From the NCBI GenBank assembly GCA_041389865.1, contig JAWKRA010000004.1, positions 50,307-114,306 of the forward strand: a DNA stretch of 64,000 nucleotides. Reading direction: 5' to 3'. The DNA comes from Nannocystaceae bacterium. GTDB taxonomy: Bacteria; Myxococcota_A; Polyangia; Nannocystales; Nannocystaceae. The notes beneath the pieces are model-generated. The model had not been told where the DNA came from. It worked only from the letters and a program-made list of their open reading frames with translations, and did no database searches. Both the position numbers and the translations under genes were made by a program. This document shows positions 1 through 64,000 of the stretch, piece after piece; the first letter of the stretch is position 1; each line of letters opens with the position of its first letter.

Positions 1-49
1 CGCTTGTGGCCGTCCAATCAGCAAAAAATGACTTGCTCGGAGACGCGCA

Positions 50-155
50 TTGACCTTTCGGACAACTTCGCAATTGACCTTTCGGACAGAAAAGTTGACC
101 TTTCGGACAATCTTCGACTTGACCTTTCGGACAGAAAAATTGACCTTTCGGACAA
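50..155 (+). repeat. Iteron-like array: five direct copies of TTGACCTTTCGGACA(A/G)
   Basis: Copies start at 50, 74, 95, 119 and 140, spaced alternately 24 and 21 bp, in a lower-GC segment upstream of ORF 202..591. Confidence 0.85.
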
Positions 156-201
156 TTGATCTGTGCGAATTCGGTCATGATTTCGTGGTAGTCCGAAACC
201 G

Positions 202-591
202 ATGGCGGAACCCAGCTCGGCACACGTACGCCTTCTGGTCGACTTCAAGGACGGCAAGAACATGCTCGAATTCGGCCCGGCTACACGCCATTCGATGCTG
301 AATCGAGGCCGAGAGATGTACGACGCTGGACTGAAACACGCGGACTACTACATAGGCGACGATCTCATCGTCTTCGGCACCGTGGTTCTGGGAACCAAGG
401 GTGAAGCCGACGCCGAGGAAGCAGCCGGGGACGAGGAAAAGCCAAAGCCGCCGCCTACCGCCTTGACCGGATCTCCACGGACGGCGTCGACCGGATGCTG
501 GCGAGCCACGACGGTGGGGAGTACGTCGCGGAGCGACGCGAAGGCAAGTGGTCGCTCGGGTATCGAGGGCTCTTCGCGAAGCCGATCCTGA
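202..591 (+). CDS. Hypothetical protein, possibly element-borne
   Basis: ORF directly downstream of the iteron array. No recognisable motif. It overlaps the next ORF in another frame. Confidence 0.3.
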   Translation: MAEPSSAHVRLLVDFKDGKNMLEFGPATRHSMLNRGREMYDAGLKHADYYIGDDLIVFGTVVLGTKGEADAEEAAGDEEKPKPPPTALTGSPRTASTGCWRATTVGSTSRSDAKASGRSGIEGSSRSRS

Positions 592-1733
592 CCGACGCCA
601 GCGAAGGGGAGTGCACCCTCCGCGCGCTTGAAGACGCGTCCTCCGAGTATTATCTCGTTACCCATGTTGATTGGGACATGTCCTCGAGTACGGCGTACGC
701 GCACGGTCGTGGGTTCGAAGTCCGCGTCCGTAAGACACCGTGGCCGGGGGTAGCGAGCCTCTTCGTACTGAGCGACCCCCCGAAGCCCCGGCGTTTCGAT
801 CACCTCCTCAACGGACCGATTCGGACGGTCATGATCCAGGCGGCGAAGGTGGTCCTCGGTCGGGCTCGCTTCCCCGCGTTGCCCGAGACCTCATTCGTGA
901 CGGACGCGGCGATGTTCCAATGGGAGTACACCGAGGACACTCCCAGGGTCATCGCGGTGGCGACGCGGGGCGACGCTCGTTTTGAGCTCTGCTTCGGTGA
1001 GCGCGGCTCGTTCGAACTCGGCTTCAACGACGGGGACATCGTCGACGTCGTGGACACGGCGAAGACCTTGTCGGATCTCATGGTGCCCCGAACGATGCCC
1101 ACGGATCGACAGCGAAAGAGCCGGACCTTCGTCGAGCTCTTCGCGGATCGAGCAGGAGGAGAACGGGACCGTGAGGGGCGGATCGAGCGAGCCGACGACG
1201 CGAACGAGATTCGAGCGCGCGTTGACGCTCAACCGCGGGATGCCGAGCTTTTGGCGGGGGAGTTCGAGGACGTCAGGCCCAAGGAGGCCAACCGCTCGAG
1301 CGGCGCAGCCCAGCGAAACATGGAGACGGTGGCCCGGCTGCAACAGCCAAGCGAGCCCCGTCGGGACGTCGAGTCGGTGATCGTGCCCGCCTCGCTACCG
1401 TCGACGCTCGCAGCCGCGAGCCCGACCAAGTCGTCGACGCGATGGGGCGCCTCACTCCTGTCGCGTCTCCCCAGCTCGCAGTCGCAGCGCATCCGCGAGG
1501 CCGTCGCATGGGCGGTCGACGCGATCGAGCGCGCTGTCGCAACGACACACGCGCGCGAGAAGCTCGGCAGTCAGAAGGCGCTGCTCGCCTACCTGACCGA
1601 GGCCAACACCGGGCAACCGCCCGAGCGCCACTGCTTCGGCGAGGCGCTCGTCTGGCTGTCGACACAGACCCCGGTCGTGACGCGACTCAACCGCCAGAAG
1701 TGGAGCTTGAAGCTCAGCGAGGTCGCCGGATAG
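495..1733 (+). CDS. Hypothetical protein (412 aa)
   Basis: Long ORF with no recognisable domain. It lies between the iterons and the integrase, so it may be mobile-element cargo. Confidence 0.4.
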   Translation: MLASHDGGEYVAERREGKWSLGYRGLFAKPILTDASEGECTLRALEDASSEYYLVTHVDWDMSSSTAYAHGRGFEVRVRKTPWPGVASLFVLSDPPKPRRFDHLLNGPIRTVMIQAAKVVLGRARFPALPETSFVTDAAMFQWEYTEDTPRVIAVATRGDARFELCFGERGSFELGFNDGDIVDVVDTAKTLSDLMVPRTMPTDRQRKSRTFVELFADRAGGERDREGRIERADDANEIRARVDAQPRDAELLAGEFEDVRPKEANRSSGAAQRNMETVARLQQPSEPRRDVESVIVPASLPSTLAAASPTKSSTRWGASLLSRLPSSQSQRIREAVAWAVDAIERAVATTHAREKLGSQKALLAYLTEANTGQPPERHCFGEALVWLSTQTPVVTRLNRQKWSLKLSEVAG

Positions 1734-1989
1734 GCTCCCGGATCGAAGACCCAGTGGTCGACGCCTGCGAGGACGACAAGCTGTTGTTGGCGATCGAGCA
1801 CATCCCGCGCGAGCCACTGCCGGTCGCCTCACCATATTGGCCACGCACGAGTCCGCTATTCGAAGACTAGTCTAGTTGCACGAGGCTGCGGCCCGAGCTG
1901 GAGCGCCATCCGCAGCACCCGACTGAGCGCGAGGGGGTGCGCGTCGACCGAGAGCGACCCGGTCAAAAGCCGCGCGCGGGGATCGAGCG

Positions 1990-3249
1990 CTACTTCTTAG
2001 GTAGCCTACAGTGAGCACGACCCCGCGCGCACCGACCGGGTGGCGCCGCAGACGTCGACTGTGCTGCGACGATGCTCTCCCCCATCGACTCGACGGCATC
2101 CCGAAGCACACGATCCGACAAGTGCGCGTAGCGAGCCGTCATCCGCGTCGAGGAATGCCCGAGAATCTTGGCCACGACCTCCAGCGACACCCCGGCCATC
2201 AGCGCGTCGCTGGCCGCCGAGTGGCGGAGGTCGTGCAGGCGAACGTCATGGAGCCGCGCGAGATCGCGGATTCCATACCACGTCCTCGTGAGCGCCGCGC
2301 CGTGCATGGGTTGCCCCGTCTGCGTGTGGATAACCCAGGGGACATCTGTATGCCGACGGCTTCGTAGATCTTCAAGCAGCGCGATCGCGTGCGACGACAC
2401 GGGGACGACGCGTTGCCCCGTCTTGGAATCGGGGAGCCGCAGGCAGCGGTGACGCGCGTCGACCATCGACCACTGCAACGAGAGCACCTCGTTGCGGCGC
2501 ATCCCGGTCAGCGCCAGGAGCCGGATCGCTGCGACAGAGTTCCAGCCGAACGAACCCCTGTGACCCGGGGGGGCGGTTTCCGCTTCCCGCAGCACGCGCT
2601 CAAGTCGGGCGCGCTCCTCGGGGGTCAGGAAGCGCTCACGGCTGCGCTCGCGGTAGAAGCGAACAGTTCGGGTCGGGCGCGGATGATCCCTTGGCAGGAC
2701 CTGCCAGTCGATCGCCTTCGTGTACATGTGCGAGAGGACGCGGATCATGTTGTTGGCGGTGACGGCCTTCGTCGACATCGTTGCGTGAAGCCGCTCGACA
2801 TCGACAGGAGTGATCTGATCGAGCGGCAAACCGCCAAGCGTGGGCAGGAGGTGCGCGCGGAGCTGGTAGCGGTAGCGGTCGGCGGTCGATGGCTTGACGC
2901 CGTGGCTGATGTGGTCGCGGTCGTACCGCTCGGCGAACTCGGCGAACGTGGGTACGGCTTTCGCTCGATGAGCCTCGCGAGGGAGCTCGAGCGGCGGCGC
3001 TGCGGGTGTCACGAGGACTCCCTCGAGGATCTCCATCGCCTTCGCTCGCGCCTGGCTGCAGGTCATCCGTTCGGCCGAGCCGATGCGCACCCGGACATCG
3101 CGGCCGTTTGGTCGATGGCGAGCGATGTAGATCTTGCGACCGCTCGGGAGCACCCGGAGGACGAACCCACGGACGGCGTCGCAGGTGATCTCGTACTTGC
3201 TGACGCGCGGTCGTGCTCGCTTGACGGTGATGTCGTTGAGGACAGGCAT
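1990..3249 (-). CDS. int: Tyrosine recombinase / phage-type integrase
   Basis: C-terminal catalytic domain carries the R, H-x-x-R, H and Y motifs (RRNEVLSLQW, HDLRHSAASD, LGHSSTRMTARYAH). The start is the ATG MPVLNDITVKRARP, consistent with the N-terminal arm-binding region. Confidence 0.9.
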   Translation of the reverse strand: MPVLNDITVKRARPRVSKYEITCDAVRGFVLRVLPSGRKIYIARHRPNGRDVRVRIGSAERMTCSQARAKAMEILEGVLVTPAAPPLELPREAHRAKAVPTFAEFAERYDRDHISHGVKPSTADRYRYQLRAHLLPTLGGLPLDQITPVDVERLHATMSTKAVTANNMIRVLSHMYTKAIDWQVLPRDHPRPTRTVRFYRERSRERFLTPEERARLERVLREAETAPPGHRGSFGWNSVAAIRLLALTGMRRNEVLSLQWSMVDARHRCLRLPDSKTGQRVVPVSSHAIALLEDLRSRRHTDVPWVIHTQTGQPMHGAALTRTWYGIRDLARLHDVRLHDLRHSAASDALMAGVSLEVVAKILGHSSTRMTARYAHLSDRVLRDAVESMGESIVAAQSTSAAPPGRCARGRAHCRLPKK

Positions 3250-3298
3250 GGCTCGATTCCGATCGATCCGTATTCGATCCAAACCGGCGCCACAATGA

Positions 3299-5800
3299 CA
3301 TGTCTCAAGAGACACAATGTCGAGAATTTTCAGGAATTTGACCGATTTTGCGCGTGACTTCCGAACCGACAACGTGATGATCGGCGACGACGGGCGCGTG
3401 CGCGTGATGGACTTCGGGCTGGCGCGAAGCCCCGGCGAGCTGAGCACGGCCGGCGACGTGACGCTCGAGAGCGACGGCCCGCCGAGCTCGAGCGCGGAGA
3501 GCACGGACACGCGACTGCTGAGCCAACCCCTGACCCGCACCGGCACGCTGCTCGGGACCCCCGCGTACATGTCGCCCGAGCAGTGCGCAGGGCGGCCCAC
3601 CGACGCTCGCAGCGATCAATTCAGCTTCTGCGTGAGCCTGTTCGAGGCGCTCTACAAGCAGCGCCCGTTCCCGTGCACGTCGATCGCCGAGCGCCTGCAC
3701 GCGATCGAGACGGGCACGGTCGCCGCGGTGACGCACGCCGGGGTGCCGAGCCGGCTGCATCGCGCGCTGCTCCGCGGCCTCGCGCGCGCTCCCGAAGATC
3801 GCTGGCCGTCGATGGACGCGCTGCTCGCCGCGCTCAGCGACGAGCCGGAGAAGCGCTGGCGACGGCGAGCCGCCGGCGCGCTGGCGACGGCGGTCGTCGG
3901 GGGCGGCGCGCTCACGCTCGCGCTCACGCTGAGCAGCGCCGCCGGGCAGGTCTGCGCGGGGATGGAGAAGCACGTCCAGGAGGTGTGGGGCCCCGACCAG
4001 CGCGCCGAGGTCCGCGCGGCGATCGAGCGCACTGGGCTCAGCTACGCGGCGGAGACGTGGTCGCGGATCGAGGGCGGCCTCGACGACTACACCGAGCGCT
4101 GGGTCGCGGCCCGCGTCGACGCCTGCGAGGCGACCCACAGCGGCGAGCAGTCCGAGCGGCTCCTCGATCTGCGGATGACCTGTCTCGATGAACACCTCGG
4201 TCAAGTCCAGGCCACGGTGCAGCTGCTGCGCGAGGCGGACGCGGACGCGGTCGAGCACGCGGCCGACGCCCTCGCCAAGCTGCCGGCGCTCGATCGCTGC
4301 GCCGACGCGGCGGCGCTCTCCGCCGAGGTCCCGCCGCCCGCAGACCCCGAGGTCGCACGGCGCGTCGCGGAGCTCACCAGCATGTTCGTCGACGCCGAGG
4401 TGCTCGCGCGCGTGACGAAGTACAGCGAGGCCCTCGAGCTCGTCGGGGCGGTGGCGAGCGAGGCGAGCGCGCTTGACTACGCGCCGCTCGAGCTCCGCGC
4501 GCGGCTGCTCGAGGGGGAGCTCCAGCGCCAGACAGGCGAGCACGCGCTGGCCGAGGCGACGTTCGAGCGCGCCTACGACGGCGCGCTGCGTCGCGGGATG
4601 ATCCCCGAGGCCGCCCGCGCAGCGATCGAGATCACCGTGCTCCTCGGCACCAACCTCGCGCGCCCCGAGGACAGCGCGGGCTGGGCCAGACACGCCGAGC
4701 TGCTGAGCGAGGCTGACGGGCGGGAGGTCGCCCAATCCCGCTTCCTCCGCTACCGCGGGCTCGTGAGCACCGCGCAGGGTGACTACGCTGCAGCCTACGC
4801 GGACTACGAGCGCGCGCTTGCGATGAGCGAGCGTATGTACGGGCCCGATCACCCCGCGGTCGCGACCGCGTTGAACAACCTCGGGAACGCGTGCCAGAAG
4901 CTGGGGCGCTTCGACGAGGCGCTCGGCTACAACGAGCGCGCGCTGGTCATCGACGAGCGCACCCACGGCCCGGGTCACCCGTTCACCGCGACGTCCTTGT
5001 TCAACCTGGGCACCGTGGCCAAGGCCAAGGGCGATCTCGACGCGGCCGCGCGCTTCCACGAGCGCGCGCTGGCGATCCGCGAGCGCGCCCTCGGACCCGA
5101 GCACCCCGACGTCGGCGGATCGCACAACAGCCTCGGCTCGATCGCCAAGCGCCGCGGCGATCTCGACGCGGCCCAACAGCACTACCTGCGCGCGCTGAGC
5201 ATCTTCGAATCGCACTTCGGCGGCGATCACCCCTACGTCGCGGGCGCGCTGACCAACCTCGGCTCCGCGGCCCGGAAGCTGGGGAATCTCGAGCAGGCCC
5301 GCGCGTACCTCGAGCGCGCGCTCGAGATCTCCGAGCGTCGCCTCGGTCCCGATCACCCCAACCTGGGCATCACGCTGTCGAGCCTCGGCGAGCTCGCGCT
5401 CGCGGAGGGCGACTACCCACGCGCCCGCGCGCGCTTCGAGCAGACGCTCGCGCTGTTTGAGCGCTCGCTGGGTCCCGAGCACGCTGCGGTGGCGGACACC
5501 GCGACGAACCTCGGCGTGGCGCTCCTGCACCTCGGCGACCCGAGCGCGGCGCTCGTGCACCTCGAGCGGGCCATGGAGATTCGGGCCAAGACCGAGTCAG
5601 CGCCCGACGCCGCGGCGGAGACCCAGTTTCGCCTGGCGCAAGCGCTGTGGGACGCGCGGCCGACCGGCGCCGATCGTCGACGCGCGCTCGAGCTCGCGGA
5701 GAAGGCCGACGCCGACGCCGTCGCCAGCGGCGTCAAGGATGAGCTGCGGGCGGAGATCGAGGCGTGGCGCGCCGCGAGGTCGACCACGCGCGATCGCTGA
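3299..5800 (+). pseudogene. 5'-truncated Ser/Thr protein kinase fused to a TM segment and TPR_12-type repeats
   Basis: Frame opens at 3299 directly after a stop. The first residues are kinase subdomain VIb onward (DFRTDNVMIGDDGRVRVMDFGLAR, GTPAYMSPEQ), with no Gly-loop, Lys or Glu N-lobe. A TM stretch and repeated TPR units follow (NLGN..G..D.A....RAL.I.E...GP.HP). The gene abuts the integrase start. Confidence 0.55.
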
Positions 5801-5951
5801 GCCCGAGGCCGCGTGACCCGCTCCCGAATGGGAGTGACGGGCGAGCGGCTTGGCGGCCGTCCACGACGGAGCGACACGGGAGCGCGGCCGCGAACGAAAA
5901 CCACTACGCGCAGAGGAACAGCCGCAGTACCGTCAGGAGGTCACGATACCC

Positions 5952-7319
5952 ATGCGGATCGCCTCCCCATTCGCGCTCGTGTGTCTGGTCAGCGTCTCGC
6001 CGCTGCAACCACGCTCGTGCTGCGACGGCGAGCCTGTGGAGACCTGCACGACCGACGCGTCCGCCGAGGAGGCGTGCCCGAGCAGCGGCGACCTCAGCAC
6101 ATCGGAGAGCGCTGGAGACACGGACGCACCCATCGCCGACGCGGTCGCGATCGACATCGCCGCGGGCGCGAATCACACCTGCGCGCTGCTGACAGACGGC
6201 AGCATCCGCTGCTGGGGGAGCGCAGCGTTCGGCCAGCTCGGCCTGGCGAGCACCGAGGACATCGGTGATGACGAGCTCCCGAGCTCGGCGCCCATCGTCG
6301 ATCTGGGGTCAAAGGCGACGCAGTTGGCAGCCGGAGAGGCGCACACGTGCGCGCTCCTGGAGGACGGAGAGCTCCGCTGCTGGGGACGCGGCGACTCGGG
6401 TCGGCTCGGCCTCGGCGACACCCAATCCATCGGCGACGACGAATCGCCTACCTCCGTCCCCCTGGTCAACGCCGGCACGTCGCGCGTGCTCCACGTCGTA
6501 GCGGGAGGCGCACACACCTGCATCGTCGCGTCGGGTGGTTCGATTCGTTGCTGGGGCAGCGGCGAGTTCGGACAGCTCGGCCTCGCCAACACGGAGGACA
6601 TCGGCGACACCGAGCCGCCGAGCACGGTCCCGCCCCCTGGGGTGCCCCCGTCCGCGGGGCTTACGGCGGGGCAGGCTCACACCTGCAGCGTCGCGCCGGG
6701 CGGGGAGGTGTACTGCTGGGGTCAAGGGCAATTCGGGCAGCTCGGGCACGCGTCCACGGACGACATCGGCGACGACGAGTCGCCGCTCGACGCCGGTCCC
6801 GCGAGCGTGGGCAGCGGGATTGCGCTGGACATTGCAGCCGGTGACGCTCACACGTGCGTGTTGATCTTGAATGGTGTCGTTCGCTGCTGGGGTCTGAACA
6901 GCTCTGGCCAGCTCGGTCTGGGGAGCACGGAGAACCTCGGCGACGACGAATTGCCGACCTCTGCGTCAACCGTAGCGCTCGACGGAGACGTCGTGCAATT
7001 GAGCGCCGGCGGGAGCCACACCTGCGCGCTCCTGGACAACCGCGAGGTTCGCTGCTGGGGCAGCGGCGAGTATGGTCAGCTCGGGCACGGGAGCACGGAG
7101 AGCGTCGGCGACGATGAAGCGATCATCACCGCGCCGCTCGTCGACGTCGGCGGGCCTGCGAAGCAGCTGACCGCCGGCCGACACCACACCTGCGCGTTGT
7201 TGGAGGACGGCTCGGTGCGCTGCTGGGGACGAAGCAATTTCGGTCAGCTCGGCTATGGGGACCAGGAGACGCTCGGGGATGACCCAGACGACGGCGCGCC
7301 TCCTCCGGTGTCGCTGTAG
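5952..7319 (+). CDS. RCC1-repeat (regulator of chromosome condensation-like) secreted protein
   Basis: About seven repeats of the form HTCAL..DG..RCWG...GQLGLG. ATG at 5952 with AGGAGG 11 nt upstream, and an N-terminal signal peptide. Confidence 0.85.
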   Translation: MRIASPFALVCLVSVSPLQPRSCCDGEPVETCTTDASAEEACPSSGDLSTSESAGDTDAPIADAVAIDIAAGANHTCALLTDGSIRCWGSAAFGQLGLASTEDIGDDELPSSAPIVDLGSKATQLAAGEAHTCALLEDGELRCWGRGDSGRLGLGDTQSIGDDESPTSVPLVNAGTSRVLHVVAGGAHTCIVASGGSIRCWGSGEFGQLGLANTEDIGDTEPPSTVPPPGVPPSAGLTAGQAHTCSVAPGGEVYCWGQGQFGQLGHASTDDIGDDESPLDAGPASVGSGIALDIAAGDAHTCVLILNGVVRCWGLNSSGQLGLGSTENLGDDELPTSASTVALDGDVVQLSAGGSHTCALLDNREVRCWGSGEYGQLGHGSTESVGDDEAIITAPLVDVGGPAKQLTAGRHHTCALLEDGSVRCWGRSNFGQLGYGDQETLGDDPDDGAPPPVSL

Positions 7320-7455
7320 ACGGCCGCCGACGCGATCGATCCATGGAGCGGTCGCAGCAAACCACGACGAATGCGGCGATCCTTGCGCTCCCTCGCCCGC
7401 CGCGGGCCGGGTGCGAGTGACCTAAACTTCGGGGCAGGTTTTGATCGCGACGCGC

Positions 7456-7887
7456 TCACTTCGCGCAGCAGAAGATGTGGGCCTCGCGGTCGCGAACCTC
7501 CCCCGTCTTCGCGTCACGCGAGGAGTAGTGCGCGCGGATGCCAGCTTCACAGCCCATGGACTCGGGGAAGTCACCCAAGCCGGAGCCGGCGTACGCGATC
7601 TTGTCCTTGCAGTGCTCGTCGTACTCGGGCGTGCGTCTCACGTCCTCGGAGAGCCCGGCTGGCGTGACCGCCGGCGCCGTCTCTGGGGTGGCCGCTTTCG
7701 TCTCTGGGGTCGCTGCTTTGGTCTCTGGAGTCGCCGCTTTGATCTCTGGAGTCGTCGCCTGCGGCGTGGGCGTGGGCGCCGATGCGGGGGCCGTGGGAGC
7801 CTCCTCGGGGTCGACCGCCGTCGGGCTCGGATCGCAGGCCAACGAGGCGGCTCCAAGGGCCAGCAGCGTGATCCACGTGAGTCGCAT
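7456..7887 (-). CDS. Lipoprotein with TPETKAA tandem repeats
   Basis: Signal peptide and lipobox MRLTWITLLALGAASLAC. The repeat ATPETKA is encoded by three 21-nt tandem DNA copies at about 7690–7760. Confidence 0.6.
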   Translation of the reverse strand: MRLTWITLLALGAASLACDPSPTAVDPEEAPTAPASAPTPTPQATTPEIKAATPETKAATPETKAATPETAPAVTPAGLSEDVRRTPEYDEHCKDKIAYAGSGLGDFPESMGCEAGIRAHYSSRDAKTGEVRDREAHIFCCAK

Positions 7888-8000
7888 GCTGCGAGCGTAC
7901 GCGATTCTCCACGGAGCTGCCCCGTGCTCCTCTCGCCACCCAGGCGCCGGGTCGCGGCGCGAAATCGTGCGACTCCTTGACCCTGTGGAGCGACCGACCG

Positions 8001-8354
8001 TCACCGATCGTCTTGGCTCGCAAGCGCCCCGAACACCGACTCCACCGTCGGGTCCCCCGCCCAGCGCTCGGAGTGGCAGTAGTTGCGGAGGGCCTCCACC
8101 AACTTGATGTCGGGCTCCTGCCCGATCGCGCTGACGACCTCTCGCTCGGTGAGGCCGCGCTGTCGGAGCGCGTCCAGGAGGCCCTTGAGGTGGCGAGCGA
8201 CCGCCTGCGCGAGCGCGTCGCCAGACTCGCGGGACCGGTCACGCTCCGTCAGGAGCCGCCGCGCGAACCGTTCGGGCGCCATGAGACCGGCCTGGGCGGC
8301 GACCCACGACCTGTGCCGGATACGCTCGAGGTGGGCGAAGTCGTCGTCAGTCAC
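8001..8354 (-). CDS. Hypothetical helical protein
   Basis: ORF overlaps the downstream lipoprotein gene by 4 nt. No motif recognised. Confidence 0.4.
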   Translation of the reverse strand: MTDDDFAHLERIRHRSWVAAQAGLMAPERFARRLLTERDRSRESGDALAQAVARHLKGLLDALRQRGLTEREVVSAIGQEPDIKLVEALRNYCHSERWAGDPTVESVFGALASQDDR

Positions 8355-8559
8355 GCTCGCAGACTACCGAGCAGAGATCGGGGCGACAAGGCGCGGGGCG
8401 TCGGCCAGGAGCAAGTCTGAGGAGTCCCGCGACGTTGTGCGACGAACGGAGCGTCGAGCGATCAGCGACGACGCCGATGCGCAGAGCTGCCCAACCCGCG
8501 TCGGTGACCACGAGCACGCGTCGGGCGGCGGACGTCGCGGGGCGTCCTCGGACGCGCTC

Positions 8560-10074
8560 TTACCGGCGACGCCAGTAGGCGCCGCGAACGAGCGAGGCCG
8601 CCGCGCCGAGCACGAGCGCGCTGGGCAGCCACACAGGGAGGGTCCCCGCGATCCCGAGCAGCACGCTCGAGACGCCGAGGCACACGCTCGCGGCCGCGAG
8701 GCAGACTGCCACGAGTCCGAGGCTCCTCGCACGTGTCCTTGTAGACAGCTCACTTCCACGCCGGCGTGCCGCCAGCACCCGCGCGCCGTAGACGAGCAGC
8801 GCGACGAGCCCGAGCGCGACCAAGCCGAGCATGACAAGGCCCAGCGCGCCGCCCCACCATACGCCCCCGGAGGAGGACACGCCGGTCGTCGCGCGCGTGA
8901 TGAAGCCGCGGATGAATTGCACGGGGCCGTCGCTGGGCGCCGCGAGGTGCGGAAAGGACGTCTCCGGCGGTCGCGTCGCTCGATCGACGCCGTCGCGGAG
9001 CCCGGGCTTGCGGCCGCGATGGACGAGCAGCGTGAGCAGCGTGTCCATGATGTCATCGTCGAGCGCACGACCGCCGCAGCTCTCGCTGCGCTCGCCGCGG
9101 AGGAGCGCCGCCTCGATCGCAAAGAAGCCGACGCCGGTGCAGCCGGGCGCCGTGTCGACCACCAGGAAATCGGCGAGCAGCAGCTCCACCAGGGCGTTGC
9201 GATCGGCCTCGGGCCACTCCTGCGCGCCGTCGATGCCGTCGTACCAGTCCACGTTCTCACGCAGCCGCGCGCGATAGTCCGGGAGGTTCTCGGCGGCGAC
9301 GGCGAACGGCTCCTCCGCGTTGTAGCGCGGCTTCAGCTCGACGCGATCGCGGGCCACCAGGCACACGTTGGTGATCTCGGGTCGGCCGACGCGATCGAGC
9401 CGCCGCGTCTCGCCGGAGCCCTCGTCGGTGGTCACCGTCTGCGCCGCGACGGCCAGCAGCGAGCCCGCGCCCGCGCCGAGCTCCGCGGCCACGTCGACCT
9501 CGAGGGCGACGCTCAGCACGTTCATGTCCTCCAGGCCGTTGTCGTCCCGCGGCGGGAGCAGCACGCCCCGCTCGCTCACGCTCGAGAACCACGGCGTGTT
9601 GAGGAAGAACGGATCGGAGCGACGCCCGGCGAACACCCGGAGCCCGCTCGACGGCGCGACCTCGTCGATCGCGTCGACGTCGGCCGAGACCACGGTCCCG
9701 GCGGTGCTCTGGCAGGTGACGCGATGGGTGGCGAACCATCCGTGGGGCGTCTCGAAGCTGCAGGAGATGCGATAGTCACCGACGGTGTCAAAGCCCGCCG
9801 AGCGCCCGACGCCGCGAATCGCCGCGCGCCGAAGCAGGAGCTCGTAGCGCACCCGATCGGAGAAGTGCCCGCGGCGGCTCACGAGCGGGTAGACGTTCAG
9901 GATCACGGTCAGGTGCCCTGGACGCCCGGCGGTCGGGAACGCGAACAGATCGGTGATGTCCGAGACGGGCTCCCCGATCGCGATCGGTCCGTCGACGTGA
10001 TCGCTGGCGCGCGTCACCCCGAGCGGCGCGAGCGCGACGAGCAGCGCCAGCGCCCCGACTCGCGACCCCGTCAG
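8560..10074 (-). CDS. DUF4331-like secreted protein with C-terminal TM helices
   Basis: Mature N-terminus SDHVDGP follows signal peptide SRVGALALLVALAPLGVTRA. Motifs DLFAFP and SDPFF match the DUF4331 family. No ATG, GTG or TTG precedes the signal peptide. The only start candidate is a CTG at 10074 that overlaps the upstream stop as CTGA. Confidence 0.55.
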   Translation of the reverse strand: MTGSRVGALALLVALAPLGVTRASDHVDGPIAIGEPVSDITDLFAFPTAGRPGHLTVILNVYPLVSRRGHFSDRVRYELLLRRAAIRGVGRSAGFDTVGDYRISCSFETPHGWFATHRVTCQSTAGTVVSADVDAIDEVAPSSGLRVFAGRRSDPFFLNTPWFSSVSERGVLLPPRDDNGLEDMNVLSVALEVDVAAELGAGAGSLLAVAAQTVTTDEGSGETRRLDRVGRPEITNVCLVARDRVELKPRYNAEEPFAVAAENLPDYRARLRENVDWYDGIDGAQEWPEADRNALVELLLADFLVVDTAPGCTGVGFFAIEAALLRGERSESCGGRALDDDIMDTLLTLLVHRGRKPGLRDGVDRATRPPETSFPHLAAPSDGPVQFIRGFITRATTGVSSSGGVWWGGALGLVMLGLVALGLVALLVYGARVLAARRRGSELSTRTRARSLGLVAVCLAAASVCLGVSSVLLGIAGTLPVWLPSALVLGAAASLVRGAYWRRR

Positions 10075-11825
10075 CGCGGCACCTTGTTGAAGTGGCCCTG
10101 CCCCAGCTTCACGACGTCGGAGATTGAAGGCATCAGGAAGTACCCGCTGCCCTTGACCGTGGTGAAGCGCCGCATTCCGGTGCACCGGTGCCGCAGCGGC
10201 GCGGCCGGGATCGTGAACGTGGGAGGGTTCATCCCGCTCTTGCCGGGCCCGTCGTGCTGGCCGACCAGGGGATCGGCGTCGCTGTCGAGCCCGGCGAACT
10301 TGCCGTTGTTGCACCACTGCTGCTGCACGAACTCGAACTGTCGCTCGATGTCGGCGTTGAAGCACAGGAAGTGAACACCCCGCTTGAGGAAGAAGAGCTG
10401 AAAGATCCGCCGCGCGTCGTCGTCGAGGCCGAGCTCGTCCTGGAGCCGCTCCGCGGCCGCGCGCTTGTCGACCTCGCAGAGCAGCAGCCGCTCGACGTCG
10501 TCGTGCCCGACCGCCGCGACCAGCTTGGCGCGGACGCGCTCGATCTCGGCCTTCGCGATCTGCGACAGCGCCCTCGTCACCTCGGGGAAGCGGTAGGTGT
10601 CCATCTGCTCCCCCATCATCGGCGGCCCGTAGGTGCGCCCGCGCCGGAGGATGCGGTGGAGGTTGGACAGGCGCAGCGACTCCTCGGGCGTCGCGCCCAG
10701 CTCCCAGCTCCGCGGGTTGCTGCGGCGAATGTGGGCGCCGAACGGGCACCCCTCGCCCTTGGGGTCGTTGACGTAGTCGAACTCGTCGAGCTCGTTGTGG
10801 AACTCGGCGAGCCGGCGCCGGTACATCTGCAGCATGCGGTCGAGGATCCCGCGCGGCACGGCCTCCTCCTGCAGCGCCGGATCGCCGTGGCCCTCCCCGC
10901 GCTCCCGCCAGTGGACCGCGAGCGGATGTCCCTCGGGCCAGCGGCCGACCATCTTGCTCGCCAGCGCCACCGCGGCGTAGGGCACCTCCTCGCTCGCGCC
11001 GCCGGCCGCGTGGTCGCAGCAGTACTGCCAGAACCCGAGGACATCTTGCTCGAGCTGGCGGAACACCAGGTAGCTGCCGTTCCTGCCCAGCTCGAGCCGC
11101 TCGCGCTCGTGGCCCGGCGGCGCGTAGGTCGGCACCAGCGAGGTGCGCCCCTTCCCGAACCCGTTCTCGTAGCCGAGCACGAACTCGCCGGGCGCGACCG
11201 TGTTGCCACCATACTCGCCGCCGACATCGCCGACCTGCGGCTGACCGATGAGATCGCGGAAGCCGAAGTGCTCCTTGTTGTCATTGAGCAGCTGCGTGTC
11301 GAGGAACGCGACCAGCTCCATGCCGTACTCGCGCTCGGCCCGCGCGACGAAGCCCTCGGGGCTCGGCTCGGTCTCCTCCCGCCAGTTCTCGTTGTTGAAG
11401 TAGGCCAGCAGGATCATGTGCACGTCGGTGCCGTTCTGCGCGGAGCCCCAGTTCCAATGGCAGGACTCGCTGGCGTCGACGTCCCCCAGGATGCGGGCGC
11501 GGTACGGCGTGTCCGAGTCCTCGACGAACGCCGGCGGGAACGCGTTGACGAGCCCCGGCTCGACCCCGAGCGCCACGAGCCCGCTGTAGCTGAACGCGAC
11601 GTTGTAGAAGGCCTCGTTGGTGCGTCGCTCGGCGGCCTGCTGTGACTCCTGCGCCTGCTTGGCGCTGGTGATGAGGTGCTGATTGTCGACGAGCCAGCGC
11701 CGCGTCCGCGCCGCGTCCTTGATGCGAAACAGCAGGAAGTAGCCGACGAGCTTGTCGAAGTAGGTGTCGAGGACGGCCCCCTGAATGTCGTCAAGCGGGA
11801 GCGCGCTCTGTCCTTGGCCGCTCAT
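10071..11825 (-). CDS. DyP-type (dye-decolorizing) peroxidase-like protein, long form
   Basis: N-terminal DDIQGAVL. HFGFRDLIGQP resembles the GXXDG distal-Asp motif. CPFGAHIRRSNPR resembles the proximal-His motif. C-terminal QFEFVQQQW. ATG at 11825 overlaps the upstream stop (ATGA), with GGGAGG 5 nt upstream. Confidence 0.5.
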   Translation of the reverse strand: MSGQGQSALPLDDIQGAVLDTYFDKLVGYFLLFRIKDAARTRRWLVDNQHLITSAKQAQESQQAAERRTNEAFYNVAFSYSGLVALGVEPGLVNAFPPAFVEDSDTPYRARILGDVDASESCHWNWGSAQNGTDVHMILLAYFNNENWREETEPSPEGFVARAEREYGMELVAFLDTQLLNDNKEHFGFRDLIGQPQVGDVGGEYGGNTVAPGEFVLGYENGFGKGRTSLVPTYAPPGHERERLELGRNGSYLVFRQLEQDVLGFWQYCCDHAAGGASEEVPYAAVALASKMVGRWPEGHPLAVHWRERGEGHGDPALQEEAVPRGILDRMLQMYRRRLAEFHNELDEFDYVNDPKGEGCPFGAHIRRSNPRSWELGATPEESLRLSNLHRILRRGRTYGPPMMGEQMDTYRFPEVTRALSQIAKAEIERVRAKLVAAVGHDDVERLLLCEVDKRAAAERLQDELGLDDDARRIFQLFFLKRGVHFLCFNADIERQFEFVQQQWCNNGKFAGLDSDADPLVGQHDGPGKSGMNPPTFTIPAAPLRHRCTGMRRFTTVKGSGYFLMPSISDVVKLGQGHFNKVPR

Positions 11826-13627
11826 AATTGCCTCCCGTGCAGCGCGTTGAGCCACTCCTGCGCGGACACACCCTCAAGATCGGCGAGCCCCCTGCGAGTG
11901 ATCGTGTTGTCATTGATGTTGCGAATCGACAGGCCCGGGTACGCGCTGTACCAGACCTGCGTCGGGATCTGGATGTGTCGGGCCCAGGCCTTGAAGCGAT
12001 CGGCGTCCTCCGAGCCGGCGTAGAGCAGGTCGCGGGTGCGCGGGTAGCCGACGGTGTTGCTCCACACCGCGGTGAGCCCGGTGCTGGCCTTGTCGATGAA
12101 GTCGCCGAGGTAGCTCTGCCACGAGCTGTCGAAGTTGCTGAGGAAGAGCGCGTCCTCCCCCTGATTGATCAGCACCCAGCGCGCGAAGTGGATCGTCGGG
12201 ATGTCGCCCAGCTTGCCCTTGTTGTAGACGGTCCGCGCGAGCAGCTGGAGCGCGTAGAAGACCCCGCGGATGAGCAGCGCCCGAAACGCGCCCGCCTTGA
12301 GGACCGCGATGTTCGAGAGCTGATTCTGGTAGAAGCGATTCTCGTCCCGCGACGAGCGCTCGGACAGCGCGAACTCGACCTCGGTGTAGTACGGCTCGAA
12401 CGGCGGATCGGTCGCCTCGAGGGCGTGGAGGTGCCGACGCGCGCGCCGCTCGAGGTAGCTCAGGATGACGACGATGATGGTCACCGCGAGCGTCAGGACC
12501 GTGAACGCGTAGCACCAGTCTATCAGGGCAGGTTGATGAAAGTCGGGCGTGGCGACGATGAGCGCCGCCACGGCGACGAACCCCGTCAATGCCAGCGACA
12601 GCCGCCAGGACCGCCACGGCGCGGCCGCGATGATCGCCGCGGCCGCGATCGCGAGCTGGAGCTGCCAGCTGAAGGTCGTCAGGCGATCCCAGGACGCCAG
12701 CATGGAGCCGACGAGGCTCGTGATCACCAGGAGCCCGACGACCGCGCCGCGGATCAGCCACCCAGGCTCCGGGAGGATCAACTTGAGGTAGCGATAGACG
12801 ACCAGCGCGGAGAGGCCGACCGCCACCGTCATGCTCGCCGTGGAGAACCACGATGACGCCTGCGGCCAGAGCATCCAAAACAGGTAGTTGCCGGTGGTGA
12901 CGAGCAGGAACACGAGCAGCAGCAGCACCACCAACCCGATGACCTTCAGCGTCCACTGCGGCCCCGCGAAGATCGAGGGCTGCGGGGGAAACACGGGCGG
13001 CCGCTCGCCGAGCGCCTCCACGATGTCGCGCCGGATCGCCACGGAGTCGTTGGGCGGCCAGCCGGGCTCTCGCTGCTTGCGGTCAATGACCTCGTCCACG
13101 CGGCGCCGCAGCGCGGCCTCCCCGAGAATCTGGTCGCGGCTGCGCCCGGGCGCGCCCACGTAGAAGGTGGAGGACGGATAGCGGCGATCGGGCGCGCTCA
13201 GGAACGCCTCGAGCGACCGACGGAGGCTCTGCGGATCGTCGCCTTCGGGCGCGTACCCCTCGCAGCACTCGTAGAGGCTGTGGAGCGCCGCGTAGGCGTG
13301 CTCGACCACCTCGGCGATGTGCCGCCGCAGGGCCTCGTCTTCGCTGCACCGCTCGTCGCCGACCGGACCGTCGTAGTTGGTGGAGAACACCAGCTGCGGC
13401 CCCGTCATGAAGCCCCGATGGCTGTCGATGAGGACCCACCGGGCGAAGTGAACCGTCCGCATCGCGGCGAAGGGCACGGCGGTCGCGGTCGCCTCGCCCT
13501 CCATCAACGCGATCGTCTCGCGTCGAATTCGGTCCAGCAGATCACGCAGCCTGGCGAGACGCTCCCGACGCACGCGAACGATGACGGTCAGCGAGAACTG
13601 GCTTGTCGGCGAGCTCGGCAGATCCAT
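11822..13627 (-). CDS. Integral membrane protein with a duplicated HFARWVLI motif domain
   Basis: Two soluble domains each contain (T/I)HFARWVLI, separated by roughly six TM helices. It is the first gene of the coupled three-gene operon. Confidence 0.55.
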   Translation of the reverse strand: MDLPSSPTSQFSLTVIVRVRRERLARLRDLLDRIRRETIALMEGEATATAVPFAAMRTVHFARWVLIDSHRGFMTGPQLVFSTNYDGPVGDERCSEDEALRRHIAEVVEHAYAALHSLYECCEGYAPEGDDPQSLRRSLEAFLSAPDRRYPSSTFYVGAPGRSRDQILGEAALRRRVDEVIDRKQREPGWPPNDSVAIRRDIVEALGERPPVFPPQPSIFAGPQWTLKVIGLVVLLLLVFLLVTTGNYLFWMLWPQASSWFSTASMTVAVGLSALVVYRYLKLILPEPGWLIRGAVVGLLVITSLVGSMLASWDRLTTFSWQLQLAIAAAAIIAAAPWRSWRLSLALTGFVAVAALIVATPDFHQPALIDWCYAFTVLTLAVTIIVVILSYLERRARRHLHALEATDPPFEPYYTEVEFALSERSSRDENRFYQNQLSNIAVLKAGAFRALLIRGVFYALQLLARTVYNKGKLGDIPTIHFARWVLINQGEDALFLSNFDSSWQSYLGDFIDKASTGLTAVWSNTVGYPRTRDLLYAGSEDADRFKAWARHIQIPTQVWYSAYPGLSIRNINDNTITRRGLADLEGVSAQEWLNALHGRQL

Positions 13628-14028
13628 GTCTTGCTTCTCCGCGCGACGCCGGGGCGGCGCCGAATCTCAGCCTCCACGATCGAGTGATTGCGAGCATAGA
13701 AGACCACTGCGACATTGCAAAGGGTTGGGCGATTCACAGCGGAGCGCGGGCGATGGAATCGGCGCGAGAACGCCCGCGCGCGGCGAGCCGCGGCGCGATG
13801 GTGGATGGCGGGTGTCGCCAGCTTGACGCGCCGTCATGGGGCGTCATCGCGCGTCGGTCGAGGGGCGCCGAGTGTCACGAGTCAGCCAGCGCCGGGTCAC
13901 AGCATGAAGCGATCTGCAACCGGCGGTGGTTCGGCTCCATCGGCCTGCGCGGCGTGGAGCCGCGGAGCGAGCTCCGAGTTCACAGGGCCGCGCGACTCGA
14001 TCTGCGCGTCACCGATCGCGCGCGCCCC

Positions 14029-14688
14029 TCAGTCCCGGTCGGGCGCGCCCAGGGGGAACAACGGCCGATACGGCCGGGCCTCCTCGACCGCGCGCGCGAA
14101 CGAGGGGCGGTCCAAGAGGCGCGCTCGATAGCCGCGCAGCCGCGGGTAGCCCTCGGCGATCGGATGGGTCCAGTCGGCGTAGAACAGCGACGGCGCGGCG
14201 GCGCAGTCGGCCAAGGTGAAGTCGCTGCCCGCGGCCCAGGGTCGGTCGATAAGCTGTCCTTCGAGCCATGCATATGCGCGCTCGAGCTTCTCGGTGGCGA
14301 GCGCGAGCCCCTCTCGGCGCTTCCCAAGATCGCCGGTCAGCGCCCCGTCGACCGCGTGCTGGGCGGCGTTCATCACGTGCAGATCGAAGAAGCGATCGAG
14401 GAAGCGCACGGGGAGCGCGGCCCTCGGATCGGCGGGCAGGAGCGCCACGGGTCCCGGGTGCTCGAGCTGCAGGTGCTCGATGATGATGCTGGTCTCGACG
14501 ACGCTGCGCTCGCCGTCGACCAGGAGCGGGAACTTGCGCAGCGGCCAGCGCCGCAGCCACTCGACGCTGTGCTCGGGCGTCTCGGGGCCAATGCAGCGAA
14601 ACGAGAACGGGGTGCGATTCTCGTACAGGGCGATGAGCACCTTCTGCGTGTAGGAGGAGAACGGGTGACCGTAGAGCACGAGCGCCAT
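14029..14688 (-). CDS. Glutathione S-transferase
   Basis: N-terminal thioredoxin-like fold (MALVLYGHPFSSYTQKVLIAL) plus a C-terminal helical domain, with the usual GST length. Confidence 0.85.
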   Translation of the reverse strand: MALVLYGHPFSSYTQKVLIALYENRTPFSFRCIGPETPEHSVEWLRRWPLRKFPLLVDGERSVVETSIIIEHLQLEHPGPVALLPADPRAALPVRFLDRFFDLHVMNAAQHAVDGALTGDLGKRREGLALATEKLERAYAWLEGQLIDRPWAAGSDFTLADCAAAPSLFYADWTHPIAEGYPRLRGYRARLLDRPSFARAVEEARPYRPLFPLGAPDRD

Positions 14689-15147
14689 CGGAGAGCTCGT
14701 AGTGCAGGTCATCGGCGCGTGGCAAGGGTCTCGACGCGGCGGACCACGGAACGCCGCGCGTTCGGTCGATCGTGCAGGTGCGCGCTACGAGCGATGCAGT
14801 CAGCGACGCCAGCCCGTCGTCGACGCAGTGGGTGAGGCGGTCGCGCGACGCACCCATCGAGCCGCAGGCACGGACTGCATCGACGTCGCCCAGGCAGACG
14901 GGCGCCGGGGTGCCGACGACATCACCGGGCCGTCGTCGTCGCTCGCCGAGCTCGCGACCACGACGCCCGCGCACCGACGCACGCGCCGTCTCAGGCCGAG
15001 CGCCCGACGACGGACGTCGACGCCGCCTGAGCGCGCCCCAAAGCGACGCGAGGTTGATCGCCGACGTGGCGACGGGGGCGATCGTGCGCCGCGGCTGTCG
15101 ACGACGCTGCTGCTACGCGCGCGCCGTCGACGACGACGCCCGCGACA

Positions 15148-16509
15148 TTAAGGAGTCCCGCCGGCCTGGCTCGCGGTCGGGCGACCGGAGCTGGCGGCCT
15201 CCTCCTTCTCCATCACGTAGCGGACCAGGCGCTTGAGCGTGTTGTTGCGCTCGATGTTGCCGAGCAGCTTGACGAGGTCGTCGTAGGCCTTCGGATCCTT
15301 GATGAGCTTGCCGGCCGTGCCCTCGCCCTTCTCGATGGCGGCGATCACCTTCTCGAGGTTGTCGAGGGTGTCCTCGAGATCCTTCACGATCTCGCCCTTC
15401 TCGTCGTAGAGCAGCTTGGCGGCCACGCTCTTGTTGTTGGGGTCCTTGAGGTCCTCGAGCACCTTGTGGATGTCGGCCATGACCCGGCGGCCGTCGTCGA
15501 TGATCGGCTGGACGTTGGCGTCGATCTTCTTGAGCGAGCCGTTGGCGGTCTTGACGAAGCGATCGAGGCCCGAGGCGGTCTCGCGGATGCTGCGGAGGGT
15601 CTTGCCCACGTCCTCGACGTAGGTCTCGTCGTTGAGCAGCGCGCCGACGAGGCCCTTGCCCTCGGCGATCTGGCGCGAGACCTCGTTGGCGTTGGCGATC
15701 AGCTCTTGGACGTTGCGGACGGTCCGCTCGTCGGCGACCGCCGAGGCGAGGTCGGCGACCGAGCCGATGATCTCCTCGACCTTCACGAACATGCCGTCGA
15801 TGCGATCCTTGACCGCGTAGATGTCCTCGATGAGCGAGGGCGTGGTCTGGATGCGCCCGCCGTCCTGGATGCCTGCGCCGCGGCCCGCCGAGATCGCGAC
15901 CAGCTGGTCACCGAGCACGCCGTTTTGCGAGACGGTCGCGCGCGAGTCCTCGCGGATGTGCTCGAGCGCGTCGCTGTAGACCTCGAGGGTGACGCGGATC
16001 CGCTTGTGCTCGGTCGTGTAGGCCGCGCACACGCCGTTGGAGCCGGTCCAGGTGACGCGTCGGTAGCGGCGGCGGAACGCCCTCGTGATGCACACCTCGC
16101 CCTCGTTGCAGTGGGCGTCCTCGGAGCACGGCGGGTGCAGATCCTTGTTGGAGGAGTAGGGCTCGAGCTCGGCGCACACGCCCTCGGGCGCGCAGAACAT
16201 GGTGCGGTCGCAGTCGTCGGTGCGGGTGCCCGAGTAGCGCCCGCGGTCCTCGGTGGTCGCGTCGCACTTGTAGTCGGGCTCGACGAACTTGCGCTCCTTG
16301 ACGACGCCGATCTCGATGCCCTCGAGCTGCACGGGGCTGCCCTTCTTGAGGCCGGAGACCGTGCGGAAGTCGGCGTAGATCGTCGCCTTCTCCTTCCACG
16401 CGCCCTTGCCCTGGCCGATCACGTAGATCGAGATCACGAACATGACCCCGAGCCCGAGGACGAAGAGCCCGACGATGAGGTTGAGCTGCTGCTCGCTCTT
16501 GCGCGCCAC
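15148..16509 (-). CDS. mlaD: MCE/MlaD-family periplasmic substrate-binding protein with a Cys-rich insert
   Basis: N-terminal TM, then an MCE domain (ADFRTVSGLKKGSPVQLEGIEIGVV). A ~90-aa insert holding 10 Cys splits the domain. The tail is coiled. Confidence 0.8.
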   Translation of the reverse strand: MARKSEQQLNLIVGLFVLGLGVMFVISIYVIGQGKGAWKEKATIYADFRTVSGLKKGSPVQLEGIEIGVVKERKFVEPDYKCDATTEDRGRYSGTRTDDCDRTMFCAPEGVCAELEPYSSNKDLHPPCSEDAHCNEGEVCITRAFRRRYRRVTWTGSNGVCAAYTTEHKRIRVTLEVYSDALEHIREDSRATVSQNGVLGDQLVAISAGRGAGIQDGGRIQTTPSLIEDIYAVKDRIDGMFVKVEEIIGSVADLASAVADERTVRNVQELIANANEVSRQIAEGKGLVGALLNDETYVEDVGKTLRSIRETASGLDRFVKTANGSLKKIDANVQPIIDDGRRVMADIHKVLEDLKDPNNKSVAAKLLYDEKGEIVKDLEDTLDNLEKVIAAIEKGEGTAGKLIKDPKAYDDLVKLLGNIERNNTLKRLVRYVMEKEEAASSGRPTASQAGGTP

Positions 16510-17256
16510 CTAGACCCTCCCCTCGACGAAGTCGCGCACGGCCTGGGGGGCGTCGCGGCGCATCTGCGTGGGCGTCCCGACGAACGGGAAGTGCTTCTCG
16601 TGGAGCATGGCGATCCGATCGGAGACGTCGAAGGCGATCGGCATCTCGTGGGTGACGACGATGCTGGTCACGCCGAGCTCGCGCTGGAGCTTCTTGATCA
16701 TCTCGCCGATGCGCTTGATGTTCATGGGATCGAGCCCTGTGGTCGGCTCGTCGTAGAGGATAACCTCTGGCTTAATTGCGATCGAGCGGGCTAAGGCGAC
16801 GCGTTTGCGCATGCCTCCCGAGAGGCTGGCGGGCATCCGGTCGATGAGGTGAGGGTCGCTCCCGAGCCCGACCATGTCGAGGCACTCGCGCGCGCGCGCG
16901 AGGATCGCGTCATCGCTCATGTCGGTGTGCTCGCGCAGGGCGTAGCCGACGTTATCGAGCACGCTCATGGAGTCAAACAGCGCGCCGCCCTGGAACACCA
17001 TCGAGAGCCGGCGCCGCAGCCGGCTCAGGCGGTCGGCGTTCATGTCGCCGACCTCCTCGCCGTCGACCAAGACATCGCCCTCCTCGGCCTTGAGCAGCCC
17101 GGTGATGAGCTTGAGGCACACGCTCTTGCCCTGGCCCGAGCCGCCGATGACCGTCAGGGTCTCGCCCTCGCGGACCTGGAGGTCCATGTCCTTGTACACG
17201 ACGTGCTTGCCGAACTTCTTGCACACGCCGCGCAGCTCGATGATCGTCTTCGCCAT
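16510..17256 (-). CDS. mlaF: ABC transporter ATP-binding protein (MlaF-like)
   Basis: Walker A GGSGQGKS, signature LSGGMRKRVALAR and Walker B ILYDEPTTGLD. Confidence 0.9.
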   Translation of the reverse strand: MAKTIIELRGVCKKFGKHVVYKDMDLQVREGETLTVIGGSGQGKSVCLKLITGLLKAEEGDVLVDGEEVGDMNADRLSRLRRRLSMVFQGGALFDSMSVLDNVGYALREHTDMSDDAILARARECLDMVGLGSDPHLIDRMPASLSGGMRKRVALARSIAIKPEVILYDEPTTGLDPMNIKRIGEMIKKLQRELGVTSIVVTHEMPIAFDVSDRIAMLHEKHFPFVGTPTQMRRDAPQAVRDFVEGRV

Positions 17257-17259
17257 CGC

Positions 17260-18054
17260 TCAAATCGGCAGGAAGATGGTGGTGAGGATGAAGTCCATCA
17301 GCAGGATCATCACCGACGTGGCCACCACCGTGTTGGTCGTCGAGATGCCGACGGCCTCCGTGCCGTGCTTGGTCGTAAAGCCCTGGTAGCAGCCGATCAG
17401 CCCGATCAGCAGGCCGAACACCAGGGACTTGGTCAGACCCGAGACGTAGTCGAAGATCACCAGCTGATCGACGTAGGTCTCGTAGAAGTACATGAACGGG
17501 ACGTCGAAGACGAGGTCGGCGATCACCCCGCCGCCGCCGAGCGCCAGGATGTTGCCCCACACCGACAAGAGCGGGAGCGCGACGGTGGCCGCGACCACCC
17601 GCGGCCAGACCAGCTTCTTGATCGGGTCGGCGCCGAGCGAGGCGATGGCGTCGATCTGCTCGGAGACCTTCATCGAGCCCAGCTCGGCCGCCATGCCGGT
17701 GGCCATGCGGGCGCCGACCGTGAGGGCGAGGATGCCGGGGACCAGCTCGCGCACGAGCGCCAGCGACGCGGCCGAGCCGACCGCGTTCTTGGCCCCGAAG
17801 TCCATCAGCGCCTCGCCGAACTGCCAGGTGAGGACGATGCCGATGAAGATCGACATGATCGTCGTCAGCGCGAGGCTGCGGACCCCGAGCGCGACGATCT
17901 GATAGAAGATGTCGTAGACGCCGTAGGGGCGGCGCACGCCGACGCCGATCGAGATCAGGAGCAGCCGAGCGATCCCGCCGGCCCACTCGATGCCGGCCAG
18001 GATCGTCTCGCCCATCCGCGCGACGATGGGCTTTCTCGGCGTCGTGTCGGTCAC
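17260..18054 (-). CDS. mlaE: ABC transporter permease (MlaE-like)
   Basis: Polytopic membrane protein of about 260 aa directly upstream of the ATPase, with the MlaE-family architecture. Confidence 0.8.
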   Translation of the reverse strand: MTDTTPRKPIVARMGETILAGIEWAGGIARLLLISIGVGVRRPYGVYDIFYQIVALGVRSLALTTIMSIFIGIVLTWQFGEALMDFGAKNAVGSAASLALVRELVPGILALTVGARMATGMAAELGSMKVSEQIDAIASLGADPIKKLVWPRVVAATVALPLLSVWGNILALGGGGVIADLVFDVPFMYFYETYVDQLVIFDYVSGLTKSLVFGLLIGLIGCYQGFTTKHGTEAVGISTTNTVVATSVMILLMDFILTTIFLPI

Positions 18055-18593
18055 AGGGGGTACTTGAAGGCCGCGACCACGCGGTCGAAGTCAGGCTTGG
18101 CGCTCGCGTGGTGGCCGGGCGCGGCGATGAGCTGAAAGTCGAACAGGCAGCCGTCCTTCTTGAGGACTACGAACTCGAGGGTGGTCGCGGTGACGCCGTC
18201 GAGCTCGCCCTCGACGACGGTGCGGACGGCGTCGCGCCCGGCGAGCGGCTCGGTGGTCTGGGAGAGGATCTTCCACTCGCGAAAGTCGATGCGCAGGTGA
18301 TCGGTGAACTGCTCTAAGGAGCTGTCGCCGTGGCGCTCGCACTGGCCGCTGACGTTGATGACAGCCGGGAAGTCGCGGCTGGCCCAGGCGACCTGGACGC
18401 CCTTCTCCTTGATCGGCTCCCAGGACCCGCCGGGGAGCCCGAATCGGAAGGTCGCCTCGCCTGGGACGGCCTTCTTGCCTGGACGGGCGTAGTAGGTGTC
18501 GCCGTGGCCGACCCAGCCGCCGCTGCAGGCGGGGGTGAGGCACAAGAGCGCGGCCGCGGCCACGACTCGGCGCAGGAAGGACGGTGTTCCCAC
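18051..18593 (-). CDS. Lipoprotein, first gene of the Mla-like operon
   Basis: A GTG start yields signal and lipobox MGTPSFLRRVVAAAALLCLTPAC. Its stop overlaps the mlaE start by 4 nt. Confidence 0.5.
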   Translation of the reverse strand: MGTPSFLRRVVAAAALLCLTPACSGGWVGHGDTYYARPGKKAVPGEATFRFGLPGGSWEPIKEKGVQVAWASRDFPAVINVSGQCERHGDSSLEQFTDHLRIDFREWKILSQTTEPLAGRDAVRTVVEGELDGVTATTLEFVVLKKDGCLFDFQLIAAPGHHASAKPDFDRVVAAFKYPL

Positions 18594-18747
18594 CGATCGC
18601 ACTCGGGGCACGTCGCGCACTCGCACTCGCGGCCAGTGTAGCAGCGTCGCCCACCAGACCGGGAGCCCCGCCGCGAAGGTCGCAAAACCCATCTCGCGCG
18701 GGCGAGCGGGCGAAATGGGGGGTTTCTACGGGATCGCTCGCGGGGGC

Positions 18748-19638
18748 TCACGGATCGACCGGCACCACCACGGAGTCGCCGACCACGACGTGCTCGGGCC
18801 CAAGGGCCGGGGCCAGCGGCGGACACGCGCCCTCGGGATCGATCCCGGCAGCCCCGGTGATGAGCACGCGTCGCCCGCCGAGCCGCGCGAGGACGGCGGG
18901 ATCGGGGTGGCAGTAGGGGTTGTCCATGCCCGCCGAGATCACGGCCGTCGCAGCGCCGATGGCCGTGACGACCTCGGCCGAGATCCCGTCGCGTCCGCCG
19001 TGGTGGGCGACCCAGAAGAGATCGACGGGGCCGCAGGCGAGCGCCGCGGCGGCGACCCGTTGGGCCGGGAGATCGCCCGGCGCGAGCAGGGTCGCGCGGC
19101 CGAGGGTGACGCACAGGGCCAGGCCGCGGTGGTTCTCGGGGGCGTCAGGCGCCAGCGGGCCGGTGTCGACGACCGCGATTTCAACCTGTCCTTTTGACCA
19201 CGTAGCACCGGGGCCGACGCCCGCGCGACGATCGCCGACGGCGGCGCGGTAGCTCGCGAACACGCCGGTGCTCGGGGCCGCCTCGAGGCCGCGATCCCAG
19301 AACGCGTCGACCTCGAGGTCGTCGTCGGTCCCGAGGCGGCCGTCGTGGCCAGCGAGCGCCCGGGCGAGGCCGCCGATGTGGTCGGCGTCGTGATGGGTGA
19401 GGATCCAGAGATCGACGCGGGTGACGCCAGCGCGGTCGAGGGCGGCGATGATCGCCTCGGCGCTCGCGGGCGGGCCGGCGTCGATCATCACGGCGATGTC
19501 GGCGTCGCGGACGAGCAGCGCCGATCCCTGGCCGACGTCGATCCAGGTGAACTCGCGCGCGAGGTCGGCGGCGCTCGTCGGACGCACGAGCAGGGTGAGG
19601 AGGCCGAGGAGGAGGAGGAGCGATGGCAGTCGAGGCAC
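18748..19638 (-). CDS. Secreted metallo-beta-lactamase-fold hydrolase (ComEC C-terminal domain-like)
   Basis: THHDADHIGG matches the HxHxDH motif, with AHHGGRDG downstream. A GTG start gives signal peptide VPRLPSLLLLLGLLTLLV. Confidence 0.6.
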   Translation of the reverse strand: MPRLPSLLLLLGLLTLLVRPTSAADLAREFTWIDVGQGSALLVRDADIAVMIDAGPPASAEAIIAALDRAGVTRVDLWILTHHDADHIGGLARALAGHDGRLGTDDDLEVDAFWDRGLEAAPSTGVFASYRAAVGDRRAGVGPGATWSKGQVEIAVVDTGPLAPDAPENHRGLALCVTLGRATLLAPGDLPAQRVAAAALACGPVDLFWVAHHGGRDGISAEVVTAIGAATAVISAGMDNPYCHPDPAVLARLGGRRVLITGAAGIDPEGACPPLAPALGPEHVVVGDSVVVPVDP

Positions 19639-19709
19639 GAGGCGGTCTCGGCCGCGGCGTCGGAATGTTGCGGCCGACCTGCAACGATTTTCTCGGGTGG
19701 CCGATGGGC

Positions 19710-20500
19710 GCTCGTGACATCCCTGCTCGCTCTGCTCGTCCTGCTCGTCGGCGTCGCCGACGACGCCTCTCCTGCCCCGACGGTGCTGTCGGTCACCGGC
19801 GGCGACCCGGCGCCCGGCGCCTGGTTCGCGGTCGCCGCGGGCGCGCCGTGGATCTGCTGGCACGGCCCGCGCTCCTACGAGGTCGCCCGCGACTGCTGGC
19901 GACCGATCCCGGCCCCCGCGACCGGCGTGGATCTCCTGGATGGCCTCACCGACGTCTCGGTCGCCTTCCTCGATCGAGCGACGCTGGTCCTCGCCGATCC
20001 GACCGGCGTCCTCTGGACGATCGAGCGCGGCGAGCCCGAGCCCCGCCTCGCCGATGAAGATGAGGCGGCGCGGGCTCGACCTGCGCTCGAGCGACCCACG
20101 GCGCTTCGCTGCGGCCCCGACGGCTGGCTCCCGCGTCGCCGCGACGGTCGATGGGTCTGGATCCGCGACCGCTGCCCGCGACCGCCGGCCCGTCGCTGCC
20201 TCTCGCGCGCGAGTTCGGTCCGCGTACGCCGGCCGACCGGCGTCGGGCTCCGGGTCGCGTTGGGGGTCGCGCGCGAGCAGGTGTCGGCGCTCGGGGACGC
20301 CGCCGACTGGCGCATCGCCGTCGCCGTGATCTTCGCCTTCGATCCCGCGCGCCTGCTTCGGGATCGACGCGCCCGCGCGCTGCTGCAGACGCCCCGCGAG
20401 CTGCGTCCCCTCCCAGCCCTCGTCACCCGCGATCGCGGCCTGCGGAGCCGCGAGCGGGCCGCGGTCGAGCGGATCCTGTGCGCGGAGGTCGTCCGATGAT
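19710..20500 (+). CDS. Hypothetical secreted protein
   Basis: High-GC3 frame with a hydrophobic N-terminus (SLLALLVLLVGVA). The start is uncertain (GTG near 19713). The stop overlaps the next gene as ATGA. Confidence 0.35.
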
Positions 20501-21101
20501 CGCCGCCCTCCTCCTCTTGTTGCTCGAGGGTCCGGTGCAAGCGCCGGCGGCGGCTGAGCCCGCGAAGGTCCACGCGCTCCCCCGGCGACCGACCATCGCC
20601 GAGGTGCAGGACGCTGCGCTCGCCCGGCTGGTGCCGTTCTCGCGGCGACAGTCGCGGCGATGGATCCGCCGCTCGCGGGCCGCGGCCGTGCTCCCGAGTC
20701 TGCGGGCCGAGTTCGACGTCGACAGCGATCAGGGCTGGAAGCTCGATCAGGAGGCCGGCGCCGCCGACGAGCTCTCGCAGGACCTCGGCGCCGGTCGGTC
20801 GCTTCGGCTGCAGGCGACCTGGGAGCTCGACCGCCTCATCTTCAACGCCGACGAGCTGCGAGCGGCCCGCGCCGCGGTCGATCTCGAGCGTGAGCGCGAG
20901 CGCGTGCTCCTCGAGGTCACGCGGCTCTACTTCGAGCGTCTGCAGCTGCTCCTCGAGACAGAAGCAGCGCCGGCCAGCGACCCGGCGAGCCTCGCTCGCG
21001 CGCTGCGACTGGCCGAGGTCGAGGCCCTGCTCACGGCCATGACCGGCCTCGAATTCCCGCGAGAACACGCCTCCGAACGCCCGTTAAAGCGCCAACCGTG
21101 A
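20497..21101 (+). CDS. Hypothetical secreted coiled-coil protein
   Basis: Signal peptide MIAALLLLLLEGPVQAPA, then heptad-rich sequence loosely like a TolC repeat. It is translationally coupled to the upstream ORF. Confidence 0.4.
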
Positions 21102-21262
21102 TGCCGCCCACCGTGCACACAGGTACACGTTGTTTCGCCAAATCCCCGCGCATCGAGCTGCGCACGCGCACAGGGAAGCGCTTGCTTCGAGCGGTTTGGC
21201 CCCACCGGCTCGGGAGCCCAAGAAATCGAAATCACTGGAGATTGTCTCGAGATGCGGTATGA

Positions 21263-21514
21263 GTGGAGGCGGTGTCTGGAGATTGCATGGAGGTCGCCGG
21301 GGTTCTCGTCATGCAGCCCACCTCGCTCGATCCAAATCCAACGGCCGGCTCTGCGCGCGCCGTGTCCATCCTGGCCCGCTCGCTGTTCCGGCAGATGCGC
21401 GAGCAGGGGTATTCGGCGGCCGAGATCATTGGGCTCTCCTCCGAGCTCCTTGATCTGGTCTCCTCCGACCTCAAGCGCGATCGGACGCAGGCCCTCGCCG
21501 ACGCCGCCGAGTGA
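21263..21514 (+). CDS. Small hypothetical protein upstream of pgk
   Basis: 83-aa ORF (or 67 aa from MQPTSL) with a helix-turn-helix-like stretch GYSAAEIIGLSSELLDLV. Confidence 0.3.
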   Translation: MEAVSGDCMEVAGVLVMQPTSLDPNPTAGSARAVSILARSLFRQMREQGYSAAEIIGLSSELLDLVSSDLKRDRTQALADAAE

Positions 21515-21587
21515 GCCCCGAAAGCTCACGTCTGCGGCTGCCACCGCGCGTGGACTTGCAGCCGTGACGTGAGTATTGCTGCCCGCC

Positions 21588-22820
21588 ATGGTGGTCTCGG
21601 AGCCCGCGCTGCCGCGCCTTGAGGCGCTCGACGTCGACAACCGACGCGTGTTCGTACGCGTCGACTTCAACGTCCCCATCACCAAGTCCGGCCTGGTCCG
21701 CGACGACACCCGCATCCGGGCCGCGCTCCCGACCCTGCGCTTGTTGCGGGACCGGGACGCCAAGCTGATCCTCGCCTCGCACCTCGGTCGACCCAAGGGG
21801 CCTGACCCGCGGCTCTCGCTCGAGCCGGTCGCGGCGCGGCTCGCCGAACTGCTCGACACCGAGGTCCGCCTGCCGGACGAAGTCGTCGGCGACGGGGTCC
21901 GCAAGCTGGTGCTCGACACCCGCGCGGGACAGGTCATCCTGCTCGAGAACCTCCGCTTTCACCCCGGCGAGACCAAGAACGATCCGGCCTTCGCGGCCGC
22001 GCTCGCGGCCCTCGCAGACATCTACGTCAACGACGCGTTCGGCGCGAGCCACCGCGCCCACGCCTCGGTCGTCGGCGTTCCCGGGCTGCTCCACGAGCGC
22101 GCCCCCGGGCTCCTGCTCCGCGCCGAGATCGAGGCGCTGCGTCGCGTGGTCCACGATCCCGAGCGTCCGTTCGCGGCCATCGTCGGCGGCGCGAAGGTCT
22201 CCGACAAGCTGCCCGTGCTCCACGCCCTGGTCGATCGCTTGGTCGCCGGCGACCGCCTGCTCATCGGCGGGGCCATGGCCAACACCTTCCTCGCCGCCTC
22301 GGGGATGGCGATCGGCGCCTCGCTGCACGAGCCCGATCAGTTCTCCGCGTGCGTCAACCTCCTCGCCCGCGCCCGCGCCCGCGACGTCAGGATCCAGCTG
22401 CCCGTCGACGTCCGCGTCGGCGCCAGCGTCCAGGCCGACCACGCGCGCGTGGTCCCGGCGGGACCCGAGGCCCACGGCCTCGCCGACAACGAGCTCGCCC
22501 TCGACATCGGCCCCCACACGGCGGCCGCGTTCGCCCGCGCCATCGCCGACGCCCGCACCGTGTTCTGGAACGGCCCGATGGGCCTGTTCGAAAACCCGGC
22601 GTTCGCCGAGGGCACCCTCGACCTCGCCCGCGCGGTCGCCGAGTGCCCGGGCTTTACGGTGGTCGGCGGGGGCGACAGCGTCGCGGCCGTCCAGGAGAGC
22701 GGCGTCGCCGAGCACATCAACCACATCTCCACCGGCGGCGGCGCGGCCCTCGAGATGATCGAGGGCAAGATCCTGCCAGGGGTCGCGGCGCTCTACCCAT
22801 CGGAGCCGCGGGGTGCCTGA
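21588..22820 (+). CDS. pgk: Phosphoglycerate kinase
   Basis: RVDFNVP, ASHLGRPKG and GGGDS motifs across a full-length ~410-aa protein. Confidence 0.95.
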   Translation: MVVSEPALPRLEALDVDNRRVFVRVDFNVPITKSGLVRDDTRIRAALPTLRLLRDRDAKLILASHLGRPKGPDPRLSLEPVAARLAELLDTEVRLPDEVVGDGVRKLVLDTRAGQVILLENLRFHPGETKNDPAFAAALAALADIYVNDAFGASHRAHASVVGVPGLLHERAPGLLLRAEIEALRRVVHDPERPFAAIVGGAKVSDKLPVLHALVDRLVAGDRLLIGGAMANTFLAASGMAIGASLHEPDQFSACVNLLARARARDVRIQLPVDVRVGASVQADHARVVPAGPEAHGLADNELALDIGPHTAAAFARAIADARTVFWNGPMGLFENPAFAEGTLDLARAVAECPGFTVVGGGDSVAAVQESGVAEHINHISTGGGAALEMIEGKILPGVAALYPSEPRGA

Positions 22821-23616
22821 CAGCAACGGCCCCAGACGCAAGCGCTGGGTCATCGGCAACTTCTCGCAGCACCTCCTGCGAACCCAGGCCGAAGAGCACG
22901 TCACCGAGCTGATCCGCGGCCTCCCGCCCGAGGTCCTCGACGCCGACGAGCTGCGGATCGGCGTCGCCCCCAGCTTCCTGGCGCTCGAGACCTGCCGACC
23001 GTGGGCGCGCCCGGCGGGGCCGCTGGTGCTGCTGGCCCAGAACGCGAGCGGTGTTGAGACGGGCCCGTTCACCGGCGAGATCGGCCCCGGTATGCTCGCC
23101 GATGTCGGCGCCCATGGCGCGCTCATCGGCCATTGGCACCGCCGCGTCCACTTTCGCGAGTCGAACACCCAGATCGCAAGCAAGCTCCAGGGCCTGCTCG
23201 AGGCCGGCATGCACGTCGCGCTCTGCGTCGGCGACCCGCCCGAGACCCGCGAGAGTCGAAATCACGAAAACCACGTAATTTCGCAGCTTTCGACCGCATT
23301 TCTTAATGTAGATTCTGCGTTCGTTTGCGGGCGCCTCGTGATCGTCTATCAGCCCGTCTGGGCCCTCGCCCACGACCGGCCCACGCGCCCCGAGCAGGCG
23401 GCCCACATGCACCGTCGCATCCGCAGCTGGATGGGCGAGCGCTTCGGCGATGCCGGTCGCGGCAGATCGATCCTCCACGGTGGTACCGTGGGACCCGATC
23501 AGATCGGCGCCCTCCTCGGCTCAGGCGAGGTCGACGGGTTCCTGCTCGAGGCCCCGTCGCTTGACGTGAGCGCATTCCTCGATATCGTCCGGGCCATGGC
23601 CCCCGCTCGGCCCTGA
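22813..23616 (+). CDS. tpiA: Triosephosphate isomerase homolog with substituted catalytic residues
   Basis: TIM-barrel collinearity (AQN, GPFTGEI, IGH, PVWA, ILHGGTV). GNWKMN reads GNFSQH (K12 to S). GHSERR reads GHWHRR (E97 to H). YEPVWAIGTG reads YQPVWALAHD (E165 to Q). Start overlaps the pgk stop. Confidence 0.8.
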   Translation: MPDSNGPRRKRWVIGNFSQHLLRTQAEEHVTELIRGLPPEVLDADELRIGVAPSFLALETCRPWARPAGPLVLLAQNASGVETGPFTGEIGPGMLADVGAHGALIGHWHRRVHFRESNTQIASKLQGLLEAGMHVALCVGDPPETRESRNHENHVISQLSTAFLNVDSAFVCGRLVIVYQPVWALAHDRPTRPEQAAHMHRRIRSWMGERFGDAGRGRSILHGGTVGPDQIGALLGSGEVDGFLLEAPSLDVSAFLDIVRAMAPARP

Positions 23617-23623
23617 AGCGACC

Positions 23624-24172
23624 ATGTTCGACATCCTCGTCACCATCGTCACGATCATCTTCACCATCGTCAGCCTGATCATGGTGCTCGTGATCCTCCT
23701 GCAGGCCGGCAAGGGCGGCATGGGCACGGCCCTCGGCGGCGGCGCGAGCCAGAGCGTGTTCGGCGGCGGCGGCGGGGCGGATGTCCTGGCCAAAGCCACC
23801 CAGGGCATGGCCGCGACCTTCATGATCTGCTCGATCTTCCTCGCCTACGCGAGCTCGCACAGCGAATCGAGCCGCCTCAAGGACAAGAGCGAGGACCTCG
23901 AGGAGGAGGCTGGCCTGCTCGATGAGGACGCGCCGATTGACTACGAGAAGCTCGGCAACTACCTCGAGCTCCCCGAGGGTCCGATCCCTGACGCCTCCGC
24001 CGCGCCTCCGCCCATCGAGGAGACGAGCCCCGAGCCGCCTGCCGACGAAGCCCCTCCCGAGGACGGCGGCGAGCCGATCGCGGCGCCTTCGCTCGACGGC
24101 GTCGCCGAGCTGCCAGCCGAGGACACGGGCCCGCCCGATACGCTGGTCCCGGGCGACGCCGAAGAGCCCTAG
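23624..24172 (+). CDS. secG: Preprotein translocase subunit SecG with a long acidic C-terminal extension
   Basis: Two TM helices flank the Gly-rich loop (LLQAGKGGMGTALGGGASQSVFGGGGG). It sits in the canonical pgk–tpi–secG position. The 100-aa D/E/P-rich tail is non-canonical. Confidence 0.8.
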   Translation: MFDILVTIVTIIFTIVSLIMVLVILLQAGKGGMGTALGGGASQSVFGGGGGADVLAKATQGMAATFMICSIFLAYASSHSESSRLKDKSEDLEEEAGLLDEDAPIDYEKLGNYLELPEGPIPDASAAPPPIEETSPEPPADEAPPEDGGEPIAAPSLDGVAELPAEDTGPPDTLVPGDAEEP

Positions 24173-24204
24173 CCCGGACTTCTCACCCCGGGCTCGCCGC
24201 GCGC

Positions 24205-25011
<807 letters not shown>

Positions 25012-25101
25012 GCGCGCTCCGGCGCCACGGGACAGGTCCTAAGGACCATGTGGAGCGGCGCAGCCCTGGAAAGAAGCGCGTGGCGCCGGTCCCAGGGTGT
25101 G

Positions 25102-26061
25102 ATGTCTGGATCCGTGCGCGCACTCATCGTCCTTGTAGCCCTGTCCCTTGGTTCCTGTGGTGACAAGGGCGCGGAAACGAGCACCGGGACCGAGACCGAC
25201 GGCGAGACGACCGCCGGACCGACGTCGTCGACGACGCTGACGAGCTCGGACTCGTCGGATCCGACGACGACGAGCGACCCGAGCACCACGGCGCCCGAGA
25301 CCACCGATCCCTCGGGCACCGAGACCGGCACCGACACCGGCACCACCGACACCGACGCGACTGACACCGACACCGACACCGACGCGACCACCGACGGCCT
25401 CGGCTGCAAGCCGATCGACTGCGGCGGCAAGATCTACGAGTGCGGCGACTGCCTCGACAACGACGACGACGGCCTCGTCGACTTCGCCGACCCCGAGTGC
25501 ATCAGCCCGTGCGACGACAAGGAGGCGACCTTCGCCACCGGCCTGCCCGGCGACAACATGGACGCCTGCAACCAGGACTGCTTCTTCGACGGCAACAGCG
25601 GCAGCGGCGACGACAAGTGCGTGTGGAACCTGAAGTGCGACATGAACAACCCGGGCGGCGACGACTGCCCCTACGACCCTGACTTCAAGAACTGCCCCGA
25701 AGAGCAGGACGCCATGTGCACCGAGAGCTGCCAGGTGCCCAACGGCTGCGACTGCTTCGGCTGCTGCACCGTGCTCTACATGGGCATGAACGTCGACATC
25801 TACATCGGCGACGAGGACTGCTCGCTCTCCGAGATCGAGCTGTGCCAGACCTGCACCAAGAACGAGGACTGCGACGACGACTGCGACCCCGAGATGTGCG
25901 AGGTCTGCTTCGGCCAGGACCCCGACGACCTCCCGCCCGAGTGCGACGGCGGCGAGTGTGAGGAGGGCAAGCAGGCGTGTGAGGTCGACGCCATGGGCGG
26001 CAGCGACTGCCCCGACGGCTTCTTCTGCTTCGTCGGCTGCTGCGAGCAGATCATCGGCTGA
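25102..26061 (+). CDS. Cys-rich secreted lipoprotein with a Thr/Asp-rich linker
   Basis: Lipobox [11 protein letters not shown]-rich low-complexity linker, then about 30 Cys in C-x-x-C and CC contexts. Start taken at MSGSVRAL. Confidence 0.6.
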
Positions 26062-26536
26062 TCGGGAGCGCGGCGCGTCCGAGGACTCCGCGCGCCGTCC
26101 AGTGCGGTCCGGCGCGTCGTGATCGAGGAGCCGACGCTGTACCGGGCCGTCCTGCGCGCGTCGGCGACAACGAGCACGGCCCTCCTGGTAGTGCCGGGCG
26201 TCGTCGGGAAGACTCGGACACGCTCCGCGCGCCCCGAGGCCTCAACCGGACCGCCAGGGCCCTCCTCGCCCGACGCCCCCCTCGCCTGTCCTCAGGGACT
26301 GCTCGAGAACCCTGACGCTCGACCGCGTCGTCGCGCCTCGGCGTCGGCGTCCGCCGGACGCCTCGAGCTCCCCCGCGGCGCGGCGACGCGCCGAGCCCCG
26401 CCGCCGGTGAGCACGACCCGCGACCGTTCGCCCCCGTCCTTCGACCGCTCGCCCGAAACCCGGCGATTCGGCGTGCCGCCGGCGCGTACAACCGAGGCAG
26501 CGCGGCACATGCACCGCGCCGCGAGAGGACAACGTC

Positions 26537-27298
26537 ATGCCTTGGTCATCCTGGCGCGCCCACTTCGAACGCAACGCGCTCCGTCCGCTCCCCGCCCCGC
26601 CGCGCGACTGCGACGGGATCCCGCAGCCGTGGCGGGCCCCGCTCCTGCGCTCGCTTGCGCGCTTTCAGGTCGGCGAGGCCGGCGAGGGGCGGATCGCTCG
26701 CCAGATCGATCGCGTCGCGCTGCCCGGCGTCGACGATGACTACCGCGTCGCCCTCAAGCTGTTCGTGCGCGAGGAGGGACGCCACGCGCGGATCCTCGGC
26801 GACATCATCCGCGCGATGGGTGGCTCGCTCCTGCGCGGCCACTGGACCGAGCAGGCGTTCGTCGGCGCCCGCCGGCTCGCGGGCGTGCGCGCCAAGCTGC
26901 TCGTGCTGCTCGCCGCCGAGGTCGTCGGGATCGCCTTCTACGGCGCGGTCGCGGCCGCCCTGCCCGCCTGCGACGTCCGCGACCGCCTCGCCGAGCTGTG
27001 CGCCGACGAGGCCATGCACCTCCAGTTTCACGTCGAGTTCTTCCGCAGCCAGACGCCCACCCTCGCCCGCCGCCTCGCGTTCGCCTCGGCGTGGAGCCTG
27101 GTCGGCGCGTCCGCGTCGGCGCTCGTCATCGCCGATCACCGCGAGACCCTGCGCGCCCTCGAGATCACGCCCCGCGCGGTGGCCCGCGCCCTGCTCGCCC
27201 AGGTCCACGGGGTCACCCGCGCCGTCGTCGAGCGCCCGCCCGCGCGGGCCTTTCCCCGACATGGCTCTTCCGCCATCCTCGACGGTCGCGCCCAGTAG
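26537..27298 (+). CDS. Ferritin-like di-iron carboxylate protein
   Basis: Two E-x-x-H motifs (VREEGRHARIL, ADEAMHLQFH) spaced as in di-iron four-helix-bundle proteins. The last 12 codons lie inside repeat copy 1. Confidence 0.5.
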   Translation: MPWSSWRAHFERNALRPLPAPPRDCDGIPQPWRAPLLRSLARFQVGEAGEGRIARQIDRVALPGVDDDYRVALKLFVREEGRHARILGDIIRAMGGSLLRGHWTEQAFVGARRLAGVRAKLLVLLAAEVVGIAFYGAVAAALPACDVRDRLAELCADEAMHLQFHVEFFRSQTPTLARRLAFASAWSLVGASASALVIADHRETLRALEITPRAVARALLAQVHGVTRAVVERPPARAFPRHGSSAILDGRAQ

Positions 27299-27625
27299 CC
27301 GACGTCAAAGGGGCTGCCTGTTCGAGTCTCCCGACTCTTGCGGGGGCGCTCCATGACTGTCTTTTCGGCCATCTTCAACGATCCGCCAGTCGCCGACGGG
27401 GCCACCTGTCCGAGCCTCGCTCGCGGGGCCCTCCCCGACCTGTCCCTCCGCCATCTTCAACGATCGCGCCCAGTCGCCGACGGGGCCACCTGTCCGAGCC
27501 TCCCGCTCGCGCGGGCCTCTCCCCGACCTGGCTCTCCCGCCATCCTCGACGGTCGCGCCCAGTCACCGACGTCAAAGGGGCCGCGTGTCCGAGTCTCCCG
27601 CGCCCGCCCGCGCGGGCTTCGGCGG
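27253..27625 (+). repeat. Four tandem copies of an ~85-bp GC-hairpin repeat
   Basis: Units begin near 27253, 27371, 27451 and 27538. They share CCGCCATC(C/T)TC(G/A)ACG(G/A)TCGCGCCCAGT..CCGACG..GGGC..CCTGTCCGAG and each carries an internal palindrome. Confidence 0.8.
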
Positions 27626-27656
27626 TGCGTGGCGGTCGGGGGCGCCGCGGCGCCGC

Positions 27657-28394
27657 TCAGCGCAGCCCCAGCCGTCGCCGCAGCTGCCGGGCCGACTGCC
27701 GCGACACCGGCACCCGCGCGCCGCGATCGGTGATCGCCCACAGCCCGCCGGTCTCGACCGGCTCGAGCCGCTCGATCCGCGCGAGGTTGACGAGCGCCCG
27801 TCGGTGCACGCGCGCGAACCGATCGGCCGGCAGGCGCCGCTCGAGCTCCTGCAGGCTGTAGTCGGTGAGTACCGGGCCGCGATCGGTGTGGACGCTGACG
27901 AGCGCGCCGTCGATGATCGCGTGGGTGACGAGCGCCGGATCGACGAGCACGATCCCCTGCGCCGTGGGGATCGCCAGGCGGCCGAGCGCCAGCGGCTCGC
28001 TCGGCTCGGCGCGGCTGCGGACGCCGCGGGCGCGCTGGAGCGCCGTGGCGAGCCGCGCGGCCTCGATCGGCTTGAGCAGGTAGTCGACCGCGCCGACCTC
28101 GAAGGCCGCGACCGCGTGCTCGGCGTGGGCGGTCGTGAAGATGACGTAGGGGCCGTCGTCGGGGAGCAGCGCGCGGGTCTCGAGGCCCGAGAGGCCGGGC
28201 ATGCGGATGTCGAGGAGCAGCACGTCGACCTCGTCCTCGGCCCGCGCGAGCCACTCGAGCACCTCCTGGCCGCTGACGCACTCGCCGACGATCGTCACCC
28301 CCGGCGCCGCGCCCAGGAGCCGTCGCAGGCGCCTGCGCGCGACCTCCTCGTCGTCGGCGATCAGCACCCGCAGGCTCGCGTCCGCGTCGATCAT
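27657..28394 (-). CDS. LytTR-family response regulator
   Basis: REC domain (LIADDEEVAR, LLDIRMPGLSG, KPI) followed by a C-terminal LytTR DNA-binding domain. Confidence 0.9.
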   Translation of the reverse strand: MIDADASLRVLIADDEEVARRRLRRLLGAAPGVTIVGECVSGQEVLEWLARAEDEVDVLLLDIRMPGLSGLETRALLPDDGPYVIFTTAHAEHAVAAFEVGAVDYLLKPIEAARLATALQRARGVRSRAEPSEPLALGRLAIPTAQGIVLVDPALVTHAIIDGALVSVHTDRGPVLTDYSLQELERRLPADRFARVHRRALVNLARIERLEPVETGGLWAITDRGARVPVSRQSARQLRRRLGLR

Positions 28395-28443
28395 GCCGCC
28401 TGTCCTCTCGCGCCTGTCCCGCGCATCCTACACGGATCCGCGC

Positions 28444-29475
28444 TCACGCGACCGGACCCCCCGCCGCGGTCTCGATCGGCATCGTCACCTCCGCGCGCGT
28501 GCGCGCGCCGTCGCCCGCGAGCGTCAGCTTCGCGCCTGCCCCGTAGGCCAGGTCGAGCCGGCGACGGACCATCGGCAGCCCCTCGCCGCCCTCGCGCGGG
28601 CCGGTCCACGGCCCCGGGTTCTCGAGCGTGAGCCGCCAGGCGTCGCCGTCGCGCCGGATCTCGAGCTGCAGCGGACCGCGGTGCCCGGCCGCCGGCCCGT
28701 GCTTGACCGCGTTCTCGCAGAGCGGCAGCAGGATCATCGGCACCACGACCTGGTCATCGAGCCAGGTCTCCTCCGGGACCCGCCACTCGAGCGTGAACAG
28801 CCCCGCGTCGCGGAACAGGTGCAGCTCGAACAGGTCGCGGGCGAGCGCGAGCTCGCGGCGCAGCGGCCAGCGATCGAGCTTCACGCCGGCGAGGATGGTC
28901 CGCAGGATCGCCGAGAGCTTGAGGATCGCCCGCTCCGCGACCTCGCCGTCCTCGCGGCACCACTCGGCGATCGCGTTCAGGGTGTTGAAGAGGAAGTGCG
29001 GATCGAGGTGGCTGCGCAGCGCCAGCAGCTGGGCGCGCTCGGCCTCTCGCTCGAGCGCCTCGGCGCGCGCCTGGGCCCGCGTAAGCTGGGCCTCGAGCTC
29101 GATGTCTCGCCCGAGCCCCCAGCCGCCGACCCAGAACAGCGTAATGGAGACCGTCAGGGTCTCGCGGCCGGTGAGGAACGTCTGCCCCATGCCGAGCGCC
29201 CACGGGATCGCCACCCCGAAGAGCAGCACCACGATCGCGCCCAGGAGCCCGTAGAGGGCCATCGCCGCGAGGCCGCGCCCGGCCAAACGACGCCACAGGT
29301 AGGGGGCCAGGAGCGCGAACGTCAGGCACATCGCCACGCCCAACGGCAGCGCCATCGGGTCGCGGGAGAAGCTGCGCTGCGCGACGACGAGCGGCGTGCA
29401 CACGAGGACGATCGGGATCAGCCGCCGCGGGGCGACGAGCGCCGCGATCGTCTCCTCGAGCAGCCCGCGGCTCAC
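28444..29475 (-). CDS. LytS/YehU-type sensor histidine kinase
   Basis: His_kinase motif HFLFNTLN plus an HATPase region (LLPLCENAVKHG). TM helices at the N-terminus. GTG start at 29475 overlaps the upstream stop. Confidence 0.8.
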   Translation of the reverse strand: MSRGLLEETIAALVAPRRLIPIVLVCTPLVVAQRSFSRDPMALPLGVAMCLTFALLAPYLWRRLAGRGLAAMALYGLLGAIVVLLFGVAIPWALGMGQTFLTGRETLTVSITLFWVGGWGLGRDIELEAQLTRAQARAEALEREAERAQLLALRSHLDPHFLFNTLNAIAEWCREDGEVAERAILKLSAILRTILAGVKLDRWPLRRELALARDLFELHLFRDAGLFTLEWRVPEETWLDDQVVVPMILLPLCENAVKHGPAAGHRGPLQLEIRRDGDAWRLTLENPGPWTGPREGGEGLPMVRRRLDLAYGAGAKLTLAGDGARTRAEVTMPIETAAGGPVA

Positions 29476-38188: not shown

Positions 38189-39895
38189 TCACGGCGCGTA
38201 CTTGGTGATCCACAGCGAGGCGAGGTTCTCGACCTGGTAGACCTCGCCGACCGCGTAGACGTTGCCGTCGCCGTCGACCGCGACCCCGTGCGCGATATCG
38301 TTGCCGCCCTGCTCGTCGTGGCGCTGCTCCCAGATGACCTCGCCGACCGGGTCGCGCTTGCTCACCCAGGTGTCGACGAGCGCCTCGTACTCCTCGCCCG
38401 CGAACACCAGGGTGCCGTCGGGGCCGACCGCGACGCCGCGGCCGACGTCGTTGTCCCCGCCCGCGCTCGAGTGCTCGAGCCGCCAGAGCTCGAGCCCGTC
38501 GGCGGCGCCGTAGGTGCCCATCCAGACGTTGACGAGCTGATCGACGGTGTAGGTCTCGCCGGTGAGGACGAGATCGCCGTCGGCGTTGACGGCCGCGCCG
38601 CGGGCCCGATCGACGCCCGCGTTGTTGTCGATCGAGTGGCTCCACTCGATGACGCCGAGCGGCGAGTACCGGCGCAGGAACACGTTGTCGAGGCCGATCC
38701 ACTCGTACACGCCGCCGACCACGAAGATCTCACCGTCCGCGCCAGTCGCAACCCCGTGGCCGCCGTCGTTGCCGCCGGCGTGATCGTGGGTGTGGGCGAA
38801 CCACAGATCGCCGTCGGGCCCGTACTTGGCGGTCCACACGTCGGCGAGGCCGATCAGGTGGTACTCCTCGCCGGTGACGATGATGTTGTCGTCGCGGTCG
38901 ACCGAGACCCCGCGCGCGCGATCGTCCCCCGAGTCGTCCCCGTTGTGGGTGAGGGTCCACAGCTCGTTGCCGTCGCTGTCGAACTTGCCGATCCACGCGT
39001 TGGCGTTGTCGAACGCGACGAACACCTCACCGACCGCGATGATGTTGTCCTCGCTGTCGACCGCGACCCCGCGGCCGATGTCGTCGCCGCTGCCGTCGCC
39101 GTTGAAGCTCTTGGACCAAATCACCTGCCCGTCGGGGCTGTACTTGCGCAGGAAGATGTTGGCGTTCTCGACCAGCTGGAATTCCTGGCCGACGACGATC
39201 GCGTTGCCGGCCCCGTCGACCGCGACCCCGCGGGCGACCGCGATGCCGAGGTCCTTGCCCGGGTAGATGTCGGTCCACAGCGGCGTGCCCGAGACCACGC
39301 AGTCGCTGTTGCAGCCGTCGCCGTTGATGTCGTTGCCGTCGTCGCAGGCCTCGACGGCCTCGTCGGGGTAGAGCTCGCCGTCACCGCAAAACGGGCCGAG
39401 CTCGGCGCAGCCCGGGGCGCAGCCGCCGTGGCTGTCGTTGTTGACCCCGTCGTCGCAGACCTCGACGCCCGCCTGCACCAAGCCGTCGCCGCAGATCGCG
39501 TTGGCGCAGCTCGAGGTGCACGCGCCGTCGTCGGCGTTCTGGGCCCCCTCGTCGCACTCCTCATCGCCCTCGACCGCCCCGTTCCCGCACTCGGGGACGA
39601 TGCACATGCACTCGCCGAAGCCGCTGCCGTCGTCCTTGCAGATCTCGACGCCGTCGCTCGCCTCACACGGGCACGCCTGCTGCTCGCCGGGCGTGCACAC
39701 CGAGCCCGTGTCGCTGGAAGAGCTGCCCGGCCCCGCGGTGGTCCCCTCGCTGTCGCTCTCGCTGCCCGAAGTGGTCTCGGTGTCCGTGTCGGCGCCGGTC
39801 TCGGTGGCAGTGCCGGTGCCGATCGGATCATCGCCGCCGCAGGCGACCAGGAGGGCGAGGCTCAGGAGCGAGGGGGCGCGACGCAGGGAGATCAT
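38189..39895 (-). CDS. Lipoprotein with myxo-type Cys-rich repeats and SBBP beta-propeller repeats
   Basis: Lipobox LLVACGG and a T/S/D linker. Four repeats of the form CGDG....E.CDDGN...DGC. Then about 8 copies of GVAVD.DGN..V.G (SBBP-like). Confidence 0.65.
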   Translation of the reverse strand: MISLRRAPSLLSLALLVACGGDDPIGTGTATETGADTDTETTSGSESDSEGTTAGPGSSSSDTGSVCTPGEQQACPCEASDGVEICKDDGSGFGECMCIVPECGNGAVEGDEECDEGAQNADDGACTSSCANAICGDGLVQAGVEVCDDGVNNDSHGGCAPGCAELGPFCGDGELYPDEAVEACDDGNDINGDGCNSDCVVSGTPLWTDIYPGKDLGIAVARGVAVDGAGNAIVVGQEFQLVENANIFLRKYSPDGQVIWSKSFNGDGSGDDIGRGVAVDSEDNIIAVGEVFVAFDNANAWIGKFDSDGNELWTLTHNGDDSGDDRARGVSVDRDDNIIVTGEEYHLIGLADVWTAKYGPDGDLWFAHTHDHAGGNDGGHGVATGADGEIFVVGGVYEWIGLDNVFLRRYSPLGVIEWSHSIDNNAGVDRARGAAVNADGDLVLTGETYTVDQLVNVWMGTYGAADGLELWRLEHSSAGGDNDVGRGVAVGPDGTLVFAGEEYEALVDTWVSKRDPVGEVIWEQRHDEQGGNDIAHGVAVDGDGNVYAVGEVYQVENLASLWITKYAP

Positions 39896-40043
39896 CGGCG
39901 GAGGGTAGCATTTTCGCGCCTCGGCCATAGCCCGCGCCGGCGTGACCGGGCGCGCTCCGGCCACCGTCGCGATCGCAGGGATCGACGGCGTGGGTCGCCG
40001 ACCCCGGCGCGCGACGAACTTGCGCGGCCCGAGCCGCCCCTGC

Positions 40044-42458
40044 TCAGGACTCGCCGTCCTGGGCCGGCGCGTCGTCGGCGGTCGCCAGCGCCGAGAGCTG
40101 ATCGATCGTCAGGAGCCGACCGACCCGCGGATCGTCGCTGTGCAGCTTCTCGTGGGCCAGCGGGTCGGCGCGCTCGAGCTCGCCAGGCTCGCCGCCCAGG
40201 CCCAGGAGCTGGCGAATCGCGCGGCGTGAGCCGTAGTAGTTGCCCGAGTGGTGATCCTCCTCGGTGTTGCAGCGCCGGATCTTCGACAGCGAGATCGGCG
40301 GGAGGTTCAGCATCTGCAGGGCCCGATCCCAGATCTGTCCGAGCCGGTTCTGATCGGCCGGGAACTCGAGCAGGCTGGCGAGCGTGAGCAGCAAGCCGGC
40401 GCGCTGGCCCGCGATCGTGTCGAGCGGCGCGCGCCCGCCGAGGTAGCCGAGATCGATCGCCCGCCAGAAGGCCTCGGCGGCGATGAGCAGGCGCTTGAGC
40501 TCGGACGGGCTGTGCGAGAGCCAGGCGTTGAACATCACGTCGGCCGCGAGCCCGCCCTCGGCCGCCGCGTCCTTGGTGTAGCGGATCACCGCCGGCAGCT
40601 GGCCGAGCGGGACCTCGGGGCCCTTGCCGGTCGGCACGTCGGTGGGCGGCTCACCCGGACCGAAGAAGCCGGCGCCGCGGAACGCGTAGAAGCGCTCGGC
40701 CTCGCCGGGCAGCTCGTCCCATAGCTCGCTGTATTGGGTGACGCGGTTCATGCTGCCGGCCGACCAGCCCAGGCCGCGGGCCGCCTCGCCGCTGACCTGC
40801 GAGCCCGCGACGCCGGGGTCGCGCGGGACCCCGCCCGCGCGCGCGTCCTCGGCGATGGCGACCAGCTGGAAGTCGAGGAAGCCGTCGTAGAAGTCGGCCT
40901 TGCCGTCGTGGTTGATGTCCTCGTAGCGCGAGACCACGGCCGGGTGCGCGGGCCCGATGAACTGCACGAAGCCCTCGACCCGCTGCTGCCGGTGGTACCA
41001 CTGGGCCTCGCGGATGCGGGCGTCGATGCCGGCGAAGTCCTCGCCCTTGGCGAACCCCTGCAGCAGCGCGTGGAGGCAGTCACAAGCCTCGGAGTCGACG
41101 ATCTTGTGGCCCTCGCCGGTGCGGAAGTAGGTCGAGTCCCACGACGAGTAGATGTCGGCGTCGGGGAACATCCGCGAGATCGCAAACCGCGTCGTCAGGC
41201 CCGCGCACTGGGCGTTCAGCATCAGCTTGTAGCCGCGCTGCTCGACCGCCACCTGCGAGGCCGCCATGTCGTTGGCGCCGAGGTTGGCGTGGCGGCTGAT
41301 CGCGAGGCCGACGAAGTACTCGTGGCCCATCTCGAAGTTCTCGTCGCGCGGGCTGGTGGTGCGGGTCCAGATCTGGATCTCCTGCCCGTCAGGGCCGGCA
41401 AACGGCGCCTTGAGGATCTCGTAGCCGCGCCAGCCGGGCGGCGTCGGGGCGCCCTCGGGGGCCGCCATCTCGGTGTACTTGTAGCGGTCGCGGAGGATCT
41501 CGTACTCGCCCGGGTGGAAGTCGTAGGCCGAGGCGAAGCCGAACCGCCAGACGTCCTTGGGGAGCTGCGCGTAGGGCGGGCTCTTGCGGGTGTAGCCGGC
41601 GAGCAGCTCCTTGACCTGGGCGGCGTGGGCCTCGGAGAGCGCCGGCCCGCGCATCTGCAGGAGCATCAGCGCGTGGTTGCGCAGCTCGGGGCGCCCGCCC
41701 TCCCCGGCCTCGGCCTCGATGAGCGCGAGGATGCGAGCAGCTGCCCGATCCGCCAGGTCGCGGAATTCGGGGTCCTTGAGGACGGTGGCGACCACGTGGG
41801 AGAGGACGGTGACGCAGGCCGAGCGCAGCTGCACGGCCTGGGCGCGGGCCTCGTCGCCCTCGGCGGCAGAGACCGCCGCGGCCGCGAGCACGGCGTCGAC
41901 CTGATCGAGCAGCGCCGCGCCCTGGGCGACCGAGAGCCGCTCTGGTCTCTCGGGCAGGTCGGGGTGGAAGGGGCTCGGCGGGAACAGCCGCTCGAAGCTC
42001 GAGCTGCGCCGCGACGAGATCCAGCGGGCCGCCGTGACCATGGTGTCGAGCGCGTCGAGCCCGCGCGGGGCCTCGCCGTCGGCGCTTGACGAGAGTGTCC
42101 CCTCGGACAGCAAGTAAAGCGGCGCCGCGCCGTGCAGCCCGCCGGTGAGGTCGAGCGGCGGCGCCTCGCCGCGGACCGCCTCGAGCTTGCGACGCAGCCC
42201 GCGACGCCCGTCGAAGCGGACCAGCACCCGGTGGCCGACGCCCTCCTGGACCGACGCCTGATCGGCGCCCTCGACGATGACGTGGTAATCGCGCGGACCC
42301 GTGAGCAGGAGGTGGAGGCCGTCCTCTGCAGCGTCAAAGCTCTGCTTGGCGGCCTCGTCGGCGGCGATCAGCTGACCGACGAATTCCCTGTCACCAAGCA
42401 CCACCTGTACACTCGTAACTCCCGATTGCGTCGGCATCTCGATCTCTCCTGTCACCAC
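40044..42458 (-). CDS. Large hypothetical protein (804 aa)
   Basis: High-GC3 ORF with no recognisable motif. The antisense ORFs are Arg-rich shadows. Confidence 0.5.
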   Translation of the reverse strand: MVTGEIEMPTQSGVTSVQVVLGDREFVGQLIAADEAAKQSFDAAEDGLHLLLTGPRDYHVIVEGADQASVQEGVGHRVLVRFDGRRGLRRKLEAVRGEAPPLDLTGGLHGAAPLYLLSEGTLSSSADGEAPRGLDALDTMVTAARWISSRRSSSFERLFPPSPFHPDLPERPERLSVAQGAALLDQVDAVLAAAAVSAAEGDEARAQAVQLRSACVTVLSHVVATVLKDPEFRDLADRAAARILALIEAEAGEGGRPELRNHALMLLQMRGPALSEAHAAQVKELLAGYTRKSPPYAQLPKDVWRFGFASAYDFHPGEYEILRDRYKYTEMAAPEGAPTPPGWRGYEILKAPFAGPDGQEIQIWTRTTSPRDENFEMGHEYFVGLAISRHANLGANDMAASQVAVEQRGYKLMLNAQCAGLTTRFAISRMFPDADIYSSWDSTYFRTGEGHKIVDSEACDCLHALLQGFAKGEDFAGIDARIREAQWYHRQQRVEGFVQFIGPAHPAVVSRYEDINHDGKADFYDGFLDFQLVAIAEDARAGGVPRDPGVAGSQVSGEAARGLGWSAGSMNRVTQYSELWDELPGEAERFYAFRGAGFFGPGEPPTDVPTGKGPEVPLGQLPAVIRYTKDAAAEGGLAADVMFNAWLSHSPSELKRLLIAAEAFWRAIDLGYLGGRAPLDTIAGQRAGLLLTLASLLEFPADQNRLGQIWDRALQMLNLPPISLSKIRRCNTEEDHHSGNYYGSRRAIRQLLGLGGEPGELERADPLAHEKLHSDDPRVGRLLTIDQLSALATADDAPAQDGES

Positions 42459-42524
42459 CTGGAACGGCCAGAACGTACCACAGGCGATCGGAGCAGGCGG
42501 CGCGACGGCGCGCGCCGTGGTGTC

Positions 42525-43412
42525 TCAATCCGCGCGATCGCTGGCGGCGAAGCGCTCGATGTAGCGATCGTAGGCGTCTTGCAGCGTGCGCGTCACCGCG
42601 CCGACCTTGCCGTCGGCGATCGGCGCTCCGTCGAGCTCGGTCACCGGCATGATGCCGCGCACCGACGACGTCAGGAACACCTCGTCGGCGGCGCGCAGCT
42701 CGTCGGGCAGGAGCGTGCGCTCCTCGACCGCGATCCCGAGCGCGTCCGCGAGCTCGACGATCGCGGTGCGGGTGATCCCCTGCAGGAGCCCGGTCTCGAG
42801 GCTGGGCGTGACGAGCCGCCCGCCCTGGACCATGAAGACGTTGCTGGTCGCCCCCTCGGCGACCTCGCCCTTCGCGTTGCAGAGGATCGCGTCGGCGGCC
42901 GCGCCGGCGATCGCCTGACGCAGCGCCTGGATGTTGTTGAGGTAGTTGCCGGTCTTGAGCGCCGGGTCGAGCTGGCGACGACCGATCTTGCGCACGTCGA
43001 CGATCTTCGCCGAGGTGCCCCGCTCGTAGAGCTCCTTGGGGGACAGCTCGAGGCGCTTGGCGATGACCACGAGCAGCGGATCGCGAGACACCCGCGGATC
43101 GAGGACGAGGTCGCCGGTGCCGCGGGTGACGACGACGCGGAGCATGCAGTCCGCGTCGCCGGTGGCCGCGCGCGCCTGCTCGATGGCGTCGCAGAGCGCG
43201 TGGTCGTCAAACGGGATCTCGAAGCCGATGCCCGCGGCGCTCTGGCGGAGCCGCGCGAGGTGACGGGCGCGCTCGACGACCACGCCGCCAGCTGTCCGCA
43301 AGGTCTCGTAGACGCTGTCGCCGTAGAGGAAGCCGCGGTCGAGGACGCTGACGGTCGCGTCTGCGGGATCGACGGCGCGCCCCAGGGACGAGAGGTAGAC
43401 CTTGAGGCCCAT
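42525..43412 (-). CDS. Class IV PLP-dependent aminotransferase (BCAT, D-Ala aminotransferase or ADC-lyase family)
   Basis: 295 aa with the family signature ..GATSNVF.V..G.L.TP......L.GITR... Confidence 0.8.
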   Translation of the reverse strand: MGLKVYLSSLGRAVDPADATVSVLDRGFLYGDSVYETLRTAGGVVVERARHLARLRQSAAGIGFEIPFDDHALCDAIEQARAATGDADCMLRVVVTRGTGDLVLDPRVSRDPLLVVIAKRLELSPKELYERGTSAKIVDVRKIGRRQLDPALKTGNYLNNIQALRQAIAGAAADAILCNAKGEVAEGATSNVFMVQGGRLVTPSLETGLLQGITRTAIVELADALGIAVEERTLLPDELRAADEVFLTSSVRGIMPVTELDGAPIADGKVGAVTRTLQDAYDRYIERFAASDRAD

Positions 43413-43586
43413 GGGGCGCCGACTATAGCAGCCACCCCGCCTCCGCGAACTGCGACGTCATCGTCAGTGGACGGTCGCGTCGACGTGACGCCGCGTGACC
43501 TTTTCGTCGCGGGTCGTTTCCGGTTAGGATAATCCTCCACGCTCACGCGAGCGGAGGGCGTCGGACGCCCGCAGGACCTCGGAGCT

Positions 43587-44210
43587 GTGCGAAGGATTCG
43601 CTGCCACTACCCCTCCGGTGACGCGTTCCTCGAGGCCCTGGCGACCACGCGCGAGTCGAACGCGCTCGAGGTCTACACGACCGAGCGCTTCGAGCCGGGC
43701 GAGGAGGTGCTGGTCGAGCTCTACTACACCGGGCTCGCGGCCAAGATGATGGTGCGGGCGGTCGGCATGCGCTGGCACAACGCGCGCCCCCGGCTGCGGG
43801 TCCGCGCCGGCGGTGAGCTGCGCTGCACGGGCTCAGAGTGGCGCAAGGTCGAGTTCCTGCGGGCGGTCGCCGCCGGCGAGGCCGAGCTGCCGGGGCGGCG
43901 TCGCAGCCTCCGTCACCCGGTGATCGTCGAGGTCGCGTGGCGCCGGGTCGGCGAGCCCGACCTCACCGCCTGCACGATCACCGAGCTGTCTGAGAACGGC
44001 GCCCTCATCACCACGAGCGCCGGGCTCGAGGTCGGCGACGAGGTGATCGTCGAGATCCGCACCCCGGGCTCGGCGCGCGCCCTCGAGGTGCTCTCGGTGG
44101 TCCGCAACCGCGATCATCCCGCCGGCGTCGGCGTCGAGTTCATGGCCCGCGACATCGGCGGGATCCATCGCTTGCGCGAGGTCATCCGCCGGATCGTCGA
44201 AGAGTCGTGA
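43587..44210 (+). CDS. Tandem PilZ-domain protein
   Basis: Two PilZ-like beta-barrel halves (RR..R....V.V......G..TELSENGALI) of the kind common in Myxococcota. Confidence 0.55.
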   Translation: MRRIRCHYPSGDAFLEALATTRESNALEVYTTERFEPGEEVLVELYYTGLAAKMMVRAVGMRWHNARPRLRVRAGGELRCTGSEWRKVEFLRAVAAGEAELPGRRRSLRHPVIVEVAWRRVGEPDLTACTITELSENGALITTSAGLEVGDEVIVEIRTPGSARALEVLSVVRNRDHPAGVGVEFMARDIGGIHRLREVIRRIVEES

Positions 44211-44216
44211 GTCGCG

Positions 44217-44606
44217 TCAGGTCCCTGGCGCGTGCGGCGTTCGCTGGCATCGTCGGCGATCGACGATCCGCAGCTTGTTGTTGGCCTTGGCGGTCACGGT
44301 GAGCTCCTTGCCGCGGGCCACGTGCACGCGTCGCCGTCGCGTCTCGCCGCTGGCGCCGTCGCGCACCTCGACGACCAGGCTGCCGCCGCGGGCCTCGGGG
44401 GCCTGGGCGCACTCGCCAGGGAGCAGCCGCTCGCCGCCCGCCGACAGGGTCAGGGGTCGATCGGGCTCGGAGACGAAGCAAAGGCGCGGCGGCCCGTCGG
44501 GCTCACACGCGCGTGCGTCGTCGCGGCGCCAGCCGTGGGCCGGCGCGCAGGCCGAGGCCGCGACCACCAGCGCGAGCAGCCGCGTCGCCGCCCGCGTATG
44601 GCACAC
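44217..44606 (-). CDS. Small lipoprotein
   Basis: GTG start, then signal and lipobox TRLLALVVAASAC. The plus-strand frame opposite is Arg/Ala shadow sequence. Confidence 0.35.
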   Translation of the reverse strand: MCHTRAATRLLALVVAASACAPAHGWRRDDARACEPDGPPRLCFVSEPDRPLTLSAGGERLLPGECAQAPEARGGSLVVEVRDGASGETRRRRVHVARGKELTVTAKANNKLRIVDRRRCQRTPHAPGT

Positions 44607-44615
44607 TCGGGGTCG

Positions 44616-45128
44616 ATGGCCCGACTCCCGCGACGTCGCCGACGCCTTCAGGCGCGAGAGGGTCGCGTCGATGTCGCGCGCGTCGTCGAGGACAAGCTGC
44701 GCGCGCTGGTCCCCGAAGAGGTCCGCGTGCTGCTGCAGGTGCGGGAGGTCTGGCCGCGGATCGCCCCCGGCCGCTTGCAGACCCGGACCTGGCCGGCGGC
44801 CGTCTCGGGCGGCGAGCTCGTCGTGCACGTGCATGACAACCAGTGGCTACACGAGTTGAACTACTTGCGGAAGGAGCTCGAGGACAACCTCCGCGCCGCC
44901 TGCCCGCGCCTCGGGATCGAGCGAATCCGCCTGCGCCTCGGCTCGGTCGAGCGGCCGGTCCCGGCCTCCGAGGCCCCCCCGCGCCCCGCTACCCCGCGCG
45001 CGCGCATGACGGAGGAGCCGGACCGCGGCACGCTCGAGGCGCTCGAGACGGTGCGAGATCCAGAGCTCAAGCAGCTGATGGCCCGCACCCGCGTGATGCT
45101 CGGGCGCCCGCCCGAGCGCACGAGCTGA
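44616..45128 (+). CDS. DUF721/DciA-like protein
   Basis: WPRIAPGRLQTRTWPAAVSGGELVVHVHDNQWLHELNYLRKELEDNL matches the DUF721 core. Confidence 0.5.
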   Translation: MARLPRRRRRLQAREGRVDVARVVEDKLRALVPEEVRVLLQVREVWPRIAPGRLQTRTWPAAVSGGELVVHVHDNQWLHELNYLRKELEDNLRAACPRLGIERIRLRLGSVERPVPASEAPPRPATPRARMTEEPDRGTLEALETVRDPELKQLMARTRVMLGRPPERTS

Positions 45129-45449
45129 GCGAAGATCGATCGTCGCCGGCCGCCGAAACGCCACCGAGGACGCCTCGCAGCCGCCACACCATCGCGTAGA
45201 CCTCCTCCACGCGCGACGCGGCGCGTCCGAGTCGTTCGCGCGGCGTCCCGCGCCGTCCGGGGCGTCGCTGTCGGTGCGTCAAAAGGCCAAGGGACGGGCT
45301 GTGCAACAAGCTTCGGCGACGAAGAGCGCGGCGTTCGAGGCGGCGCGGGGCGATGCCGGGAATCCTCGGACGCGCTGCTAGCTGTTGCGTATCTCCCCAC
45401 TGCCCTGCATGATGCGAGCACGCGGGACGCGGTCGCCGCGCGAGCGCTC

Positions 45450-47180
45450 ATGCACTCCCTCCTCGACGTCATGAATGAGGCGCTCACGGCCGTTAACGCG
45501 GTGATCTGGAGCGACATCGTCCTCTACCTCGTGCTCGCCACCGGCGTGCTGTTCACGGTCTGGAGCGGCTTCTGTCAGTACCACGCGCTCAGCCACGGCT
45601 CGGCGGTCACGGCTGGCAAGTACGACGACAAGGACGACCCCGGGGCGATCAGCCACTTCCAGGCGCTCTCCGCCGCGCTGTCGGCGACCGTGGGCCTCGG
45701 CAACATCGGCGGGGTCGCGGTCGCCATCGCGCTCGGCGGGCCCGGGGCGATGTTCTGGATGTGGGTGGTGGGCCTGGTCGGCATGGCCCTTAAGACCACC
45801 GAGGTCACCCAGGCGATGATGTTCCGCAACACCGACGACCCCGACAACCCGCACGGCGGGCCGATGTGGGTCGTCGACCAGGGCATCGCCAAGCACTTCC
45901 CTGCGCTCAAGGCGTTCGCGCGGCCGCTCGGCGTGCTGTTCTGCATCACGCTGCTCATCGCCACCATCACCGGCGGCAACATGTTCCAGGCGTGGAACGT
46001 CGGCATCGTCACCCGCGACATCGGGGTGCCCGAGCAGGTCGTCGGCGTCATCCTGGCGCTCTTGGTCGGCCTGACGATCCTCGGCGGCATCAAGCGGATC
46101 GGCGCGGTCGCGGGCCGCATCGTCCCGTTCATGTGCGTGATGTACCTGCTGGCCGCCACCTACGTGCTCGTCGTCCACATCGAGCGCCTCCCCGACGTCT
46201 TCCGCCTGATCTTCGCCTCTGCGTTCAACCCGGCCGAGGCGTCCGGGGCGTTCGTCGGCGGCACCTTCGGGCTCGCGTTCCTGTGGGGCATGAAGCGGGC
46301 GCTGTTCTCGTCGGAGGCTGGCCAGGGCTCCTCCCCCATCGCCCACTCGGCCGCCAAGACCCACGAGCCGGTGCGCGAGGGCGTGGTCGCCGGGCTCGAG
46401 CCGTTCATCGACACGCTCGTGGTCGCCACCCTCACGTCGCTCGTGATCCTCTCGAGCGGCGCCTGGAACCGCGACGGCGAGACCACGCTGGCCCAGGCCC
46501 CGGCGATCGAGGCGGTCGGCGACGGCGGCTGGAAGGTCGCCGACACGCCGCTGCCGCCCAAGACCGAGGAGGCGCAGGCCGTCAGCGGCCCGTGGGATCC
46601 GGGCAAGAACGTGTTCCTGATCGCCCGCTACGGGCCCATCGACGAGGACACCGCCGACAACCTCCACCGCATCCCAGGCCAGATCAAGCGCGACGACGAC
46701 AGCTCGCTGCGCGTCGTCTGGGAGCAGGTCGGCGACGCCGACGATCCGGTCACCGAGGCGCCCAAGCTCGAGACCCTCGAGGTGTTCGTCGACTACCCGA
46801 GCGCCGCCCTGACCAGCTACGCGTTTGACCGCGTCACGCCGGGCCTGGGCAAGTGGCTGGTGCTCGCGGCCTCGTGGCTGTTCGCCGTCTCGACCATGAT
46901 CTCGTGGTCCTACTACGGCGAGCAGGGCGTCATCTACATCGCCGGGCAGCGCGCGGTGCTCCCCTACAAGGTGCTCTACTGCGTCTTCATCCTCATCGCC
47001 TGCAGCGGGCTCATCACCACCGACGCCGACCTCGACAACCTCACCGCGCTCGGCACGGGCGTGATGCTGTGGGTCAACATCCCCATCATGCTGCTGTTCG
47101 GCGCCGTGGCCATGCGCGCCTACCACTCGTACTTCAAGCGCCTGCGCGCCGGCGAGTTCGAGCAGCGCGACGCCAGCTGA
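45450..47180 (+). CDS. Sodium:alanine (AGCS-family) symporter with an internal soluble insert
   Basis: GPGAMFWMWVVGLVGMALKTTEVTQA and about 11 TM helices. A ~130-aa hydrophilic insert lies at 46440–46830. Confidence 0.85.
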   Translation: MHSLLDVMNEALTAVNAVIWSDIVLYLVLATGVLFTVWSGFCQYHALSHGSAVTAGKYDDKDDPGAISHFQALSAALSATVGLGNIGGVAVAIALGGPGAMFWMWVVGLVGMALKTTEVTQAMMFRNTDDPDNPHGGPMWVVDQGIAKHFPALKAFARPLGVLFCITLLIATITGGNMFQAWNVGIVTRDIGVPEQVVGVILALLVGLTILGGIKRIGAVAGRIVPFMCVMYLLAATYVLVVHIERLPDVFRLIFASAFNPAEASGAFVGGTFGLAFLWGMKRALFSSEAGQGSSPIAHSAAKTHEPVREGVVAGLEPFIDTLVVATLTSLVILSSGAWNRDGETTLAQAPAIEAVGDGGWKVADTPLPPKTEEAQAVSGPWDPGKNVFLIARYGPIDEDTADNLHRIPGQIKRDDDSSLRVVWEQVGDADDPVTEAPKLETLEVFVDYPSAALTSYAFDRVTPGLGKWLVLAASWLFAVSTMISWSYYGEQGVIYIAGQRAVLPYKVLYCVFILIACSGLITTDADLDNLTALGTGVMLWVNIPIMLLFGAVAMRAYHSYFKRLRAGEFEQRDAS

Positions 47181-47186
47181 GCGCGG

Positions 47187-48262
47187 TCACCCGCGGCTGA
47201 TGAGCATGTCGGTCGTCGACGAGGCGGCGGCCTCGTGGGCGCCGCTGGCCTCGTCGAGCGGCGGCATCTCGACGTCGACGACGCCCGGGCGCAGGAACCA
47301 GCTCGCCGCGGTCCGATCGGTGATGAAGTACTCGAACAGCAGCGCCGCGACCTTCTCGCGGCCGGTCGGCGATGGGTGGACGCCGTCCCAGATCATGTCG
47401 GCGCGCTCGTAGGTGAGGCCGTCGTGCTCGCGCGGGACGACCCCGTCGGCCCACAGGTACGGGCCCCAGGCCAACCACGGGCTGCGCACGGGGCCCTTCT
47501 CGGGATCGTAGTTGAGGTTGGGGTCGCCGCGGATCTGATCGCGGATGAGCCACTTGATCGCAAAGCCGCTCTCGTAAGCGTGCGGCTCTGGGCTGAGCGG
47601 GATCTCCGAGTAGCCGCCGTAGGCGCGGCTCGAAGGTGAACGATCTGCAGGTTGGCGAACCGCTCGACGAGGATGTGCATCGTGTTGACGAGGCACTCGT
47701 AAGAAGCGCTTGGGCTCCTCGGGGGAACGGTCGCGGACTGGGCCTGGTCAGGCTCTTGAGCCACACCGCCTGGACCTGCTCGTTGGTGAGGCCCTCGGCG
47801 GCGACGCGCTGATCGATCGTCGGCCAGTATTCGGACGGGCCGCCTCCATGATCTCGGCCGACTTGCGCGGCTGGGCGCCGTTGATCGTCACGAGCGCGGG
47901 GTGCATCGCCGGGCTCACCGAGACCAGGTGCTGAAGACCTGAAACTCGCTGTTGGTGTTCAAAAGCCCGACCGAGAGCAGCCCGATCTTGCCGTCCTCCG
48001 CCGGGCTCCCGTCGGCAGCGCGCGGCACGATCCGAGCGGCCTTGCCGAGCCCGCGGTGAAGTGCTCGATCGGGGGGTGGTTCACCCCCCCGGGGTAGAGG
48101 CCCCCCTCCTCGCCCTTGTACGTGCCCAGCCCCAGGCTCGTCAGCGGAGCGCAACCAATGGAGTCCCGCGGCGGGTTCGCGCGAACGAAGTCCGCCATGA
48201 ACTTTGGCTTGCGCCGCGGTGCGCCAGTCAGGGGCATCTGTGCGTCACGAACTAACGATACC
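47187..48262 (-). pseudogene. Frameshifted SGNH/GDSL-like hydrolase gene
   Basis: The C-terminal piece holds DGVHPSPTGREKVAALLFEYF. N-terminal pieces sit in other frames (47393..47764, 47915..48154, 47959..48267). Homopolymer runs of 7 C and 6 G mark the shift sites. Confidence 0.35.
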
Positions 48263-48347
48263 AGCACTGCGACGCGACTCCTCGCGCGAGCGTGGCCGAA
48301 GGGTCAGCGCGGAACTCCGCGCGGTCGCGGGTGCCTCCTGAAGCGGG

Positions 48348-49499
48348 TCAGAGGCCGAGCCACCGGGCGATGATATTGCGCTGAATCTCGGAGGTGCCAG
48401 AGTAAATCGTGCTGGCGACAGAATCGCGCAGCACCCGCTCGACGCCGTACTCGGCCATATAGCCGTAGCCGCCGAGCACCTGCACGGTGTCGAGCGCCGC
48501 ACGCAGCAGCGCCTCGCTGACGAACAGCTTGGTCATCGACGCCTCCAACGTGGCGTTTCGACCCTGACTCAAGCGCCAGCCTCCGCGATACGTGAGCAAG
48601 CGCGCGGCCTCGAGCTGTACTCTCATGTCGGCGATCTTGTGACCGACCGCCTGGAACTTGCCGATCGTCTGACCGAACTGTGAGCGGGTGCGCGCGTAGT
48701 CGATCGCCGTGCGCAGCAGCCGGGCCATCACGCCCACGTGGCTGGCGAACAGGCCGATGCGCTCCCAGTCCATCGAGCGCGTGAACTCGGCCGAGCCCGT
48801 GCCCGGCGAGCCGAGGATCGCCGAGGACGGCACGTACGCTTCGTCGAAGACGACCTCGCCCATCGGCGAGGTGCGCAGGCCCATCTTGGTGTCCGCGCGC
48901 GTCACCGAGACGCCCTTGGTGTCGGCCGGGACGATGAACGCGGTGATCTGCCCTTGGAAGCCCTTGTCGGGGTCGGTGACCGCGTAGACCAGGAACACGT
49001 CGCCGACCGGCGCGTTGGTGCTGAAGCACTTGGCGCCGGTGATGCGGTAGCCGTCGCCGTCGGGCAACGCGCGTGTCTTCATGGACAGGGCGTCTGAGCC
49101 AGACCCGGGCTCGGTCATGCAGTTGACCGCGATCAGCGAGCCGTCGCTGAGGCCCTGGAGGTAGCGGCGCCGCTGCTCCTCGTTGCCCGACTTCCAGATC
49201 GGCACGACGCACGAGAACAGGTGCGCGCCGAGGGAGAACACGAGGCCGCCGTCATCGCAGTGCTCGCCGAGCGACTCGAACGCGAGGATGGCGCTGAGCG
49301 CGTCGAGGCCCGCGCCGCCGTACTCGGCCGGGACCACGATGCCGGGCAGGCACATCTCGCCGCAGCGCTGCCACAGCTCGCGAGGGAAGACGCCGTCGCG
49401 GTCGCGCTCGATGACCTTGCCGTCGTTGAGGTGATCACGGGCGAAGCGCTGGATCGTTCGCTGCAGCTCGCGCTGGTCGGCCGTCAGCTTGAAGTCCAT
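48348..49499 (-). CDS. Acyl-CoA dehydrogenase
   Basis: Full-length 383-aa ACAD fold (MDFKLTADQRELQ...YGGYGY..EY..ER..RD). Confidence 0.9.
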   Translation of the reverse strand: MDFKLTADQRELQRTIQRFARDHLNDGKVIERDRDGVFPRELWQRCGEMCLPGIVVPAEYGGAGLDALSAILAFESLGEHCDDGGLVFSLGAHLFSCVVPIWKSGNEEQRRRYLQGLSDGSLIAVNCMTEPGSGSDALSMKTRALPDGDGYRITGAKCFSTNAPVGDVFLVYAVTDPDKGFQGQITAFIVPADTKGVSVTRADTKMGLRTSPMGEVVFDEAYVPSSAILGSPGTGSAEFTRSMDWERIGLFASHVGVMARLLRTAIDYARTRSQFGQTIGKFQAVGHKIADMRVQLEAARLLTYRGGWRLSQGRNATLEASMTKLFVSEALLRAALDTVQVLGGYGYMAEYGVERVLRDSVASTIYSGTSEIQRNIIARWLGL

Positions 49500-49544
49500 C
49501 GTCTCCGCCCTCCGCCGCCAGCCTACACGAATCCCGCCGCGGCA

Positions 49545-51083
49545 TCACCCGCGCGTCTTCAGCCGCTGGTAGTCGATCTTGTCGGTCGAGGTCTTGGGCA
49601 GGACGTCGAGCACCTCGAAGCGATCTGGGATCATGTACGCGGGGAGGTTTCGCGCGCAGTGCTGCTTGAGCGCGAGCACCGACGGCGGCGCCGACCCCCC
49701 GCAGGCGAGGAACGCCTTGATCACCAGGCCGTCGCCCTCCGGCAGGGCCAAGACCGCGACCTCCTCGAGCGCCTCGTGGCGATAAAGCGCCGCCTCGATC
49801 TCGCCCAGCTCGACCCGGTAGCCGCGCAGCTTGACCATTCGATCGCGGCGCCCGACGACCACGAGCGCGCCGTCTGCGTCCTCGAACCCGACATCGCCCG
49901 TGCGGTACCAGCCGTCATCGGTGAAGGCCGCGCGCGTGCGTTCGGGCAGGTTCAGTAGCCGCGCGTCACACCTGGCCAAAGCACTGGGCTCGCCTCCTCG
50001 CCGACCGCGACGGGGCGCCGCGCTCGTCGGCGACTCGGACCTGCTGGTGCGGACAGGCCCGACCGATCGGGTACGGCGCTCCGCTCTGCTGGGATCTGCG
50101 CCGGGGTCTCCTGAAACGTGCAGACGTTGGTCTCGGTCAGCCCGTAGGGTTGAAGTAGCGCGGCGCCGGCCACAGGGCCGTCAGCGCGCAGGTGTGACCG
50201 GGAACACCTCGCCCGGCGAACAGGACGATCCGCGGCATGCGCGAGTCGTAGCGATCGAGCCGCCCGTACTGGGCGAGCATCGCCAGGATCGACGGCGCCG
50301 AGTACCACACCGTGATCTGCTGGCGTGCGATCCACTGCGCCAGGCTCCGCGGCTCGCGGGCGACCTCCTCGGCGACAGGTGAACGCTCGCACCTGCCCCG
50401 AGGGGCACGTACAGATCGAGGATCGAGAGGTCGAAGTGGAACGGCGCGTGCGACGAGTAGCGATCGTCCGGGGTCGGCGAGGTCAGGTCGCTGGCCCAGT
50501 CGACGAACGAGACCGCGTTCTCGTGGGAGATCATCACCCCCTTGGGCAGGCCGGTCGAGCCTGACGTGTAGAGGATGTAGGCGAGCTCCTCGGGCGCCGG
50601 CTCGCTGGTCGCGCACGGCTCGCTCGCTCGCTCGGCGAGCGCCTGATCAAGACCGCCGACCTCGGTGCGCACACGCACGATCCGCGGCGCGGCGCCGCCG
50701 GCCGCGAGCGCCTCCTCGAGCGCCGGCGCGAGCGACTCCTCGACGAACACGACCGCGACGGCGCAGTCGCCGAGGATGTAGGCGCCGCGCGAGGCGGGCG
50801 CGCTCGGGTCGACCGGCACGTAGGCGGCGCCTCGCTCGAGCGCGCCGAGGATCACCGCGACCACGTCGCTCGACTTGTACATGCACAGGCCGACGCGATC
50901 GCCGGGCGCGACGCCGACGGCGTGGAGGAAGTCACGGACCTTGCCAGCGCGGGCGCGCAGCGCCTCGTAGCTGACCTCATGGTCACGTCGCGGATCGCTG
51001 ACCGCGACCCGCTCCGGGTGCCTCGCCGCCGCCGCGAGGAAGCTCCCGTGCAACGACCGGGGGGCCTCGCCGCCGTCCTGCAT
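49545..51083 (-). pseudogene. Adenylate-forming enzyme (acyl-AMP/CoA ligase) split across four frames
   Basis: ILYTSGSTGLPKGV (A3) lies in 50181..51083. YGLTETN lies in 49952..50392. GDVGFEDADGALVVVGRRDRMVKLRGYRVELGEIE (A8–A10) lies in 49545..49979. At least three frameshifts. Confidence 0.6.
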
Positions 51084-51085
51084 GG

Positions 51086-51340
51086 CTAGTCGCGCTTGGA
51101 GAGCACGAACCGAGCGATCGCGTCGATCGAGCCGAGGTTCTCGATTCGAACGTCCTCAGGGCTGATCTCGATGTCGTAGGTCTCCTCGAGGAAGGCGAAC
51201 ATCCGCAGCGCTTCCATCGAGCGGAGCAAGCCGCTCTTTACCAGCGACAGCGAGTCCGTGATCTCGTCCGGGTTCCCCCCAGGGACAATCTCCTGCACGA
51301 TGAACTCTCGAATCGTCAGCTTGATCGCACTCTCGTCCAT
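51086..51340 (-). CDS. Acyl carrier protein
   Basis: 84 aa with phosphopantetheine attachment motif ITDSLSLVKSGLL. Confidence 0.75.
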   Translation of the reverse strand: MDESAIKLTIREFIVQEIVPGGNPDEITDSLSLVKSGLLRSMEALRMFAFLEETYDIEISPEDVRIENLGSIDAIARFVLSKRD

Positions 51341-51721
51341 ACAGAACGCTCCCTAGCAGCCCGTCCACTCCCGCGCCGGGAGGCGGCACGCGACGTGACT
51401 CGACATGGGTTGATTGTAGAGAGACGCGGCGGGTTTGCAAAGCGCCGTGTTCGACGCGCTCTCCTGTCGCGACGCGCATGAACGCGCAGCCAGGCGACGC
51501 GCGCTGTCGGCCGACGCGCTGTCGCCCGACAGCCCGCCCGCCGCGCGCGCTGGTAGACCCGATGCACACACAATTGTGCGAACGTCGAGTAGGCGCTCGC
51601 CCGACTTCGCCCCTCCCACGCGCGACGCCGCGTCAGCAGTTGACCGGGAGCGCCGCGGTCTGCGAGAGTCGACGCAGGACAAGGACGTCTCCGCCCCGTC
51701 GCAGTCCCGAGCGCGAAACGA

Positions 51722-52702
51722 ATGGCCTCCCTCGACCGCATCGACGTGCACGCCCACGCCTTCCCCGAGGCGTACCTGCGCACCATCGGCAAGCGCTACC
51801 CGCAGAAGCTCAAGCTCCAGGAGCCGTGCAACGGCAAGCCGCTCATCGGCTACTGGTCGCGCTCGCCGTTGCCGTCCTGGGATCTCGACGCCCGGATCGC
51901 CGAGATGGATCGCGACCGGGTCCGCACCGAGGTGCTCTCGGCCCCGACGATCTACAGCCACCTCGACGACCAGAGCGCCGAGGACTGCCGGCTGCTCAAC
52001 GACTTCCAGGCCGACCTCGTCGGCAAGGCGCCGGGCCGGTTCCTCTCGCTCCTGCACCTGCCCGTCAACGACGTCGAGGCGTCGCTGCGCGAGCTCTCGC
52101 GCTGGAAGGACCGCTCCGAGGCGACCGGCGTGGTGTTCGGCTCGAACATGGGCGGCGTGTACCCGGGCGACCCGCGGCTGCTCCCGATCTGGGAGGCGAT
52201 CGACAAGCTCGGGATGCCGACGCTGATCCACCCGGTGCCGCCGCCGGCGGTCTACGGACCCGTCATCCCGACGATCCTCCTGTTCCCGCTCGACTCGACC
52301 ACGGCCGCGGCGTCGATCATCTACAGCGGGCTGTTTGAGCGGTTCCCGGGGCTCAAGATCATCATCCCGCACCTCGGCGGCGCGCTGCCGTTCCTGCGCG
52401 AGCGCCTCGACATGGCGATCGACATCGCCGGGTTCCCGACCGGGCAAGGGCAGGACCTCCCCAAGCGACCGAGCCGCTACGTCGATCGCTTCTACTTCGA
52501 TCTCGCGCAGGGCTACCACGGCCCGGCGTTCGACTGCACGTGCGCGGTCGCGGGGATCGACCACCTGCTCTATGGGACCGATCACTTCTTCCTCGACAGC
52601 GCCTGGCGCCCGCGGCTGGGCGCGTTCATCGACAGCCTGCCGCTGTCGGTGCGCGACCGAGCGGCGATCCTCCCGCGGCAACGCCGAGCGGATCTGCGGT
52701 AG
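51722..52702 (+). CDS. Amidohydrolase_2 family metal-dependent hydrolase or decarboxylase (ACMSD-like)
   Basis: IDVHAHAFP at the N-terminus, HLGGALPF, and a metal-binding Asp near the C-terminus (YGTDHFF). Confidence 0.8.
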   Translation: MASLDRIDVHAHAFPEAYLRTIGKRYPQKLKLQEPCNGKPLIGYWSRSPLPSWDLDARIAEMDRDRVRTEVLSAPTIYSHLDDQSAEDCRLLNDFQADLVGKAPGRFLSLLHLPVNDVEASLRELSRWKDRSEATGVVFGSNMGGVYPGDPRLLPIWEAIDKLGMPTLIHPVPPPAVYGPVIPTILLFPLDSTTAAASIIYSGLFERFPGLKIIIPHLGGALPFLRERLDMAIDIAGFPTGQGQDLPKRPSRYVDRFYFDLAQGYHGPAFDCTCAVAGIDHLLYGTDHFFLDSAWRPRLGAFIDSLPLSVRDRAAILPRQRRADLR

Positions 52703-52703
52703 T

Positions 52704-53367
52704 TCACAGATCGACGGGGCGCGTCGACGCTTCAGCGAGCACCGACTCGAAGCGGCGCACGGTGAGGCCGGCGCCGCGACGCAGCGCGACCGCGATCGAT
52801 GCGGCCGGCCAGGCTCCGGGCAGGCGAAAGCGCCGAACCGCGAGGTCATCATCGATCGTCCCCGAGAGCCAAATCTGTATCTCGGGACCGCCGAGCGTGT
52901 AGGCGAAGTCGCCGAGCGGGAGCGCGAGCCCCATGCCGCGAGCCTTGATGTAGGCCTCCTTCCCAGGCGTCCAGTAGTCGAAGCGATCGCGCTGCGCCGG
53001 CTCCGGGAGCGCGCGCAGGGCCGCGACCTCGGGCGCCGCGAAGAAGTGCTCGGCGATCGAGATCCCCGACGAGCGCCGCGACGTGTCCTCGACGTCGACG
53101 CCGATGTCGCCGCGAGCGACGGCGCACACCGCCAGTCCGTCGGTGTGCGAGAGGTTGTGGCGCAGGCGCCCGAGCCGATAGGCGGGGTCGAGGAGGTCCG
53201 GTCACGTCCGTGCGGGCCGATCGTGAACTACCGCAACGCCGCCGGCGGGCGCCCGCGTAGGCCGGAAGGCGTGACCCGGGCGAGCGCGTGGCTGACGAGG
53301 TAGGGGTGGCGGGGTGACGGTTGAACAGGTAGCAGCCGTGACGCCGTCGCTCCTCGTCGTCGAGCAT
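52704..53367 (-). pseudogene. Sfp-type 4'-phosphopantetheinyl transferase with a frameshift
   Basis: RLRHNLSHTDGLAVCAVARGDIGVDVED and WTPGKEAYIKARGMG lie in one frame that opens at an internal stop. The N-terminal MLDDEERRRHG lies in another frame. Confidence 0.5.
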
Positions 53368-53569
53368 CGCGCGGTAAGCCGCCAGCAGATCGGGATCGAG
53401 GATCTGCTCGGGGGCGCGCCCGGTACGTGGACCTCCCCTCCGCGAAACCGGCGCCCGCTCTGCCGTCGAGGGCAGGTCTCCTCCCCGCGCGCCGGGGTCA
53501 AGTGTTGCAGAACCCGGCCGCGCGGGTCACTCTCCCGGGCGCATGACGAGCGCACTGGCAGACGCGGGG

Positions 53570-54750
53570 TCTTGCTCATCAACCTCCGGCACCCCGACGC
53601 GCCGACGACCGCCGCCGTTCGCCGCTATCTCCGCGAGTTCCTCACCGGCGGATCCGCGGGTCATCGACCCGTCCCCGCCGCTGTGGCGAGGCGGATCCTC
53701 TGCTGATCATCTTGCCGCCGCGGGCCCGCGCCTCGGCCGCGGCCTACCGCAAGATCTGGGAGCCCGACGGCTCGCCGCTGCGGGTCCACGGCGAGAAAAA
53801 CGCTCGCGCGCGGCGTCGCGGCCCAGCTGCCCGACGCCAGGAGGTCGCGCGCGGCGATGCCTTGCTGACGCGCCGTCGATCGAGGACGGGCTCTCGCAGC
53901 TGGCCGCGCGGCTGCGACCGCGTCACCGTGCTCCCGCTCTACCCGCAGTACGCCGCAAGCTCGACCGGCTCGACGCTCGGGCGCGGCATCTACATGGCTC
54001 GCCGCGCGCCTGTGGAACACGCCCAACCTCCGGGTAATCCCGCCGTTCTACGCCGATCGAGACCTCGACGCAGCCGCGCAGCGCGGGCGCGACACCCTGG
54101 CGAGCTTCCCCGCCGACCACGTGCTGTTCAGCTTCCACGGCCTGCCGGGCAGATTCACAAGGCGATCTAACGGCCCGGTGCCTGCGCGACGGCTGCTGCG
54201 ATCAGCTCACCGGCCTTAACCTCTACTGCTACCGCGCCAGTGCTTCTTTTGCCGCCCACGCGCTCGCCTCGCGCATGGGGCTCGCGCGCGAGCCGCTACA
54301 CGATCTGCTTTCAGTCGCGGCTGGGGCAGGACGCCGTGGATCCGCCCGTTCACCGACGAGCTGCTCGTCAGCCTGCCGGCCCAGGGCGTCCGGCGGCTGG
54401 CGGTGCTGTGCCGAGCGTTCGTCGCCGACTGCCTCGAGACGCTCGAGAGATCGGGCTGCGGGCCGCCGCCGACTTCAAGGTCGCCGGCGGCGAGCTGCGG
54501 CTCGTCCCGCCGTCAACGCCGAGCCGGCGTGGATCGACGCGGTCGCGCGGATGGTCGCCGAGCCGGGCCCCCGGCTCCCTGTCCTACCAGACATGTCACG
54601 GCGACCGCGCGACCGCGCGAGTCGGCGTAGCGGCCCGCGGCGATCAAGCCTCGAACACCTGTCTCATTCGACAGGTAGAAAGCTCCGGCGCGACCGCGGC
54701 TCGACGCGTCTCCACGGCGCGCGGAGCGAGCGGCCCGTCGCGGCCTGAAT
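53570..54750 (+). pseudogene. hemH: Ferrochelatase broken by at least 6 frameshifts
   Basis: Conserved blocks appear in all three plus frames: VLLINL..PDAPTTAAVRRYLREFL, DPRVIDPSPPLW, AAAYRKIWEPDGSPL, SIEDGLSQLAAR, GCDRVTVLPLYPQYAASSTGSTL, NLRVIPPFY, HVLFSFHGLP, YTICFQSRLGQDA, GVRRLAVLCRAFVADCLETLE. Confidence 0.6.
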
Positions 54751-54756
54751 GAAGGG

Positions 54757-55278
54757 TCAGGCCAGCCCGAGCAGATCGACGTAGGCGACCGCGACCCGGT
54801 CCTCGTCGGCGAGCTCGAGCGCGGCCGACAGCGCCGCGAGCCGGCGCCGGCCCGCGTCCTCGTCGAGCTCGGGGCCGAGCACCGCCTCGAATTCGACGAA
54901 CGCGCCGAGCCCCTCGACCTCGTCGAGGTGGATCCGAACGCCGCGCCAGCAGAGCAGCTCGCGACGCTTGCAGACCTGGCCGCGGACGCCGAGCGCGGCC
55001 GCGAGCGCCTCGGCCAACGCCGGCGCGTCGGCGACCGGGACCAGGCGATAGTCGCTCGCGCGCGCCGAGGCGGCGTCGGCCCGGCGGTACCAGATCAGCT
55101 CGGCGTCGCCGCTCGAGGACTCGCGCAGCTTGAGCCGCCCGTCTCGGCAGTGAAAGAAGGTGTCGCGCTGGGTCAGCGACCAGCGCCACGTAGCGCCGAG
55201 CTCGAGCGCGGCGGCCCGCGCCCGCGCAAGCGACGGGTGACGGGCCTTGAGCTCGATGTTGCGCCGCGGCCCGCTCAC
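54757..55278 (-). CDS. CYTH-domain protein (class IV adenylate cyclase / triphosphate tunnel metalloenzyme family)
   Basis: NIELKAR at the N-terminus (the ExExK-type motif) and a 173-aa size typical of CyaB-like proteins. Confidence 0.7.
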   Translation of the reverse strand: MSGPRRNIELKARHPSLARARAAALELGATWRWSLTQRDTFFHCRDGRLKLRESSSGDAELIWYRRADAASARASDYRLVPVADAPALAEALAAALGVRGQVCKRRELLCWRGVRIHLDEVEGLGAFVEFEAVLGPELDEDAGRRRLAALSAALELADEDRVAVAYVDLLGLA

Positions 55279-55793
55279 CCGGTCTTGCGCCTCCGCGCCG
55301 CCGGGCCGCGCCGAGCCCCCGCGAGCCGCAGCACGGCCTCGAAGTGGCCGGCCTCGACCGGCTGGACCGACAGGCGCATGCCCTTTTGGACCACCATCAT
55401 CTTGGCGAGCGACGGGTCGGCCTTGAGCGCCTCGAGGGTGACGACCTCGTCGAAGCGCTCGACGAACTCGACGTCGACGAGCAGCCAGCGCGGGTCCTCG
55501 CGCTTCGACTTGGGATCGTAGTAGCGCGACTTGGGGTCAAACGCGGTCTCGTCGGGGTAGGCCTGGCTGGCGACGCGCGCGAGGCCGACGACCCCGGGGG
55601 GTGTCGCGCTCGAGTGGTAGAACAGCGCCCAGTCGCCGACCGCCATGTCGTCGCGCATGTAGTTGCGGACCTGGTAGTTGCGGATCCCGTCCCACGAGGT
55701 CTTGCCGTCGCGGGCGAGGTCGTCGATGGAGTACGAGCCCGGCTCGCTCTTCATCAGCCAAAAACGGGGAGGTCTCGCGGTGCGGGCGGCCAT
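55275..55793 (-). CDS. EVE (PUA-like) domain protein
   Basis: FWLMKSEPGSYSIDDL...WDGIRNYQVRNYMRDDMAVGDWALFYHS matches the EVE signature. Its stop overlaps the CYTH start by 4 nt. Confidence 0.75.
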   Translation of the reverse strand: MAARTARPPRFWLMKSEPGSYSIDDLARDGKTSWDGIRNYQVRNYMRDDMAVGDWALFYHSSATPPGVVGLARVASQAYPDETAFDPKSRYYDPKSKREDPRWLLVDVEFVERFDEVVTLEALKADPSLAKMMVVQKGMRLSVQPVEAGHFEAVLRLAGARRGPAARRRKTG

Positions 55794-55979
55794 GGGTCCT
55801 TCCTGCCGCAGCGCGCGAATGCGCGCAACGCTGGGCACCCCCGGTGACGCGGGTTCCCTCACGAGGCGCTGCGCGGGCCGTCGATGGCGAGCCCGCGACC
55901 GGAGTCGCCGCGTCGGTCGGCGGCCGCGGCGGGAGCATCGTCGCCCGCGGCGACGCGACGCTCCTGGTAGAACATCCCG

Positions 55980-57089
55980 GTGCTCGCGCCGATGAGGCCC
56001 TCCCCCGCGCCCGCCGGGACCCAGGCGGTCCGCCGCGTGCTCGGAGCGGCGCTGCTCGCCTCGCCGTGGGTGCAGCGGCTCGGACGGATCAGCTTCCTCG
56101 GCACGCTCGACGCCCACCCGCAGAGCAAGGTCCGCTCGTCGCGGCTCGATCACTCGCTGTCGGTCGCGCGCCTGGGCCTCGAGGTCGCGCAGGCCGCTCG
56201 GCTGCCGGCGAGCGAGCGCCGCCACTTCGTCGCCGCCTGCCTGCTCCACGACATCGGCCACTACCCGCTCTCGCACGCCGCCGAGCCGGGCTTCGCCCGC
56301 GGCCTCGGCGTCGCCCACCACGCCGTCAGCGAGTGGCTGGTTCGAGGGACAGGTCCGATGGGCCCTGCGATGTCGCTGCGCCCGACGCTCGCGGCCGCCG
56401 GCCTCGACGCCGACGCGGTCTGGGCGATCATCGCCGGCGACGCCGCGGCGTCCAGGCTCGCGCCCTTGCTGCACGGCCCGATCAACCTCGACACCCTCGA
56501 CGGCATCGTCCGGGCCGCGCGCGCGTTCGGGCTCCGCGGCGTGCGGCTGCCGGAGCGCCTGTTTCACCTCCAGGACGGGCGCCCGTGGATCCGCGCCGCG
56601 GCGGTGCCGGTCGTCGATCGCTTCTGGGCGCTCAAGGATCGGGTCTACTGCCGGGTGATCAACCTGCCGTCGAACATCGTCTGCGAGGCGCGGATGTCCG
56701 AGGCGGTCGCGCGCCGCTACGATCGATCGATCTTCACCGGCTTCGCCAGCTTCGACGATGACGCGCTCGCCGAGCTGCTGCGCGAGCACGCGGCCGAGAG
56801 CGGGCTTACGCGCGGACGGGACGACGCGTTCCGCCTCGACGCGACGCCGGCGGCGGGCGAGCACCTCCAGCGCTCGCGCAAGCGCTACTTCATCGATCAC
56901 AGCGCGACCCCCGACGAGCGCGGCCTGCCGCTCGATCGTTGGGCGCGGCGCTACCGACACGAGCGACAGCTCCGCTTCCTCGTGCCGCACGATCCCGCCG
57001 TCCAGCTGTCGCTGCCGGGGCTCGGCGGCGGCCGGAGGTCCACGCGGCGCGGCGCCGCGCCGCTCGTCTCCGAGGAGCCCGAGATCTAG
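55980..57089 (+). CDS. HD-domain phosphohydrolase (dGTPase/SAMHD1-like core)
   Basis: QRLGRISFLG...RLDHSLSVARL...AACLLHDIGHYPLSHAAE contains the H...HD metal-binding motifs. Confidence 0.75.
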   Translation: MLAPMRPSPAPAGTQAVRRVLGAALLASPWVQRLGRISFLGTLDAHPQSKVRSSRLDHSLSVARLGLEVAQAARLPASERRHFVAACLLHDIGHYPLSHAAEPGFARGLGVAHHAVSEWLVRGTGPMGPAMSLRPTLAAAGLDADAVWAIIAGDAAASRLAPLLHGPINLDTLDGIVRAARAFGLRGVRLPERLFHLQDGRPWIRAAAVPVVDRFWALKDRVYCRVINLPSNIVCEARMSEAVARRYDRSIFTGFASFDDDALAELLREHAAESGLTRGRDDAFRLDATPAAGEHLQRSRKRYFIDHSATPDERGLPLDRWARRYRHERQLRFLVPHDPAVQLSLPGLGGGRRSTRRGAAPLVSEEPEI

Positions 57090-57329
57090 CCAGGAGTCCT
57101 CGCCGAACTCCGATCGCGAGCGCCACGTGCAGGAAAGGACAGGCAGCACGCCCTCATCGCTCCTCGACGCGCCGCCCGTGCGCCTCGCGTCCGGCCGGTT
57201 CGATCGGTCCTTCCATGCACATGGATCCCTCGTCCCAGGCCCTGGGGGAGCGCTCCGGGCTCGACGCGGCGACCCCCTGGCTCGTCGCGCCTGCTTCGAC
57301 CCCGCGGCGCCGCGCGGTGATCGACCTGT

Positions 57330-58394
57330 ATGAACGAGCAGGTTGACCCCGCGGCGCGCGACGACGAGGCGCCGTCGCTGTTCACCCTCGACGGGCCCAT
57401 CGACTACCGCGCCGCCTTTCCCGAGCTCGGGATCGATCCAGCCGAGGTGCCCGCGGTGGTCGCCGCCAGCGACACCTCGTGGGCGAAGATCGACGCCGCC
57501 CGCCGCCAGCTCGCGCGGCTCCACGCGCCGGGGCTCGCCTGCTTCGCGCTCGGCTCGGTCGGTCGCCTCGAGTCGTCGGCGATCAGCGACCTCGACCTCG
57601 CGGTCGTGCAGGTCGACCCGTCGCGCGACGCGGCCGCGTGCGAGCGGGACCGCGACGACGTCATCGCCTCGCTGCGCGCGCTCGGCCTCGACGTCCACCA
57701 AAAGACCTTCGATCGCGTGGTCCGCCTCGACGCGATCGTCCGCGACGTCGGCGGGCGCCACGACAGCAACGACCACCTGACCTACCGGGCGTTGCTCTTG
57801 ACCGAGGGCGCGTGGCTGCTCGGCGAGGGCGCGTGCTCCCAGGCGCTGCGGACCCTCTTCGAGGTCTACAGCCGCGGCCGCATCAGCCGCGGCCGCTCGC
57901 TGAGCTCGCTCGACAACGATCTGCAGCGCTACTACCGAACCCTCTGCGTCGACTACCGCTTCAAGGTCGAGGAGGCGCACAAGCAGTGGGCGGTCCGCAA
58001 CCTCAAGCTCCGACACTCGCGCAAGCTGTGGCGGCTCGCCAACCTCTCGCTGTTCTGCGCGGCCGCGGCCCAGCCCGAGCGGACGCGGGTGCGATGGATC
58101 GCCGCGCGCCTCGGCGCCCCGCCGCTGTGGCGGATCATCGAGGTGCTGCGCGGGCTCGACGGGAGCGGGCTGTGCGGTCCGCTGGTCCGCGCGTTCGATC
58201 CGTTCCTGGACGCGCTCGCCCGCCCCGAGACCCGCCGCGCGCTCGACGAGCTGGCCCACGAGCGGCGCTGGCAGTCGCCGATCTATCAATCGCTGCACGA
58301 GAACGGCGAGCGGCTCGAGGCGGCCGCCCACGCCGTTGTTGATCACCTGTGGACCCGCTGCCACGATCACCTGCTCCGCTTCGGCGTGCTGTGA
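57330..58394 (+). CDS. Pol-beta-superfamily nucleotidyltransferase (GlnD/GlnE/DUF294-like)
   Basis: ALGSVGRLESSAISDLDLAV matches G-S-x10-D-x-D like GlnD GGYGRGEL.P.SDIDL. A ~250-aa helical substrate-binding region follows. Confidence 0.5.
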   Translation: MNEQVDPAARDDEAPSLFTLDGPIDYRAAFPELGIDPAEVPAVVAASDTSWAKIDAARRQLARLHAPGLACFALGSVGRLESSAISDLDLAVVQVDPSRDAAACERDRDDVIASLRALGLDVHQKTFDRVVRLDAIVRDVGGRHDSNDHLTYRALLLTEGAWLLGEGACSQALRTLFEVYSRGRISRGRSLSSLDNDLQRYYRTLCVDYRFKVEEAHKQWAVRNLKLRHSRKLWRLANLSLFCAAAAQPERTRVRWIAARLGAPPLWRIIEVLRGLDGSGLCGPLVRAFDPFLDALARPETRRALDELAHERRWQSPIYQSLHENGERLEAAAHAVVDHLWTRCHDHLLRFGVL

Positions 58395-58650
58395 TCACGC
58401 GCCTCGCTCGAGCCGAAGGACCTCGGCGCGGGGCGAGCGGTCGCCGACCGCGGCGGATCACATGTCTTCTTGAGCAGGTTCTCTCCGAAACCGCGGAGCT
58501 GCACGATCAGACAGGCCACGGAGCGCCGACGCCACGTCACGGAGCCTGGTGAGCGAGCCGCGTCGGCGGACGCCCCGATCGCTGTCGCCGAAGCCTGAGA
58601 GCCCGCTCGTCGGCGTTCGGCGCCGCGATCACCCGACGCCGCGCGGAATC

Positions 58651-60429
58651 CTAGCGCGACGGGATCTTGGTGACGATCCCCTCTTCGGGGTCGATGTCGA
58701 TGTTCTCGCCGGAGCGGATCGTCCGCGGCTGGCTCTTGGCGAGCGCCAGGTTCATGACCGAGAGCTCCTCGCCGACGACCGCCTTCACCGTCTTGCGGAT
58801 GCGCTTGTAGCCGTTGAGCCGGATCTCGATCTTGCGATTGCCGGGCGCGAGGTTGAGGACGATGGGCGTCTCGCCGGCCTTCTTGCCGTCGACCGTGACC
58901 GTCGCGCCCTTGGGGTCGGTGATCACCTCGAGGTCGACGGTCTCGCCGTCGACGGGCGGCGGCTCCTCGCCTGTCGTCTCGCTGGCCGGCGCTTCGCCGG
59001 TCGTCTCGGCGGCGGTGGTCTCCTCTTCATCGCTGACCGTGTCCCAGCCGCTGCTGCCCGCGGCCTCCTCGCCCTCGGCGAGCAGCGCGGTGAGGCGCTC
59101 TTGCGCCGGGCGGTTGCTCGGATCAAGCGCGAGCGCCTCGCGGTAGAGGCGAACCGCCTCGTCGTGCGCGCCCTGGGCCTCGGCTCGCCCCGCGTCGGTC
59201 AGGAGCGTCGCCAGCTCGCTGACGACCGCCGTCTCGCCGGCCTCGCCCTCCACCTGCGGCCCGTCGGTCGGGGTCGGACGATCGACGACCGGCTTGGGCT
59301 CGGGTGTGCCAGCGTTGACGAACGGCAGCTGGCCTTGGGTGTAGAGGAAGAACGCGACGCCGCCCGCGACCAGCACGAGCAGTCCGAGGATGAGCCCGCC
59401 CGAACCAGACTTCTCTTCGTCGGCGATCGACTCGGAGACCGCCTCGACCGGCGCGAGGACCTCGGGCTCAGGGGCCGGCTCGGGCGGTCGCAGCGGCGTG
59501 ATCTCGGGGGCCGGCGGCGGCGTCGGAGGCGGAGCGACCCGCGGACCGCTGAGCGCCTGCTTGACCGGATGGGGCGCGCTGACCTCGGGCACGCCGCCGC
59601 TGCTGCCGGGCCGGCCCTCGCCTGCGCGCGGCAGCCGGAACAGCGCCGCCGGGACCGCGTCGATCAGGTGCTCGACGACTTCGTTGGTGTCGATCGGCCG
59701 GCGCTCCGGGTCGCGCGCCAACGATCGATCGACGAGCTCGACGAGCAGCGCCGGCACCTCGTGACCGGCCGGCAGGGCCTGCCCGAGCGAGATCGGGTCG
59801 CCCGGCCGCGGCACCCGGCCCGTCAGCATTCGATAGAACAGCGCGCCGATCGAGTGGACGTCGACGCGCGGATCGCTGGTCTCTGGATCGGCGCCCGAGA
59901 TCAGCACCCGCAGCCCGAGGTCGCAGATCTTGACGAAGTTGGCGCGCCCCTGGTGCTCGATGAGGAACACGTCCTCGGCCTTGAGATCGCCGTGAATCAG
60001 GCCGCGGGCGTGGGCAGCTCCGAGCGCCTTGAGGATCTGGGAGGCGATCGGCACGAACGTGTGGATCGGCAGGGGGCCGACGTCCTCGAGGAACGCCTCG
60101 AGGGTCTCCCCCTCGACCAGCTCGGTGACGAGGTAGGGCCCGAACTCGCCGTCGACGCCCGAGTCGTGGGCGACGGTGATGTTTGGGTGCTCGAGCCCGA
60201 TCAGCGACCGCGCGCCGTCTTCGAACGCCAGCACCGCCTCTTCGCTGGGGAACGCCGCGTGCCCCAGCAAGTTGACGACGACCGTGCGGTGCATCGTCCG
60301 GTGACTGGCGCGGTAGAGTCGCCCGGTGGGCCCCTCGGCGATGCACTCCTCAAGCGCGTAGTGCACGCCCACCGTTCGGCCGATCAGCGGATCCGCCTTG
60401 GCGGCTACCTTTGACTTCATGCCCTGCAT
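58651..60429 (-). CDS. Ser/Thr protein kinase with TM, TPR-like region and C-terminal PEGA domain
   Basis: Full kinase domain (VAVK-like Lys, HGDLKAEDVFL, DLGL, APE). Pro-rich linker, TM, TPR-like helices. PEGA domain (GATVTVDGKKAGETPIVLNLAPGNRKIEIRLNGYKRIRKTV). Confidence 0.85.
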   Translation of the reverse strand: MQGMKSKVAAKADPLIGRTVGVHYALEECIAEGPTGRLYRASHRTMHRTVVVNLLGHAAFPSEEAVLAFEDGARSLIGLEHPNITVAHDSGVDGEFGPYLVTELVEGETLEAFLEDVGPLPIHTFVPIASQILKALGAAHARGLIHGDLKAEDVFLIEHQGRANFVKICDLGLRVLISGADPETSDPRVDVHSIGALFYRMLTGRVPRPGDPISLGQALPAGHEVPALLVELVDRSLARDPERRPIDTNEVVEHLIDAVPAALFRLPRAGEGRPGSSGGVPEVSAPHPVKQALSGPRVAPPPTPPPAPEITPLRPPEPAPEPEVLAPVEAVSESIADEEKSGSGGLILGLLVLVAGGVAFFLYTQGQLPFVNAGTPEPKPVVDRPTPTDGPQVEGEAGETAVVSELATLLTDAGRAEAQGAHDEAVRLYREALALDPSNRPAQERLTALLAEGEEAAGSSGWDTVSDEEETTAAETTGEAPASETTGEEPPPVDGETVDLEVITDPKGATVTVDGKKAGETPIVLNLAPGNRKIEIRLNGYKRIRKTVKAVVGEELSVMNLALAKSQPRTIRSGENIDIDPEEGIVTKIPSR

Positions 60430-60754
60430 GGTGCGCGCGTGGCCTCGTCCACTTCCATGACTTACACGGATCTACGGCTGGTTCGACGCACCCGAAAGTA
60501 GCACACCCAGCCAGATTCCTCGGCGATTGCGGACGGCCCGCTTGGTATCGCCCTGTGTGCCTGAATGTGTAGGTTCTGGGCGCCTGTCTGGATCGGTCGC
60601 ACCGGCCGCGCGCCGTCGGAGAGTGATCGCGGGAAACGCGGGCTCGCGCCGCGACGGTCATCGTCTGCAGGCTGGCTGAGACACCTCGCGACGCGCGAGC
60701 GTCCGAGCGTGCGCCGCGAGATCCGGCGCTCCGAGGCGCCGTCGCGGCGATCGC

Positions 60755-62392
60755 TTGCGCCCGCGCGGTTCCACGCGTAGCGTCGCGCGCATGCGAGCGG
60801 TCCGGCGCGCGCCTCTTCACCTGTCCCATCGTACATCTTCAAACGCAGGCGCCGCGCGATCCAGCGTCGTCGCGGCTGCCCCGAGAGACACGCGGCGCAT
60901 CGTCAGCGTCGGCCTGGCGCTCGCGATCACGCGGGTCGCCTGCGGCGGCGGCGAGGACGACTCCAGCACGGAGACGGGGCCTGCGACCACCGTGAGCGCG
61001 TCGACGAGCGCGTCCGGGACCGGTCACGAGGCGACCGACCCCAGCGACGCGACCGCCTCCGATCCGAGCGACACGGTCCACGGCAGCGACAGCGACGGCA
61101 CCGACGGCACCGACGCGACCGACGACACCGCCGCGACCACCGACGACATCACCGCGACCGACACCGACGCGACCACCGCTCCGACCGACGCGACCACCGA
61201 TCCCACCGACGCGACCACCGATCCGACCGACGCGACCACCGATTCGACGGAGACGGATGGATGTCCTGAAGGACAGCTCGAATGCCCGTGCGGACCGATG
61301 GCCAGCTGCGACGACGGCCTCGTCTGCGAGGCGGACGTCTGCGTCCCCGGGGCGATCTGCGGCGACGGGGCGCTCGATCCCGGCGAGGGCTGCGACGACG
61401 GCAACCTCGACGGCGGCGACGGCTGCAGCCCGACCTGCACGCTCGAGAGCTGCGGGAACGGGATCACGGATCCGGGCGAGGCCTGCGACGACGGCATGGA
61501 CGGCGACAACGACGACGGCTGCACCGACCTGTGCGCGAAGCCAAGCTGCGGCGACGGCTTCGTCCAGCAGAGCCTCGGCGAAGCCTGCGACGATGGCCCC
61601 CAGAACAACGACGGCGCCGCCTGCACGCTCGCGTGCGCGCAGGCCAGCTGCGGCGACGGCAAGCTCTGGGTCGGCGAGGAGGAGTGCGACGACGGCAACG
61701 GCGTCAACACCGACGCCTGCCTCGCCAGCTGCGCCGCGGCCTCCTGCGGCGACGGCTTCGTGTGGAGCGGCCAAGAGGAGTGCGACGACGGCAACGGCGT
61801 CAACAACGACCTCTGCAGCAACACCTGCACCCTCAACGAGATGGGCGGCGAGGACCCGTGCGGCTTCGCCGACGACGACGGCGTCTGGATCGACATCGAC
61901 TACGAGGACGCCTTCACGGTCACGAGCCCCGACTACAGCTACTCGCCGACGCCGGCCTGGCAGGAGCCCGAGTGGACGCCGACCCAGATGGGCTACTTCT
62001 GGCCTAAGGTCGTGGACCTCTACAACAACATGACGGTCGACAACGATCCGATCGGCAAGCTCGCGGTCATCAAGTCCAACAGCACCCTGCGCCTGTACTT
62101 CGGGACCAAGAACCTGTGGAGCTACACGAGCGCGACGGTGTGCGTGACCGGGCGCAGCGTCTCGGTCAGCTCGCCGGTGACCTTCCAGGTCATCAACCCG
62201 GCCAACGGCGACTGCGGGGCCTCGGCGATGATGTCGCACGACTGGACGGTGCACGCCTCGGGCGTGACGATGCCGGCCAACTGCATCATCCCCAACCACG
62301 GCTTCCAGGCCATCGACATCGACGCGACCGGCGGCAGCGCCAAGCTCGGGGTCCGCAGCGTCCGCCTGACCCTCCACGGCGCGCAGTACTGA
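60755..62392 (+). CDS. Lipoprotein with five myxo-type Cys-rich repeats and a C-terminal beta-rich domain
   Basis: Lipobox-like LAITRVACGG. T/D-rich linker encoded by 21-nt tandem repeats (TDATTDP x3). Five repeats of the form CG(D/N)G...EECDDGN...D.C...C. Start uncertain. Confidence 0.6.
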   Translation: MRPRGSTRSVARMRAVRRAPLHLSHRTSSNAGAARSSVVAAAPRDTRRIVSVGLALAITRVACGGGEDDSSTETGPATTVSASTSASGTGHEATDPSDATASDPSDTVHGSDSDGTDGTDATDDTAATTDDITATDTDATTAPTDATTDPTDATTDPTDATTDSTETDGCPEGQLECPCGPMASCDDGLVCEADVCVPGAICGDGALDPGEGCDDGNLDGGDGCSPTCTLESCGNGITDPGEACDDGMDGDNDDGCTDLCAKPSCGDGFVQQSLGEACDDGPQNNDGAACTLACAQASCGDGKLWVGEEECDDGNGVNTDACLASCAAASCGDGFVWSGQEECDDGNGVNNDLCSNTCTLNEMGGEDPCGFADDDGVWIDIDYEDAFTVTSPDYSYSPTPAWQEPEWTPTQMGYFWPKVVDLYNNMTVDNDPIGKLAVIKSNSTLRLYFGTKNLWSYTSATVCVTGRSVSVSSPVTFQVINPANGDCGASAMMSHDWTVHASGVTMPANCIIPNHGFQAIDIDATGGSAKLGVRSVRLTLHGAQY

Positions 62393-62400
62393 TCGGCGGA

Positions 62401-63978
62401 TCACCGGGGCGTGAACCGGCGACTCGGCGCGACGCGCCCGGGCGTCGGCTCCCAGACCTTCTCGATGTAGCGGAGGTTGGCGGCGGCCCGGGGGTGCGGC
62501 GTGAACAGGCGCGGGGTCGCGGCCACGAGGCCGAGCCCCAACGCCGCGCCGACGATGAGCGCGATCCAGCCGCCGCGATCGCCCGCGCGCGCCCGGCCGA
62601 CGGTCCACAGGACGAGCGCGAGCGCGGCGGCGACGAGCGCCCAGACCACTCCACCCTCGACGCCGAACGCCAGGTGATACGGCGCGCGTCCGTGGCGGAG
62701 CAGCGGCAAGAGCACCTCGGAGACCGGCTGGTGCACGTTGGTGAGATCGATGTGGGGCCAGAGGTTGGCGGCCAGGCCGTTGATCGTGACCGACCAGGCG
62801 GCGAGCGCTCCGATCCCCGCGAGCGCGAGCGGTGCGAGCCTGGGCTGGATCGGGCGCGCGAGCGACCACGCGACCCCGGGGATCACGGCCGGCAGCGCGA
62901 TCACCAGGTACCGCGGGCCGACCCGCCAGCCGCCCTCGAAGTTGAGGCTCGCGGTCGTCAGGACGTAGACGGCGAGCACAGCGATGCTGACCCAAAAGAC
63001 ATGTCGTACCGGCGCGCGATCGATCCGGCGGCCGCGGGCGAGCCCCCAAGCGCCCACGAGCCACAGCGGCGCCCACCATGTGAGGCCCGAGGCGGTCGAC
63101 GTGATGTGCGTGTGGAGGGCCGCGAGCGTCGGCCGACCGAGGCCCAGGAGCCCCTCGCCGTGCTTGCGCGCGAACTCGGGGTTGATGACGTGGTGGTAGC
63201 CCGTCTGCAGCGGGCTGCCGAAGACCGCGTCGTGGTAGGCGCACAGGCCGAGGATCGGCAGGCAAGCGCCGAGCGCCCCCGCGATCGCGGGCGCCCGCGT
63301 CGGCGGACGACAGGCGACGCTCCAGACGATCCAGCCAGCGATCGGCAGGCCGGCGAACACCGCGTTGTAGTCGACGACCACGCTCGCGCCCGCGAGCGCG
63401 CCGCCGACGAGCGCCCGCACGCTCGCCGCCCGCCCGCCTTCGTCGACCGCGCGCAGCAGGGTCAGCAGGCCGATCCACAGCAGACAGGCGGCGAGCTGGT
63501 GGCCGTAGACGAGGTGTCCGTAAGACCAGGCCGGAGTGGCGAGCGCGTAGAGGGCGACCGCGGCCATCACCGGGCGCGCGCCGAGGGGCTCCGCGAGCCG
63601 ACGCGCGAACGCGACGCACAGCAAGAGCGTCGGCAGCACGCCGGTGAGCAGGCGCGCCCAGAGCGTGTAGCTCCGCAGGGTCCGCGGGGCGCCGCGGATG
63701 TCGGCGTCGACGCCCGCGAGCCCGTAGGCGACCGCGCACACGAGGCTCGCGCCCGGAGGCTTGTTGGGGTAGATGCGCCCGTCGACGGGGCTCCGGGCGA
63801 TGTCGGGGCCCGGTCGCAGCCCGCGAGCCGCGGGTCCGTCGATGGCGAAGCTGCCATCCTCGACGAGCGCCGCGCCCTGCAGGAGCCGCGGCAGCTCGTT
63901 GGCGTTGCGGACGGCCTCGAAGTAGGGGAACGCGAACACCAGCAGGATCACGAGCGCGGCCCAGAACCACCGCGGCAC
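62401..63978 (-). CDS. Polytopic membrane glycosyltransferase-like protein (GT39/GT83/ArnT-like)
   Basis: About 12 TM helices. YPNKPPGASLV in the first periplasmic loop resembles the ArnT/PMT KPPL-type motif. The ORF may run past the window end. Confidence 0.5.
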   Translation of the reverse strand: MPRWFWAALVILLVFAFPYFEAVRNANELPRLLQGAALVEDGSFAIDGPAARGLRPGPDIARSPVDGRIYPNKPPGASLVCAVAYGLAGVDADIRGAPRTLRSYTLWARLLTGVLPTLLLCVAFARRLAEPLGARPVMAAVALYALATPAWSYGHLVYGHQLAACLLWIGLLTLLRAVDEGGRAASVRALVGGALAGASVVVDYNAVFAGLPIAGWIVWSVACRPPTRAPAIAGALGACLPILGLCAYHDAVFGSPLQTGYHHVINPEFARKHGEGLLGLGRPTLAALHTHITSTASGLTWWAPLWLVGAWGLARGRRIDRAPVRHVFWVSIAVLAVYVLTTASLNFEGGWRVGPRYLVIALPAVIPGVAWSLARPIQPRLAPLALAGIGALAAWSVTINGLAANLWPHIDLTNVHQPVSEVLLPLLRHGRAPYHLAFGVEGGVVWALVAAALALVLWTVGRARAGDRGGWIALIVGAALGLGLVAATPRLFTPHPRAAANLRYIEKVWEPTPGRVAPSRRFTPR

Positions 63979-64000
63979 CCGCTCGCCCGCGCTCCGACGC

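Follow-up and report, generated by a model that had tools for sequence, protein, structure and literature searches.

A DUF4331 gene probably welded by deletion to a conserved pair of a DyP-type peroxidase and a two-domain HFARW protein in a Nannocystaceae bacterium

DyP peroxidases have been intensively studied for the oxidation of lignin and dyes. To our knowledge, few of the bacterial class V enzymes have an established physiological role. Class V enzymes are about 500 aa long, and an 'unexplored subclass V4' has been described as consisting of a P450 domain, transmembrane regions and a DyP domain (PMC9719856). A second group of proteins relevant here are the ABM and SchA-CurD-like α+β barrels, such as WhiE-ORFI (9lmn), AbxO (9ltx) and the tandem 'putative monooxygenases' 3f44 and 3mcs. 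They combine two ferredoxin-like β-α-β units in one barrel, and their genomic partner is a type II polyketide synthase. The DUF4331 family (PF14224) has no assigned function, and we found no mention of it in the literature searched.

Translation of adjoining bacterial genes may be coupled by termination-reinitiation, which works at overlapping stop and start codons of the types ATGA and TGATG (PMC6728339, PMC12548453). In the termination-reinitiation literature which we searched, we found no naturally coupled genes described as restarting at CUG or ACG. In E. coli, CUG initiates at roughly 1-2% of the AUG level, with a range of 0.02-3% in de novo initiation, and ACG belongs to the group with 0.1-1% (bioRxiv 10.1101/063800).

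The window analysed here is a stretch of 64,000 nucleotides from a Nannocystaceae bacterium (GCA_041389865.1, contig JAWKRA010000004.1). All coordinates refer to it and all features discussed are on the minus strand. The original prediction, made from the sequence alone, comprised three co-directional minus-strand genes: a membrane protein with a duplicated HFARW motif (g1, 11822-13627), a DyP-like peroxidase (g2, 10071-11825) and a DUF4331 protein (g3, 8560-10074, 504 codons when counted from a CTG). It joined the genes by an ATGA at 11825/11822 and a CTGA at 10074/10071. The three ORFs, the nature of each of them and both junctions are confirmed. The proposed 'coupled three-gene operon' fared less well: the coupling of g1 and DyP is conserved, yet of about 85 loci surveyed for synteny only 4 have DUF4331 close to a DyP of this clade. 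Our principal reading, with a probability of about 0.72, is that two separate histories meet at this place, i.e., a conserved g1-DyP unit and a passenger DUF4331 gene welded onto it by a deletion.

The g2 product (584 aa, no signal peptide) belongs to the class V (C/D-type) DyP-type haem peroxidases. In HMM searches it matches the Pfam model DyP_N (PF21105) with 43.3 bits and E 5e-11, i.e., above the curated cut-off of 27.5; the score against TIGR01413 is 63.6 bits, below the cut-off of 100.5. Comparison with class V structures by phmmer yields E values from 8e-40 to 1e-10, with matches spanning the N-terminal, middle and C-terminal parts. The best PDB match, at E 8e-40, is 8re2. Three catalytic motifs of g2 line up with their counterparts in 8re2/8re3: EHFGFRD with the distal Asp (11253-11273; aligned as FGFRDL), AHIRRSNPR with the proximal His (10710-10736) and ILRRGRTYG with the distal Arg (10626-10652). 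The final Gly of GXXDG is a Leu in g2 (GFRDL) and a Met in the wild-type-like 8re2 sequence. Thus, g2 shares the catalytic residues of the solved class V enzymes 8re2/8re3, 7anv (ancestral D-type), AauDyP (4au9), AnaPX (5c2i) and DyP2 (4g2c), and it is predicted to be a cytoplasmic peroxidase which has kept His, Asp and Arg. That it is roughly twice the size of a normal DyP was an overstatement. It exceeds class V DyPs by about 15-30%, the nearest solved one having 442 aa, and the extra length resides in two inserts at about aa 310-343 and 403-480.

The g1 product (601 aa) has an entirely different architecture: an N-type HFARW domain, a membrane linker and a C-type HFARW domain. The N-type α+β domain (aa 1-222, 12962-13627) carries the motif RTVHFARWVLID (13424-13456) with HFARW at aa 60; H60 and D86 are invariant in 64 aligned homologues. 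The C-type α+β domain (aa 396-601, 11825-12442) carries PTIHFARWVLIN (12164-12196) with HFARW at aa 480. It is the best conserved part of the protein, with the invariant residues E429, Q434, N435, K444, R449, H480, W484, N498, D500, W503, Y506 and D509. The duplication is not limited to the motif; it spans whole domains, as the N- and C-type domains match each other over 147 columns (hhalign probability 99.1%, E 7.8e-19). The linker between them (aa 223-395, 12443-12961) displays five hydropathy segments in addition to the helices of the AF2 model. Combining both, we read it as six helices, and consequently both soluble domains are predicted to be on the same, cytoplasmic, side. The linker has a weak match to Pfam 7TMR-DISM_7TM under the cut-off. 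Thus, g1 is a membrane protein with a true internal duplication, as had been proposed.

The proposal that g1 cannot be assigned to a family also stood. No Pfam or NCBIfam model, ABM (PF03992) and SchA_CurD (PF04486) included, matches g1, its 420-aa relatives or the split proteins from Vibrio, and a search of PDB sequences with a g1-family profile was without a match. A structure prediction, already suggested at the outset, was more revealing. The AF2 model (pLDDT 86.7, pTM 0.84) shows two ferredoxin-like β-α-β units in one barrel. We therefore predict that g1 consists of two homologous ferredoxin-like domains in tandem, which pack into a single ABM-like α+β barrel and are tethered to the cytoplasmic face of the membrane by the six-helix linker. 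The differences from ABM and SchA-CurD-like barrels are considerable. Sequence identity is only 6-13%, the two halves are separated by a membrane linker or encoded by two genes, and the genomic partner is a DyP instead of a type II polyketide synthase.

The family is large, with 90 homologues in one search and 4079 cluster representatives at E<=1e-3 in another. In most relatives the HFARW domains are two separate small proteins of about 200-230 aa each. The linker is not conserved in the family; the 420-aa relatives have a much shorter hydrophobic linker, and two split Vibrio proteins inspected have no obvious hydrophobic segment. A membrane anchor apparently is not a general property of the g1 family. 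The initial label 'membrane-linked haem peroxidase module' therefore describes g1 and DyP in this genome fairly, yet the anchor is not a family feature.

Dimeric α+β barrels include haem-binding families, i.e., IsdG/MhuD, chlorite dismutase and DyP. This raises the question of whether g1 itself is a haem protein. It could be a degenerate paralogue of DyP or an IsdG-like barrel that binds or degrades haem, and it would then work as a haem chaperone or in electron transfer for DyP and the P450 rather than handle a substrate. DyP and the P450, with which g1 is associated, are both haem enzymes. Further, both g1 domains carry an invariant His where strand 2 begins and an invariant Asp where strand 3 ends, two positions which are expected to be neighbours in the hairpin. 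Against this stand two observations. No sequence or profile similarity between g1 and DyP is detectable (hhalign probability below 1%), and the N-type His is replaced in a split Vibrio homologue (TYLARF), so a symmetric two-His site is not general in the family. We consider a haem-binding g1 unlikely.

In this clade, DyP is nearly always accompanied by g1. In 77 of 80 loci, found by DyP homology, g1-family ORFs are located immediately upstream of DyP on the same strand. Two separate ORFs are present in 51 loci, and in 47 of these the C-type precedes the N-type protein. The layout across many phyla is [C-type small protein][N-type small protein][DyP]. When distant homologues were approached from the g1 side, a DyP-like gene was directly downstream in all three cases. 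Fusions point in the same direction: g1-family ORFs are fused to DyP in 5 loci, and of nine long family members, seven join g1 to DyP and one joins a P450 to g1. In the window, the genes are co-directional and the g1 stop overlaps the canonical DyP start in an ATGA (11822-11825), a textbook termination-reinitiation arrangement (PMC6728339, PMC12548453). The same -4 ATGA overlap is kept in loci L001, L081, L082 and L085. Of the 72 loci with separate genes, 29 have junctions of -4, -8, or -1 to +2. From these comparisons, g1 and DyP appear to constitute a widespread, hitherto undescribed and tightly coupled pair.

Other genes recur in the vicinity. A P450 of one subfamily is present in 34 g1-DyP loci, and together with a GST-like protein it is often downstream of, or fused to, the unit; GST-like ORFs are near g1-DyP in some loci. 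Lipid-related neighbours are confined to a few loci: FadL is nearby in only 5, and a patatin-like lipase adjoins the Vibrio unit, as confirmed in L046.

How might such a pair work? With its translation coupled by ATGA to that of a cytoplasmic class V DyP, the g1 barrel could serve as a stoichiometric partner which binds or processes a hydrophobic substrate or cofactor for the peroxidase. Synteny, coupling and fusions suggest a physical g1-DyP complex. We thus propose, tentatively and at a little under even odds, that the HFARW domains are an obligate, unrecognised heterodimeric ABM-like subunit in a widespread clade of class V DyPs, and that with a dedicated P450 and the GST-like protein they form a conserved haem-enzyme pathway for a hydrophobic substrate. 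The substrate possibly is lipid-derived, and the pathway may be cytoplasmic or at the membrane face. For enzymologists, the g1 family would offer a concrete missing DyP partner for co-expression, and the neighbourhood of P450 and g1 a handle on the natural substrate of this class V clade.

These findings may also shed light on subclass V4. Relatives of g2 adjoin or are fused with a P450, with membrane segments between the domains, which fits the published description of V4 (PMC9719856); the match is one of description. Our g2 differs. It is a stand-alone protein of 584 aa with two inserts, it has neither a P450 domain nor a TM segment, and its P450 partner is deleted. The V4 description (PMC9719856) overlooked that the area around the 'transmembrane regions' is a conserved two-domain family of its own, and the g1 family would account for these regions.

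For the DUF4331 gene a different picture emerges. Its closest relatives outside (P0094, P0095 and P0100) are in unrelated neighbourhoods. In the locus of the closest relative, L081, the order is g1, DyP, a P450-GST gene on the opposite strand, and then DUF4331 with an ATG start. A P450 is also present in L082 and L001. In L085 the P450 is lost; a remnant of its 3' end and a spacer of 250 nt are retained. In the whole 64-kb window we found no homologue of the P450 or of the module-type GST. The comparison with L081 locates the break precisely at AACAA (10084-10088). On the 5' side the window agrees with the L081 DyP gene at its 3' end, up to GGCCACTTC; on the 3' side it agrees with the L081 leader of DUF4331, from GGTGCC on. 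Thus, within 5 nt the window switches from one gene to the other, and about 2.2 kb of L081 are missing, comprising the tail of DyP, the P450-GST gene and the intergenic sequence.

The abutment of DyP and DUF4331 is, on this alignment, most plausibly a scar left by the loss of about 2.2 kb rather than a designed feature. Ancestrally, g3 would have started with an ATG and had an upstream region to itself, separated from DyP by a divergently oriented P450-GST gene, as in L081. The deletion would have taken this gene together with the stop codon of DyP and most of the region upstream of g3. As a result, DyP would now run for three extra codons (VPR) into the former g3 leader and end at a TGA. The ancestral ATG would have become an ACG, and no canonical start is left beside the signal peptide. 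The junction itself is solid. Locus L084, which comes from a different assembly (GCA_020431275.1), differs by only 19 substitutions over 8.6 kb (99.6% identity) and shares the CTGACG; a sequencing error in a single assembly is therefore excluded. The locus may serve as a worked example of how a deletion welds an unrelated gene to an operon at the cost of a start codon.

Is it conceivable that the three genes are a designed, co-evolved operon, with DUF4331 in the peroxidase module and the CTG as an adapted initiation signal? All three point the same way and overlap at their junctions, the CTG is preceded by an SD-like AAGGTG, and the junction is identical in two assemblies. DUF4331 is near g1-DyP in the three closest lineages (window, L081, L085), and it adjoins DyP in a distant Bacteriovoracaceae locus (L013), so a weak functional link may exist. 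Yet DUF4331 is missing from about 80 other module loci and likewise from L082 and L001 of the same clade, the outside relatives live in unrelated contexts, and the deletion accounts for the junction base by base. Further, the CTG has no ancestry as a start codon: L081 has a GCG there, and L085 has an AAG at the position of the L081 ATG. Finally, the predicted compartments differ, DyP being cytoplasmic and DUF4331 exported. A designed operon is thus highly improbable. The DUF4331 gene is, as far as comparative genomics can tell, a passenger, and the three genes are not a conserved operon.

The DUF4331 protein as such is well preserved. It scores 100.4 bits against PF14224 (cut-off 27, E 1.8e-28), and its AF2 model has a pLDDT of 88.8. 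An open frame of 504 codons carries little weight at 71% GC. In alignment A3 all 17 invariant DUF4331 columns hold the consensus residue in g3, and the near-invariant residues are reported as present. A predicted signal peptide (10006-10074) ends in TRA/SDH; its hydrophobic core (aa 6-24) and this AxA-type cleavage site align with the signal peptides of homologues, with no start codon in front. Among the DUF4331 members examined g3 is the only one without a canonical start before the signal peptide. The mature N-terminus SDHVDGP (9985-10005) corresponds to the SDH(I/V)DGP block which all family members shown in alignment A3 have at the predicted mature N-terminus. Compared with DUF4331 proteins at large, g3 belongs to a small branch (P0092-P0097) with a C-terminal extension of about 110 residues that contains three TM helices; in g3 these are at about 8566-8865 by hydropathy. 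The loop after the first of these helices is strongly positive; by the positive-inside rule the large domain would be outside the cell and would need an export signal. Accordingly, we predict an exported protein which its three C-terminal helices anchor.

Where, then, does translation of g3 begin? The hexamer CTGACG (10069-10074) contains CTG (10074-10072), the DyP stop TGA (10073-10071) and ACG (10071-10069). The first idea, that the CTG is an ATG with an A-to-C change, is refuted by the ungapped DNA alignment with L081: the ATG of L081 is opposite the neighbouring ACG, which thus descends from the old start. The claim that no ATG, GTG or TTG exists in frame upstream is also incorrect. The nearest in-frame stop upstream is as far away as 11283, and GTGs are present at 10185, 10314, 10317, 10365 and 10749; only the 36 codons immediately before the CTG are devoid of canonical starts. 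The nearest GTG (10183-10185), 37 codons upstream, is without an SD-like sequence in front and would add 37 residues from an alternative frame of the DyP 3' end. A start there is very unlikely.

An internal GTG (10015-10017) is the first canonical start met from the junction onwards, and the automated NCBI annotation of the sister assembly uses it (P0091, 485 aa, MTRASDH...). This start removes the signal peptide and would render the DUF4331 domain cytoplasmic. One whole DUF4331 branch indeed has no signal peptide and starts with M-S-D-H. Conversely, MTRASDH places the X-X-His block three residues from the N-terminus, unlike any member in alignment A3; the inspected members of the TM-helix subfamily (L081/P0092, P0093, P0095, P0097) have signal peptides; the positive loop predicts a large domain outside the cell; and an SD-like sequence is absent in front of this GTG. 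We regard this start as rather unlikely, and the sister assembly as a case in which automated annotation has cut off a signal peptide.

The CTG and the ACG remain as candidate non-canonical restart sites. In geometry, DyP/g3 resembles known coupled pairs, as the stop overlaps the next frame and an SD-like AAGGTG (10081-10086, identified by eye, 6 nt before CTG and 9 nt before ACG) is inside the upstream gene. It differs in that the restart codon would be CUG or ACG, neither of which is canonical, instead of AUG, GUG or UUG. If g3 is still exported in the family form, ribosomes terminating on DyP would have to restart at CUG or ACG, aided by AAGGUG and with low efficiency. This is a doubtful but serious candidate, narrowly the likeliest of the four outcomes considered for g3. 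A secondary reading of the locus would be that the DUF4331 gene is kept alive here solely by such restarting ribosomes at the DyP stop.

Alternatively, g3 is effectively silenced, an early pseudogene which lost its promoter region and ATG and is caught before disabling mutations. No canonical start is close to the signal peptide, its own upstream region is deleted, and near-cognate starts reach at most a few per cent of AUG (bioRxiv 10.1101/063800). In addition, the clade repeatedly loses genes here: L085 and the window lost the P450 in separate events, and L082 and L001 have no DUF4331. A dead gene is at odds, however, with 17 intact invariant family residues and a signal peptide which retains its hydrophobic core and AxA-type cleavage site. 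Moreover, g3 is now downstream of an operon under purifying selection, with 4 synonymous and 0 non-synonymous differences in DyP between the two strains, and the stop/start overlap with its SD-like motif makes a restart plausible (PMC6728339). Silencing is somewhat unlikely. With 0 differences between the two near-identical assemblies, g3 itself gives no measure of selection since the loss of the start codon. As to the function of the family, the DUF4331 proteins in the alignment have an X-X-His N-terminus; if this is real, it hints at metal binding, which could be tested cheaply.

Three consecutive genes on the minus strand occupy positions 8560-13627 of the window, whose G+C content is 70.8%. 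The first, g1 (11822-13627), codes for 601 aa from an ATG start, the second, g2 (10071-11825), for 584 aa, and the frame of the third, g3, remains open from 8560 to deep inside g2. The g1/g2 junction (...GGCAATTATGAGC...) is an ATGA overlap at 11825-11822; the stop codon of g2 lies within ...AAGGTGCCGCGCTGACGGGG..., i.e., a CTGA at 10074-10071. Both overlaps are plainly visible, as is the predicted duplication of the HFARW motif in g1 with copies at residues 60 and 480. Pfam bears out the assignments of g2 (DyP_N, 5e-11) and g3 (DUF4331, 1.8e-28). In NCBIfam g2 matches Dyp_perox_fam under its cut-off, and g1 and g3 have no match. The original prediction, a coupled three-gene operon which forms a membrane-linked haem peroxidase module, thus largely rested on real observations, yet its interpretation needs re-centring: g1 and DyP are a conserved coupled pair, whereas DUF4331 is a passenger joined by deletion. 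What is new is an undescribed barrel family, near-universally paired with one DyP clade.

The relatives of g1 comprise 10 full-length proteins (~601-641 aa), many of ~420 aa, and DyP-carrying fusions of 928-950 aa. Among 1.84 billion proteins a family profile of 64 members retrieved 4079 cluster representatives at E<=1e-3 and 1447 at E<=1e-30. The family has no sequence match in Pfam, NCBIfam or PDB; the sole Pfam signal of g1 is a sub-threshold match across the membrane part. A first PDB profile search with the family alignment A1 returned DyP structures solely via natural g1-DyP fusions contained in A1. Repeated with the fusion-free alignment A2 it gave nothing significant. Residues 1-222 and 396-601 of g1, its N-terminal and C-terminal parts, are homologous to each other (hhalign probability 99.1%, E 7.8e-19); judged by its sequence, g1 is a domain duplication. 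In a confident AlphaFold2 model (pLDDT 86.7, pTM 0.84) each part has a beta-alpha-beta-beta-alpha...beta unit, with six helices in between. That g1 is a paralogue of DyP was considered and rejected: when its domains were compared by hhalign with an alignment of 84 DyP sequences, the probability was <1%, and no DyP is among the matches listed. The model together with these two negative results argues for a predicted fold of the dimeric alpha+beta barrel superfamily, outside every described sequence family. The C-terminal (C-type) domain has 12 invariant residues, E429, Q434, N435, K444, R449, H480, W484, N498, D500, W503, Y506, and D509. In the N-terminal (N-type) domain only H60 and D86 are invariant, and in a split homologue from Vibrio the N-type His is replaced (TYLARF).

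The association of g1 with DyP was analyzed in 80 loci retrieved via DyP homology. In 77 of these a g1-family ORF of any kind is located upstream of DyP on the same strand. Two separate ORFs of ~200-230 aa are present in 51 of the 80 loci, a single ORF was detected in 21, and in 5 g1 is fused to DyP; the 3 loci devoid of a g1-family ORF include two on truncated contigs. The order C-type, N-type, DyP prevails in 47 of the 51 two-ORF loci. The loci are from Acidobacteriota, Gemmatimonadota, Pseudomonadota (several classes), Bacteroidota, Planctomycetota, Verrucomicrobiota, Actinomycetota, and Myxococcota. Sixteen loci have a 4-nt overlap of stop and start codons at the junction with DyP and 8 loci one of 8 nt; in 5 the spacing is -1 to +2 nt. 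Conversely, all three distant g1 members which were checked have a DyP-like gene directly downstream, one of them also a P450. Of nine long g1-family members, seven are fused to DyP (g1-DyP) and one to a P450 (P450-g1). Gene order, junctions and fusions demonstrate, on the level of sequence, that g1 and DyP form a pair which is syntenic, coupled in translation and recurrently fused.

The best structure matches of g2 are class V peroxidases, namely 8re2/8re3 (E about 1e-39), 7anv (an ancestral D-type enzyme), AauDyP from a fungus, AnaPX, and DyP2. Its key residues are retained: AHIRRSNPR holds the proximal His, FGFRDL the distal Asp and ILRRGRTYG the distal Arg. Two inserts (about residues 310-343 and 403-480) account for the extra length of g2. 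Neither a signal peptide nor a TM segment was found in g2. Between two near-identical strains the DyP gene carries 4 synonymous and 0 non-synonymous changes, g1 3 and 2, respectively.

Further members of the module are recurrent. One P450 subfamily is present in 34 loci, sometimes in one open frame with DyP and sometimes followed by a GST-like ORF. A DyP survey from 2022 mentions an "unexplored subclass V4" in which a P450 at the N-terminus and a DyP at the C-terminus are accompanied by "some transmembrane regions" (PMC9719856). Our data suggest that the region around the V4 membrane segments is the g1 family. Our literature searches for a described DyP-P450-ABM cluster gave only this V4 note. 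In Vibrio penaeicida (L046, 3204-11339) the order is P450, C-type, N-type, DyP, a patatin-like lipase (771 aa), and a FadL-type outer-membrane channel. FadL/TodX-type channels come after the module in four more gammaproteobacterial and zetaproteobacterial loci (L027, L033, L034, L047). The lipase and FadL neighbours hint at a lipid-derived or other hydrophobic substrate.

We propose that the soluble domains of g1 fold as a single ABM-like barrel which would bind DyP in a fixed stoichiometry on the cytoplasmic side and which in this genome would be tethered to the membrane. The conserved C-type pocket may bind or convert a hydrophobic substrate, or a cofactor, which DyP, plus P450 where present, would then oxidize. 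Alternatively, the barrel may bind haem and serve DyP and P450, both of which are haem enzymes.

Other neighbours of the pair differ between lineages. In three relatives a protein of ~606-611 aa is encoded directly upstream of g1 (L082, 5059-6879; L083, 2881-4716; L001, 2242-4077), with an eCIS_core domain (PF13699) in the two that were scanned, those of L082 and L083. The window is devoid of this protein; a GST (14029-14712) is positioned 400 nt upstream of g1 instead. In two Bacteroidota loci with 420-aa g1 relatives (L090, L091) the pair adjoins a Ser/Thr kinase-GAF-guanylate cyclase of ~1690 aa, a SnoaL_2 protein and a catalase, which suggests a context of oxidative stress or signaling in this phylum.

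A different picture emerges for DUF4331. Among the 80 loci it is near DyP only in L013, in convergent orientation; besides, it occurs near DyP in L081, in L085, and in the window plus its sister assembly. P0094, P0095, and P0100, the nearest DUF4331 relatives beyond this small clade, have no DyP nearby. Because of this rarity and the unrelated contexts of its relatives g3 is treated as a passenger.

The origin of the CTGA junction is evident from L081 (GCA_020431265.1), the closest informative relative, in which g1 is 80% identical. Here, g1 (601 aa) and DyP (611 aa) share an ATGA overlap and are followed by an opposite-strand P450 (682 aa, with an N-terminal GST-like domain) and by DUF4331, which has an ATG start (MRSRAGVLALLLALAPRGVTHA, then SDHVDGP). 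L082 and L001 also possess the opposite-strand P450 after DyP, without DUF4331. In L085 the P450 is lost; a remnant of its 3' end and a 250-nt spacer precede DUF4331. In local DNA alignments the window matches the DyP of L081 as far as GGCCACTTC (window 10089). After five bases (AACAA, 10088-10084), from GGTGCC on, it corresponds to the DUF4331 leader of L081 without gaps. This switch means that ~2.2 kb of L081 are missing in the window. There is no sign that the P450 moved elsewhere in the window: tblastn with module P450 and GST sequences found no homologue across the 64 kb, and did not pick up the GST at 14029-14712 as related to the module GSTs. The own stop of DyP, with which the L085 protein ends as ...TTCGGCAAGTGA, was lost; the DyP end is now GTG CCG CGC TGA, out of the former DUF4331 leader. 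The alignments show the DUF4331 junction to be a deletion product.

The same ungapped alignment places the L081 ATG opposite ACG (10071-10069) and the L081 GCG opposite CTG; CTG is thus not a mutated ATG. The former g3 start became ACG and CTG is merely the preceding codon. L085 has AAG at the position of the L081 ATG and its DUF4331 start ~16 codons further upstream. The suspicion of an A-to-C sequencing error in CTGA is dispelled by the independent sister assembly (L084, GCA_020431275.1), which has the identical junction and, over window 5365-14009, an identity of 99.6% (19 substitutions, two indels). As a scar left by gene loss, CTGA is of moderate interest; the barrel family and its pairing with DyP are the more valuable result.

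Some minor observations concern these assemblies. L081 contains a five-codon mini-ORF at 12746-12766 (ATGGTGCCTCGGCGATGA, MVPRR and stop), the stop codon of which overlaps the DUF4331 ATG; the final (K)VPR and stop of the window DyP are the remains of such a mini-ORF. In L085 (4264-4515, compared with L081 10560-10640) the P450-GST was lost with breakpoints unlike those of the window, which points to at least two independent deletions of the P450 within this small clade. One indel between the near-identical assemblies is of 8 bp and intergenic, upstream of g1 (window 13865). The other (6624-6635) is bordered by Ns in the sequence of the sister assembly and probably is an assembly problem.

Which start does g3 use? 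The claim that no ATG, GTG or TTG exists in frame upstream does not hold: a GTG is located at 10185, 37 codons ahead of CTG, others at 10314, 10317, 10365, and 10749, and the frame closes at 11283. Starting at GTG 10185 would add 37 residues from another DyP frame and has no SD-like sequence; we consider it very improbable. Tat export from this start was dismissed, as the RRR of the extension is 17 residues off the hydrophobic core, unlike S/T-R-R-x-F-L-K. The first canonical codon downstream of CTG is GTG 10017, within the signal peptide. It is the NCBI start in the sister assembly (P0091, 485 aa, signal peptide removed). Its product begins with MTRASDH and has no export signal, thus it fits the family poorly and is an unlikely start. 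A DyP-DUF4331 frameshift fusion was dropped: no slippery heptamer was seen at the junction, and the signal peptide would be buried in a cytoplasmic enzyme.

We favor, at a probability of roughly one in three, that g3 is translated by restart at CUG/ACG. AAGGTG (10086-10081) is directly upstream of CTG/ACG, and the DyP stop TGA (10073-10071) shares two bases with CTG and one with ACG. This CTGACG overlap is built like the classic ATGA and TGATG overlaps of coupled genes (PMC6728339). That ribosomes restart after termination where stop and start codons overlap is established (PMC6728339, PMC12548453); we found no case of a natural restart relying on CUG or ACG in these two papers. In E. coli, initiation at CUG reaches about 1-2% of that at AUG (0.02-3% depending on the construct), and ACG is in the 0.1-1% group (bioRxiv 10.1101/063800). 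That g3 is effectively silent is almost as likely. It retains 17 of 17 family-invariant residues; compared for selection since loss of the start codon, the two near-identical assemblies have 0 differences in g3. A scan of 7300-14900 for promoters and terminators returned no site and is uninformative at 71% GC in a myxobacterial genome.

A literature search for DUF4331 found no paper. In the members shown of a 52-member alignment (A3) the predicted mature N-terminus is an S-D-H-(I/V)-D-G-P block (window 9985-10005). In exported members the signal peptide ends with ...A immediately ahead of SDH; members without signal peptide start with M-S-D-H, M-S-H-H or M-A-D-H. X-X-His at a free N-terminus characterizes the Cu/Ni-binding ATCUN motif. 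By analogy, the mature DUF4331 N-terminus resembles an ATCUN-type pattern and may bind these metals. g3 belongs to a branch (P0092-P0097) whose C-terminus is extended by three TM helices. A strongly positive loop (ARVLAARRRGSELSTRTRARS) follows the first helix, and by the positive-inside rule the large g3 domain is predicted outside the cell.

In the AF2 model of g3 the SDHVDGP segment has low confidence and probably is flexible. Downstream of g3 follow a 117-aa ORF (8001-8354) and a 182-aa ORF (7456-8004, minus strand) with the tandem repeat TPEIKAA TPETKAA TPETKAA TPETAPA; both small genes are also present behind DUF4331 in the sister assembly. On the plus strand, a 489-aa ORF (5850-7319) has, after a Cys-rich N-terminal segment, many G..HTCAL..DG.(I/V)RCWG...GQLG repeats which resemble RCC1/beta-propeller repeats.

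Follow-up and report, generated by a model that had tools for sequence, protein, structure and literature searches.

The triosephosphate isomerase (TIM) homologue of an uncultured Nannocystaceae species, identified here in a stretch of 64,000 nucleotides (hereafter the window), occupies the position of tpiA but has a dismantled active site. The explanation that we favour, to which we give roughly an even chance of being right, is that this gene is a tpiA orthologue without TIM chemistry, held by selection as a folded barrel: a pseudoenzyme or a repurposed barrel. The locus contains the following features:

21576..22820, + strand: pgk, a canonical phosphoglycerate kinase gene (Pfam PGK, E = 8.8e-143; identical NCBI protein)
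22802..22805, + strand: GGAG, a Shine-Dalgarno-like motif read from the sequence, within the 3' end of pgk and 7 nt upstream of the GTG of the TIM-like ORF
22813..23616, + strand: TIM-family ORF, GTG start, 267 aa, positional orthologue of tpiA
23251..23328, + strand: AT-rich rare-codon patch (codons 147-172 of the TIM-family ORF), conserved at the DNA level in the tpiA of all relatives and retained here
23624..24172, + strand: secG (Pfam SecG, TIGR00810)
24205..25011, + strand: dapF, diaminopimelate epimerase (TIGR00652, 211.8 bits), which closes the conserved block

At NCBI the TIM-family ORF is entry MEZ4426229.1, named 'triose-phosphate isomerase family protein' by PGAP, and pgk (MEZ4426228.1, 410 aa) starts at 21588, four codons downstream of 21576. 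The pgk stop codon (22818-22820) lies inside the TIM-like ORF, so that the two + strand genes overlap by 8 nt, and their translation is probably coupled. The order pgk-tim-secG-dapF is common to five relatives (loci L004-L008, with dapF included in L004-L007). Thus, the ORF coordinates and the gene order both bear out the preliminary description of this DNA, which had placed the gene at the canonical position of a pgk-tpi-secG operon, overlapping pgk. The core of the AT-rich patch is CACGAAAACCACGTAATTTCGCAGCTTTCG (23263-23292), and in tpiA the conserved patch contains CACGAA..GTAATTTCGCAGCTTTCG. The window protein retains the family-specific motifs RPAGPL and HE.HVISQLS, together with their unusual codon usage. 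Because its top matches are Nannocystaceae TIMs, the operon order is shared and the family-specific DNA patch is retained, the gene is best read as the vertically inherited tpiA orthologue of this species. A sigma70-like site was also seen within the ORF (23561-23588), and Rfam and tRNA scans gave no match.

The protein matches Pfam PF00121 (E = 2.5e-49, 168.4 bits against a cut-off of 20.1), with residues 12-261 covering positions 2-244 of the 245 in the profile. A search of the PDB returned 184 distinct chain sequences at E <= 0.001, and all 60 of the matches listed are TIMs. The AlphaFold2 model (pLDDT 89.5, pTM 0.90) has eight strand-helix units, and Foldseek comparisons with solved TIMs gave target-normalised TM-scores (TMt) of 0.87-0.93 at an rmsd of about 2 A. 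A (beta/alpha)8 TIM barrel is confidently predicted. Gap-free HMMER alignments to solved TIMs set GNFSQH against GNWKMH, GHWHRR against GHSERR and YQPVWALAHD against YEPVWAIGTG, and the active-site elements are as follows:

22858..22866, + strand: loop 1, N16-F17-S18, equivalent to TIM N10-W11-K12; Asn retained, Trp to Phe, Lys to Ser
23131..23139, + strand: loop 4, H107-W108-H109, equivalent to TIM H95-S96-E97; His retained, Ser to Trp, Glu to His
23350..23376, + strand: end of strand 6 and loop 6; Q180 equivalent to TIM E165, the catalytic base; P181-V-W183 hinge retained; tip A-L-A-H-D (184-188) against A-I-G-T-G
23476..23487, + strand: loop 7, H222-G-G-T225 in place of Y208-G-G-S211 by alignment; Gly209-Gly210 retained
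23545..23556, + strand: loop 8, L245-E246-A247-P248 in place of V231-G232-G233-A234 by alignment

The alignments agree with the preliminary description that the protein is collinear with TIM, keeps His95 and carries K12S, E97H and E165Q. The same description counted three of four catalytic residues as replaced; the substitutions are real, but the standard quartet (Asn10/Lys12/His95/Glu165, here Asn/Ser/His/Gln) has two of four changed, Glu97 being a supporting residue. It also understated the remodelling, since it did not include S96W, the loop 6 tip, loop 7 or loop 8. S96W puts a Trp beside the former catalytic base. The three phosphate-gripper motifs have all been replaced (AIGTG by ALAHD, YGGS by HGGT and VGGAS by LEAPS), each of the four positions that contact phosphate is substituted (G171A, S211T, G232E and G233A), and loop 8 has a carboxylate at the place where backbone NH groups bind phosphate. 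Taken together, the changes in loops 6, 7 and 8 remove the phosphodianion gripper. Loop 3, at the dimer interface (FTGE, Thr75), and the Arg-Arg pair in loop 4 are retained.

The consequences of such changes can be predicted from laboratory TIM variants (K12G, K12M, E165D, Y208F and loop-6/loop-7 replacements), as the same positions are altered in the window protein (PMC12874384). Activity is undetectable in K12M, lowered 600,000-fold in K12G and lowered 420-fold in E165D, and the penalty for one such change is 10^2 to 10^6-fold; N11, K13, H95 and E167 are termed highly conserved, and Ser96 is present in 98% of sequences (PMC12874384). The laboratory variants carry single or few engineered changes, whereas the window protein combines at least 11 active-site changes. 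Given the Lys12 and Glu165 mutant activities and the loss of the phosphate gripper, DHAP/GAP isomerisation is not to be expected; the earlier statement that the canonical reaction cannot proceed is upheld in that form. The protein would probably be unable to bind or deprotonate DHAP or GAP. Furthermore, it scores below the cut-off in all nine NCBIfam tpiA equivalog models (NF000722, 118.4 against 293 bits; TIGR00419, 100.7 against 130.6 bits). That it is a still-working TIM using alternative residues is therefore very improbable: the protein does keep Asn10, His95, the Pro-Val-Trp hinge and Gly209-Gly210 and occupies the tpiA position in the operon, but the base position has no carboxylate, Lys12 is absent, Gly232 in the phosphate site is Glu, and single changes are already so costly. 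Nor can a shifted register rescue Lys and Glu at the catalytic positions; the alignments are gap-free around all motifs, which rules it out.

Each of the 22 full-length relatives from Nannocystaceae (43-53% identity) keeps both Lys12 and Glu165, as do the other full-length homologues checked. Among aligned homologues (the best 150 representatives from a search of 1.84 billion), the window protein is the sole full-length protein without Lys12 or Glu165, and its 20-site signature reads NSHWHQPWLAHDHGGTLLEA, against NKHSEEPWIGTGYGGSLVGG in 115 of 175 aligned sequences. It has changed 25 of the 75 columns invariant in the 22 relatives and retained 50, compared with 0-2 changes in any other member, a difference far beyond chance. 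Of the 25 changed columns, 21 lie on the catalytic face, against 29 of the 50 that are conserved (Fisher p = 0.037). The His count of the protein, 13, exceeds the 3-9 of the 22 relatives, although at invariant columns the excess of new His is marginal (3 against an expected ~1, P ~0.07). No sister lineage sharing the substitutions was found among known relatives, whose closest TIM and Pgk show 53% and 71% identity, respectively; literature searches for natural inactive TIMs found no report, nor did searches on the sample accessions.

Among known relatives, the alignment of orthologues confines the Ser, His and Gln substitutions to the window species. According to the preliminary description, their absence from every close relative would indicate sequence error; they are indeed absent, yet the gene was recovered in five other assemblies, all of which keep the altered residues (ORF nucleotide identity 99.3-99.9%). 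Three Logan runs give the same protein, and two ENA assemblies differ from it by a single S168P change. In addition, the adjoining region is covered by a 6 kb contig from another MAG of this species (99.5% identical). Hence, although the source is a MAG and the lineage a singleton, an artefact of sequencing, assembly or binning is refuted, and we give it a negligible likelihood. Across six haplotypes, the ORF has five synonymous sites and one non-synonymous site (pN/pS 0.068; probability of at least five of six being synonymous under neutrality, 0.005-0.012), a small sample of 6 sites in two haplotype groups. Neighbouring genes in the same species have seven synonymous and six non-synonymous sites. 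By this small sample, purifying selection acts on the sequence of the window protein.

TIM has also evolved rapidly in this lineage. In Tajima tests, TIM showed 52-64 unique changes against 19-33 in all 12 triplets, and Pgk (67-70% identical to that of relatives), SecG and DapF showed no excess in the window lineage; TIM alone is accelerated, by about twofold. The extra substitutions fall in all conservation classes (implied extra-change probabilities 0.33, 0.23, 0.16 and 0.30), which also fits a general relaxation of constraint. Such acceleration would suit a decaying gene, an option absent from the preliminary description, in which, after loss or displacement of TIM function, the ORF drifts, open by chance or through an operon-level need (translational coupling and polarity towards secG-dapF, or a DNA-level element at 23263-23292). 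The singleton lineage is consistent with such drift, as are the conserved nucleotide patch and the sigma70-like site within the ORF. Alignment with relatives revealed no stops or lineage-specific indels in the 267 codons, but in a genome of 70% G+C a neutrally decaying ORF would escape stops with a probability of 0.17, so the intact frame is weak evidence of maintenance. No decay of codon usage was seen in the ORF (GC3 0.84, against 0.82 and 0.85 in two relatives with similar genomic G+C), a measure that is uninformative at such divergence.

Nevertheless, we disfavour simple decay and consider it unlikely. Indel rates in bacteria are roughly a tenth of substitution rates, and decay to the present state needs about 0.18 substitutions per site; several frameshifts would thus be expected, against none found. 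A uniform neutral-decay model tuned to the 25 of 75 changes predicted 2.9 multi-nucleotide codon changes, whereas eight were observed (including K18S, E109H, T187H, K227G, N230Q and A231I), a number reached in 0 of 300 simulations, and this excess rejects uniform neutral decay. The low pN/pS and the high-confidence predicted fold also speak against decay. Neither mark of a unitary pseudogene is present, as the frame is undisrupted and the substitution pattern is non-neutral, though all site classes are accelerated.

A further possibility is that the ancestral operon TIM, the 'perfect enzyme', was redesigned in place for a new activity or ligand, with a pocket lined by His, Asp and Glu and without phosphate binding; we regard this as somewhat unlikely. 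Its enzymatic form, new catalysis on a non-phosphorylated substrate, possibly dependent on metal or His and acting through Asn10, His95, His109, His187, Asp188, His222 and Glu246, is likewise possible but a minority prospect. Purifying selection, the enrichment of changed invariant columns on the catalytic face, the multi-nucleotide codon changes above neutral expectation and the raised His content are all consistent with a neofunctionalised enzyme. Against this, the excess of new His at invariant columns is marginal, the bulky or rigid S96W, G171A, G233A and A234P suggest filling of the pocket over reshaping, the new residues are conserved in no sister lineage, and the operon context is unaltered, with no sign of a new pathway.

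The window protein shows two of the features that define a pseudoenzyme, namely loss of residues essential to the ancestral reaction and, in the small sample available, purifying selection. In the selected but non-isomerising barrel that we favour, E165Q puts an amide in the place of the catalytic base, and K12S removes the cation by which phosphodianion and enediolate are held. By positional equivalence, the pocket would keep the neutral, hydrogen-bonding Asn10 and His95 and would have gained His109, His187, Asp188, His222 and Glu246. Because Asn10 and His95 are retained and new His, Asp and Glu residues line the pocket, we propose that the most likely present role may be binding, not turnover, of a metal or of a small ligand that is cationic or non-phosphorylated; alternatively, the protein may partner itself, Pgk or a true TIM in a structural or regulatory capacity.

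Among the closest known systems, canonical Nannocystaceae TpiA (e.g. Nannocystis sp. RBIL2, P0004) and Thermus thermophilus TIM (1YYA) have the same fold and length, and the window protein is collinear with 1YYA over its whole length (E = 1.3e-35). It shares FTGE, Asn10, His95, the Pro-Val-Trp hinge and the loop 7 Gly-Gly with canonical TpiA, but differs in K12S, S96W, E97H, E165Q, the rewritten gripper motifs, the roughly twofold faster evolution and the scores below equivalog cut-offs. The second TIM paralogues of some alphaproteobacteria (TpiB / EryH-type) are similar in being TIM-family proteins whose role is not the glycolytic isomerisation of DHAP and GAP. They are linked to erythritol catabolism, are encoded in catabolic clusters, keep their catalytic residues and use sugar phosphate substrates. 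However, they are extra paralogues, whereas in the window the operonic orthologue itself is changed and the phosphate site is lost. The AdoMetDC prozyme of trypanosomatids, a dead-enzyme paralogue that acts as a partner, is also comparable, since selection maintains this homologue of an oligomeric enzyme although its catalytic residues are gone. The window protein keeps the interface loop of TIM, which is an obligate dimer; heterodimerisation in the manner of the prozyme is pure conjecture.

Most likely, the real TIM activity of the cell is supplied by another gene outside the window. A six-frame HMM search found no second TIM within the 64 kb window, peptide-pattern scans found no copies of the window gene in GTDB genomes or JGI metagenomes, and the matches of a profile search were swamped by Burkholderiales TIMs. 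Two Nannocystaceae-type TIMs, MEZ4454803 and MCA9714575, were rejected as a second copy, as their accession numbers lie ~28,500 and ~19,100 from those of this species' proteins, which places them in other MAGs from the same submissions. The closest TIM (P0002, 53% identical) was rejected as a paralogue because another organism encodes it, within a pgk operon of its own. A more extreme variant is that this free-living myxobacterium may have no TIM at all, with triose-phosphate interconversion bypassed.

The catalytic residues of TIM have been treated as essentially invariant. A natural orthologue with dismantled machinery under purifying selection would offer a ready-made test of the fates open to a TIM barrel once it is released from catalysis. 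If the site has indeed been redesigned in place, natural TIM orthologues whose active site has been re-purposed would be rare, and this one could be the first to be reported. Finally, the gene draws attention to a lineage where something must have displaced or bypassed tpiA function, and where automatic annotation could easily call lower glycolysis complete when it may not be.

The tpiA-position gene of the window, read from the sequence, is:

22813-23616, + strand, triosephosphate isomerase (TIM)-like ORF, GTG start, 267 codons

A GGAG motif lies 7 nt upstream of the start, and the pgk stop codon at 22818-22820 confirms the 8-nt overlap with pgk and, with Pgk, SecG and DapF adjoining, the pgk-tpi-secG position given in the preliminary description. 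The Pgk, TIM-like, SecG and DapF products correspond to NCBI proteins MEZ4426228-31, encoded on a 120,879 bp contig of the MAG named 'Nannocystaceae bacterium' (Myxococcota, Polyangia). As the pgk-tim-secG-dapF order recurs in five relatives, the nearest TIMs are all Nannocystaceae-type and a family-specific stretch of unusual codons is retained, the ORF is a vertical, positional orthologue of tpiA; the same three observations rule out a foreign gene. Directly upstream of pgk, an 83-aa ORF (21263-21514, + strand) is a conserved small protein at the operon head, with a gene of 64-81 aa at its position in four relatives' loci (L004-L006 and L008).

The encoded protein matches the Pfam TIM profile along its whole length (E=2.5e-49). 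Run on the family alignment, AlphaFold2 predicted eight strand-helix units (pLDDT 89.5, pTM 0.90), and Foldseek compared this model with solved TIMs at target-normalised TM-scores of 0.87-0.93. Dimer loop 3 (FTGE, with Thr75) and the loop 4 Arg-Arg are also conserved. The protein thus belongs to the TIM fold family, yet it lacks the features that define the enzyme. It scores below the cut-off in every NCBIfam equivalog model, which fits PGAP's naming of the product as no more than a 'triose-phosphate isomerase family protein'.

Alignments with solved TIMs run without gaps and uphold K12S, E97H and E165Q (TIM numbering) with His95 kept, and no realignment restores Lys and Glu at the catalytic positions. 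The claim that three of four catalytic residues are replaced needs rewording: all three changes are real, but the usual quartet N10/K12/H95/E165 loses two of its four members, Asn10 also being kept, and E97, like S96, is a supporting residue. The damage was also understated, since Ser96 is Trp and loops 6 (AIGTG to ALAHD at the tip), 7 (YGGS to HGGT) and 8 (VGGAS to LEAPS) have changed, so that all elements gripping the substrate phosphodianion are altered.

Published TIM mutants indicate what such changes cost (PMC12874384): activity is not detectable in K12M, falls 600,000-fold in K12G and 420-fold in E165D, and Y208F costs 4.4 kcal/mol; Ser96 is conserved across 98% of TIMs. The window protein differs from these mutants in combining such losses, and in adding a carboxylate to the phosphate site (G232E). 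Given this combination, we infer with high confidence that TIM chemistry would be excluded, in support of the earlier statement that canonical isomerisation cannot proceed. By positional equivalence, the former active-site pocket retains Asn10 and His95 and has gained His109, His187, Asp188, His222 and Glu246 (window protein numbering), and the protein contains 13 His against 3-9 in relatives. The bulkier S96W, G171A, G233A and A234P may partly fill the pocket.

A sequence artefact is ruled out. Three independent Logan assemblies encode an identical protein, two ENA assemblies encode a variant differing only by S168P, the ORF is 99.3-99.9% identical in nucleotides between assemblies, and the adjoining region is also covered, at 99.5% identity, by another MAG of this species (GCA_020431275.1). 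Alignment to that MAG breaks at 27333-27495, a sign that the strains differ there by an indel or a small rearrangement. Assemblies also break or diverge within secG at about 23752-23758: all three Logan contigs (L001-L003) end exactly at 23752, and an ENA contig (L011), which aligns from 22622 to 23752 (1,131 nt) with 7 mismatches and without a gap, diverges sharply past 23758, where mismatches are many and indels come in pairs. The likely cause is a part of the secG Gly-rich region (23752-23883) that varies between strains or is recombinant, or else an assembly-breaking repeat there.

The substitutions are not shared by orthologues, as all 22 full-length relatives (43-53% identical) have canonical active-site residues. 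In a leave-one-out comparison the window protein departs from the other 22 at 25 of the 75 columns in which these do not vary, and any other member alters 0-2 such columns. Similarly, when 1.84 billion representatives were searched with HMMER, filters off, the best 150 were all canonical TIMs. The window protein has NSHWHQPWLAHDHGGTLLEA across 20 active-site positions, 115/175 aligned sequences have the canonical NKHSEEPWIGTGYGGSLVGG, and no other full-length protein among the 175 has lost K12 or E165. The closest TIM is 53% and the closest Pgk 71% identical, and the window protein represents a singleton lineage. We found no literature report of a natural TIM orthologue without catalytic residues.

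Among TIM, Pgk, SecG and DapF, only TIM is accelerated in the window lineage. It is 48-51% identical to four relatives, which are 59-64% identical to one another, and the other three proteins have no comparable gap. Tajima relative-rate tests gave 52-64 versus 19-33 unique TIM changes in 12/12 triplets (p from 2e-5 to 0.03), and no excess in the window lineage for the three neighbouring genes. Ordered from the invariant to the most variable column class, the implied probability of an extra change is 0.33, 0.23, 0.16 and 0.30, an excess that extends beyond the active site. Invariant columns are nevertheless altered preferentially on the catalytic face, which by our own definition holds 21 of the 25 changed and 29 of the 50 kept ones (Fisher p=0.037).

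Such a record might be that of a pseudogene drifting since its chemistry was lost. A uniform neutral-decay simulation tuned to the 25/75 changes required about 0.18 substitutions per site, and P(no stop) was 0.17. However, eight codons need at least two nucleotide changes, against 2.9 predicted, and eight was reached in 0/300 runs; a subset of sites has therefore turned over repeatedly while others stayed put. Furthermore, polymorphic sites in the ORF within the species, a small sample, are five synonymous and one non-synonymous (pN/pS 0.068, neutrality P 0.005-0.012), versus seven and six in neighbouring genes. Alignment with relatives revealed no lineage-specific indel, and GC3 is 0.84, like the 0.82 and 0.85 of canonical tpiA in the two relatives whose genomic G+C is similar. 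Rate, codon-change, polymorphism, indel and GC3 data together disfavour drift. With TIM chemistry very probably lost and the pocket changed, we favour a maintained non-TIM role, for which the first choice would be a pseudoenzyme that binds a ligand or metal or serves as a partner in a structural or regulatory capacity; a new catalytic activity of the barrel is the main rival.

The ORF also contains:

23251-23328 (core 23263-23292), codons 147-172, conserved nucleotide patch, at the same place in six relatives' tpiA loci (L004-L009)

The patch is conserved at the DNA level in all seven sequences, whose synonymous sites outside it are saturated. It repeatedly uses rare codons ending in A or T (GAA and CTT in 7/7, ATT in 5/7, GTA in 4/7) in genes with GC3 of 0.61 to 0.85, and the patch has 35-40/70 A/T-ending codons versus a mean of 13. 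It matches no Rfam family; candidate roles are those of an internal promoter, of a translational pause or of an RNA site serving secG-dapF downstream. The only sigma70-like site in 21000-25200 (23561-23588; TTGACG, 16 nt, TATCGT; shuffles mean 0.1) also falls within the ORF, near its 3' end and 36 nt ahead of the secG ATG. Just 3' of dapF, an ORF at 25048-26061 (+ strand) encodes a Thr/Asp-rich and then a Cys-rich region. Elsewhere in the window, 30752-33283 (- strand) is a bacterial vault-protein-like gene, its 843-aa product having major-vault-protein shoulder, Vault_3 and Band_7/SPFH domains, and two large DUF4215-repeat proteins are encoded at 38189-40108 (- strand) and 60680-62392 (+ strand).

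The 64-kb window contains no second TIM gene. Since gluconeogenesis needs TIM, a second tpiA elsewhere in the genome is more likely than none; in Mycobacterium tuberculosis, however, TIM is reportedly dispensable in vitro. We rate the TIM-like protein itself a probable pseudoenzyme or repurposed TIM barrel.

Follow-up and report, generated by a model that had tools for sequence, protein, structure and literature searches.

A clade-specific low-GC patch in tpiA of Nannocystaceae-related bacteria, retained in a predicted catalytically dead tpi-like gene, as a possible mRNA-level element

The locus lies within a 64-kb stretch of Nannocystaceae DNA (64,000 nucleotides in all, hereafter the window) and consists of a gene cluster in which pgk is followed by a tpi-like open reading frame (ORF), secG and, as the next gene, dapF. 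The three genes that frame the feature described here are as follows.

21576..22820, forward strand: pgk, the first gene of the conserved cluster, upstream of tpi (Pfam PGK, E=9e-143).
22813..23616, forward strand: tpi-like ORF of 267 aa, the positional orthologue of tpiA, whose GTG start overlaps the pgk stop; predicted to be catalytically degenerate.
23624..24172, forward strand: secG (Pfam SecG), 8 nt past tpi and adjoining tpiA in all relatives.

The tpi-like ORF matches the Pfam TIM family (PF00121) with 168 bits (E=2.5e-49) and falls under the curated cut-off of every NCBIfam TIM equivalog (for TIGR00419, 100.7 against 130.6). The catalytic Lys is replaced by Ser (NWK to NFS) and the catalytic Glu by Gln (YEPVWAIGTG to YQPVWALAHD), the catalytic His is retained in an altered motif (GHSERR to GHWHRR), and the phosphate-binding loops 6, 7 and 8 have changed from AIGTG to ALAHD, from YGGS to HGGT and from GGAS to EAPS, respectively. 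The canonical motifs are present in all 15 close relatives compared, in Escherichia coli TpiA and in eight further representatives. The AlphaFold2 model of the window protein has a pLDDT of 90.6 and aligns by Foldseek to solved TIMs with TM scores of 0.87-0.93, a confident prediction of the (beta/alpha)8 TIM barrel, and the product is, from these substitutions, predicted to be a catalytically dead TIM. Its closest proteins are Nannocystaceae/Polyangia TIMs at 43-53% identity, and it forms a separate 50%-identity cluster among 1.8 billion representatives. Compared with the relatives it shows 47-51% identity in TIM and 67-71% in PGK, against a TIM identity of 56-66% for canonical pairs at equal PGK distance, and it has lost 35 of the 98 clade-invariant residues, whereas all seven of those in the core of the patch described below are retained. 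There is no second TIM within the 64-kb window, and a literature search for TIM pseudoenzymes returned nothing relevant. With a putatively dead TIM occupying the canonical pgk-tpiA-secG slot, it may be asked by what route the organism interconverts triose phosphates.

Within this ORF there is a short stretch of markedly lower GC content, placed as follows.

23248..23331, forward strand: low-GC patch, codons 146-173, RESRNHENHVISQLSTAFLNVDSAFVCG, spanning helix alpha5 and the alpha5-beta6 loop; GC 0.476.

An AT-rich patch of about 80 bp and about 45% GC had been reported at 23237-23320 in the original prediction; its existence and composition were confirmed, with the boundaries found to lie about 12 nt too far to the left, as the quoted string occupies 23250-23330 (81 nt, 45.7% GC) and positions 23237-23320 have a GC content of 50.0%. 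The lowest 84-nt window in the patch is 23243-23326, at 45.2% GC, whereas 84-nt windows across the 64 kb average 70.8% (sd 5.6%) and only 0.17% of them are equally low. Regions at or below 50% GC number three in the 64 kb, namely the patch, 3-220 and 3244-3393, and the 100-nt blocks on either side of the patch have GC contents of 69% and 73%. The gene as a whole, previously put at 72% GC, is close to that figure (68.9% overall, 71.4% without the patch), and the reading frame and peptide given before (residues 144-170) were reproduced. In the AlphaFold2 model the patch takes in the last part of a short helix (residues 143-147), then helix alpha5 (residues 151-162) and the loop from alpha5 to beta6, so that its assignment to helix alpha5 holds and that to loop 6 does not; the mutated catalytic position, Gln180, which the patch had been said to just precede, is seven residues past the patch end.

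The shift of codon usage towards A/T in the third position is pronounced, with a GC3 of 0.46 in the patch against 0.89 in the rest of the gene, in agreement with the original prediction, and with A/T-ending codons making up 15 of 28 in the patch and 27 of 239 elsewhere in the gene (Fisher p=7e-7). Over 23248-23331 the GC content by codon position is 0.57 (GC1), 0.39 (GC2) and 0.46 (GC3). With codon usage drawn from pgk, secG, dapF and tpi outside the patch, 100,000 re-codings of the patch peptide had an expected GC3 of 0.94 and a minimum of 0.68; as none of the 100,000 trials was as low as observed, amino-acid composition was rejected as the sole cause. Of the drop of 0.24 in GC, amino-acid make-up accounts for about 0.08 (about one third) and codon choice for the remainder. 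A crude stop-to-stop ORF call across the window also produced other low-GC3 'coding' windows, located in overlapping or long alternative-frame ORFs, and these were judged to be artefacts of that call.

Orthologous DNA was gathered through a genome scan (locus L001), exact-protein look-ups (L083-L088 and L170-L173) and a metagenome scan (L090-L109) seeded with a sub-alignment of the clade-specific segment. A single-protein scan of genome contigs found no close relative, and in a scan with the full alignment generic TIMs so predominated that only one clade locus was gained. The order small ORF-pgk-tpi-secG-dapF is kept in the relatives, which form a Nannocystaceae-like clade. The codon alignment of 17 distinct clade genes runs unbroken through the patch, free of indels and breakpoints, the window gene is in frame with its orthologues throughout the patch, and the peptide HExxVISQLS is conserved at this position; judged by this alignment, the patch is native tpiA coding sequence.

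The dip in GC3 is shared by the orthologues. The lowest 27-codon GC3 window lies at the same aligned codons in 15 of the 17 clade genes, the two exceptions having their minimum at codons 199-225, and GC3 averaged over the clade is lowest at codons 145-171, at 0.645 against a gene mean of 0.855 (sd 0.07). The window dip (GC3 0.46) is the deepest of the series. By comparison, GC3 in the same loci never falls below 0.84 in pgk or below 0.80 in dapF, and the excess of GC3 in the rest of the gene over the patch is 0.03 in non-clade high-GC TIMs against 0.15-0.23 in the clade. The shift is not confined to third positions: at codon positions 1 and 2, GC in the clade is 0.558 in the patch against 0.623 in the rest of the gene, the opposite of the pattern outside the clade (0.646 against 0.566; Mann-Whitney p=1e-10), which suggests a pressure on base composition and sequence rather than on synonymous choice alone.

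At the nucleotide level, the patch contains a core that is invariant or nearly so across the clade, and a second group of non-preferred codons occurs further downstream in the same gene.

23263..23268, forward strand: CAC GAA (CAY GAA in the clade), the upstream part of the core, with GAA in 17/17 clade genes.
23281..23291, forward strand: 11-mer TCGCAGCTTTC, codons 157-160 (TCG CAG CTT TC), identical in 17/17 distinct clade genes.
23464..23487, forward strand: second non-preferred cluster, beta7/loop 7, AGA TCG ATC CTC CAC GGT GGT ACC, marked by codon fixation in the clade.

The CAY GAA element sits 12 nt upstream of the 11-mer. The codons GAA, TCG and CTT are each fixed in all 17 genes, which are phylogenetically related and encode proteins only 45-60% identical, and GAA is present in 22 of 22 rows of a larger all-loci alignment in which some rows are duplicates. 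In pooled usage, Glu is encoded by GAG in 80% of cases and Leu by CTT in 8%, with most of the CTT codons coming from this one column; non-clade high-GC TIMs use CTG or CTC there. Beside the core, the synonymous sites of the GTN and ATY codons and of codons 153-154 are free to vary; a mere lack of divergence between the sequences therefore does not explain the fixed codons, and synonymous invariance together with the shift at positions 1 and 2 suggests that the constraint acts on nucleotides. In the second cluster, AGA is found in 15 of the 17 genes (AGR in all 17) and GGT GGT in all 17, and the window gene keeps AGA, GGT and GGT, whereas non-clade high-GC TIMs have GGC and CGN. Across tpiA, five of 120 conserved-residue columns favour an A/T-ending codon (GAA152 and CTT159; AGA218, GGT223 and GGT224), compared with one of 232, and that one weak, in pgk and none of 120 in dapF. 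The 11-mer occurs once in the window and, among the fetched loci, in tpiA only, and no other copy of it or of the GAAAGC...GCTTTC arrangement was found in the window or the loci.

Loci from more distant relatives show how the parts of the feature are distributed. Both 11-mer and dip are retained in L172, and in L172 and L104 CGCAGCTTTC is kept despite Ser-to-Ala and Ser-to-Thr changes. In L173 the core is kept without the regional dip, indicating that core and dip are partly separable. The 11-mer is lost from L171, where GAA and the dip are kept (0.56 against 0.82), and L170 has neither core nor dip (GAG ... CTC, patch GC3 0.93) with AGA and GGT GGT kept. A long-range pairing between the patch and the second cluster was rejected, only a 5-nt GATC-based match being found by eye, as was a +1 slip at CUU_U, since the +1 frames, also compared by eye, meet stops at non-conserved distances.

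The core could in part be accommodated in a small stem, and two further inverted repeats are particular to the window.

23265..23292, forward strand: candidate small hairpin, predicted, CGAAAGC, 14 nt, GCUUUCG; the window 5' arm, CGAAAAC, has one mismatch.
23255..23294, forward strand: window-specific inverted repeats, CGAAATCACG/CGTAATTTCG (23257-66 / 23274-83) and GTCGAAA/TTTCGAC (23255-61 / 23288-94).

In the candidate hairpin the fixed A of GAA and the fixed last U of CUU are predicted pairing partners. Folding of isolated 33-nt segments gave the full stem in 11 of the 17 genes, with z of -2 to -4.2; the hairpin is weak in the window (-4.1 kcal/mol, z -1.2), where AAC replaces AGC, and among the remaining five sequences three form part of the stem and L093 and L096 do not use it. 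U-G pairs occur in the stem in four sequences, and their tolerance fits an RNA of the sense strand. The hairpin is retained in the whole-gene consensus fold, in which the 30 nt with the least pairing anywhere in the gene come directly downstream of it, at 23298-23327. In register, 85.7% of cells pair, against 25-50% when the arms are slid, for a helix that was itself read off the same sequences. Other results are less favourable to a conserved structure: the hairpin shows no covariation, its score being reached by 216-242 of 500 shuffles; no structure was returned by local RNAalifold; the 5' arm is missing in several of the 17 genes while the 3' arm is invariant; and the GAG...CTC compensating pair, which would use preferred codons, never occurs within an intact stem. 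Genes without the local arm have no distal GAAAGC partner. A scan of 21400-25200 against Rfam 15 with E up to 10 gave matches only at the level of chance to miRNAs and snoRNAs, none of them in the patch. The window inverted repeats give a 91-nt fold of -27.9 kcal/mol (z -2.3); their helix, a second one present in the window and L085 (alignment columns 16-25 with 33-42), was rejected as a feature conserved in the clade, being 61.8% paired and no better than shuffles.

Recent change at the locus was followed through two independent ENA metagenome contigs, L081 and L082, which carry the window's tpi-like gene. They differ from the window at six nucleotides. As five of these differences are synonymous (p=0.005 against neutrality), the ORF is not in free decay, and purifying selection on it appears to continue. 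The 82-nt patch contains four of the six differences (binomial p=0.0014), each of them a transition, and wherever the orthologues give a clear polarity the change runs from GC to AT; through one of these, L081 and L082 have CAA for CAG, breaking an otherwise invariant codon of the 11-mer. On these comparisons the patch is apparently changing fast, locally, in the window lineage, with recent changes pushing it further towards AT.

The original prediction had offered, as one of two explanations, a nucleic-acid-level element embedded in the coding sequence, and as a class this is supported by the fixation of GAA, TCG and CTT in 17/17, the restriction of the dip to the clade with its absence from pgk and dapF, and the AT-shift at positions 1 and 2. 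Five readings were ranked, with an mRNA-level cis element in first place, a conserved rare-codon cluster in second, a DNA-level site and a functionless local effect sharing third, and foreign DNA last. The chances are about even that the AT-richness is inherited and selectively maintained in tpiA of the Nannocystaceae-related clade and that the constraint is an mRNA-level cis element, a reading in which the mechanism is inferred. The constraint would then act on the sense mRNA, through an AU-rich, weakly structured tract with a recognised core, to which most members would add the small A-U-rich hairpin CGAAAGC/GCUUUCG, and the whole could act in cis on the pgk-tpiA-secG transcript, marking for instance a place of processing, decay or pausing. 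In the window lineage, A/T-ending codons and recent GC-to-AT changes would have been added on top of an ancestral feature, and the dip may be deepest there because the catalytic role has been lost and there is less constraint on the protein. The occurrence of dip, core and shift at positions 1 and 2 in the clade, when pgk, dapF and non-clade TIMs lack them, argues for such an element, whereas the hairpin leaves the second codon cluster (AGA, GGT GGT) unexplained.

A first alternative, which is unlikely although it accounts for both clusters, is that a conserved run of rare codons slows ribosomes at codons ~146-171 and again at 218-225, pacing co-translational folding of the barrel, with the first pause coming roughly when beta1-beta4 have emerged and the second with beta1-beta6. 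The fixed codons GAA, CTT, AGA, GGT and GGT are all non-preferred, which would bring the two clusters under one principle; individual rare codons drift while the region stays rare; and codon rarity extends to the moderate-GC locus L001, where relative adaptiveness is 0.59 for the patch and 0.72 for the remainder of the gene. Rare-codon clusters conserved at specific positions inside domains have moreover been documented (Chaney et al. 2017, PMC5438181). However, pure codon rarity does not predict the AT-shift at positions 1 and 2, high-GC TIMs of the same fold have no dip, and it is the identity of the codon that is fixed, with Leu never encoded by CTA, TTA or TTG, Gly never by GGA and Arg never by CGA or CGT. 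A further point against pacing is that GAA, having a cognate tRNA to read it, should not be translated slowly.

A site in the DNA itself is improbable, be it an operator, a binding site for a nucleoid protein, or a promoter of unconventional type that depends on a readily melting AT-rich tract and serves secG or an antisense RNA; the evidence here turns in part on a second site in the gene.

23561..23588, forward strand: predicted sigma-70-like site TTGACG-16-TATCGT, near the tpi 3' end and ~36 nt upstream of secG.

Since secG adjoins tpiA in every relative, any control specific to secG must lie within tpiA; the invariant 11-mer is suggestive of sequence-specific recognition, the half-sites GAAAGC and GCTTTC are 21 bp apart centre to centre, so that the arms of the inverted repeat are separated by two helical turns, and an AT-shift at all three codon positions fits a constraint on DNA composition. 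Against this, the window patch has no sigma-70-like -35/-10 pair on either strand at a spacing of 16-18 nt, the orthologues yielding one loose match (8/12, in L001), and a better conserved promoter-like site is available at 23561-23588, with the TTGACG and TATCGT hexamers at the same codons in L001, L087 and L109, making it a better candidate for a secG promoter than the patch. As the window and the loci contain no further copy of the motif, there is no regulon-like set, and where the sense RNA tolerates U-G pairs, a stem read as DNA or antisense RNA would have A-C mismatches. A terminator scan of the window found nothing in the patch, and a literature search for internal promoters of tpiA/secG returned nothing relevant. 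Comparison by eye with parS, cre, sigma-54 and ECF-type consensus sequences showed no fit.

Equally improbable is the absence of any function, with a local mutational or relaxed-selection effect by which an easily melted stretch gains C-to-T and G-to-A changes, amplified in a decaying dead gene. The clustering of transitions in the patch between the window and L081/L082, those that could be polarised running towards AT, is what such an effect could produce, as is the combination of the deepest dip with a gene whose active site has been lost. It cannot account, however, for synonymous sites that are unchanged in 17 or more divergent genes or for the same dip in catalytically intact orthologues, and the rest of the dead gene, still at GC3 0.89 and with the predominance of synonymous differences noted above, does not look like one in free decay.

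Recombination of a short, lower-GC foreign tract into the tpi gene, the other explanation in the original prediction, is very improbable, because although the abrupt GC step (69% to 46% to 73%) and the SNP cluster, possibly the trace of a short gene-conversion event between strains, might be read this way, the orthologues, which the original prediction had itself proposed as the deciding comparison, hold the same low-GC3 segment with a conserved peptide and no indel or breakpoint, refuting a foreign origin, and the patch aligns colinearly with them at each residue, preserves both the clade-specific peptide and the nucleotide core, has edges free of indels, repeats and mobile-element signatures, and found no BLASTN match when searched alone against 72,556 plasmids and 50,697 phages.

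If the mRNA-level reading is extended to its consequences for the gene, a candidate cis element in the helix-alpha5 codons would be present clade-wide, made up of the AU-rich tract, the core CGCAGCUUUC and the hairpin, and would constrain both codons and peptide; the dead ORF would then owe its persistence at least in part to carrying a signal for the operon, such as a pause or processing site by which secG/dapF expression is set. This fuller proposal, drawn from sequence comparison, is speculative and, taken as a whole, unlikely. Were the patch functional, it would offer a compact and testable case of a coding sequence bearing a second message that has outlasted the catalysis of its enzyme, and codon optimisation of tpiA from these organisms would erase the feature.

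Several known systems bear comparison with the locus. As an AT-rich segment within a gene on a GC-rich background, the patch recalls AT-rich xenogeneic DNA or the spurious intragenic promoters of GC-rich genomes (PMC3923964, PMC8476142), but it is only ~80 bp long, vertically inherited, homologous to the orthologues and without a promoter consensus; anomalous composition within a gene of such a genome is as a rule taken for an import, and here it appears instead to be a vertically inherited constraint on the synonymous and even the non-synonymous sites of a core glycolytic gene. The host ORF resembles canonical bacterial TpiA (PF00121) in fold, length and pgk-tpiA-secG position, and differs in the replacement of the catalytic Lys and Glu and of loops 6, 7 and 8 and in its sub-cut-off NCBIfam equivalog scores. 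In synonymous-constraint elements a coding sequence contains an RNA structure or signal that acts in cis, and the patch is like them in its local suppression of synonymous variation, its possible small hairpin and an unusually conserved peptide in a usually variable surface helix, whereas it has no covariation or Rfam family and its signal is partly compositional, lying in AU-richness. The likeness to conserved rare-codon clusters (PMC5438181) is that of a non-preferred cluster at the same aligned position, inside a domain and between secondary-structure motifs, and the difference is that in the patch specific codons are fixed, the AT-shift is also non-synonymous, and the feature is confined to one clade and absent from TIMs of similar GC. 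Set beside these systems, the patch is a putative new instance of a synonymous-constraint or rare-codon element in coding sequence.

The feature in the tpi slot, together with two further elements that lie within the gene, is as follows (window coordinates).
22813-23616, tpi-like gene of the window, occupying the canonical pgk-tpiA-secG slot
23464-23487 (codons 218-225), second cluster of fixed non-preferred codons, in the tpiA genes of the clade
23561-23588, sigma-70-like site TTGACG-16-TATCGT, within the 3' end of tpi

Judged from its sequence, the product of 22813-23616 is predicted to be a catalytically dead TIM, with Lys replaced by Ser, Glu by Gln, and loops 6-8 replaced. The fold is confidently predicted, and within a set of 1.8 billion representatives the protein is unique. 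Relative to two sister metagenome contigs from ENA (L081 and L082), synonymous changes in the gene outnumber non-synonymous ones 5:1. Four of the six differences from these contigs fall in the patch, i.e. the low-GC stretch of the gene, at 23250-23331 (p about 0.001), and all four are transitions, a clustering that suggests local hypermutation or else a short recombination tract. The identity between L081 and the window is about 99% across the 3' end of pgk, tpi and the 5' end of secG, and there is then sharp divergence inside secG (L081 995-1696 compared with window 23760-24200); L081 is either a recombination mosaic or a chimeric assembly.

Across the clade of 17 aligned Nannocystaceae-related tpiA genes, codons 218-225 contain AGA in 15 genes and AGR in all 17, as well as GGT GGT (17/17), and the Ser that comes next is coded AGY. 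This fixed cluster was not found in other high-GC TIMs, and it is kept in the related locus L170 even though that locus is without the patch element.

The hexamers TTGACG and TATCGT of the site at 23561-23588, a candidate secG promoter, recur at equivalent codons of the relatives L001, L087 and L109. The distance from the tpiA stop to the secG start is 2-15 nt in most relatives and within about 40 nt in others. No obvious Shine-Dalgarno sequence was seen at the tpi/secG junctions of the window (23616-23626) and the relatives' loci viewed (e.g. L001 and L083-L088; for instance TAGCCATG), which suggests that secG initiation is coupled or SD-independent.

The third low-GC stretch of the window (3244-3393, GC down to 43%) is situated at the 5' end of ORF 3317-5800. 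The kinase part of this ORF's Ser/Thr kinase product is limited to the C-lobe, matching the Pkinase profile over positions 122-207 of 263 and lacking the N-lobe, and a long TPR array follows it. Elsewhere, at 49-155, five direct copies of TTGACCTTTCGGACA are spaced alternately by 24 and 21 nt within a stretch of ~40% GC, upstream of ORFs 202-591 and 495-1733, neither of which has a Pfam match; in appearance, this array resembles iterons or an operator array.

Follow-up and report, generated by a model that had tools for sequence, protein, structure and literature searches.

We found that four genes in one segment of the 64,000-nt window (the whole stretch of DNA analysed here) are broken in frame, and that the genes interspersed among them read through; this pattern, which was the core of the original prediction, is borne out by alignment to intact copies. 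Judging from sequence comparison, the broken genes are very probably (roughly 0.93) leftover unpolished single-molecule read sequence of a Nanopore-like kind in a long-read or hybrid metagenome-assembled genome (MAG), rather than gene loss. Localised indel sequencing error had also been the reading preferred at the outset, and it agrees with the otherwise identical intact copies elsewhere, an indel:substitution ratio of about 1:1 in the damaged patches, the lack of codon-position bias, the clean flanks, the patch borders that take no account of genes, and a strand bias of A↔G changes.

The window was compared with short-read assemblies made independently from the same population (NCBI GCA_020431275.1, ENA, and Logan). 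Between the patches these comparators match the window without indels, and they encode an intact ferrochelatase (361 aa), 4′-phosphopantetheinyl transferase (PPTase, 249 aa), adenylation enzyme (518 aa), and 337-aa protein. One contig, L084, carries in uninterrupted form the CYTH-domain gene, hemH (361 aa), and the genes for the PPTase (249 aa), amidohydrolase (326 aa), carrier protein (84 aa), A-domain enzyme (518 aa), and acyl-CoA dehydrogenase (ACAD, 383 aa). Contigs from other samples (L082, L083, L085, L086, L093, and L094) side with L081 or L084 at each patch difference that they cover. The eight comparator contigs are mutually consistent, and all patch differences are private to the window; none of the window indels was reproduced in the independent assemblies, all of which carry open frames there.

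The frameshifts of the window are restricted to three patches of about 0.5, 0.4, and 2.0 kb (47562–48049, 49952–50375, and 52672–54717). In the nucleotide alignment to the intact copies, the 3117 aligned columns of the patches together hold 79 indel events along with 85 mismatches. The control columns of the same alignment (spans 40738–47549, 48101–49899, 50401–52639, and 54761–55300) hold 0 indels and 24 mismatches in 11,390, so that the indels are strongly clustered (79/3117 versus 0/11,390; Fisher p = 8 × 10−54). Relative to the comparators, the patch flanks differ by 0.2% mismatches and by no indel. Farther away, the only length difference from contig L092 (31224–37531) is an in-frame one of 21 bp within a cluster of substitutions, and the comparison with L091 (57231–58486) gave one substitution. 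Outside 47.2–54.75 kb, the genes of the window terminate at in-frame stops according to a GC3 frame model and a check of ORF ends.

Patch 1 (47562–48049) lies in the middle of a gene for a 337-aa hypothetical protein (47187–48198, − strand), first described as an SGNH-like hydrolase, and breaks its frame with 8 one-base indels accompanied by 10 mismatches, all private to the window; L081, L082, and L083 agree with one another against the window. The NCBI annotation covers only the last 169 codons of this gene (MEZ4426251.1, R3A51_01015), and the annotated protein equals window positions 47187–47696 exactly, noise-made residues included. Elsewhere the gene is intact: L081 encodes the full 337 aa, and an ENA contig a protein of 360 aa. 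The protein matches PF00657 (Lipase_GDSL) weakly and in block V only (E = 0.016, 15.8 bits, cut-off 23.6), and it has no match in NCBIfam or among PDB sequences; GLSNT and DGVHPSPTG motifs were recognised by eye.

In patch 2 (49952–50375), 6 mismatches are joined by 13 indel events of 1–2 nt, counted relative to L081, L085, and L086, with deletions predominating. All 13 events fall inside the gene for a stand-alone amino-acid adenylation enzyme (49545–51083, − strand; 518 aa when intact). The intact L084 protein (518 aa) has full AMP-binding and AMP-binding_C domains and reaches 366 bits with TIGR01733, which is over the cut-off.

Patch 3 (52672–54717) is the densest. Relative to L084 it has 69 mismatches and 58 indel events in 2070 aligned columns, namely 33 insertions and 25 deletions of 1–4 nt each, and its event density, (69 + 58)/2070, is 6.1%, as against about 3.5% in patches 1 and 2, where deletions outnumber insertions by 16 to 5. 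It spans the 3′ end of the amidohydrolase gene, the PPTase gene, the intergenic spacer, hemH, and part of the spacer between hemH and the CYTH-domain gene. Support beyond L084 comes from L093 (Logan, 99.94% identical to L084) and L094 (ENA, 99.7%); for most of hemH, L084 is the one full comparator, and L094 covers only 318 bp at the 3′ end of the gene.

The gene for the Sfp/HetI-type PPTase (52704–53466, − strand) is frame-broken in the window by 15 frame-changing indels out of 19 indel events in all, and has 27 mismatches; its intact copy (L084 1834–2583) gives a 249-aa protein in which ACPS and AASDHPPT_N domains are recognised. The ferrochelatase gene hemH (53543–54630, + strand) is broken more heavily, with 35 indel events (31 frame-changing) and 39 mismatches spread over the codon positions as 13/14/12. 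Its intact copy (L084 671–1756, 361 aa; P0121) matches PF00762 over positions 2–315 of 317 (E = 5 × 10−101) and scores 251 bits with TIGR00109 (cut-off 124.6). By these profile matches the underlying gene is a full-length ferrochelatase (HemH), and the window copy is the same gene plus noise. The minimum numbers of frameshifts first proposed, 1 for the PPTase, 3 for the adenylation enzyme, and 6 for the ferrochelatase, are valid as lower bounds but lie far below the 19, 13, and 35 events counted. The start of hemH had been thought to carry one +1/−1 pair 12 nt apart; there are actually five indels between 53547 and 53591 (−1/+1/−1 at 53547/53550/53554 and +1/−1 at 53587/53591).

The ACAD, carrier protein, and amidohydrolase genes among the broken ones had been called full length. 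Their lengths are as described, and the first two are identical to intact copies, but the amidohydrolase has a changed C-terminus. The ACAD-family gene (48348–49499, − strand; 383 aa) is intact and shows 0 differences from L081, L082, and L083. The gene for the 84-aa carrier protein (ACP/PCP; 51086–51340, − strand) is also intact; its DNA is identical to L084, and 9 contigs (NCBI, ENA, and Logan) encode exactly this protein, whose best match is an ornithine-lipid ACP model, below its cut-off. The Amidohydro_2 gene (51722–52702, + strand; 326 aa) keeps its length, but the onset of patch 3 changes its C-terminal residues through −1 at 52693, +1 at 52672, and 3 substitutions. Its protein ends in ...AAILPRQRRADLR in the window and in ...AAILRGNAERILR in the intact copies, the unaltered form being present in L084 and in Logan copies. 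The deposited protein MEZ4426256.1 (326 aa) equals window 51722–52702 exactly and includes the noise-made residues; it and MEZ4426251.1 are encoded on one 120,879-bp contig, which identifies the source of the window. On the right, the CYTH-domain gene (54757–55278, − strand; PF01928, E = 1.6 × 10−12) forms a clean flank, with 0 differences from L084 over 54761–55300.

The patch borders are unrelated to gene borders. Patch 3 begins 30 nt ahead of the amidohydrolase stop and traverses two genes and two spacers, and patches 1 and 2 each lie in the middle of a gene whose ends show little or no noise. Patch mismatches are distributed evenly over the codon positions (28/26/28); real divergence, as seen in the ACAD gene between L084 and the window, gives 70/46/123. 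On the + strand, the patch substitutions comprise 53 A↔G, 7 C↔T, and 25 transversions (binomial p = 8 × 10−10). The A↔G excess has the same strand polarity in each patch, and the changes go in both directions. The noise in the patches is private to the window, local, and strand-biased, with no sign of selection.

Breakpoints had been placed in long homopolymers (CCCCCCC, GGGGGG), which is not what we found. The long homopolymers of the segment are GGGGGG at 48071 and 51059, CCCCCCC at 48084, and CCCCCC at 48101, 49695, and 51275, and all of them are free of indels in the alignment to the comparators. The indels are found chiefly in runs of 1–3 bases, and 44 of the 79 (56%) abut an identical neighbour, as against about 40% by chance. 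The homopolymer argument is not the basis for the sequencing-error reading.

It is well documented that long-read MAGs retain indels and frameshifts and that some regions are beyond the reach of short-read polishing (PMC9262707, PMC8812927, 10.1101/2021.08.23.457338, PMC12007338). In the Nanopore "pseudo-pseudogenes" (PMC9262707; proovframe, 10.1101/2021.08.23.457338; Kastor, PMC12007338), as here, small indels split conserved genes and accurate references restore the frames. The error that usually survives polishing is sparse, genome-wide, and concentrated in long homopolymers, whereas the error here is dense (3.5–6%), restricted to three patches of the 64 kb, and accompanied by correct long homopolymers; the patches therefore resemble wholly unpolished stretches more than systematic consensus error. 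For raw R9-type reads, the substitution spectrum and error rate given in PMC8486125 match the patches. Section 17 of that work describes A↔G errors, in read orientation, as 3–5 times as frequent as transversions, and C↔T errors as only slightly above them; the raw error it gives is about 5.7–8%, greater in high-GC genomes, with deletions exceeding insertions. The density of about 6% in patch 3 and the A↔G spectrum agree with these values, but its 33 insertions against 25 deletions are contrary to the reported deletion excess. Patches 1 and 2, at about 3.5%, are under the raw-read error and would need partial polishing.

The explanation is very probably that correction brought most of the contig to near-perfect accuracy and missed three stretches. 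These would hold raw single-molecule error, most likely from one or more Oxford Nanopore reads in the + orientation of the window. Since about half of such error consists of small indels and half of substitutions, genes under the patches would be shifted many times, and those between the patches would be untouched. In the organism itself, hemH and the genes for the PPTase, adenylation enzyme, and 337-aa protein would be intact. We infer the platform from the error signature and from the length of the source contig (120,879 bp in the NCBI Nannocystaceae MAG with locus tags R3A51_, as against a maximum of about 10 kb in the short-read assemblies of this population).

The polishing failure is likely to have come from assembly-graph breaks, or from reads that co-existing haplotypes made ambiguous to place. 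This is suggested because short-read contigs end within patch 1 (L082 at 47741, L083 at 47786) and patch 2 (L081 at 50165, L085 at 50144, L086 at 50205), and because a second haplotype, that of L084, departs from the window just left of patch 2. The L081 and L084 haplotypes belong to one MAG bin, are 78–82% identical left of 50.2 kb, and switch within patch 2. Around patch 3 the known haplotypes do not otherwise differ, so the haplotype cause does not account for the failed polishing there. The Polypolish case (PMC8812927) likewise has clean sequence of short-read quality alternating with stretches of long-read error, and ambiguity of placement; in our window the stretches coincide with breaks of the short-read assemblies and with haplotype divergence. 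That paper concerned repeats inside one isolate genome. No repeat copy of a patch was found within our window, so that ambiguity here would need co-existing strains in the metagenome.

Reductive pseudogenisation is known in host-restricted bacteria such as Mycobacterium leprae, in which neighbouring genes carry multiple disabling frameshifts and their residues are still recognisable. True decay proceeds mostly by substitutions, affects whole genes, respects gene borders, and is accompanied by diverged synonymous sites in the flanks. We considered whether the four genes have decayed in this way in the sampled strain. The deposited sequence is indeed frame-broken, co-existing haplotypes are present at the locus, and the affected genes adjoin, three of them sharing one carrier-protein pathway, so that a joint loss is biologically plausible. 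However, none of the decay traits (substitution dominance, whole-gene spread, respect for borders, flank divergence) is seen in the patches. The flanks and interleaved genes are nearly identical to intact assemblies, which leaves no time for 3% substitutions and 3–4% indels to accumulate; the near-equal indels and substitutions and the evenness over codon positions argue in the same direction. The damage is sub-genic, crosses gene borders and spacers, and clips the adjacent amidohydrolase. Bidirectional A↔G change with a single strand polarity matches a sequencing signature and fits no known mutational process, and the loss of the sole ferrochelatase seen within the window would be costly. Real pseudogenes are thus highly improbable, and the joint loss of hemH and the acyl-activation set, once offered as the alternative, is not supported, since intact copies exist elsewhere and the damage is out of proportion to the flanks.

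About equally improbable is an artefact of another kind, a consensus collapsed from the reads of two or more diverged haplotypes and free of raw-read error. It is favoured by the two haplotypes in one bin with their switch in patch 2, and by the contig breaks within patches 1 and 2. However, only 5 of the 47 window-private differences (columns differing from L081) bear the L084 allele, and most lie where L081 and L084 are the same; the known haplotypes do not differ at patch 3. Nor would a blend of haplotypes give the strand-polar A↔G bias or the 1:1 indel ratio. We give slightly less credence still to the idea that the indels are real and arose by very local, strand-polar hypermutation (A↔G changes and 1–4-nt indels) in three sub-genic patches of one strain of this uncultured Nannocystaceae population; if true, it would mean a targeted mutagenic process of a new kind, which destroyed hemH and the genes for the PPTase and adenylation enzyme and spared their neighbours. 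Programmed ribosomal frameshifting or other recoding that permits expression has nothing in its favour except the frame changes themselves, and it is effectively refuted by the intact orthologous copies: all relatives and near-identical assemblies have each gene in one open frame, and expression from the window copies would have to bridge 8 to 31 frame-changing events per gene with no common slippery motif.

If the patches are unpolished read error, the importance is practical only. The public MAG record shows the ferrochelatase, PPTase, adenylation enzyme, and 337-aa protein as broken or as fragments, such as the 169-aa "hypothetical protein" R3A51_01015, and gives the amidohydrolase a false C-terminus. 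Inferring haem auxotrophy, pseudogene load, or the loss of a biosynthetic cluster from this MAG would mislead. A simple, read-free diagnostic for unpolished Nanopore patches could combine four traits: indels and substitutions in a ratio of about 1:1, mismatches even over the codon positions, an A↔G excess polar to one strand, and borders blind to genes.

Prolyl-carrier-protein oxidation modules are represented by PigI/PigG/PigA and RedM/RedO/RedW; the comparison with them bears on what the genes are and not on the frameshifts. No downstream pyrrole-using genes were identified at our locus. The ACAD was compared with the NCBIfam models for prolyl-PCP oxidation dehydrogenases (NF053553, NF045652) and scored 443 bits with PigA (cut-off 500) and 418 with the RedW prolyl-PCP dehydrogenase (cut-off 650); these were its top matches, the next ACAD model reaching 305 bits. 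It falls under both equivalog cut-offs, and it resembles the PigA/RedW family without being a certified member. The intact locus is like these modules in having a stand-alone adenylation enzyme, a carrier protein of about 84 aa, and an ACAD-family dehydrogenase, with an Sfp-type PPTase nearby.

We calculated GC content by codon position in the window, whose overall GC content is about 70%. Coding frames were clean across most of 46.8–55.4 kb, and the frame signal was blurred or jumping at about 47.5–48.3, 49.9–50.3 and 52.6–54.7 kb. A seven-state GC3 model run on the whole window found frame switches inside a gene and non-gene-like gaps within this segment only. Outside it, the 3' ends of coding segments lay at most a few bases from a stop codon in the same frame. 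The frames are thus truly disrupted, and only locally.

Comparator contigs from the same bacterial population were recovered through exact-protein look-ups; they are short-read contigs produced by other assemblers from other samples. L081, L084 and L092 came from the NCBI MAG GCA_020431275.1, L082, L083, L087–L090 and L094 from ENA, and L085, L086, L091 and L093 from Logan. In L084 the entire locus is unbroken: CYTH, ferrochelatase (361 aa), PPTase (249 aa), Amidohydro_2 protein (326 aa), carrier protein (84 aa), adenylation enzyme (518 aa) and ACAD (383 aa). The 337-aa gene is intact in L081, and the intact copies have full-length domains in Pfam and NCBIfam. Look-ups with the CYTH ORF and with the ORF at 21576–22820 gave no exact match, probably owing to start-codon choice. 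A genome scan with the ACAD protein found no close reference genome (best match, 60% identity), and a search with the intact hemH protein returned only relatives from Myxococcota at 68% identity or less, with the query's own cluster not listed. L093 lacks one G near 52091, in the amidohydrolase gene, that the window and L084 both have; this is probably an error of that assembly, so that the comparators are imperfect too.

The differences between the window and these contigs were concentrated in three patches (47562–48049, 49952–50375 and 52672–54717). Nucleotide alignments were used, and tblastn frame maps were set aside as too coarse since gapped HSPs cross frames. L081 was 99.5% identical to the window over 40738–50165, and every indel lay within 47633–48049 and 49952–50147. 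L084 was 100% identical over most of 50.4–52.6 kb and over 54.8–55.3 kb, and showed about 3–4 mismatches and 3–5 indel events per 100 bp across 52.67–54.72 kb. The three patches together held 85 mismatches and 79 indel events (38 insertions and 41 deletions, sizes 1–4) in 3117 aligned columns, against 24 mismatches and no indel event in 11,390 columns of four control stretches (Fisher's test, p = 8 × 10−54). At every patch difference that they cover, six further contigs (L082, L083, L085, L086, L093 and L094) agreed with L081 and L084 and not with the window. Farther away, L091 differed from the window by one substitution over 57231–58486, and L092 had a single length difference over 31224–37531. 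This was an in-frame 21-bp difference inside a substitution cluster at 37330–37506, which looks like genuine strain variation, in contrast with the frame-breaking patches.

Gene by gene, all 8 indel events in the 337-aa gene (47187–48198, − strand) and all 13 in the adenylation enzyme (49545–51083, −) changed the frame, as did 15 of 19 in the PPTase (52704–53466, −) and 31 of 35 in the ferrochelatase (53543–54630, +). The original prediction had counted far fewer frameshifts; its numbers are true as minima, but they are much too low at 8–31 frame-changing events per broken gene. It had also counted the amidohydrolase (51722–52702, +) among the intact genes. In fact, both of its indels are frame-changing, a compensating −1/+1 pair that rewrites the C-terminus, and an exact-protein look-up with the altered protein therefore found no match. 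The ACAD (48348–49499, −), carrier protein (51086–51340, −) and CYTH (54757–55278, −) genes are identical to the comparators. The "SGNH-like" label of the 337-aa gene is tentative; only block V was matched, weakly (E = 0.016), and motifs were picked by eye.

Two public protein records carry residues owed solely to window-private indels. MEZ4426256.1 (326 aa, amidohydrolase) is the exact product of 51722–52702, and MEZ4426251.1 (169 aa, "hypothetical protein R3A51_01015") is that of 47187–47696. The public MAG annotation thus holds noise-made records: an amidohydrolase with a false C-terminus and a 169-aa fragment of the 337-aa gene.

We consider that the patches are unpolished long-read sequence (probability about 0.93). 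The broken frames are confirmed as an observation, yet as biology they are no real feature. This agrees with the localised sequencing error favoured by the original prediction, which the locality, the indel ratio, codon evenness, patch borders and strand bias all uphold. That the affected genes are true pseudogenes is very improbable. Between and around the patches, the DNA is essentially the same as that of assemblies with intact genes, which leaves no time for a neutral build-up of 3% substitutions and 3–4% indels. The ratio of indels to substitutions in the patches is about 1:1, and the substitutions are spread evenly over codon positions (28/26/28), whereas real divergence at this locus is not (70/46/123 in the ACAD gene, L084 versus the window). 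Patch borders also disregard gene borders: the third patch starts 30 nt upstream of the amidohydrolase stop and spans two genes and two spacers, and the first and second lie mid-gene, with gene ends clean or nearly so.

A strand-polar excess of A↔G changes also argues against pseudogenes. On the + strand of the window, A↔G changes in both directions numbered 53, against 7 C↔T changes and 25 transversions (p = 8 × 10−10). Delahaye and Nicolas have shown that, in the own orientation of Nanopore reads, A↔G confusions are 3–5 times commoner than transversions and C↔T only slightly commoner (PMC8486125, section 17). They gave a raw error of about 5.7–8%, higher for GC-rich genomes (PMC8486125); the density in the third patch is about 6% events. 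Because the A↔G polarity is alike in all three patches, it suggests that one or more reads of one orientation underlie them all, perhaps just one read of 7 kb or longer.

Other sources of the changes were considered and rejected. In a three-way alignment, L084 shared the allele at only 5 of 47 window-private changes, and most of these changes lie at sites where the diverged haplotypes L081 and L084 agree; mixing of known strains therefore does not account for the patches. Long runs are free of error and indels are only mildly enriched in short ones, so homopolymer-driven error is not the main cause; the runs taken earlier for breakpoints (GGGGGG at 48071, CCCCCCC at 48084 and others) match the comparators exactly.

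Why polishing failed there is less firmly explained. Short-read contigs from other assemblies stop within the first patch (47741 and 47786) and the second (50144, 50165 and 50205). In alignments of 45658–55300 with L084 and L081, L084, a second haplotype from the same MAG bin (GCA_020431275.1), has 78–82% identity to the window up to about 50.2 kb, rising to 100% beyond 50.4 kb. The diverged part covers the C-terminal part of the adenylation enzyme, the ACAD, the 337-aa gene and a Na/Ala symporter, and the switch point near 50.2 kb lies within the adenylation gene. A recent block of recombination or transfer could explain this switch, as could chimerism of a short-read contig. Co-existing strains may have caused graph breaks or ambiguous read placement, spanned by long reads that then stayed uncorrected. 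The contig ends and the second haplotype fit this account, which is the weakest part of our explanation; regions beyond short-read polishing are a known problem (PMC8812927). It does not extend to the third patch, where L084 matches the window apart from the window's noise. Repeats were rejected as a cause since the patches are single-copy within the window, and GC-driven coverage dropout was rejected since patch GC (0.68–0.74) is ordinary for it.

Pfam and NCBIfam assign the unbroken genes to a carrier protein, an amino-acid adenylation enzyme of the stand-alone kind and a member of the ACAD family; their neighbours code for an Amidohydro_2 protein, a PPTase of Sfp/HetI type and the 337-aa protein. 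No further copy of hemH, of the PPTase or of an A-domain was found within the window. In NCBIfam, the ACAD came closest to PigA, with 443 bits for a cut-off of 500, and to the RedW L-prolyl-carrier-protein dehydrogenase, with 418 bits for a cut-off of 650. The family cut-offs are not passed, yet the locus is similar to the proline-to-pyrrolyl-carrier-protein modules found in prodiginine-type pathways. The trio of carrier protein, adenylation enzyme and ACAD is also adjacent in distant bacteria (L001–L007; 48–60% ACAD identity), including Acidobacteria, Cellvibrionaceae, Longimicrobiales and others. This suggests a conserved, uncharacterised amino-acyl-carrier-protein oxidation module. Ferrochelatase is a mere neighbour that lies under the third patch by chance.

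The GC3 model also marked 1–3366 and 5794–8022 as non-coding-like. RNA genes were rejected there, as Rfam and tRNA scans found none in the whole window. Nor are these further noise patches, since among the ORFs there are an integrase-like gene (1990–3600, −), in DNA of low GC content, and an intact 489-aa repeat protein (5850–7319). GC content falls to 60–67% in the first ~3.3 kb. In the adjoining Ser/Thr-kinase–TPR protein (3317–5800, +) the kinase profile is matched only from position 122; the N-lobe is therefore absent and may have been severed by an inserted element. An 832-aa vault-like protein (30752–33250, −) has the major-vault-protein shoulder domain PF11978 (E = 8 × 10−29) and the vault repeat PF17795, and is present in L092 too.

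Follow-up and report, generated by a model that had tools for sequence, protein, structure and literature searches.

A widespread HD phosphohydrolase–nucleotidyltransferase cassette and its lineage-specific EVE and CYTH neighbours in Nannocystaceae

Introduction

Clover is a two-gene anti-phage system composed of the dGTPase CloA and the nucleotidyltransferase CloB (Yamaguchi et al. 2025, PMC12265719). Toxicity was seen with CloA by itself or when the active site of CloB was mutated, and the product of CloB, p3diT, inhibited the effector CloA, showing that the nucleotidyltransferase serves to hold back a toxic dNTPase; activation by dTTP and protection against phage were also reported (PMC12265719). 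CloA is typified by SeCloA (PDB 9p8s-9p8v), which is ~33% similar to SpdGTPase, and homologues of CloB occur beside various effectors in ~650 operons (PMC12265719). A further candidate, PDC-M70, is a PADLOC prediction of a phage-defence system made through guilt-by-embedding (bioRxiv 10.1101/2024.01.29.577857). In the type VII toxin–antitoxin system MntA–HepT, too, a pol-beta nucleotidyltransferase (NTase) uses nucleotides to neutralise the protein with which it shares an operon. MntA nucleotidylates HepT, GlnE nucleotidylates glutamine synthetase, and GlnD combines NTase and HD domains.

Here, we describe a locus from a Nannocystaceae MAG, contained in a 64,000-nt stretch of DNA (the window), in which an HD phosphohydrolase gene and an NTase gene form a cassette that lies beside genes for an EVE and a CYTH protein. 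Clover is the closest described system to this HD–NTase cassette.

Results

Gene organisation of the locus

The initial annotation had assigned EVE, CYTH, HD and NTase domains to positions 54757-58394 of the window, and gene calling and Pfam searches agreed with all four domains and with the coordinates. The minus strand encoded a CyaB-like CYTH-domain protein of 173 aa (54757-55278; PF01928, E 1.6e-12) and a stand-alone EVE (PUA-like) protein of the THYN1/PSPTO5229 type of 172 aa (55275-55793; PF01878, E 5e-56). The EVE gene had been drawn into a spurious ORF of 1031 aa, whose C-terminal end it formed, and its real ATG was taken from a reading of the sequence. EVE and CYTH overlapped by 4 bp (GTGA, 55275-55278) at the stop of the former and the start of the latter, and the two genes probably share one transcript. 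Reading of the sequence gave a divergent intergenic region of 186 bp (55794-55979) between EVE and HD; no sigma-70-like promoter or terminator was found in it by a consensus scan, which is uninformative for a 72% GC myxobacterium.

On the plus strand, the first gene of the cassette (55980-57089) encoded a SAMHD1/EF1143-like HD phosphohydrolase of 369 aa (PF01966, E 8e-7) and the second (57330-58394) a 354-aa pol-beta NTase of the GlnE/DrrA fold with a helical C-terminal domain. The spacer separating them (57090-57329, read from the sequence) was unusually long at 240 bp, nearly all relatives having ≤100 bp or overlapping genes. Of the domain families expected from the initial annotation, CYTH, EVE and HD were matched in Pfam, the NTase match to DUF294 was borderline (21.2 bits, cutoff 21), and the Pfam GlnE and GlnD_UR_UTase thresholds were not reached by the NTase, which also had no match in NCBIfam.

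The HD phosphohydrolase

The HD protein has a SAMHD1/EF1143-type fold with a complete set of catalytic residues, in agreement with the SAMHD1-like core first proposed for it. Foldseek analysis of its AF2 model (pLDDT 87.5) returned 2q14 (E 2e-10, TM 0.65) as well as EF1143, Aq_1910 and SAMHD1, the matches ranging over TM 0.60-0.65 and E 2e-10 to 1e-7 across the whole protein. A profile search of the PDB gave 2q14 (2e-10), 2hek (5e-10) and EF1143 (5e-9), and the motifs RxxHS, LLHDxGHxPxSHxxE and D-T-L-D aligned with these PDB relatives. Residues R55, H58, H90, D91, H94, H99, E102, H113, H114 and D171 were invariant in 66/66 diverse homologues.

The whole-protein fold, the motifs and the downstream metal-binding Asp are shared with SAMHD1, EF1143, BT4208 and Aq_1910 (COG1078-type), but identity to these proteins was just 13-19%. 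The second motif was N-L-D-T-L-D-G-I, compared to D-x-D-R-x-D-Y of the SAMHD1/EF1143-type enzymes, and the family differed from them further in having a motif of its own, D-x-F-W-x-x-K-x-x-x-Y, and in always being paired with an NTase. No characterised member of this subfamily was found in the literature. The HD protein is the putative effector of the cassette, a predicted dNTP triphosphohydrolase.

The nucleotidyltransferase

The G-S-x10-D-x-D motif that had been noted in the NTase was present as G75-S76 ... D87-L-D89 and was invariant across the family. The protein conformed to the GlnD/GlnE signature G-[GS]-x-[GA]-R-x-E-x4-S-D-[ILV]-D, which was followed by a helical substrate-binding domain. 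Its strong structural relatives were limited to DrrA and GlnE. Although the GS-x10-DxD signature and the GlnE/DrrA fold are shared with GlnE, GlnD and DrrA, identity was 9-13%, and the protein consists of one 354-aa module that lacks ACT domains and duplicated NTase modules, unlike GlnD (NTase-HD-ACT-ACT) and GlnE (two NTase modules). Its partner HD also differs from that of GlnD in being of the SAMHD1-like type and encoded upstream. A profile search at E ≤ 1e-3 returned ~1,800 cluster representatives for the NTase.

Linkage and distribution of the HD–NTase cassette

The HD gene lay directly upstream of the NTase gene, on the same strand, in 37/38 informative genome loci (Nannocystaceae and Acidobacteriota, two of them from the latter) and in 70/70 informative metagenomic loci, which were those with at least 400 bp upstream of the NTase. 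The same order was found in V. cholerae, C. freundii and P. alloputida, and in a distant member of the family (L043) the HD gene was upstream as well. At least eight proteins carried HD and NTase fused in one polypeptide. These included fusions with an N-terminal HD and a C-terminal NTase (P0283, P0305, P0315, P0331, P0349, L098 and L104) and P0337, which had a fusion-like length and a C-terminal NTase without a Pfam HD match. The clustering of HD and NTase exceeds chance, and the treatment of the two as a pair in the initial annotation was borne out by this adjacency in nearly every locus and by the fusions.

A 4.5-kb E. coli plasmid (NZ_CP092257) carried the HD and NTase genes as its sole cargo in addition to rop/ori; its HD protein shared 29% identity (E 1e-26) with that of the window. 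This mini-plasmid copy was the only one among 5,426 complete E. coli genomes. The 39 matched species-representative genomes, almost all Nannocystaceae plus two Acidobacteriota, had one locus each. The HD→NTase pair is the real unit, a widespread and self-contained cassette whose range extends from myxobacteria to a mini-plasmid of E. coli. In viral collections the family was present in a single one of 2.9 million viral contigs and in none of 50,697 phages, a near-absence that is neutral on defence and lends mobility no support.

Third gene and genomic neighbourhood

Of 34 distinct genes downstream of the pair, 29 encoded His_Phos_1 proteins, and a HAD-like gene held the third position in 17 Nannocystaceae/Acidobacteriota loci. 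The window cassette lacked the third phosphatase gene, His_Phos_1 or HAD, that usually follows the pair elsewhere.

In Nannocystaceae the cassette was part of a stable synteny block with genes for a PPTase, ferrochelatase, TrpRS and a Ser/Thr kinase, and no defence or mobile-element genes were found among the neighbours of the window and Nannocystaceae copies. The window cassette is therefore not in a defence island, a possibility raised in the initial annotation, but among housekeeping and biosynthetic genes held in synteny. Orthologues in Nannocystaceae shared 41-62% identity; as no mobile or defence genes surround them, this is consistent with vertical inheritance over a long time, and such inheritance without defence or mobile neighbours is atypical for defence systems. 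Elsewhere, ~10% of 111 cassette-flanking proteins matched PADLOC models (type II RM, PtuA, AbiU, MADS and Nhi); distant members had RM, Septu or Abi neighbours in some cases only, and a Citrobacter copy was flanked by toxin–antitoxin genes. One Rhizobium homologue was located in a glycosyltransferase/MFS cluster, beside a histidine phosphatase. NRPS-like genes were close by in the window.

The EVE and CYTH genes

The EVE protein matched PF01878 with 189 bits over model positions 1-144 of 145 and resembled the stand-alone EVE proteins PSPTO5229, PP5205 and THYN1, with PDB matches to 2ar1, 2eve and 2g2x at E 1e-41 to 1e-43 and to THYN1 at 2e-32. The CYTH protein exceeded the Pfam CYTH cutoff (48 bits, cutoff 23) but, with 27.4 bits, fell below the 57.95 cutoff of the class IV adenylate cyclase model TIGR00318 (cyaB). 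Its nearest PDB sequences were the archaeal PH1819/2dc4 proteins, and it differed from CyaB-like proteins in the signature N-x-E-x-K (N-I-E-L-K), which replaced E-x-E-x-K in 13/13 aligned Nannocystaceae homologues.

The initial annotation had joined EVE and CYTH with HD–NTase in one cluster, of which only the HD–NTase part was recovered across genomes. EVE adjoined HD in 20/38 family loci, all from one Nannocystis-like clade, and CYTH was present, beside EVE, in 13/38 (13/20 of the EVE-carrying loci); the two closest relatives of the window (L003 and L004) were already without CYTH. In the Enhygromyxa/Plesiocystis clade and the Acidobacteriota copies both genes were missing to a distance of 10 kb, and neither was found in the 653 kb surrounding 91 other HD–NTase loci. 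As ferrochelatase, PPTase and TrpRS were equally syntenic in the clade where EVE and CYTH adjoin the cassette, the adjacency of EVE and HD is plain synteny. EVE and CYTH are lineage-specific syntenic neighbours outside the HD–NTase cassette, and the data give no sign that their clustering with it exceeds inherited synteny. Stand-alone EVE genes occupy conserved housekeeping neighbourhoods, including positions beside haem-biosynthesis operons, and the same survey mentions no EVE–CYTH, EVE–HD or EVE–NTase link (Bell et al. 2020). In the window the EVE–CYTH pair abutted ferrochelatase, and EVE→CYTH looks like a small housekeeping pair placed here by the synteny of the Nannocystis-like lineage only.

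Comparison with described systems

Clover and the window cassette have in common an HD-superfamily protein of dNTPase fold encoded on the same strand as a pol-beta NTase. The spacing of the HD metal-site residues and of the H..E catalytic dyad was also identical, H90-D91 matching H117-D118 of CloA and D91-H99-E102 corresponding to D118-H126-E129. CloA, however, is a Dgt-type dGTPase of 473 aa, whereas the window HD family is of the SAMHD1/EF1143 type (350-370 aa). The window HD profile matched SeCloA (9p8s/9p8t) at E 0.53 and 12.5 bits only, compared to 2e-10 to 5e-9 for BT4208, Aq_1910 and EF1143, and its matches to the PADLOC and NCBIfam dGTPase models covered ~50 residues at the HD motif and scored well short of the cutoffs; orthology of the window HD with CloA was rejected on these results. 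Because of this, the likeness to Clover is one of architecture rather than orthology. The window NTase, for its part, has a GlnE/DrrA fold. No CloB structure was found among the PDB entries searched, and a search of plasmid dGTPase loci found none with an adjoining NTase. Unlike two-gene Clover, most cassettes of the window family add a phosphatase gene, and the window copy has a fixed chromosomal place rather than one in a defence island or mobile element.

The window NTase matched the gene A model of PDC-M70 (PDC-M70A, PDLC04778) at E 1.2e-31 over model positions 18-338 of 355; for the NTase and its relatives taken together, the matches ranged from E 1e-31 to 1e-57 and spanned almost the full length of the model. 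The PDC-M70 partner models were matched by neither the window HD, EVE and CYTH proteins nor the HD, His_Phos and HAD proteins of related cassettes. In a Mycobacterium plasmid copy the partner of the NTase was an OLD-like ATPase, with a type I RM system alongside, and this pairing is probably the PDC-M70 architecture. That the combination is not a described system, as first stated, is therefore only half true, given the two-gene dNTPase and NTase defence system Clover and the prior listing of the NTase family as candidate PDC-M70A. MntA was among the Foldseek matches of the NTase core; it is a minimal NTase of ~120-140 aa with a HEPN RNase as partner, whereas the window NTase has 354 aa, a GlnE-like helical domain and an HD hydrolase as partner.

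Discussion

From the domain and fold identities, intact catalytic residues, linkage, fusions and distribution of the cassette, we infer what its enzymes do, which partner regulates the other and what biological role it has. On balance we judge it probable that the locus comprises two unrelated units, a housekeeping-like EVE→CYTH pair and an HD→NTase module in which a dNTPase is held in check by its NTase, a putative dedicated regulator. The HD protein would act as a SAMHD1/EF1143-type (d)NTP triphosphohydrolase whose unchecked activity drains nucleotide pools. The NTase may consume NTP or dNTP to produce a nucleotide ligand that inhibits HD, as p3diT of CloB does CloA; alternatively, it may nucleotidylate HD directly, as in MntA/HepT and GlnE/glutamine synthetase. 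The strong relatives of the NTase speak for the covalent variant, or even for some third protein as the target, as DrrA and GlnE are protein AMPylators and not nucleotide-signal synthases. In most other bacteria the third gene, a small histidine or HAD phosphatase, could turn the NTase signal over, such that the brake decays once synthesis stops. The nucleotide-depletion or nucleotidylation logic originally suggested is plausible. The long spacer and the missing phosphatase gene of the window copy, its vertical inheritance and its lack of defence or mobile neighbours count against this reading.

The same chemistry could have been domesticated in Nannocystaceae as a housekeeping regulator of dNTP/NTP pools, for example in starvation or development. 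The single locus per matched genome, the stable PPTase/ferrochelatase/TrpRS synteny, the lack of surrounding defence or mobile genes and the orthologue identities all point this way, but close architectural relatives elsewhere are sporadic accessory genes (the single E. coli copy, and Citrobacter beside toxin–antitoxin genes), some of them adjoin RM, Septu or Abi genes, and defence genes fixed on a chromosome do occur. We regard this explanation as rather unlikely.

A split GlnD, with the NTase nucleotidylating Tyr, Ser or Thr of a third protein and HD removing the mark, is less probable still. GlnD itself unites the two domains, the NTase carries the GlnD/GlnE/DUF294 signature on a GlnE/DrrA fold, and the fusions are compatible with a bifunctional enzyme. 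The HD protein, however, is a full-length SAMHD1/EF1143 type with complete triphosphohydrolase residues rather than the small phosphodiesterase HD of the GlnD/SpoT type, HD precedes NTase in a reversal of the order in GlnD, neither a conserved candidate target gene nearby nor ACT or PII-sensing domains were found, and the recurrent third-gene phosphomonoesterase would be left unexplained.

It is very improbable that the NTase adenylylates a hydroxyl of an antibiotic-like compound or metabolite in the manner of ANT/AadA, with HD and the phosphatase processing the products. AadA, ANT(4') and AAD(9) aminoglycoside nucleotidyltransferases were among the weaker Foldseek matches of the NTase (TM 0.2-0.28, probability <0.9), and the glycosyltransferase/MFS cluster of the Rhizobium homologue and the NRPS-like genes near the window locus would suit such a set, but the NTase is tied across phyla to an obligatory SAMHD1-type HD, a protein with no part to play in pathways of this kind, and there was no conserved transporter or biosynthetic neighbour. 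A single four-gene system for nucleotide signalling or modified-base sensing is hardly credible and largely refuted by distribution: EVE and HD do diverge across only 186 bp, adjoin in 20 loci, and PUA-like readers are known in dNTP-depleting defence (for example PUA-Cal-HAD), but EVE and CYTH are missing from the Enhygromyxa/Plesiocystis, Acidobacteriota and 91 other loci, CYTH is already gone from the closest relatives, and the window EVE is of the highly conserved stand-alone type found in housekeeping contexts (Bell et al. 2020).

If the HD→NTase pair is a self-restrained dNTPase module, it would be an accessory element in gamma-proteobacteria and on the E. coli mini-plasmid, behaving much as addiction or defence modules do. 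Within the Nannocystaceae, where it is single-copy, vertically inherited and set among housekeeping genes, it may instead serve constitutive immunity or dNTP-pool control. More tentatively, HD–NTase–phosphatase cassettes might constitute a class of their own, widespread and uncharacterised, of nucleotide-depletion modules that regulate themselves. The brake on the dNTPase would then be new chemistry (covalent nucleotidylation of the effector by the GlnE-like enzyme or a new, phosphatase-labile nucleotide signal), and Nannocystaceae may have domesticated the module as a core, vertically inherited regulator.

Organisation of the EVE, CYTH, HD and NTase genes

The initial annotation had named an EVE, a CYTH, an HD and a pol-beta nucleotidyltransferase (NTase) domain between 54757 and 58394 bp, and domain searches bore out all four. 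CYTH (54757-55278 bp; E 1.6e-12) and EVE (55275-55793 bp; E 5e-56) were encoded on the minus strand, the stop codon of EVE overlapping the start of CYTH by 4 bp. On the plus strand were HD (55980-57089 bp), which had a dGTPase-like N-terminal motif, and NTase (57330-58394 bp), which gave a borderline DUF294 match and contained exactly the G-S-x10-D-x-D motif that had been claimed for it. All four open reading frames were intact. The NTase was 100% identical to protein R3A51_01065 of a Nannocystaceae MAG and carried a non-conserved N-terminal extension of ~20 aa. The spacer between HD and NTase (57090-57329 bp) was 240 bp long, compared to ≤100 bp or an overlap in nearly all relatives. A promoter and terminator scan returned nothing, such a scan being uninformative at the GC content of the window (~71%).

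To the left of these genes, those for a 4′-phosphopantetheinyl transferase (PPTase, ACPS; 52755-53412 bp, minus strand) and ferrochelatase (53560-54530 bp, plus strand) were each split over two to four reading frames, whereas their orthologues in L003 and L004, the two loci most closely related to the window, were intact. The split frames are either indel errors of the MAG assembly or pseudogenes. To the right, a Ser/Thr kinase with TPR and PEGA domains (58651-60429 bp, minus strand) was convergent to NTase and syntenic across the subclade of the window; it was followed by a Thr/Asp-rich, secreted-looking protein with Cys repeats (60755-62392 bp, plus strand).

EVE and CYTH are neighbours of the HD-NTase pair

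EVE adjoined the HD-NTase cassette in 20 loci and CYTH did so in 13; these loci all belonged to the Nannocystis-like clade, in which the genes formed the syntenic block TrpRS–PPTase–ferrochelatase–(CYTH–EVE)–HD–NTase. CYTH was already missing from L003 and L004. In the Enhygromyxa/Plesiocystis clade and in the Acidobacteriota, HD–NTase had neither EVE nor CYTH within 10 kb, and no homologue of either was found anywhere in 91 cassette loci from outside the Nannocystaceae (653 kb in total). EVE and CYTH, adjacent to the pair in the Nannocystis-like clade only, are therefore neighbours by descent and not conserved components. The proposal that the four genes form one system was rejected on this distribution. 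The seeming link to EVE and CYTH is an artefact of synteny, and showing it to be so keeps a mis-annotated 'four-gene system' from spreading.

The EVE protein of the window was of the highly conserved stand-alone THYN1/PSPTO5229 type and adjoined ferrochelatase. Stand-alone EVE proteins of this type occur in housekeeping neighbourhoods, some beside haem-biosynthesis genes (Bell et al. 2020); that study contained no case of EVE in the context of CYTH, HD or NTase, and a literature search for EVE with CYTH returned nothing. Residues 7-11 of CYTH read N-x-E-x-K in all Nannocystaceae copies, compared to the canonical E-x-E-x-K metal-binding signature, and the score of the protein fell well short of the cutoff for class IV adenylate cyclases.

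Linkage of HD and NTase and a third gene

With each species represented by one genome, a scan identified NTase in 39 loci, almost all from Nannocystaceae (Nannocystis, Enhygromyxa, Plesiocystis and MAGs) together with two from Acidobacteriota. Of the 38 informative loci, 37 had an HD orthologue directly upstream of NTase and in the same orientation. There were only two exceptions to strict adjacency: Enhygromyxa salina SWB005 (L034), where NTase had no HD within 10 kb upstream, and Nannocystaceae ST9 (L002/L037), where a VanY-like peptidase gene was inserted between the two. A PPTase gene was near HD-NTase in both Nannocystaceae clades (L030-L032, L037, L024-L028; 52755-53412 bp in the window). 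Several Enhygromyxa-like loci had it directly upstream and in the same orientation; in the Nannocystis-like clade it was on the opposite strand at a distance of two or three genes.

Of 34 distinct genes directly downstream of NTase, 29 encoded a short (~165 aa) branch-1 histidine phosphatase. A HAD-type hydrolase held this third position in 17 Nannocystaceae and Acidobacteriota loci; the window and its nearest relatives had no third gene, the convergent Ser/Thr kinase taking its place. No literature on HD and NTase with a histidine phosphatase was found.

Folds and conserved residues of HD and NTase

The AlphaFold models of both proteins were confident (pLDDT 91 for NTase and 87.5 for HD). By fold comparison, the full length of HD matched dNTP triphosphohydrolases of the SAMHD1/EF1143/BT4208/Aq_1910 family (TM 0.60-0.65), and profile alignments of HD placed the RxxHS and LLHDxGHxPxSHxxE motifs and the downstream metal-binding Asp in register. 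Ten residues were invariant across 66 diverse HD proteins (R55, H58, H90, D91, H94, H99, E102, H113, H114 and D171); judged from sequence, this is the complete set of SAMHD1-type metal and catalytic residues. Throughout its family, NTase kept the signature GSxGRxE-x4-SDxD as well as the C-terminal motif RYYR…K..R, and on these residues both HD and NTase look catalytically competent. A sequence-only search of the PDB with NTase gave zero matches, and the protein was placed by fold comparison alone. The C-terminus of the Nannocystaceae HD (residues 347-369; 57021-57089 bp) consisted of a disordered linker and then a conserved E-x-P-E-I tail, which was missing from the E. coli HD homologue and may be a docking peptide.

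The cassette beyond the Nannocystaceae

Searched with a profile, 1.84 billion cluster representatives yielded 1,802 NTase relatives at E ≤ 1e-3, comprising ~23 close orthologues and then a large family of 310-350 aa proteins. Six of the best 150 were 664-708 aa long with NTase in the C-terminal half; the N-terminal half gave a Pfam HD match in five of these six, the exception being P0337. The N-terminal half of one, P0283, was 28% identical to the HD of the window (E 3e-21).

The cassette was present in one of 5,426 complete E. coli genomes, on the 4.5-kb ColE1-type mini-plasmid NZ_CP092257, where an HD gene and NTase were the only cargo besides rop/ori. This HD gene spans the origin of the record and is 29% identical to that of the window (E 1e-26). 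A metagenome scan with a narrow alignment gave 80 loci of this clade. Upstream sequence of at least 400 bp was available for 70 of them, and HD was immediately upstream of NTase in all 70; two further loci among the 80 were fusions. HD was likewise upstream of NTase in V. cholerae, P. alloputida and C. freundii. A phage origin was rejected, as matches came from one of 2.9 million viral contigs and from no phage genome.

Two plasmid loci had other arrangements. On a Rhizobium sp. BT04 plasmid (L045, 5962-7657 bp), a histidine phosphatase gene came after NTase and no HD was annotated upstream, the locus being part of a glycosyltransferase/MFS/HAD cluster. On the Mycobacterium sp. SMC-8 plasmid NZ_CP079868 (L046, 3989-7454 bp), an NTase of the same family was flanked on one side by an OLD/Gabija-like AAA ATPase and on the other by a HIT-domain gene in convergent orientation, and adjoined a type I RM system; this partner set differs from the HD pairing and is probably the PADLOC PDC-M70 architecture.

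Comparison with Clover and defence context

The closest described system to the HD-NTase pair is Clover, a two-gene defence operon in which CloA, an HD dGTPase activated by dTTP and toxic alone, is bound and inhibited by p3diT, the product of the pol-beta NTase CloB (PMC12265719). The same study reported that p3diT is inactive once dephosphorylated, that there are >650 dNTPase–NTase operons and that CloB homologues lie beside differing effectors. The pair studied here shares the architecture and the HD…H..E spacing of Clover. It differs in that HD and CloA are not orthologous: the SeCloA structures (9p8s/9p8t) matched the HD profile only with E 0.53, compared to ~1e-10 for SAMHD1/EF1143-type structures. 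A plasmid search with E. coli Dgt showed no NTase beside the dGTPase at the four dGTPase loci inspected. The pair is a Clover-like dNTPase–NTase module, set apart by the different dNTPase lineage, the GlnE-fold NTase, the usual phosphatase partner and the unusual chromosomal fixation in one bacterial family.

The NTase family matched PADLOC model PDC-M70A, PDC systems being 'guilt-by-embedding' candidates that are predicted only. None of the HD, His_Phos, HAD, EVE or CYTH proteins matched a PDC-M70 'B' partner model, and no literature on PDC-M70 was found. A defence island had been suggested for the window, where no such context was seen. Around the metagenomic cassettes, about one in ten of 111 flanking genes, as estimated from per-family counts, matched defence models (type II RM, PtuA, AbiU, MADS and Nhi), which suggests some association with defence islands outside the window.

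Proposed function of the pair

The most economical reading is that HD would be a (d)NTP triphosphohydrolase effector and NTase its dedicated brake. Obligate pairing of the genes, together with the fusions, speaks for a direct functional dependency, the mini-plasmid with the pair as sole cargo fits a toxin/antidote-like unit, and Clover provides a precedent for the need for such a brake. The brake could, as in Clover, consist of a nucleotide ligand, in which case the recurrent phosphomonoesterase would destroy a 5′-phosphorylated signal, a role that fits the inactivity of dephosphorylated p3diT (PMC12265719). It could equally be covalent nucleotidylation of HD, since the strong structural relatives of NTase are all protein AMPylators. 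We consider regulation of a dNTPase-type HD by NTase slightly better supported than all other readings combined, the ligand and covalent variants sharing that probability about evenly.

A real rival to immunity, though held at perhaps one chance among several, is that the Nannocystaceae pair has been domesticated for housekeeping control of nucleotide pools; there it occurs as a single copy, is inherited vertically and lies among housekeeping genes. We think it unlikely that the two proteins act as a GlnD-like writer and eraser on a third protein, and a small-molecule modification pathway is very improbable. Of the earlier interpretation, a unit with nucleotide-handling logic stands for HD and NTase, on their linkage and fusions, and falls for the four genes together, on distribution.

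If regulation of HD by NTase is correct, the logic of Clover, a toxic dNTPase checked by a partner nucleotidyltransferase, would not be limited to Dgt-type dGTPases. It would extend to a second dNTPase lineage, the SAMHD1/EF1143 type, to which a human restriction factor belongs and whose partners here would be a GlnE-like enzyme and, usually, a phosphatase. This would provide a bacterial model for regulated SAMHD1-like enzymes and possibly a nucleotide signal or protein-nucleotidylation switch of a new kind, and the Nannocystaceae copies would exemplify such a module turned into a fixed chromosomal gene pair.
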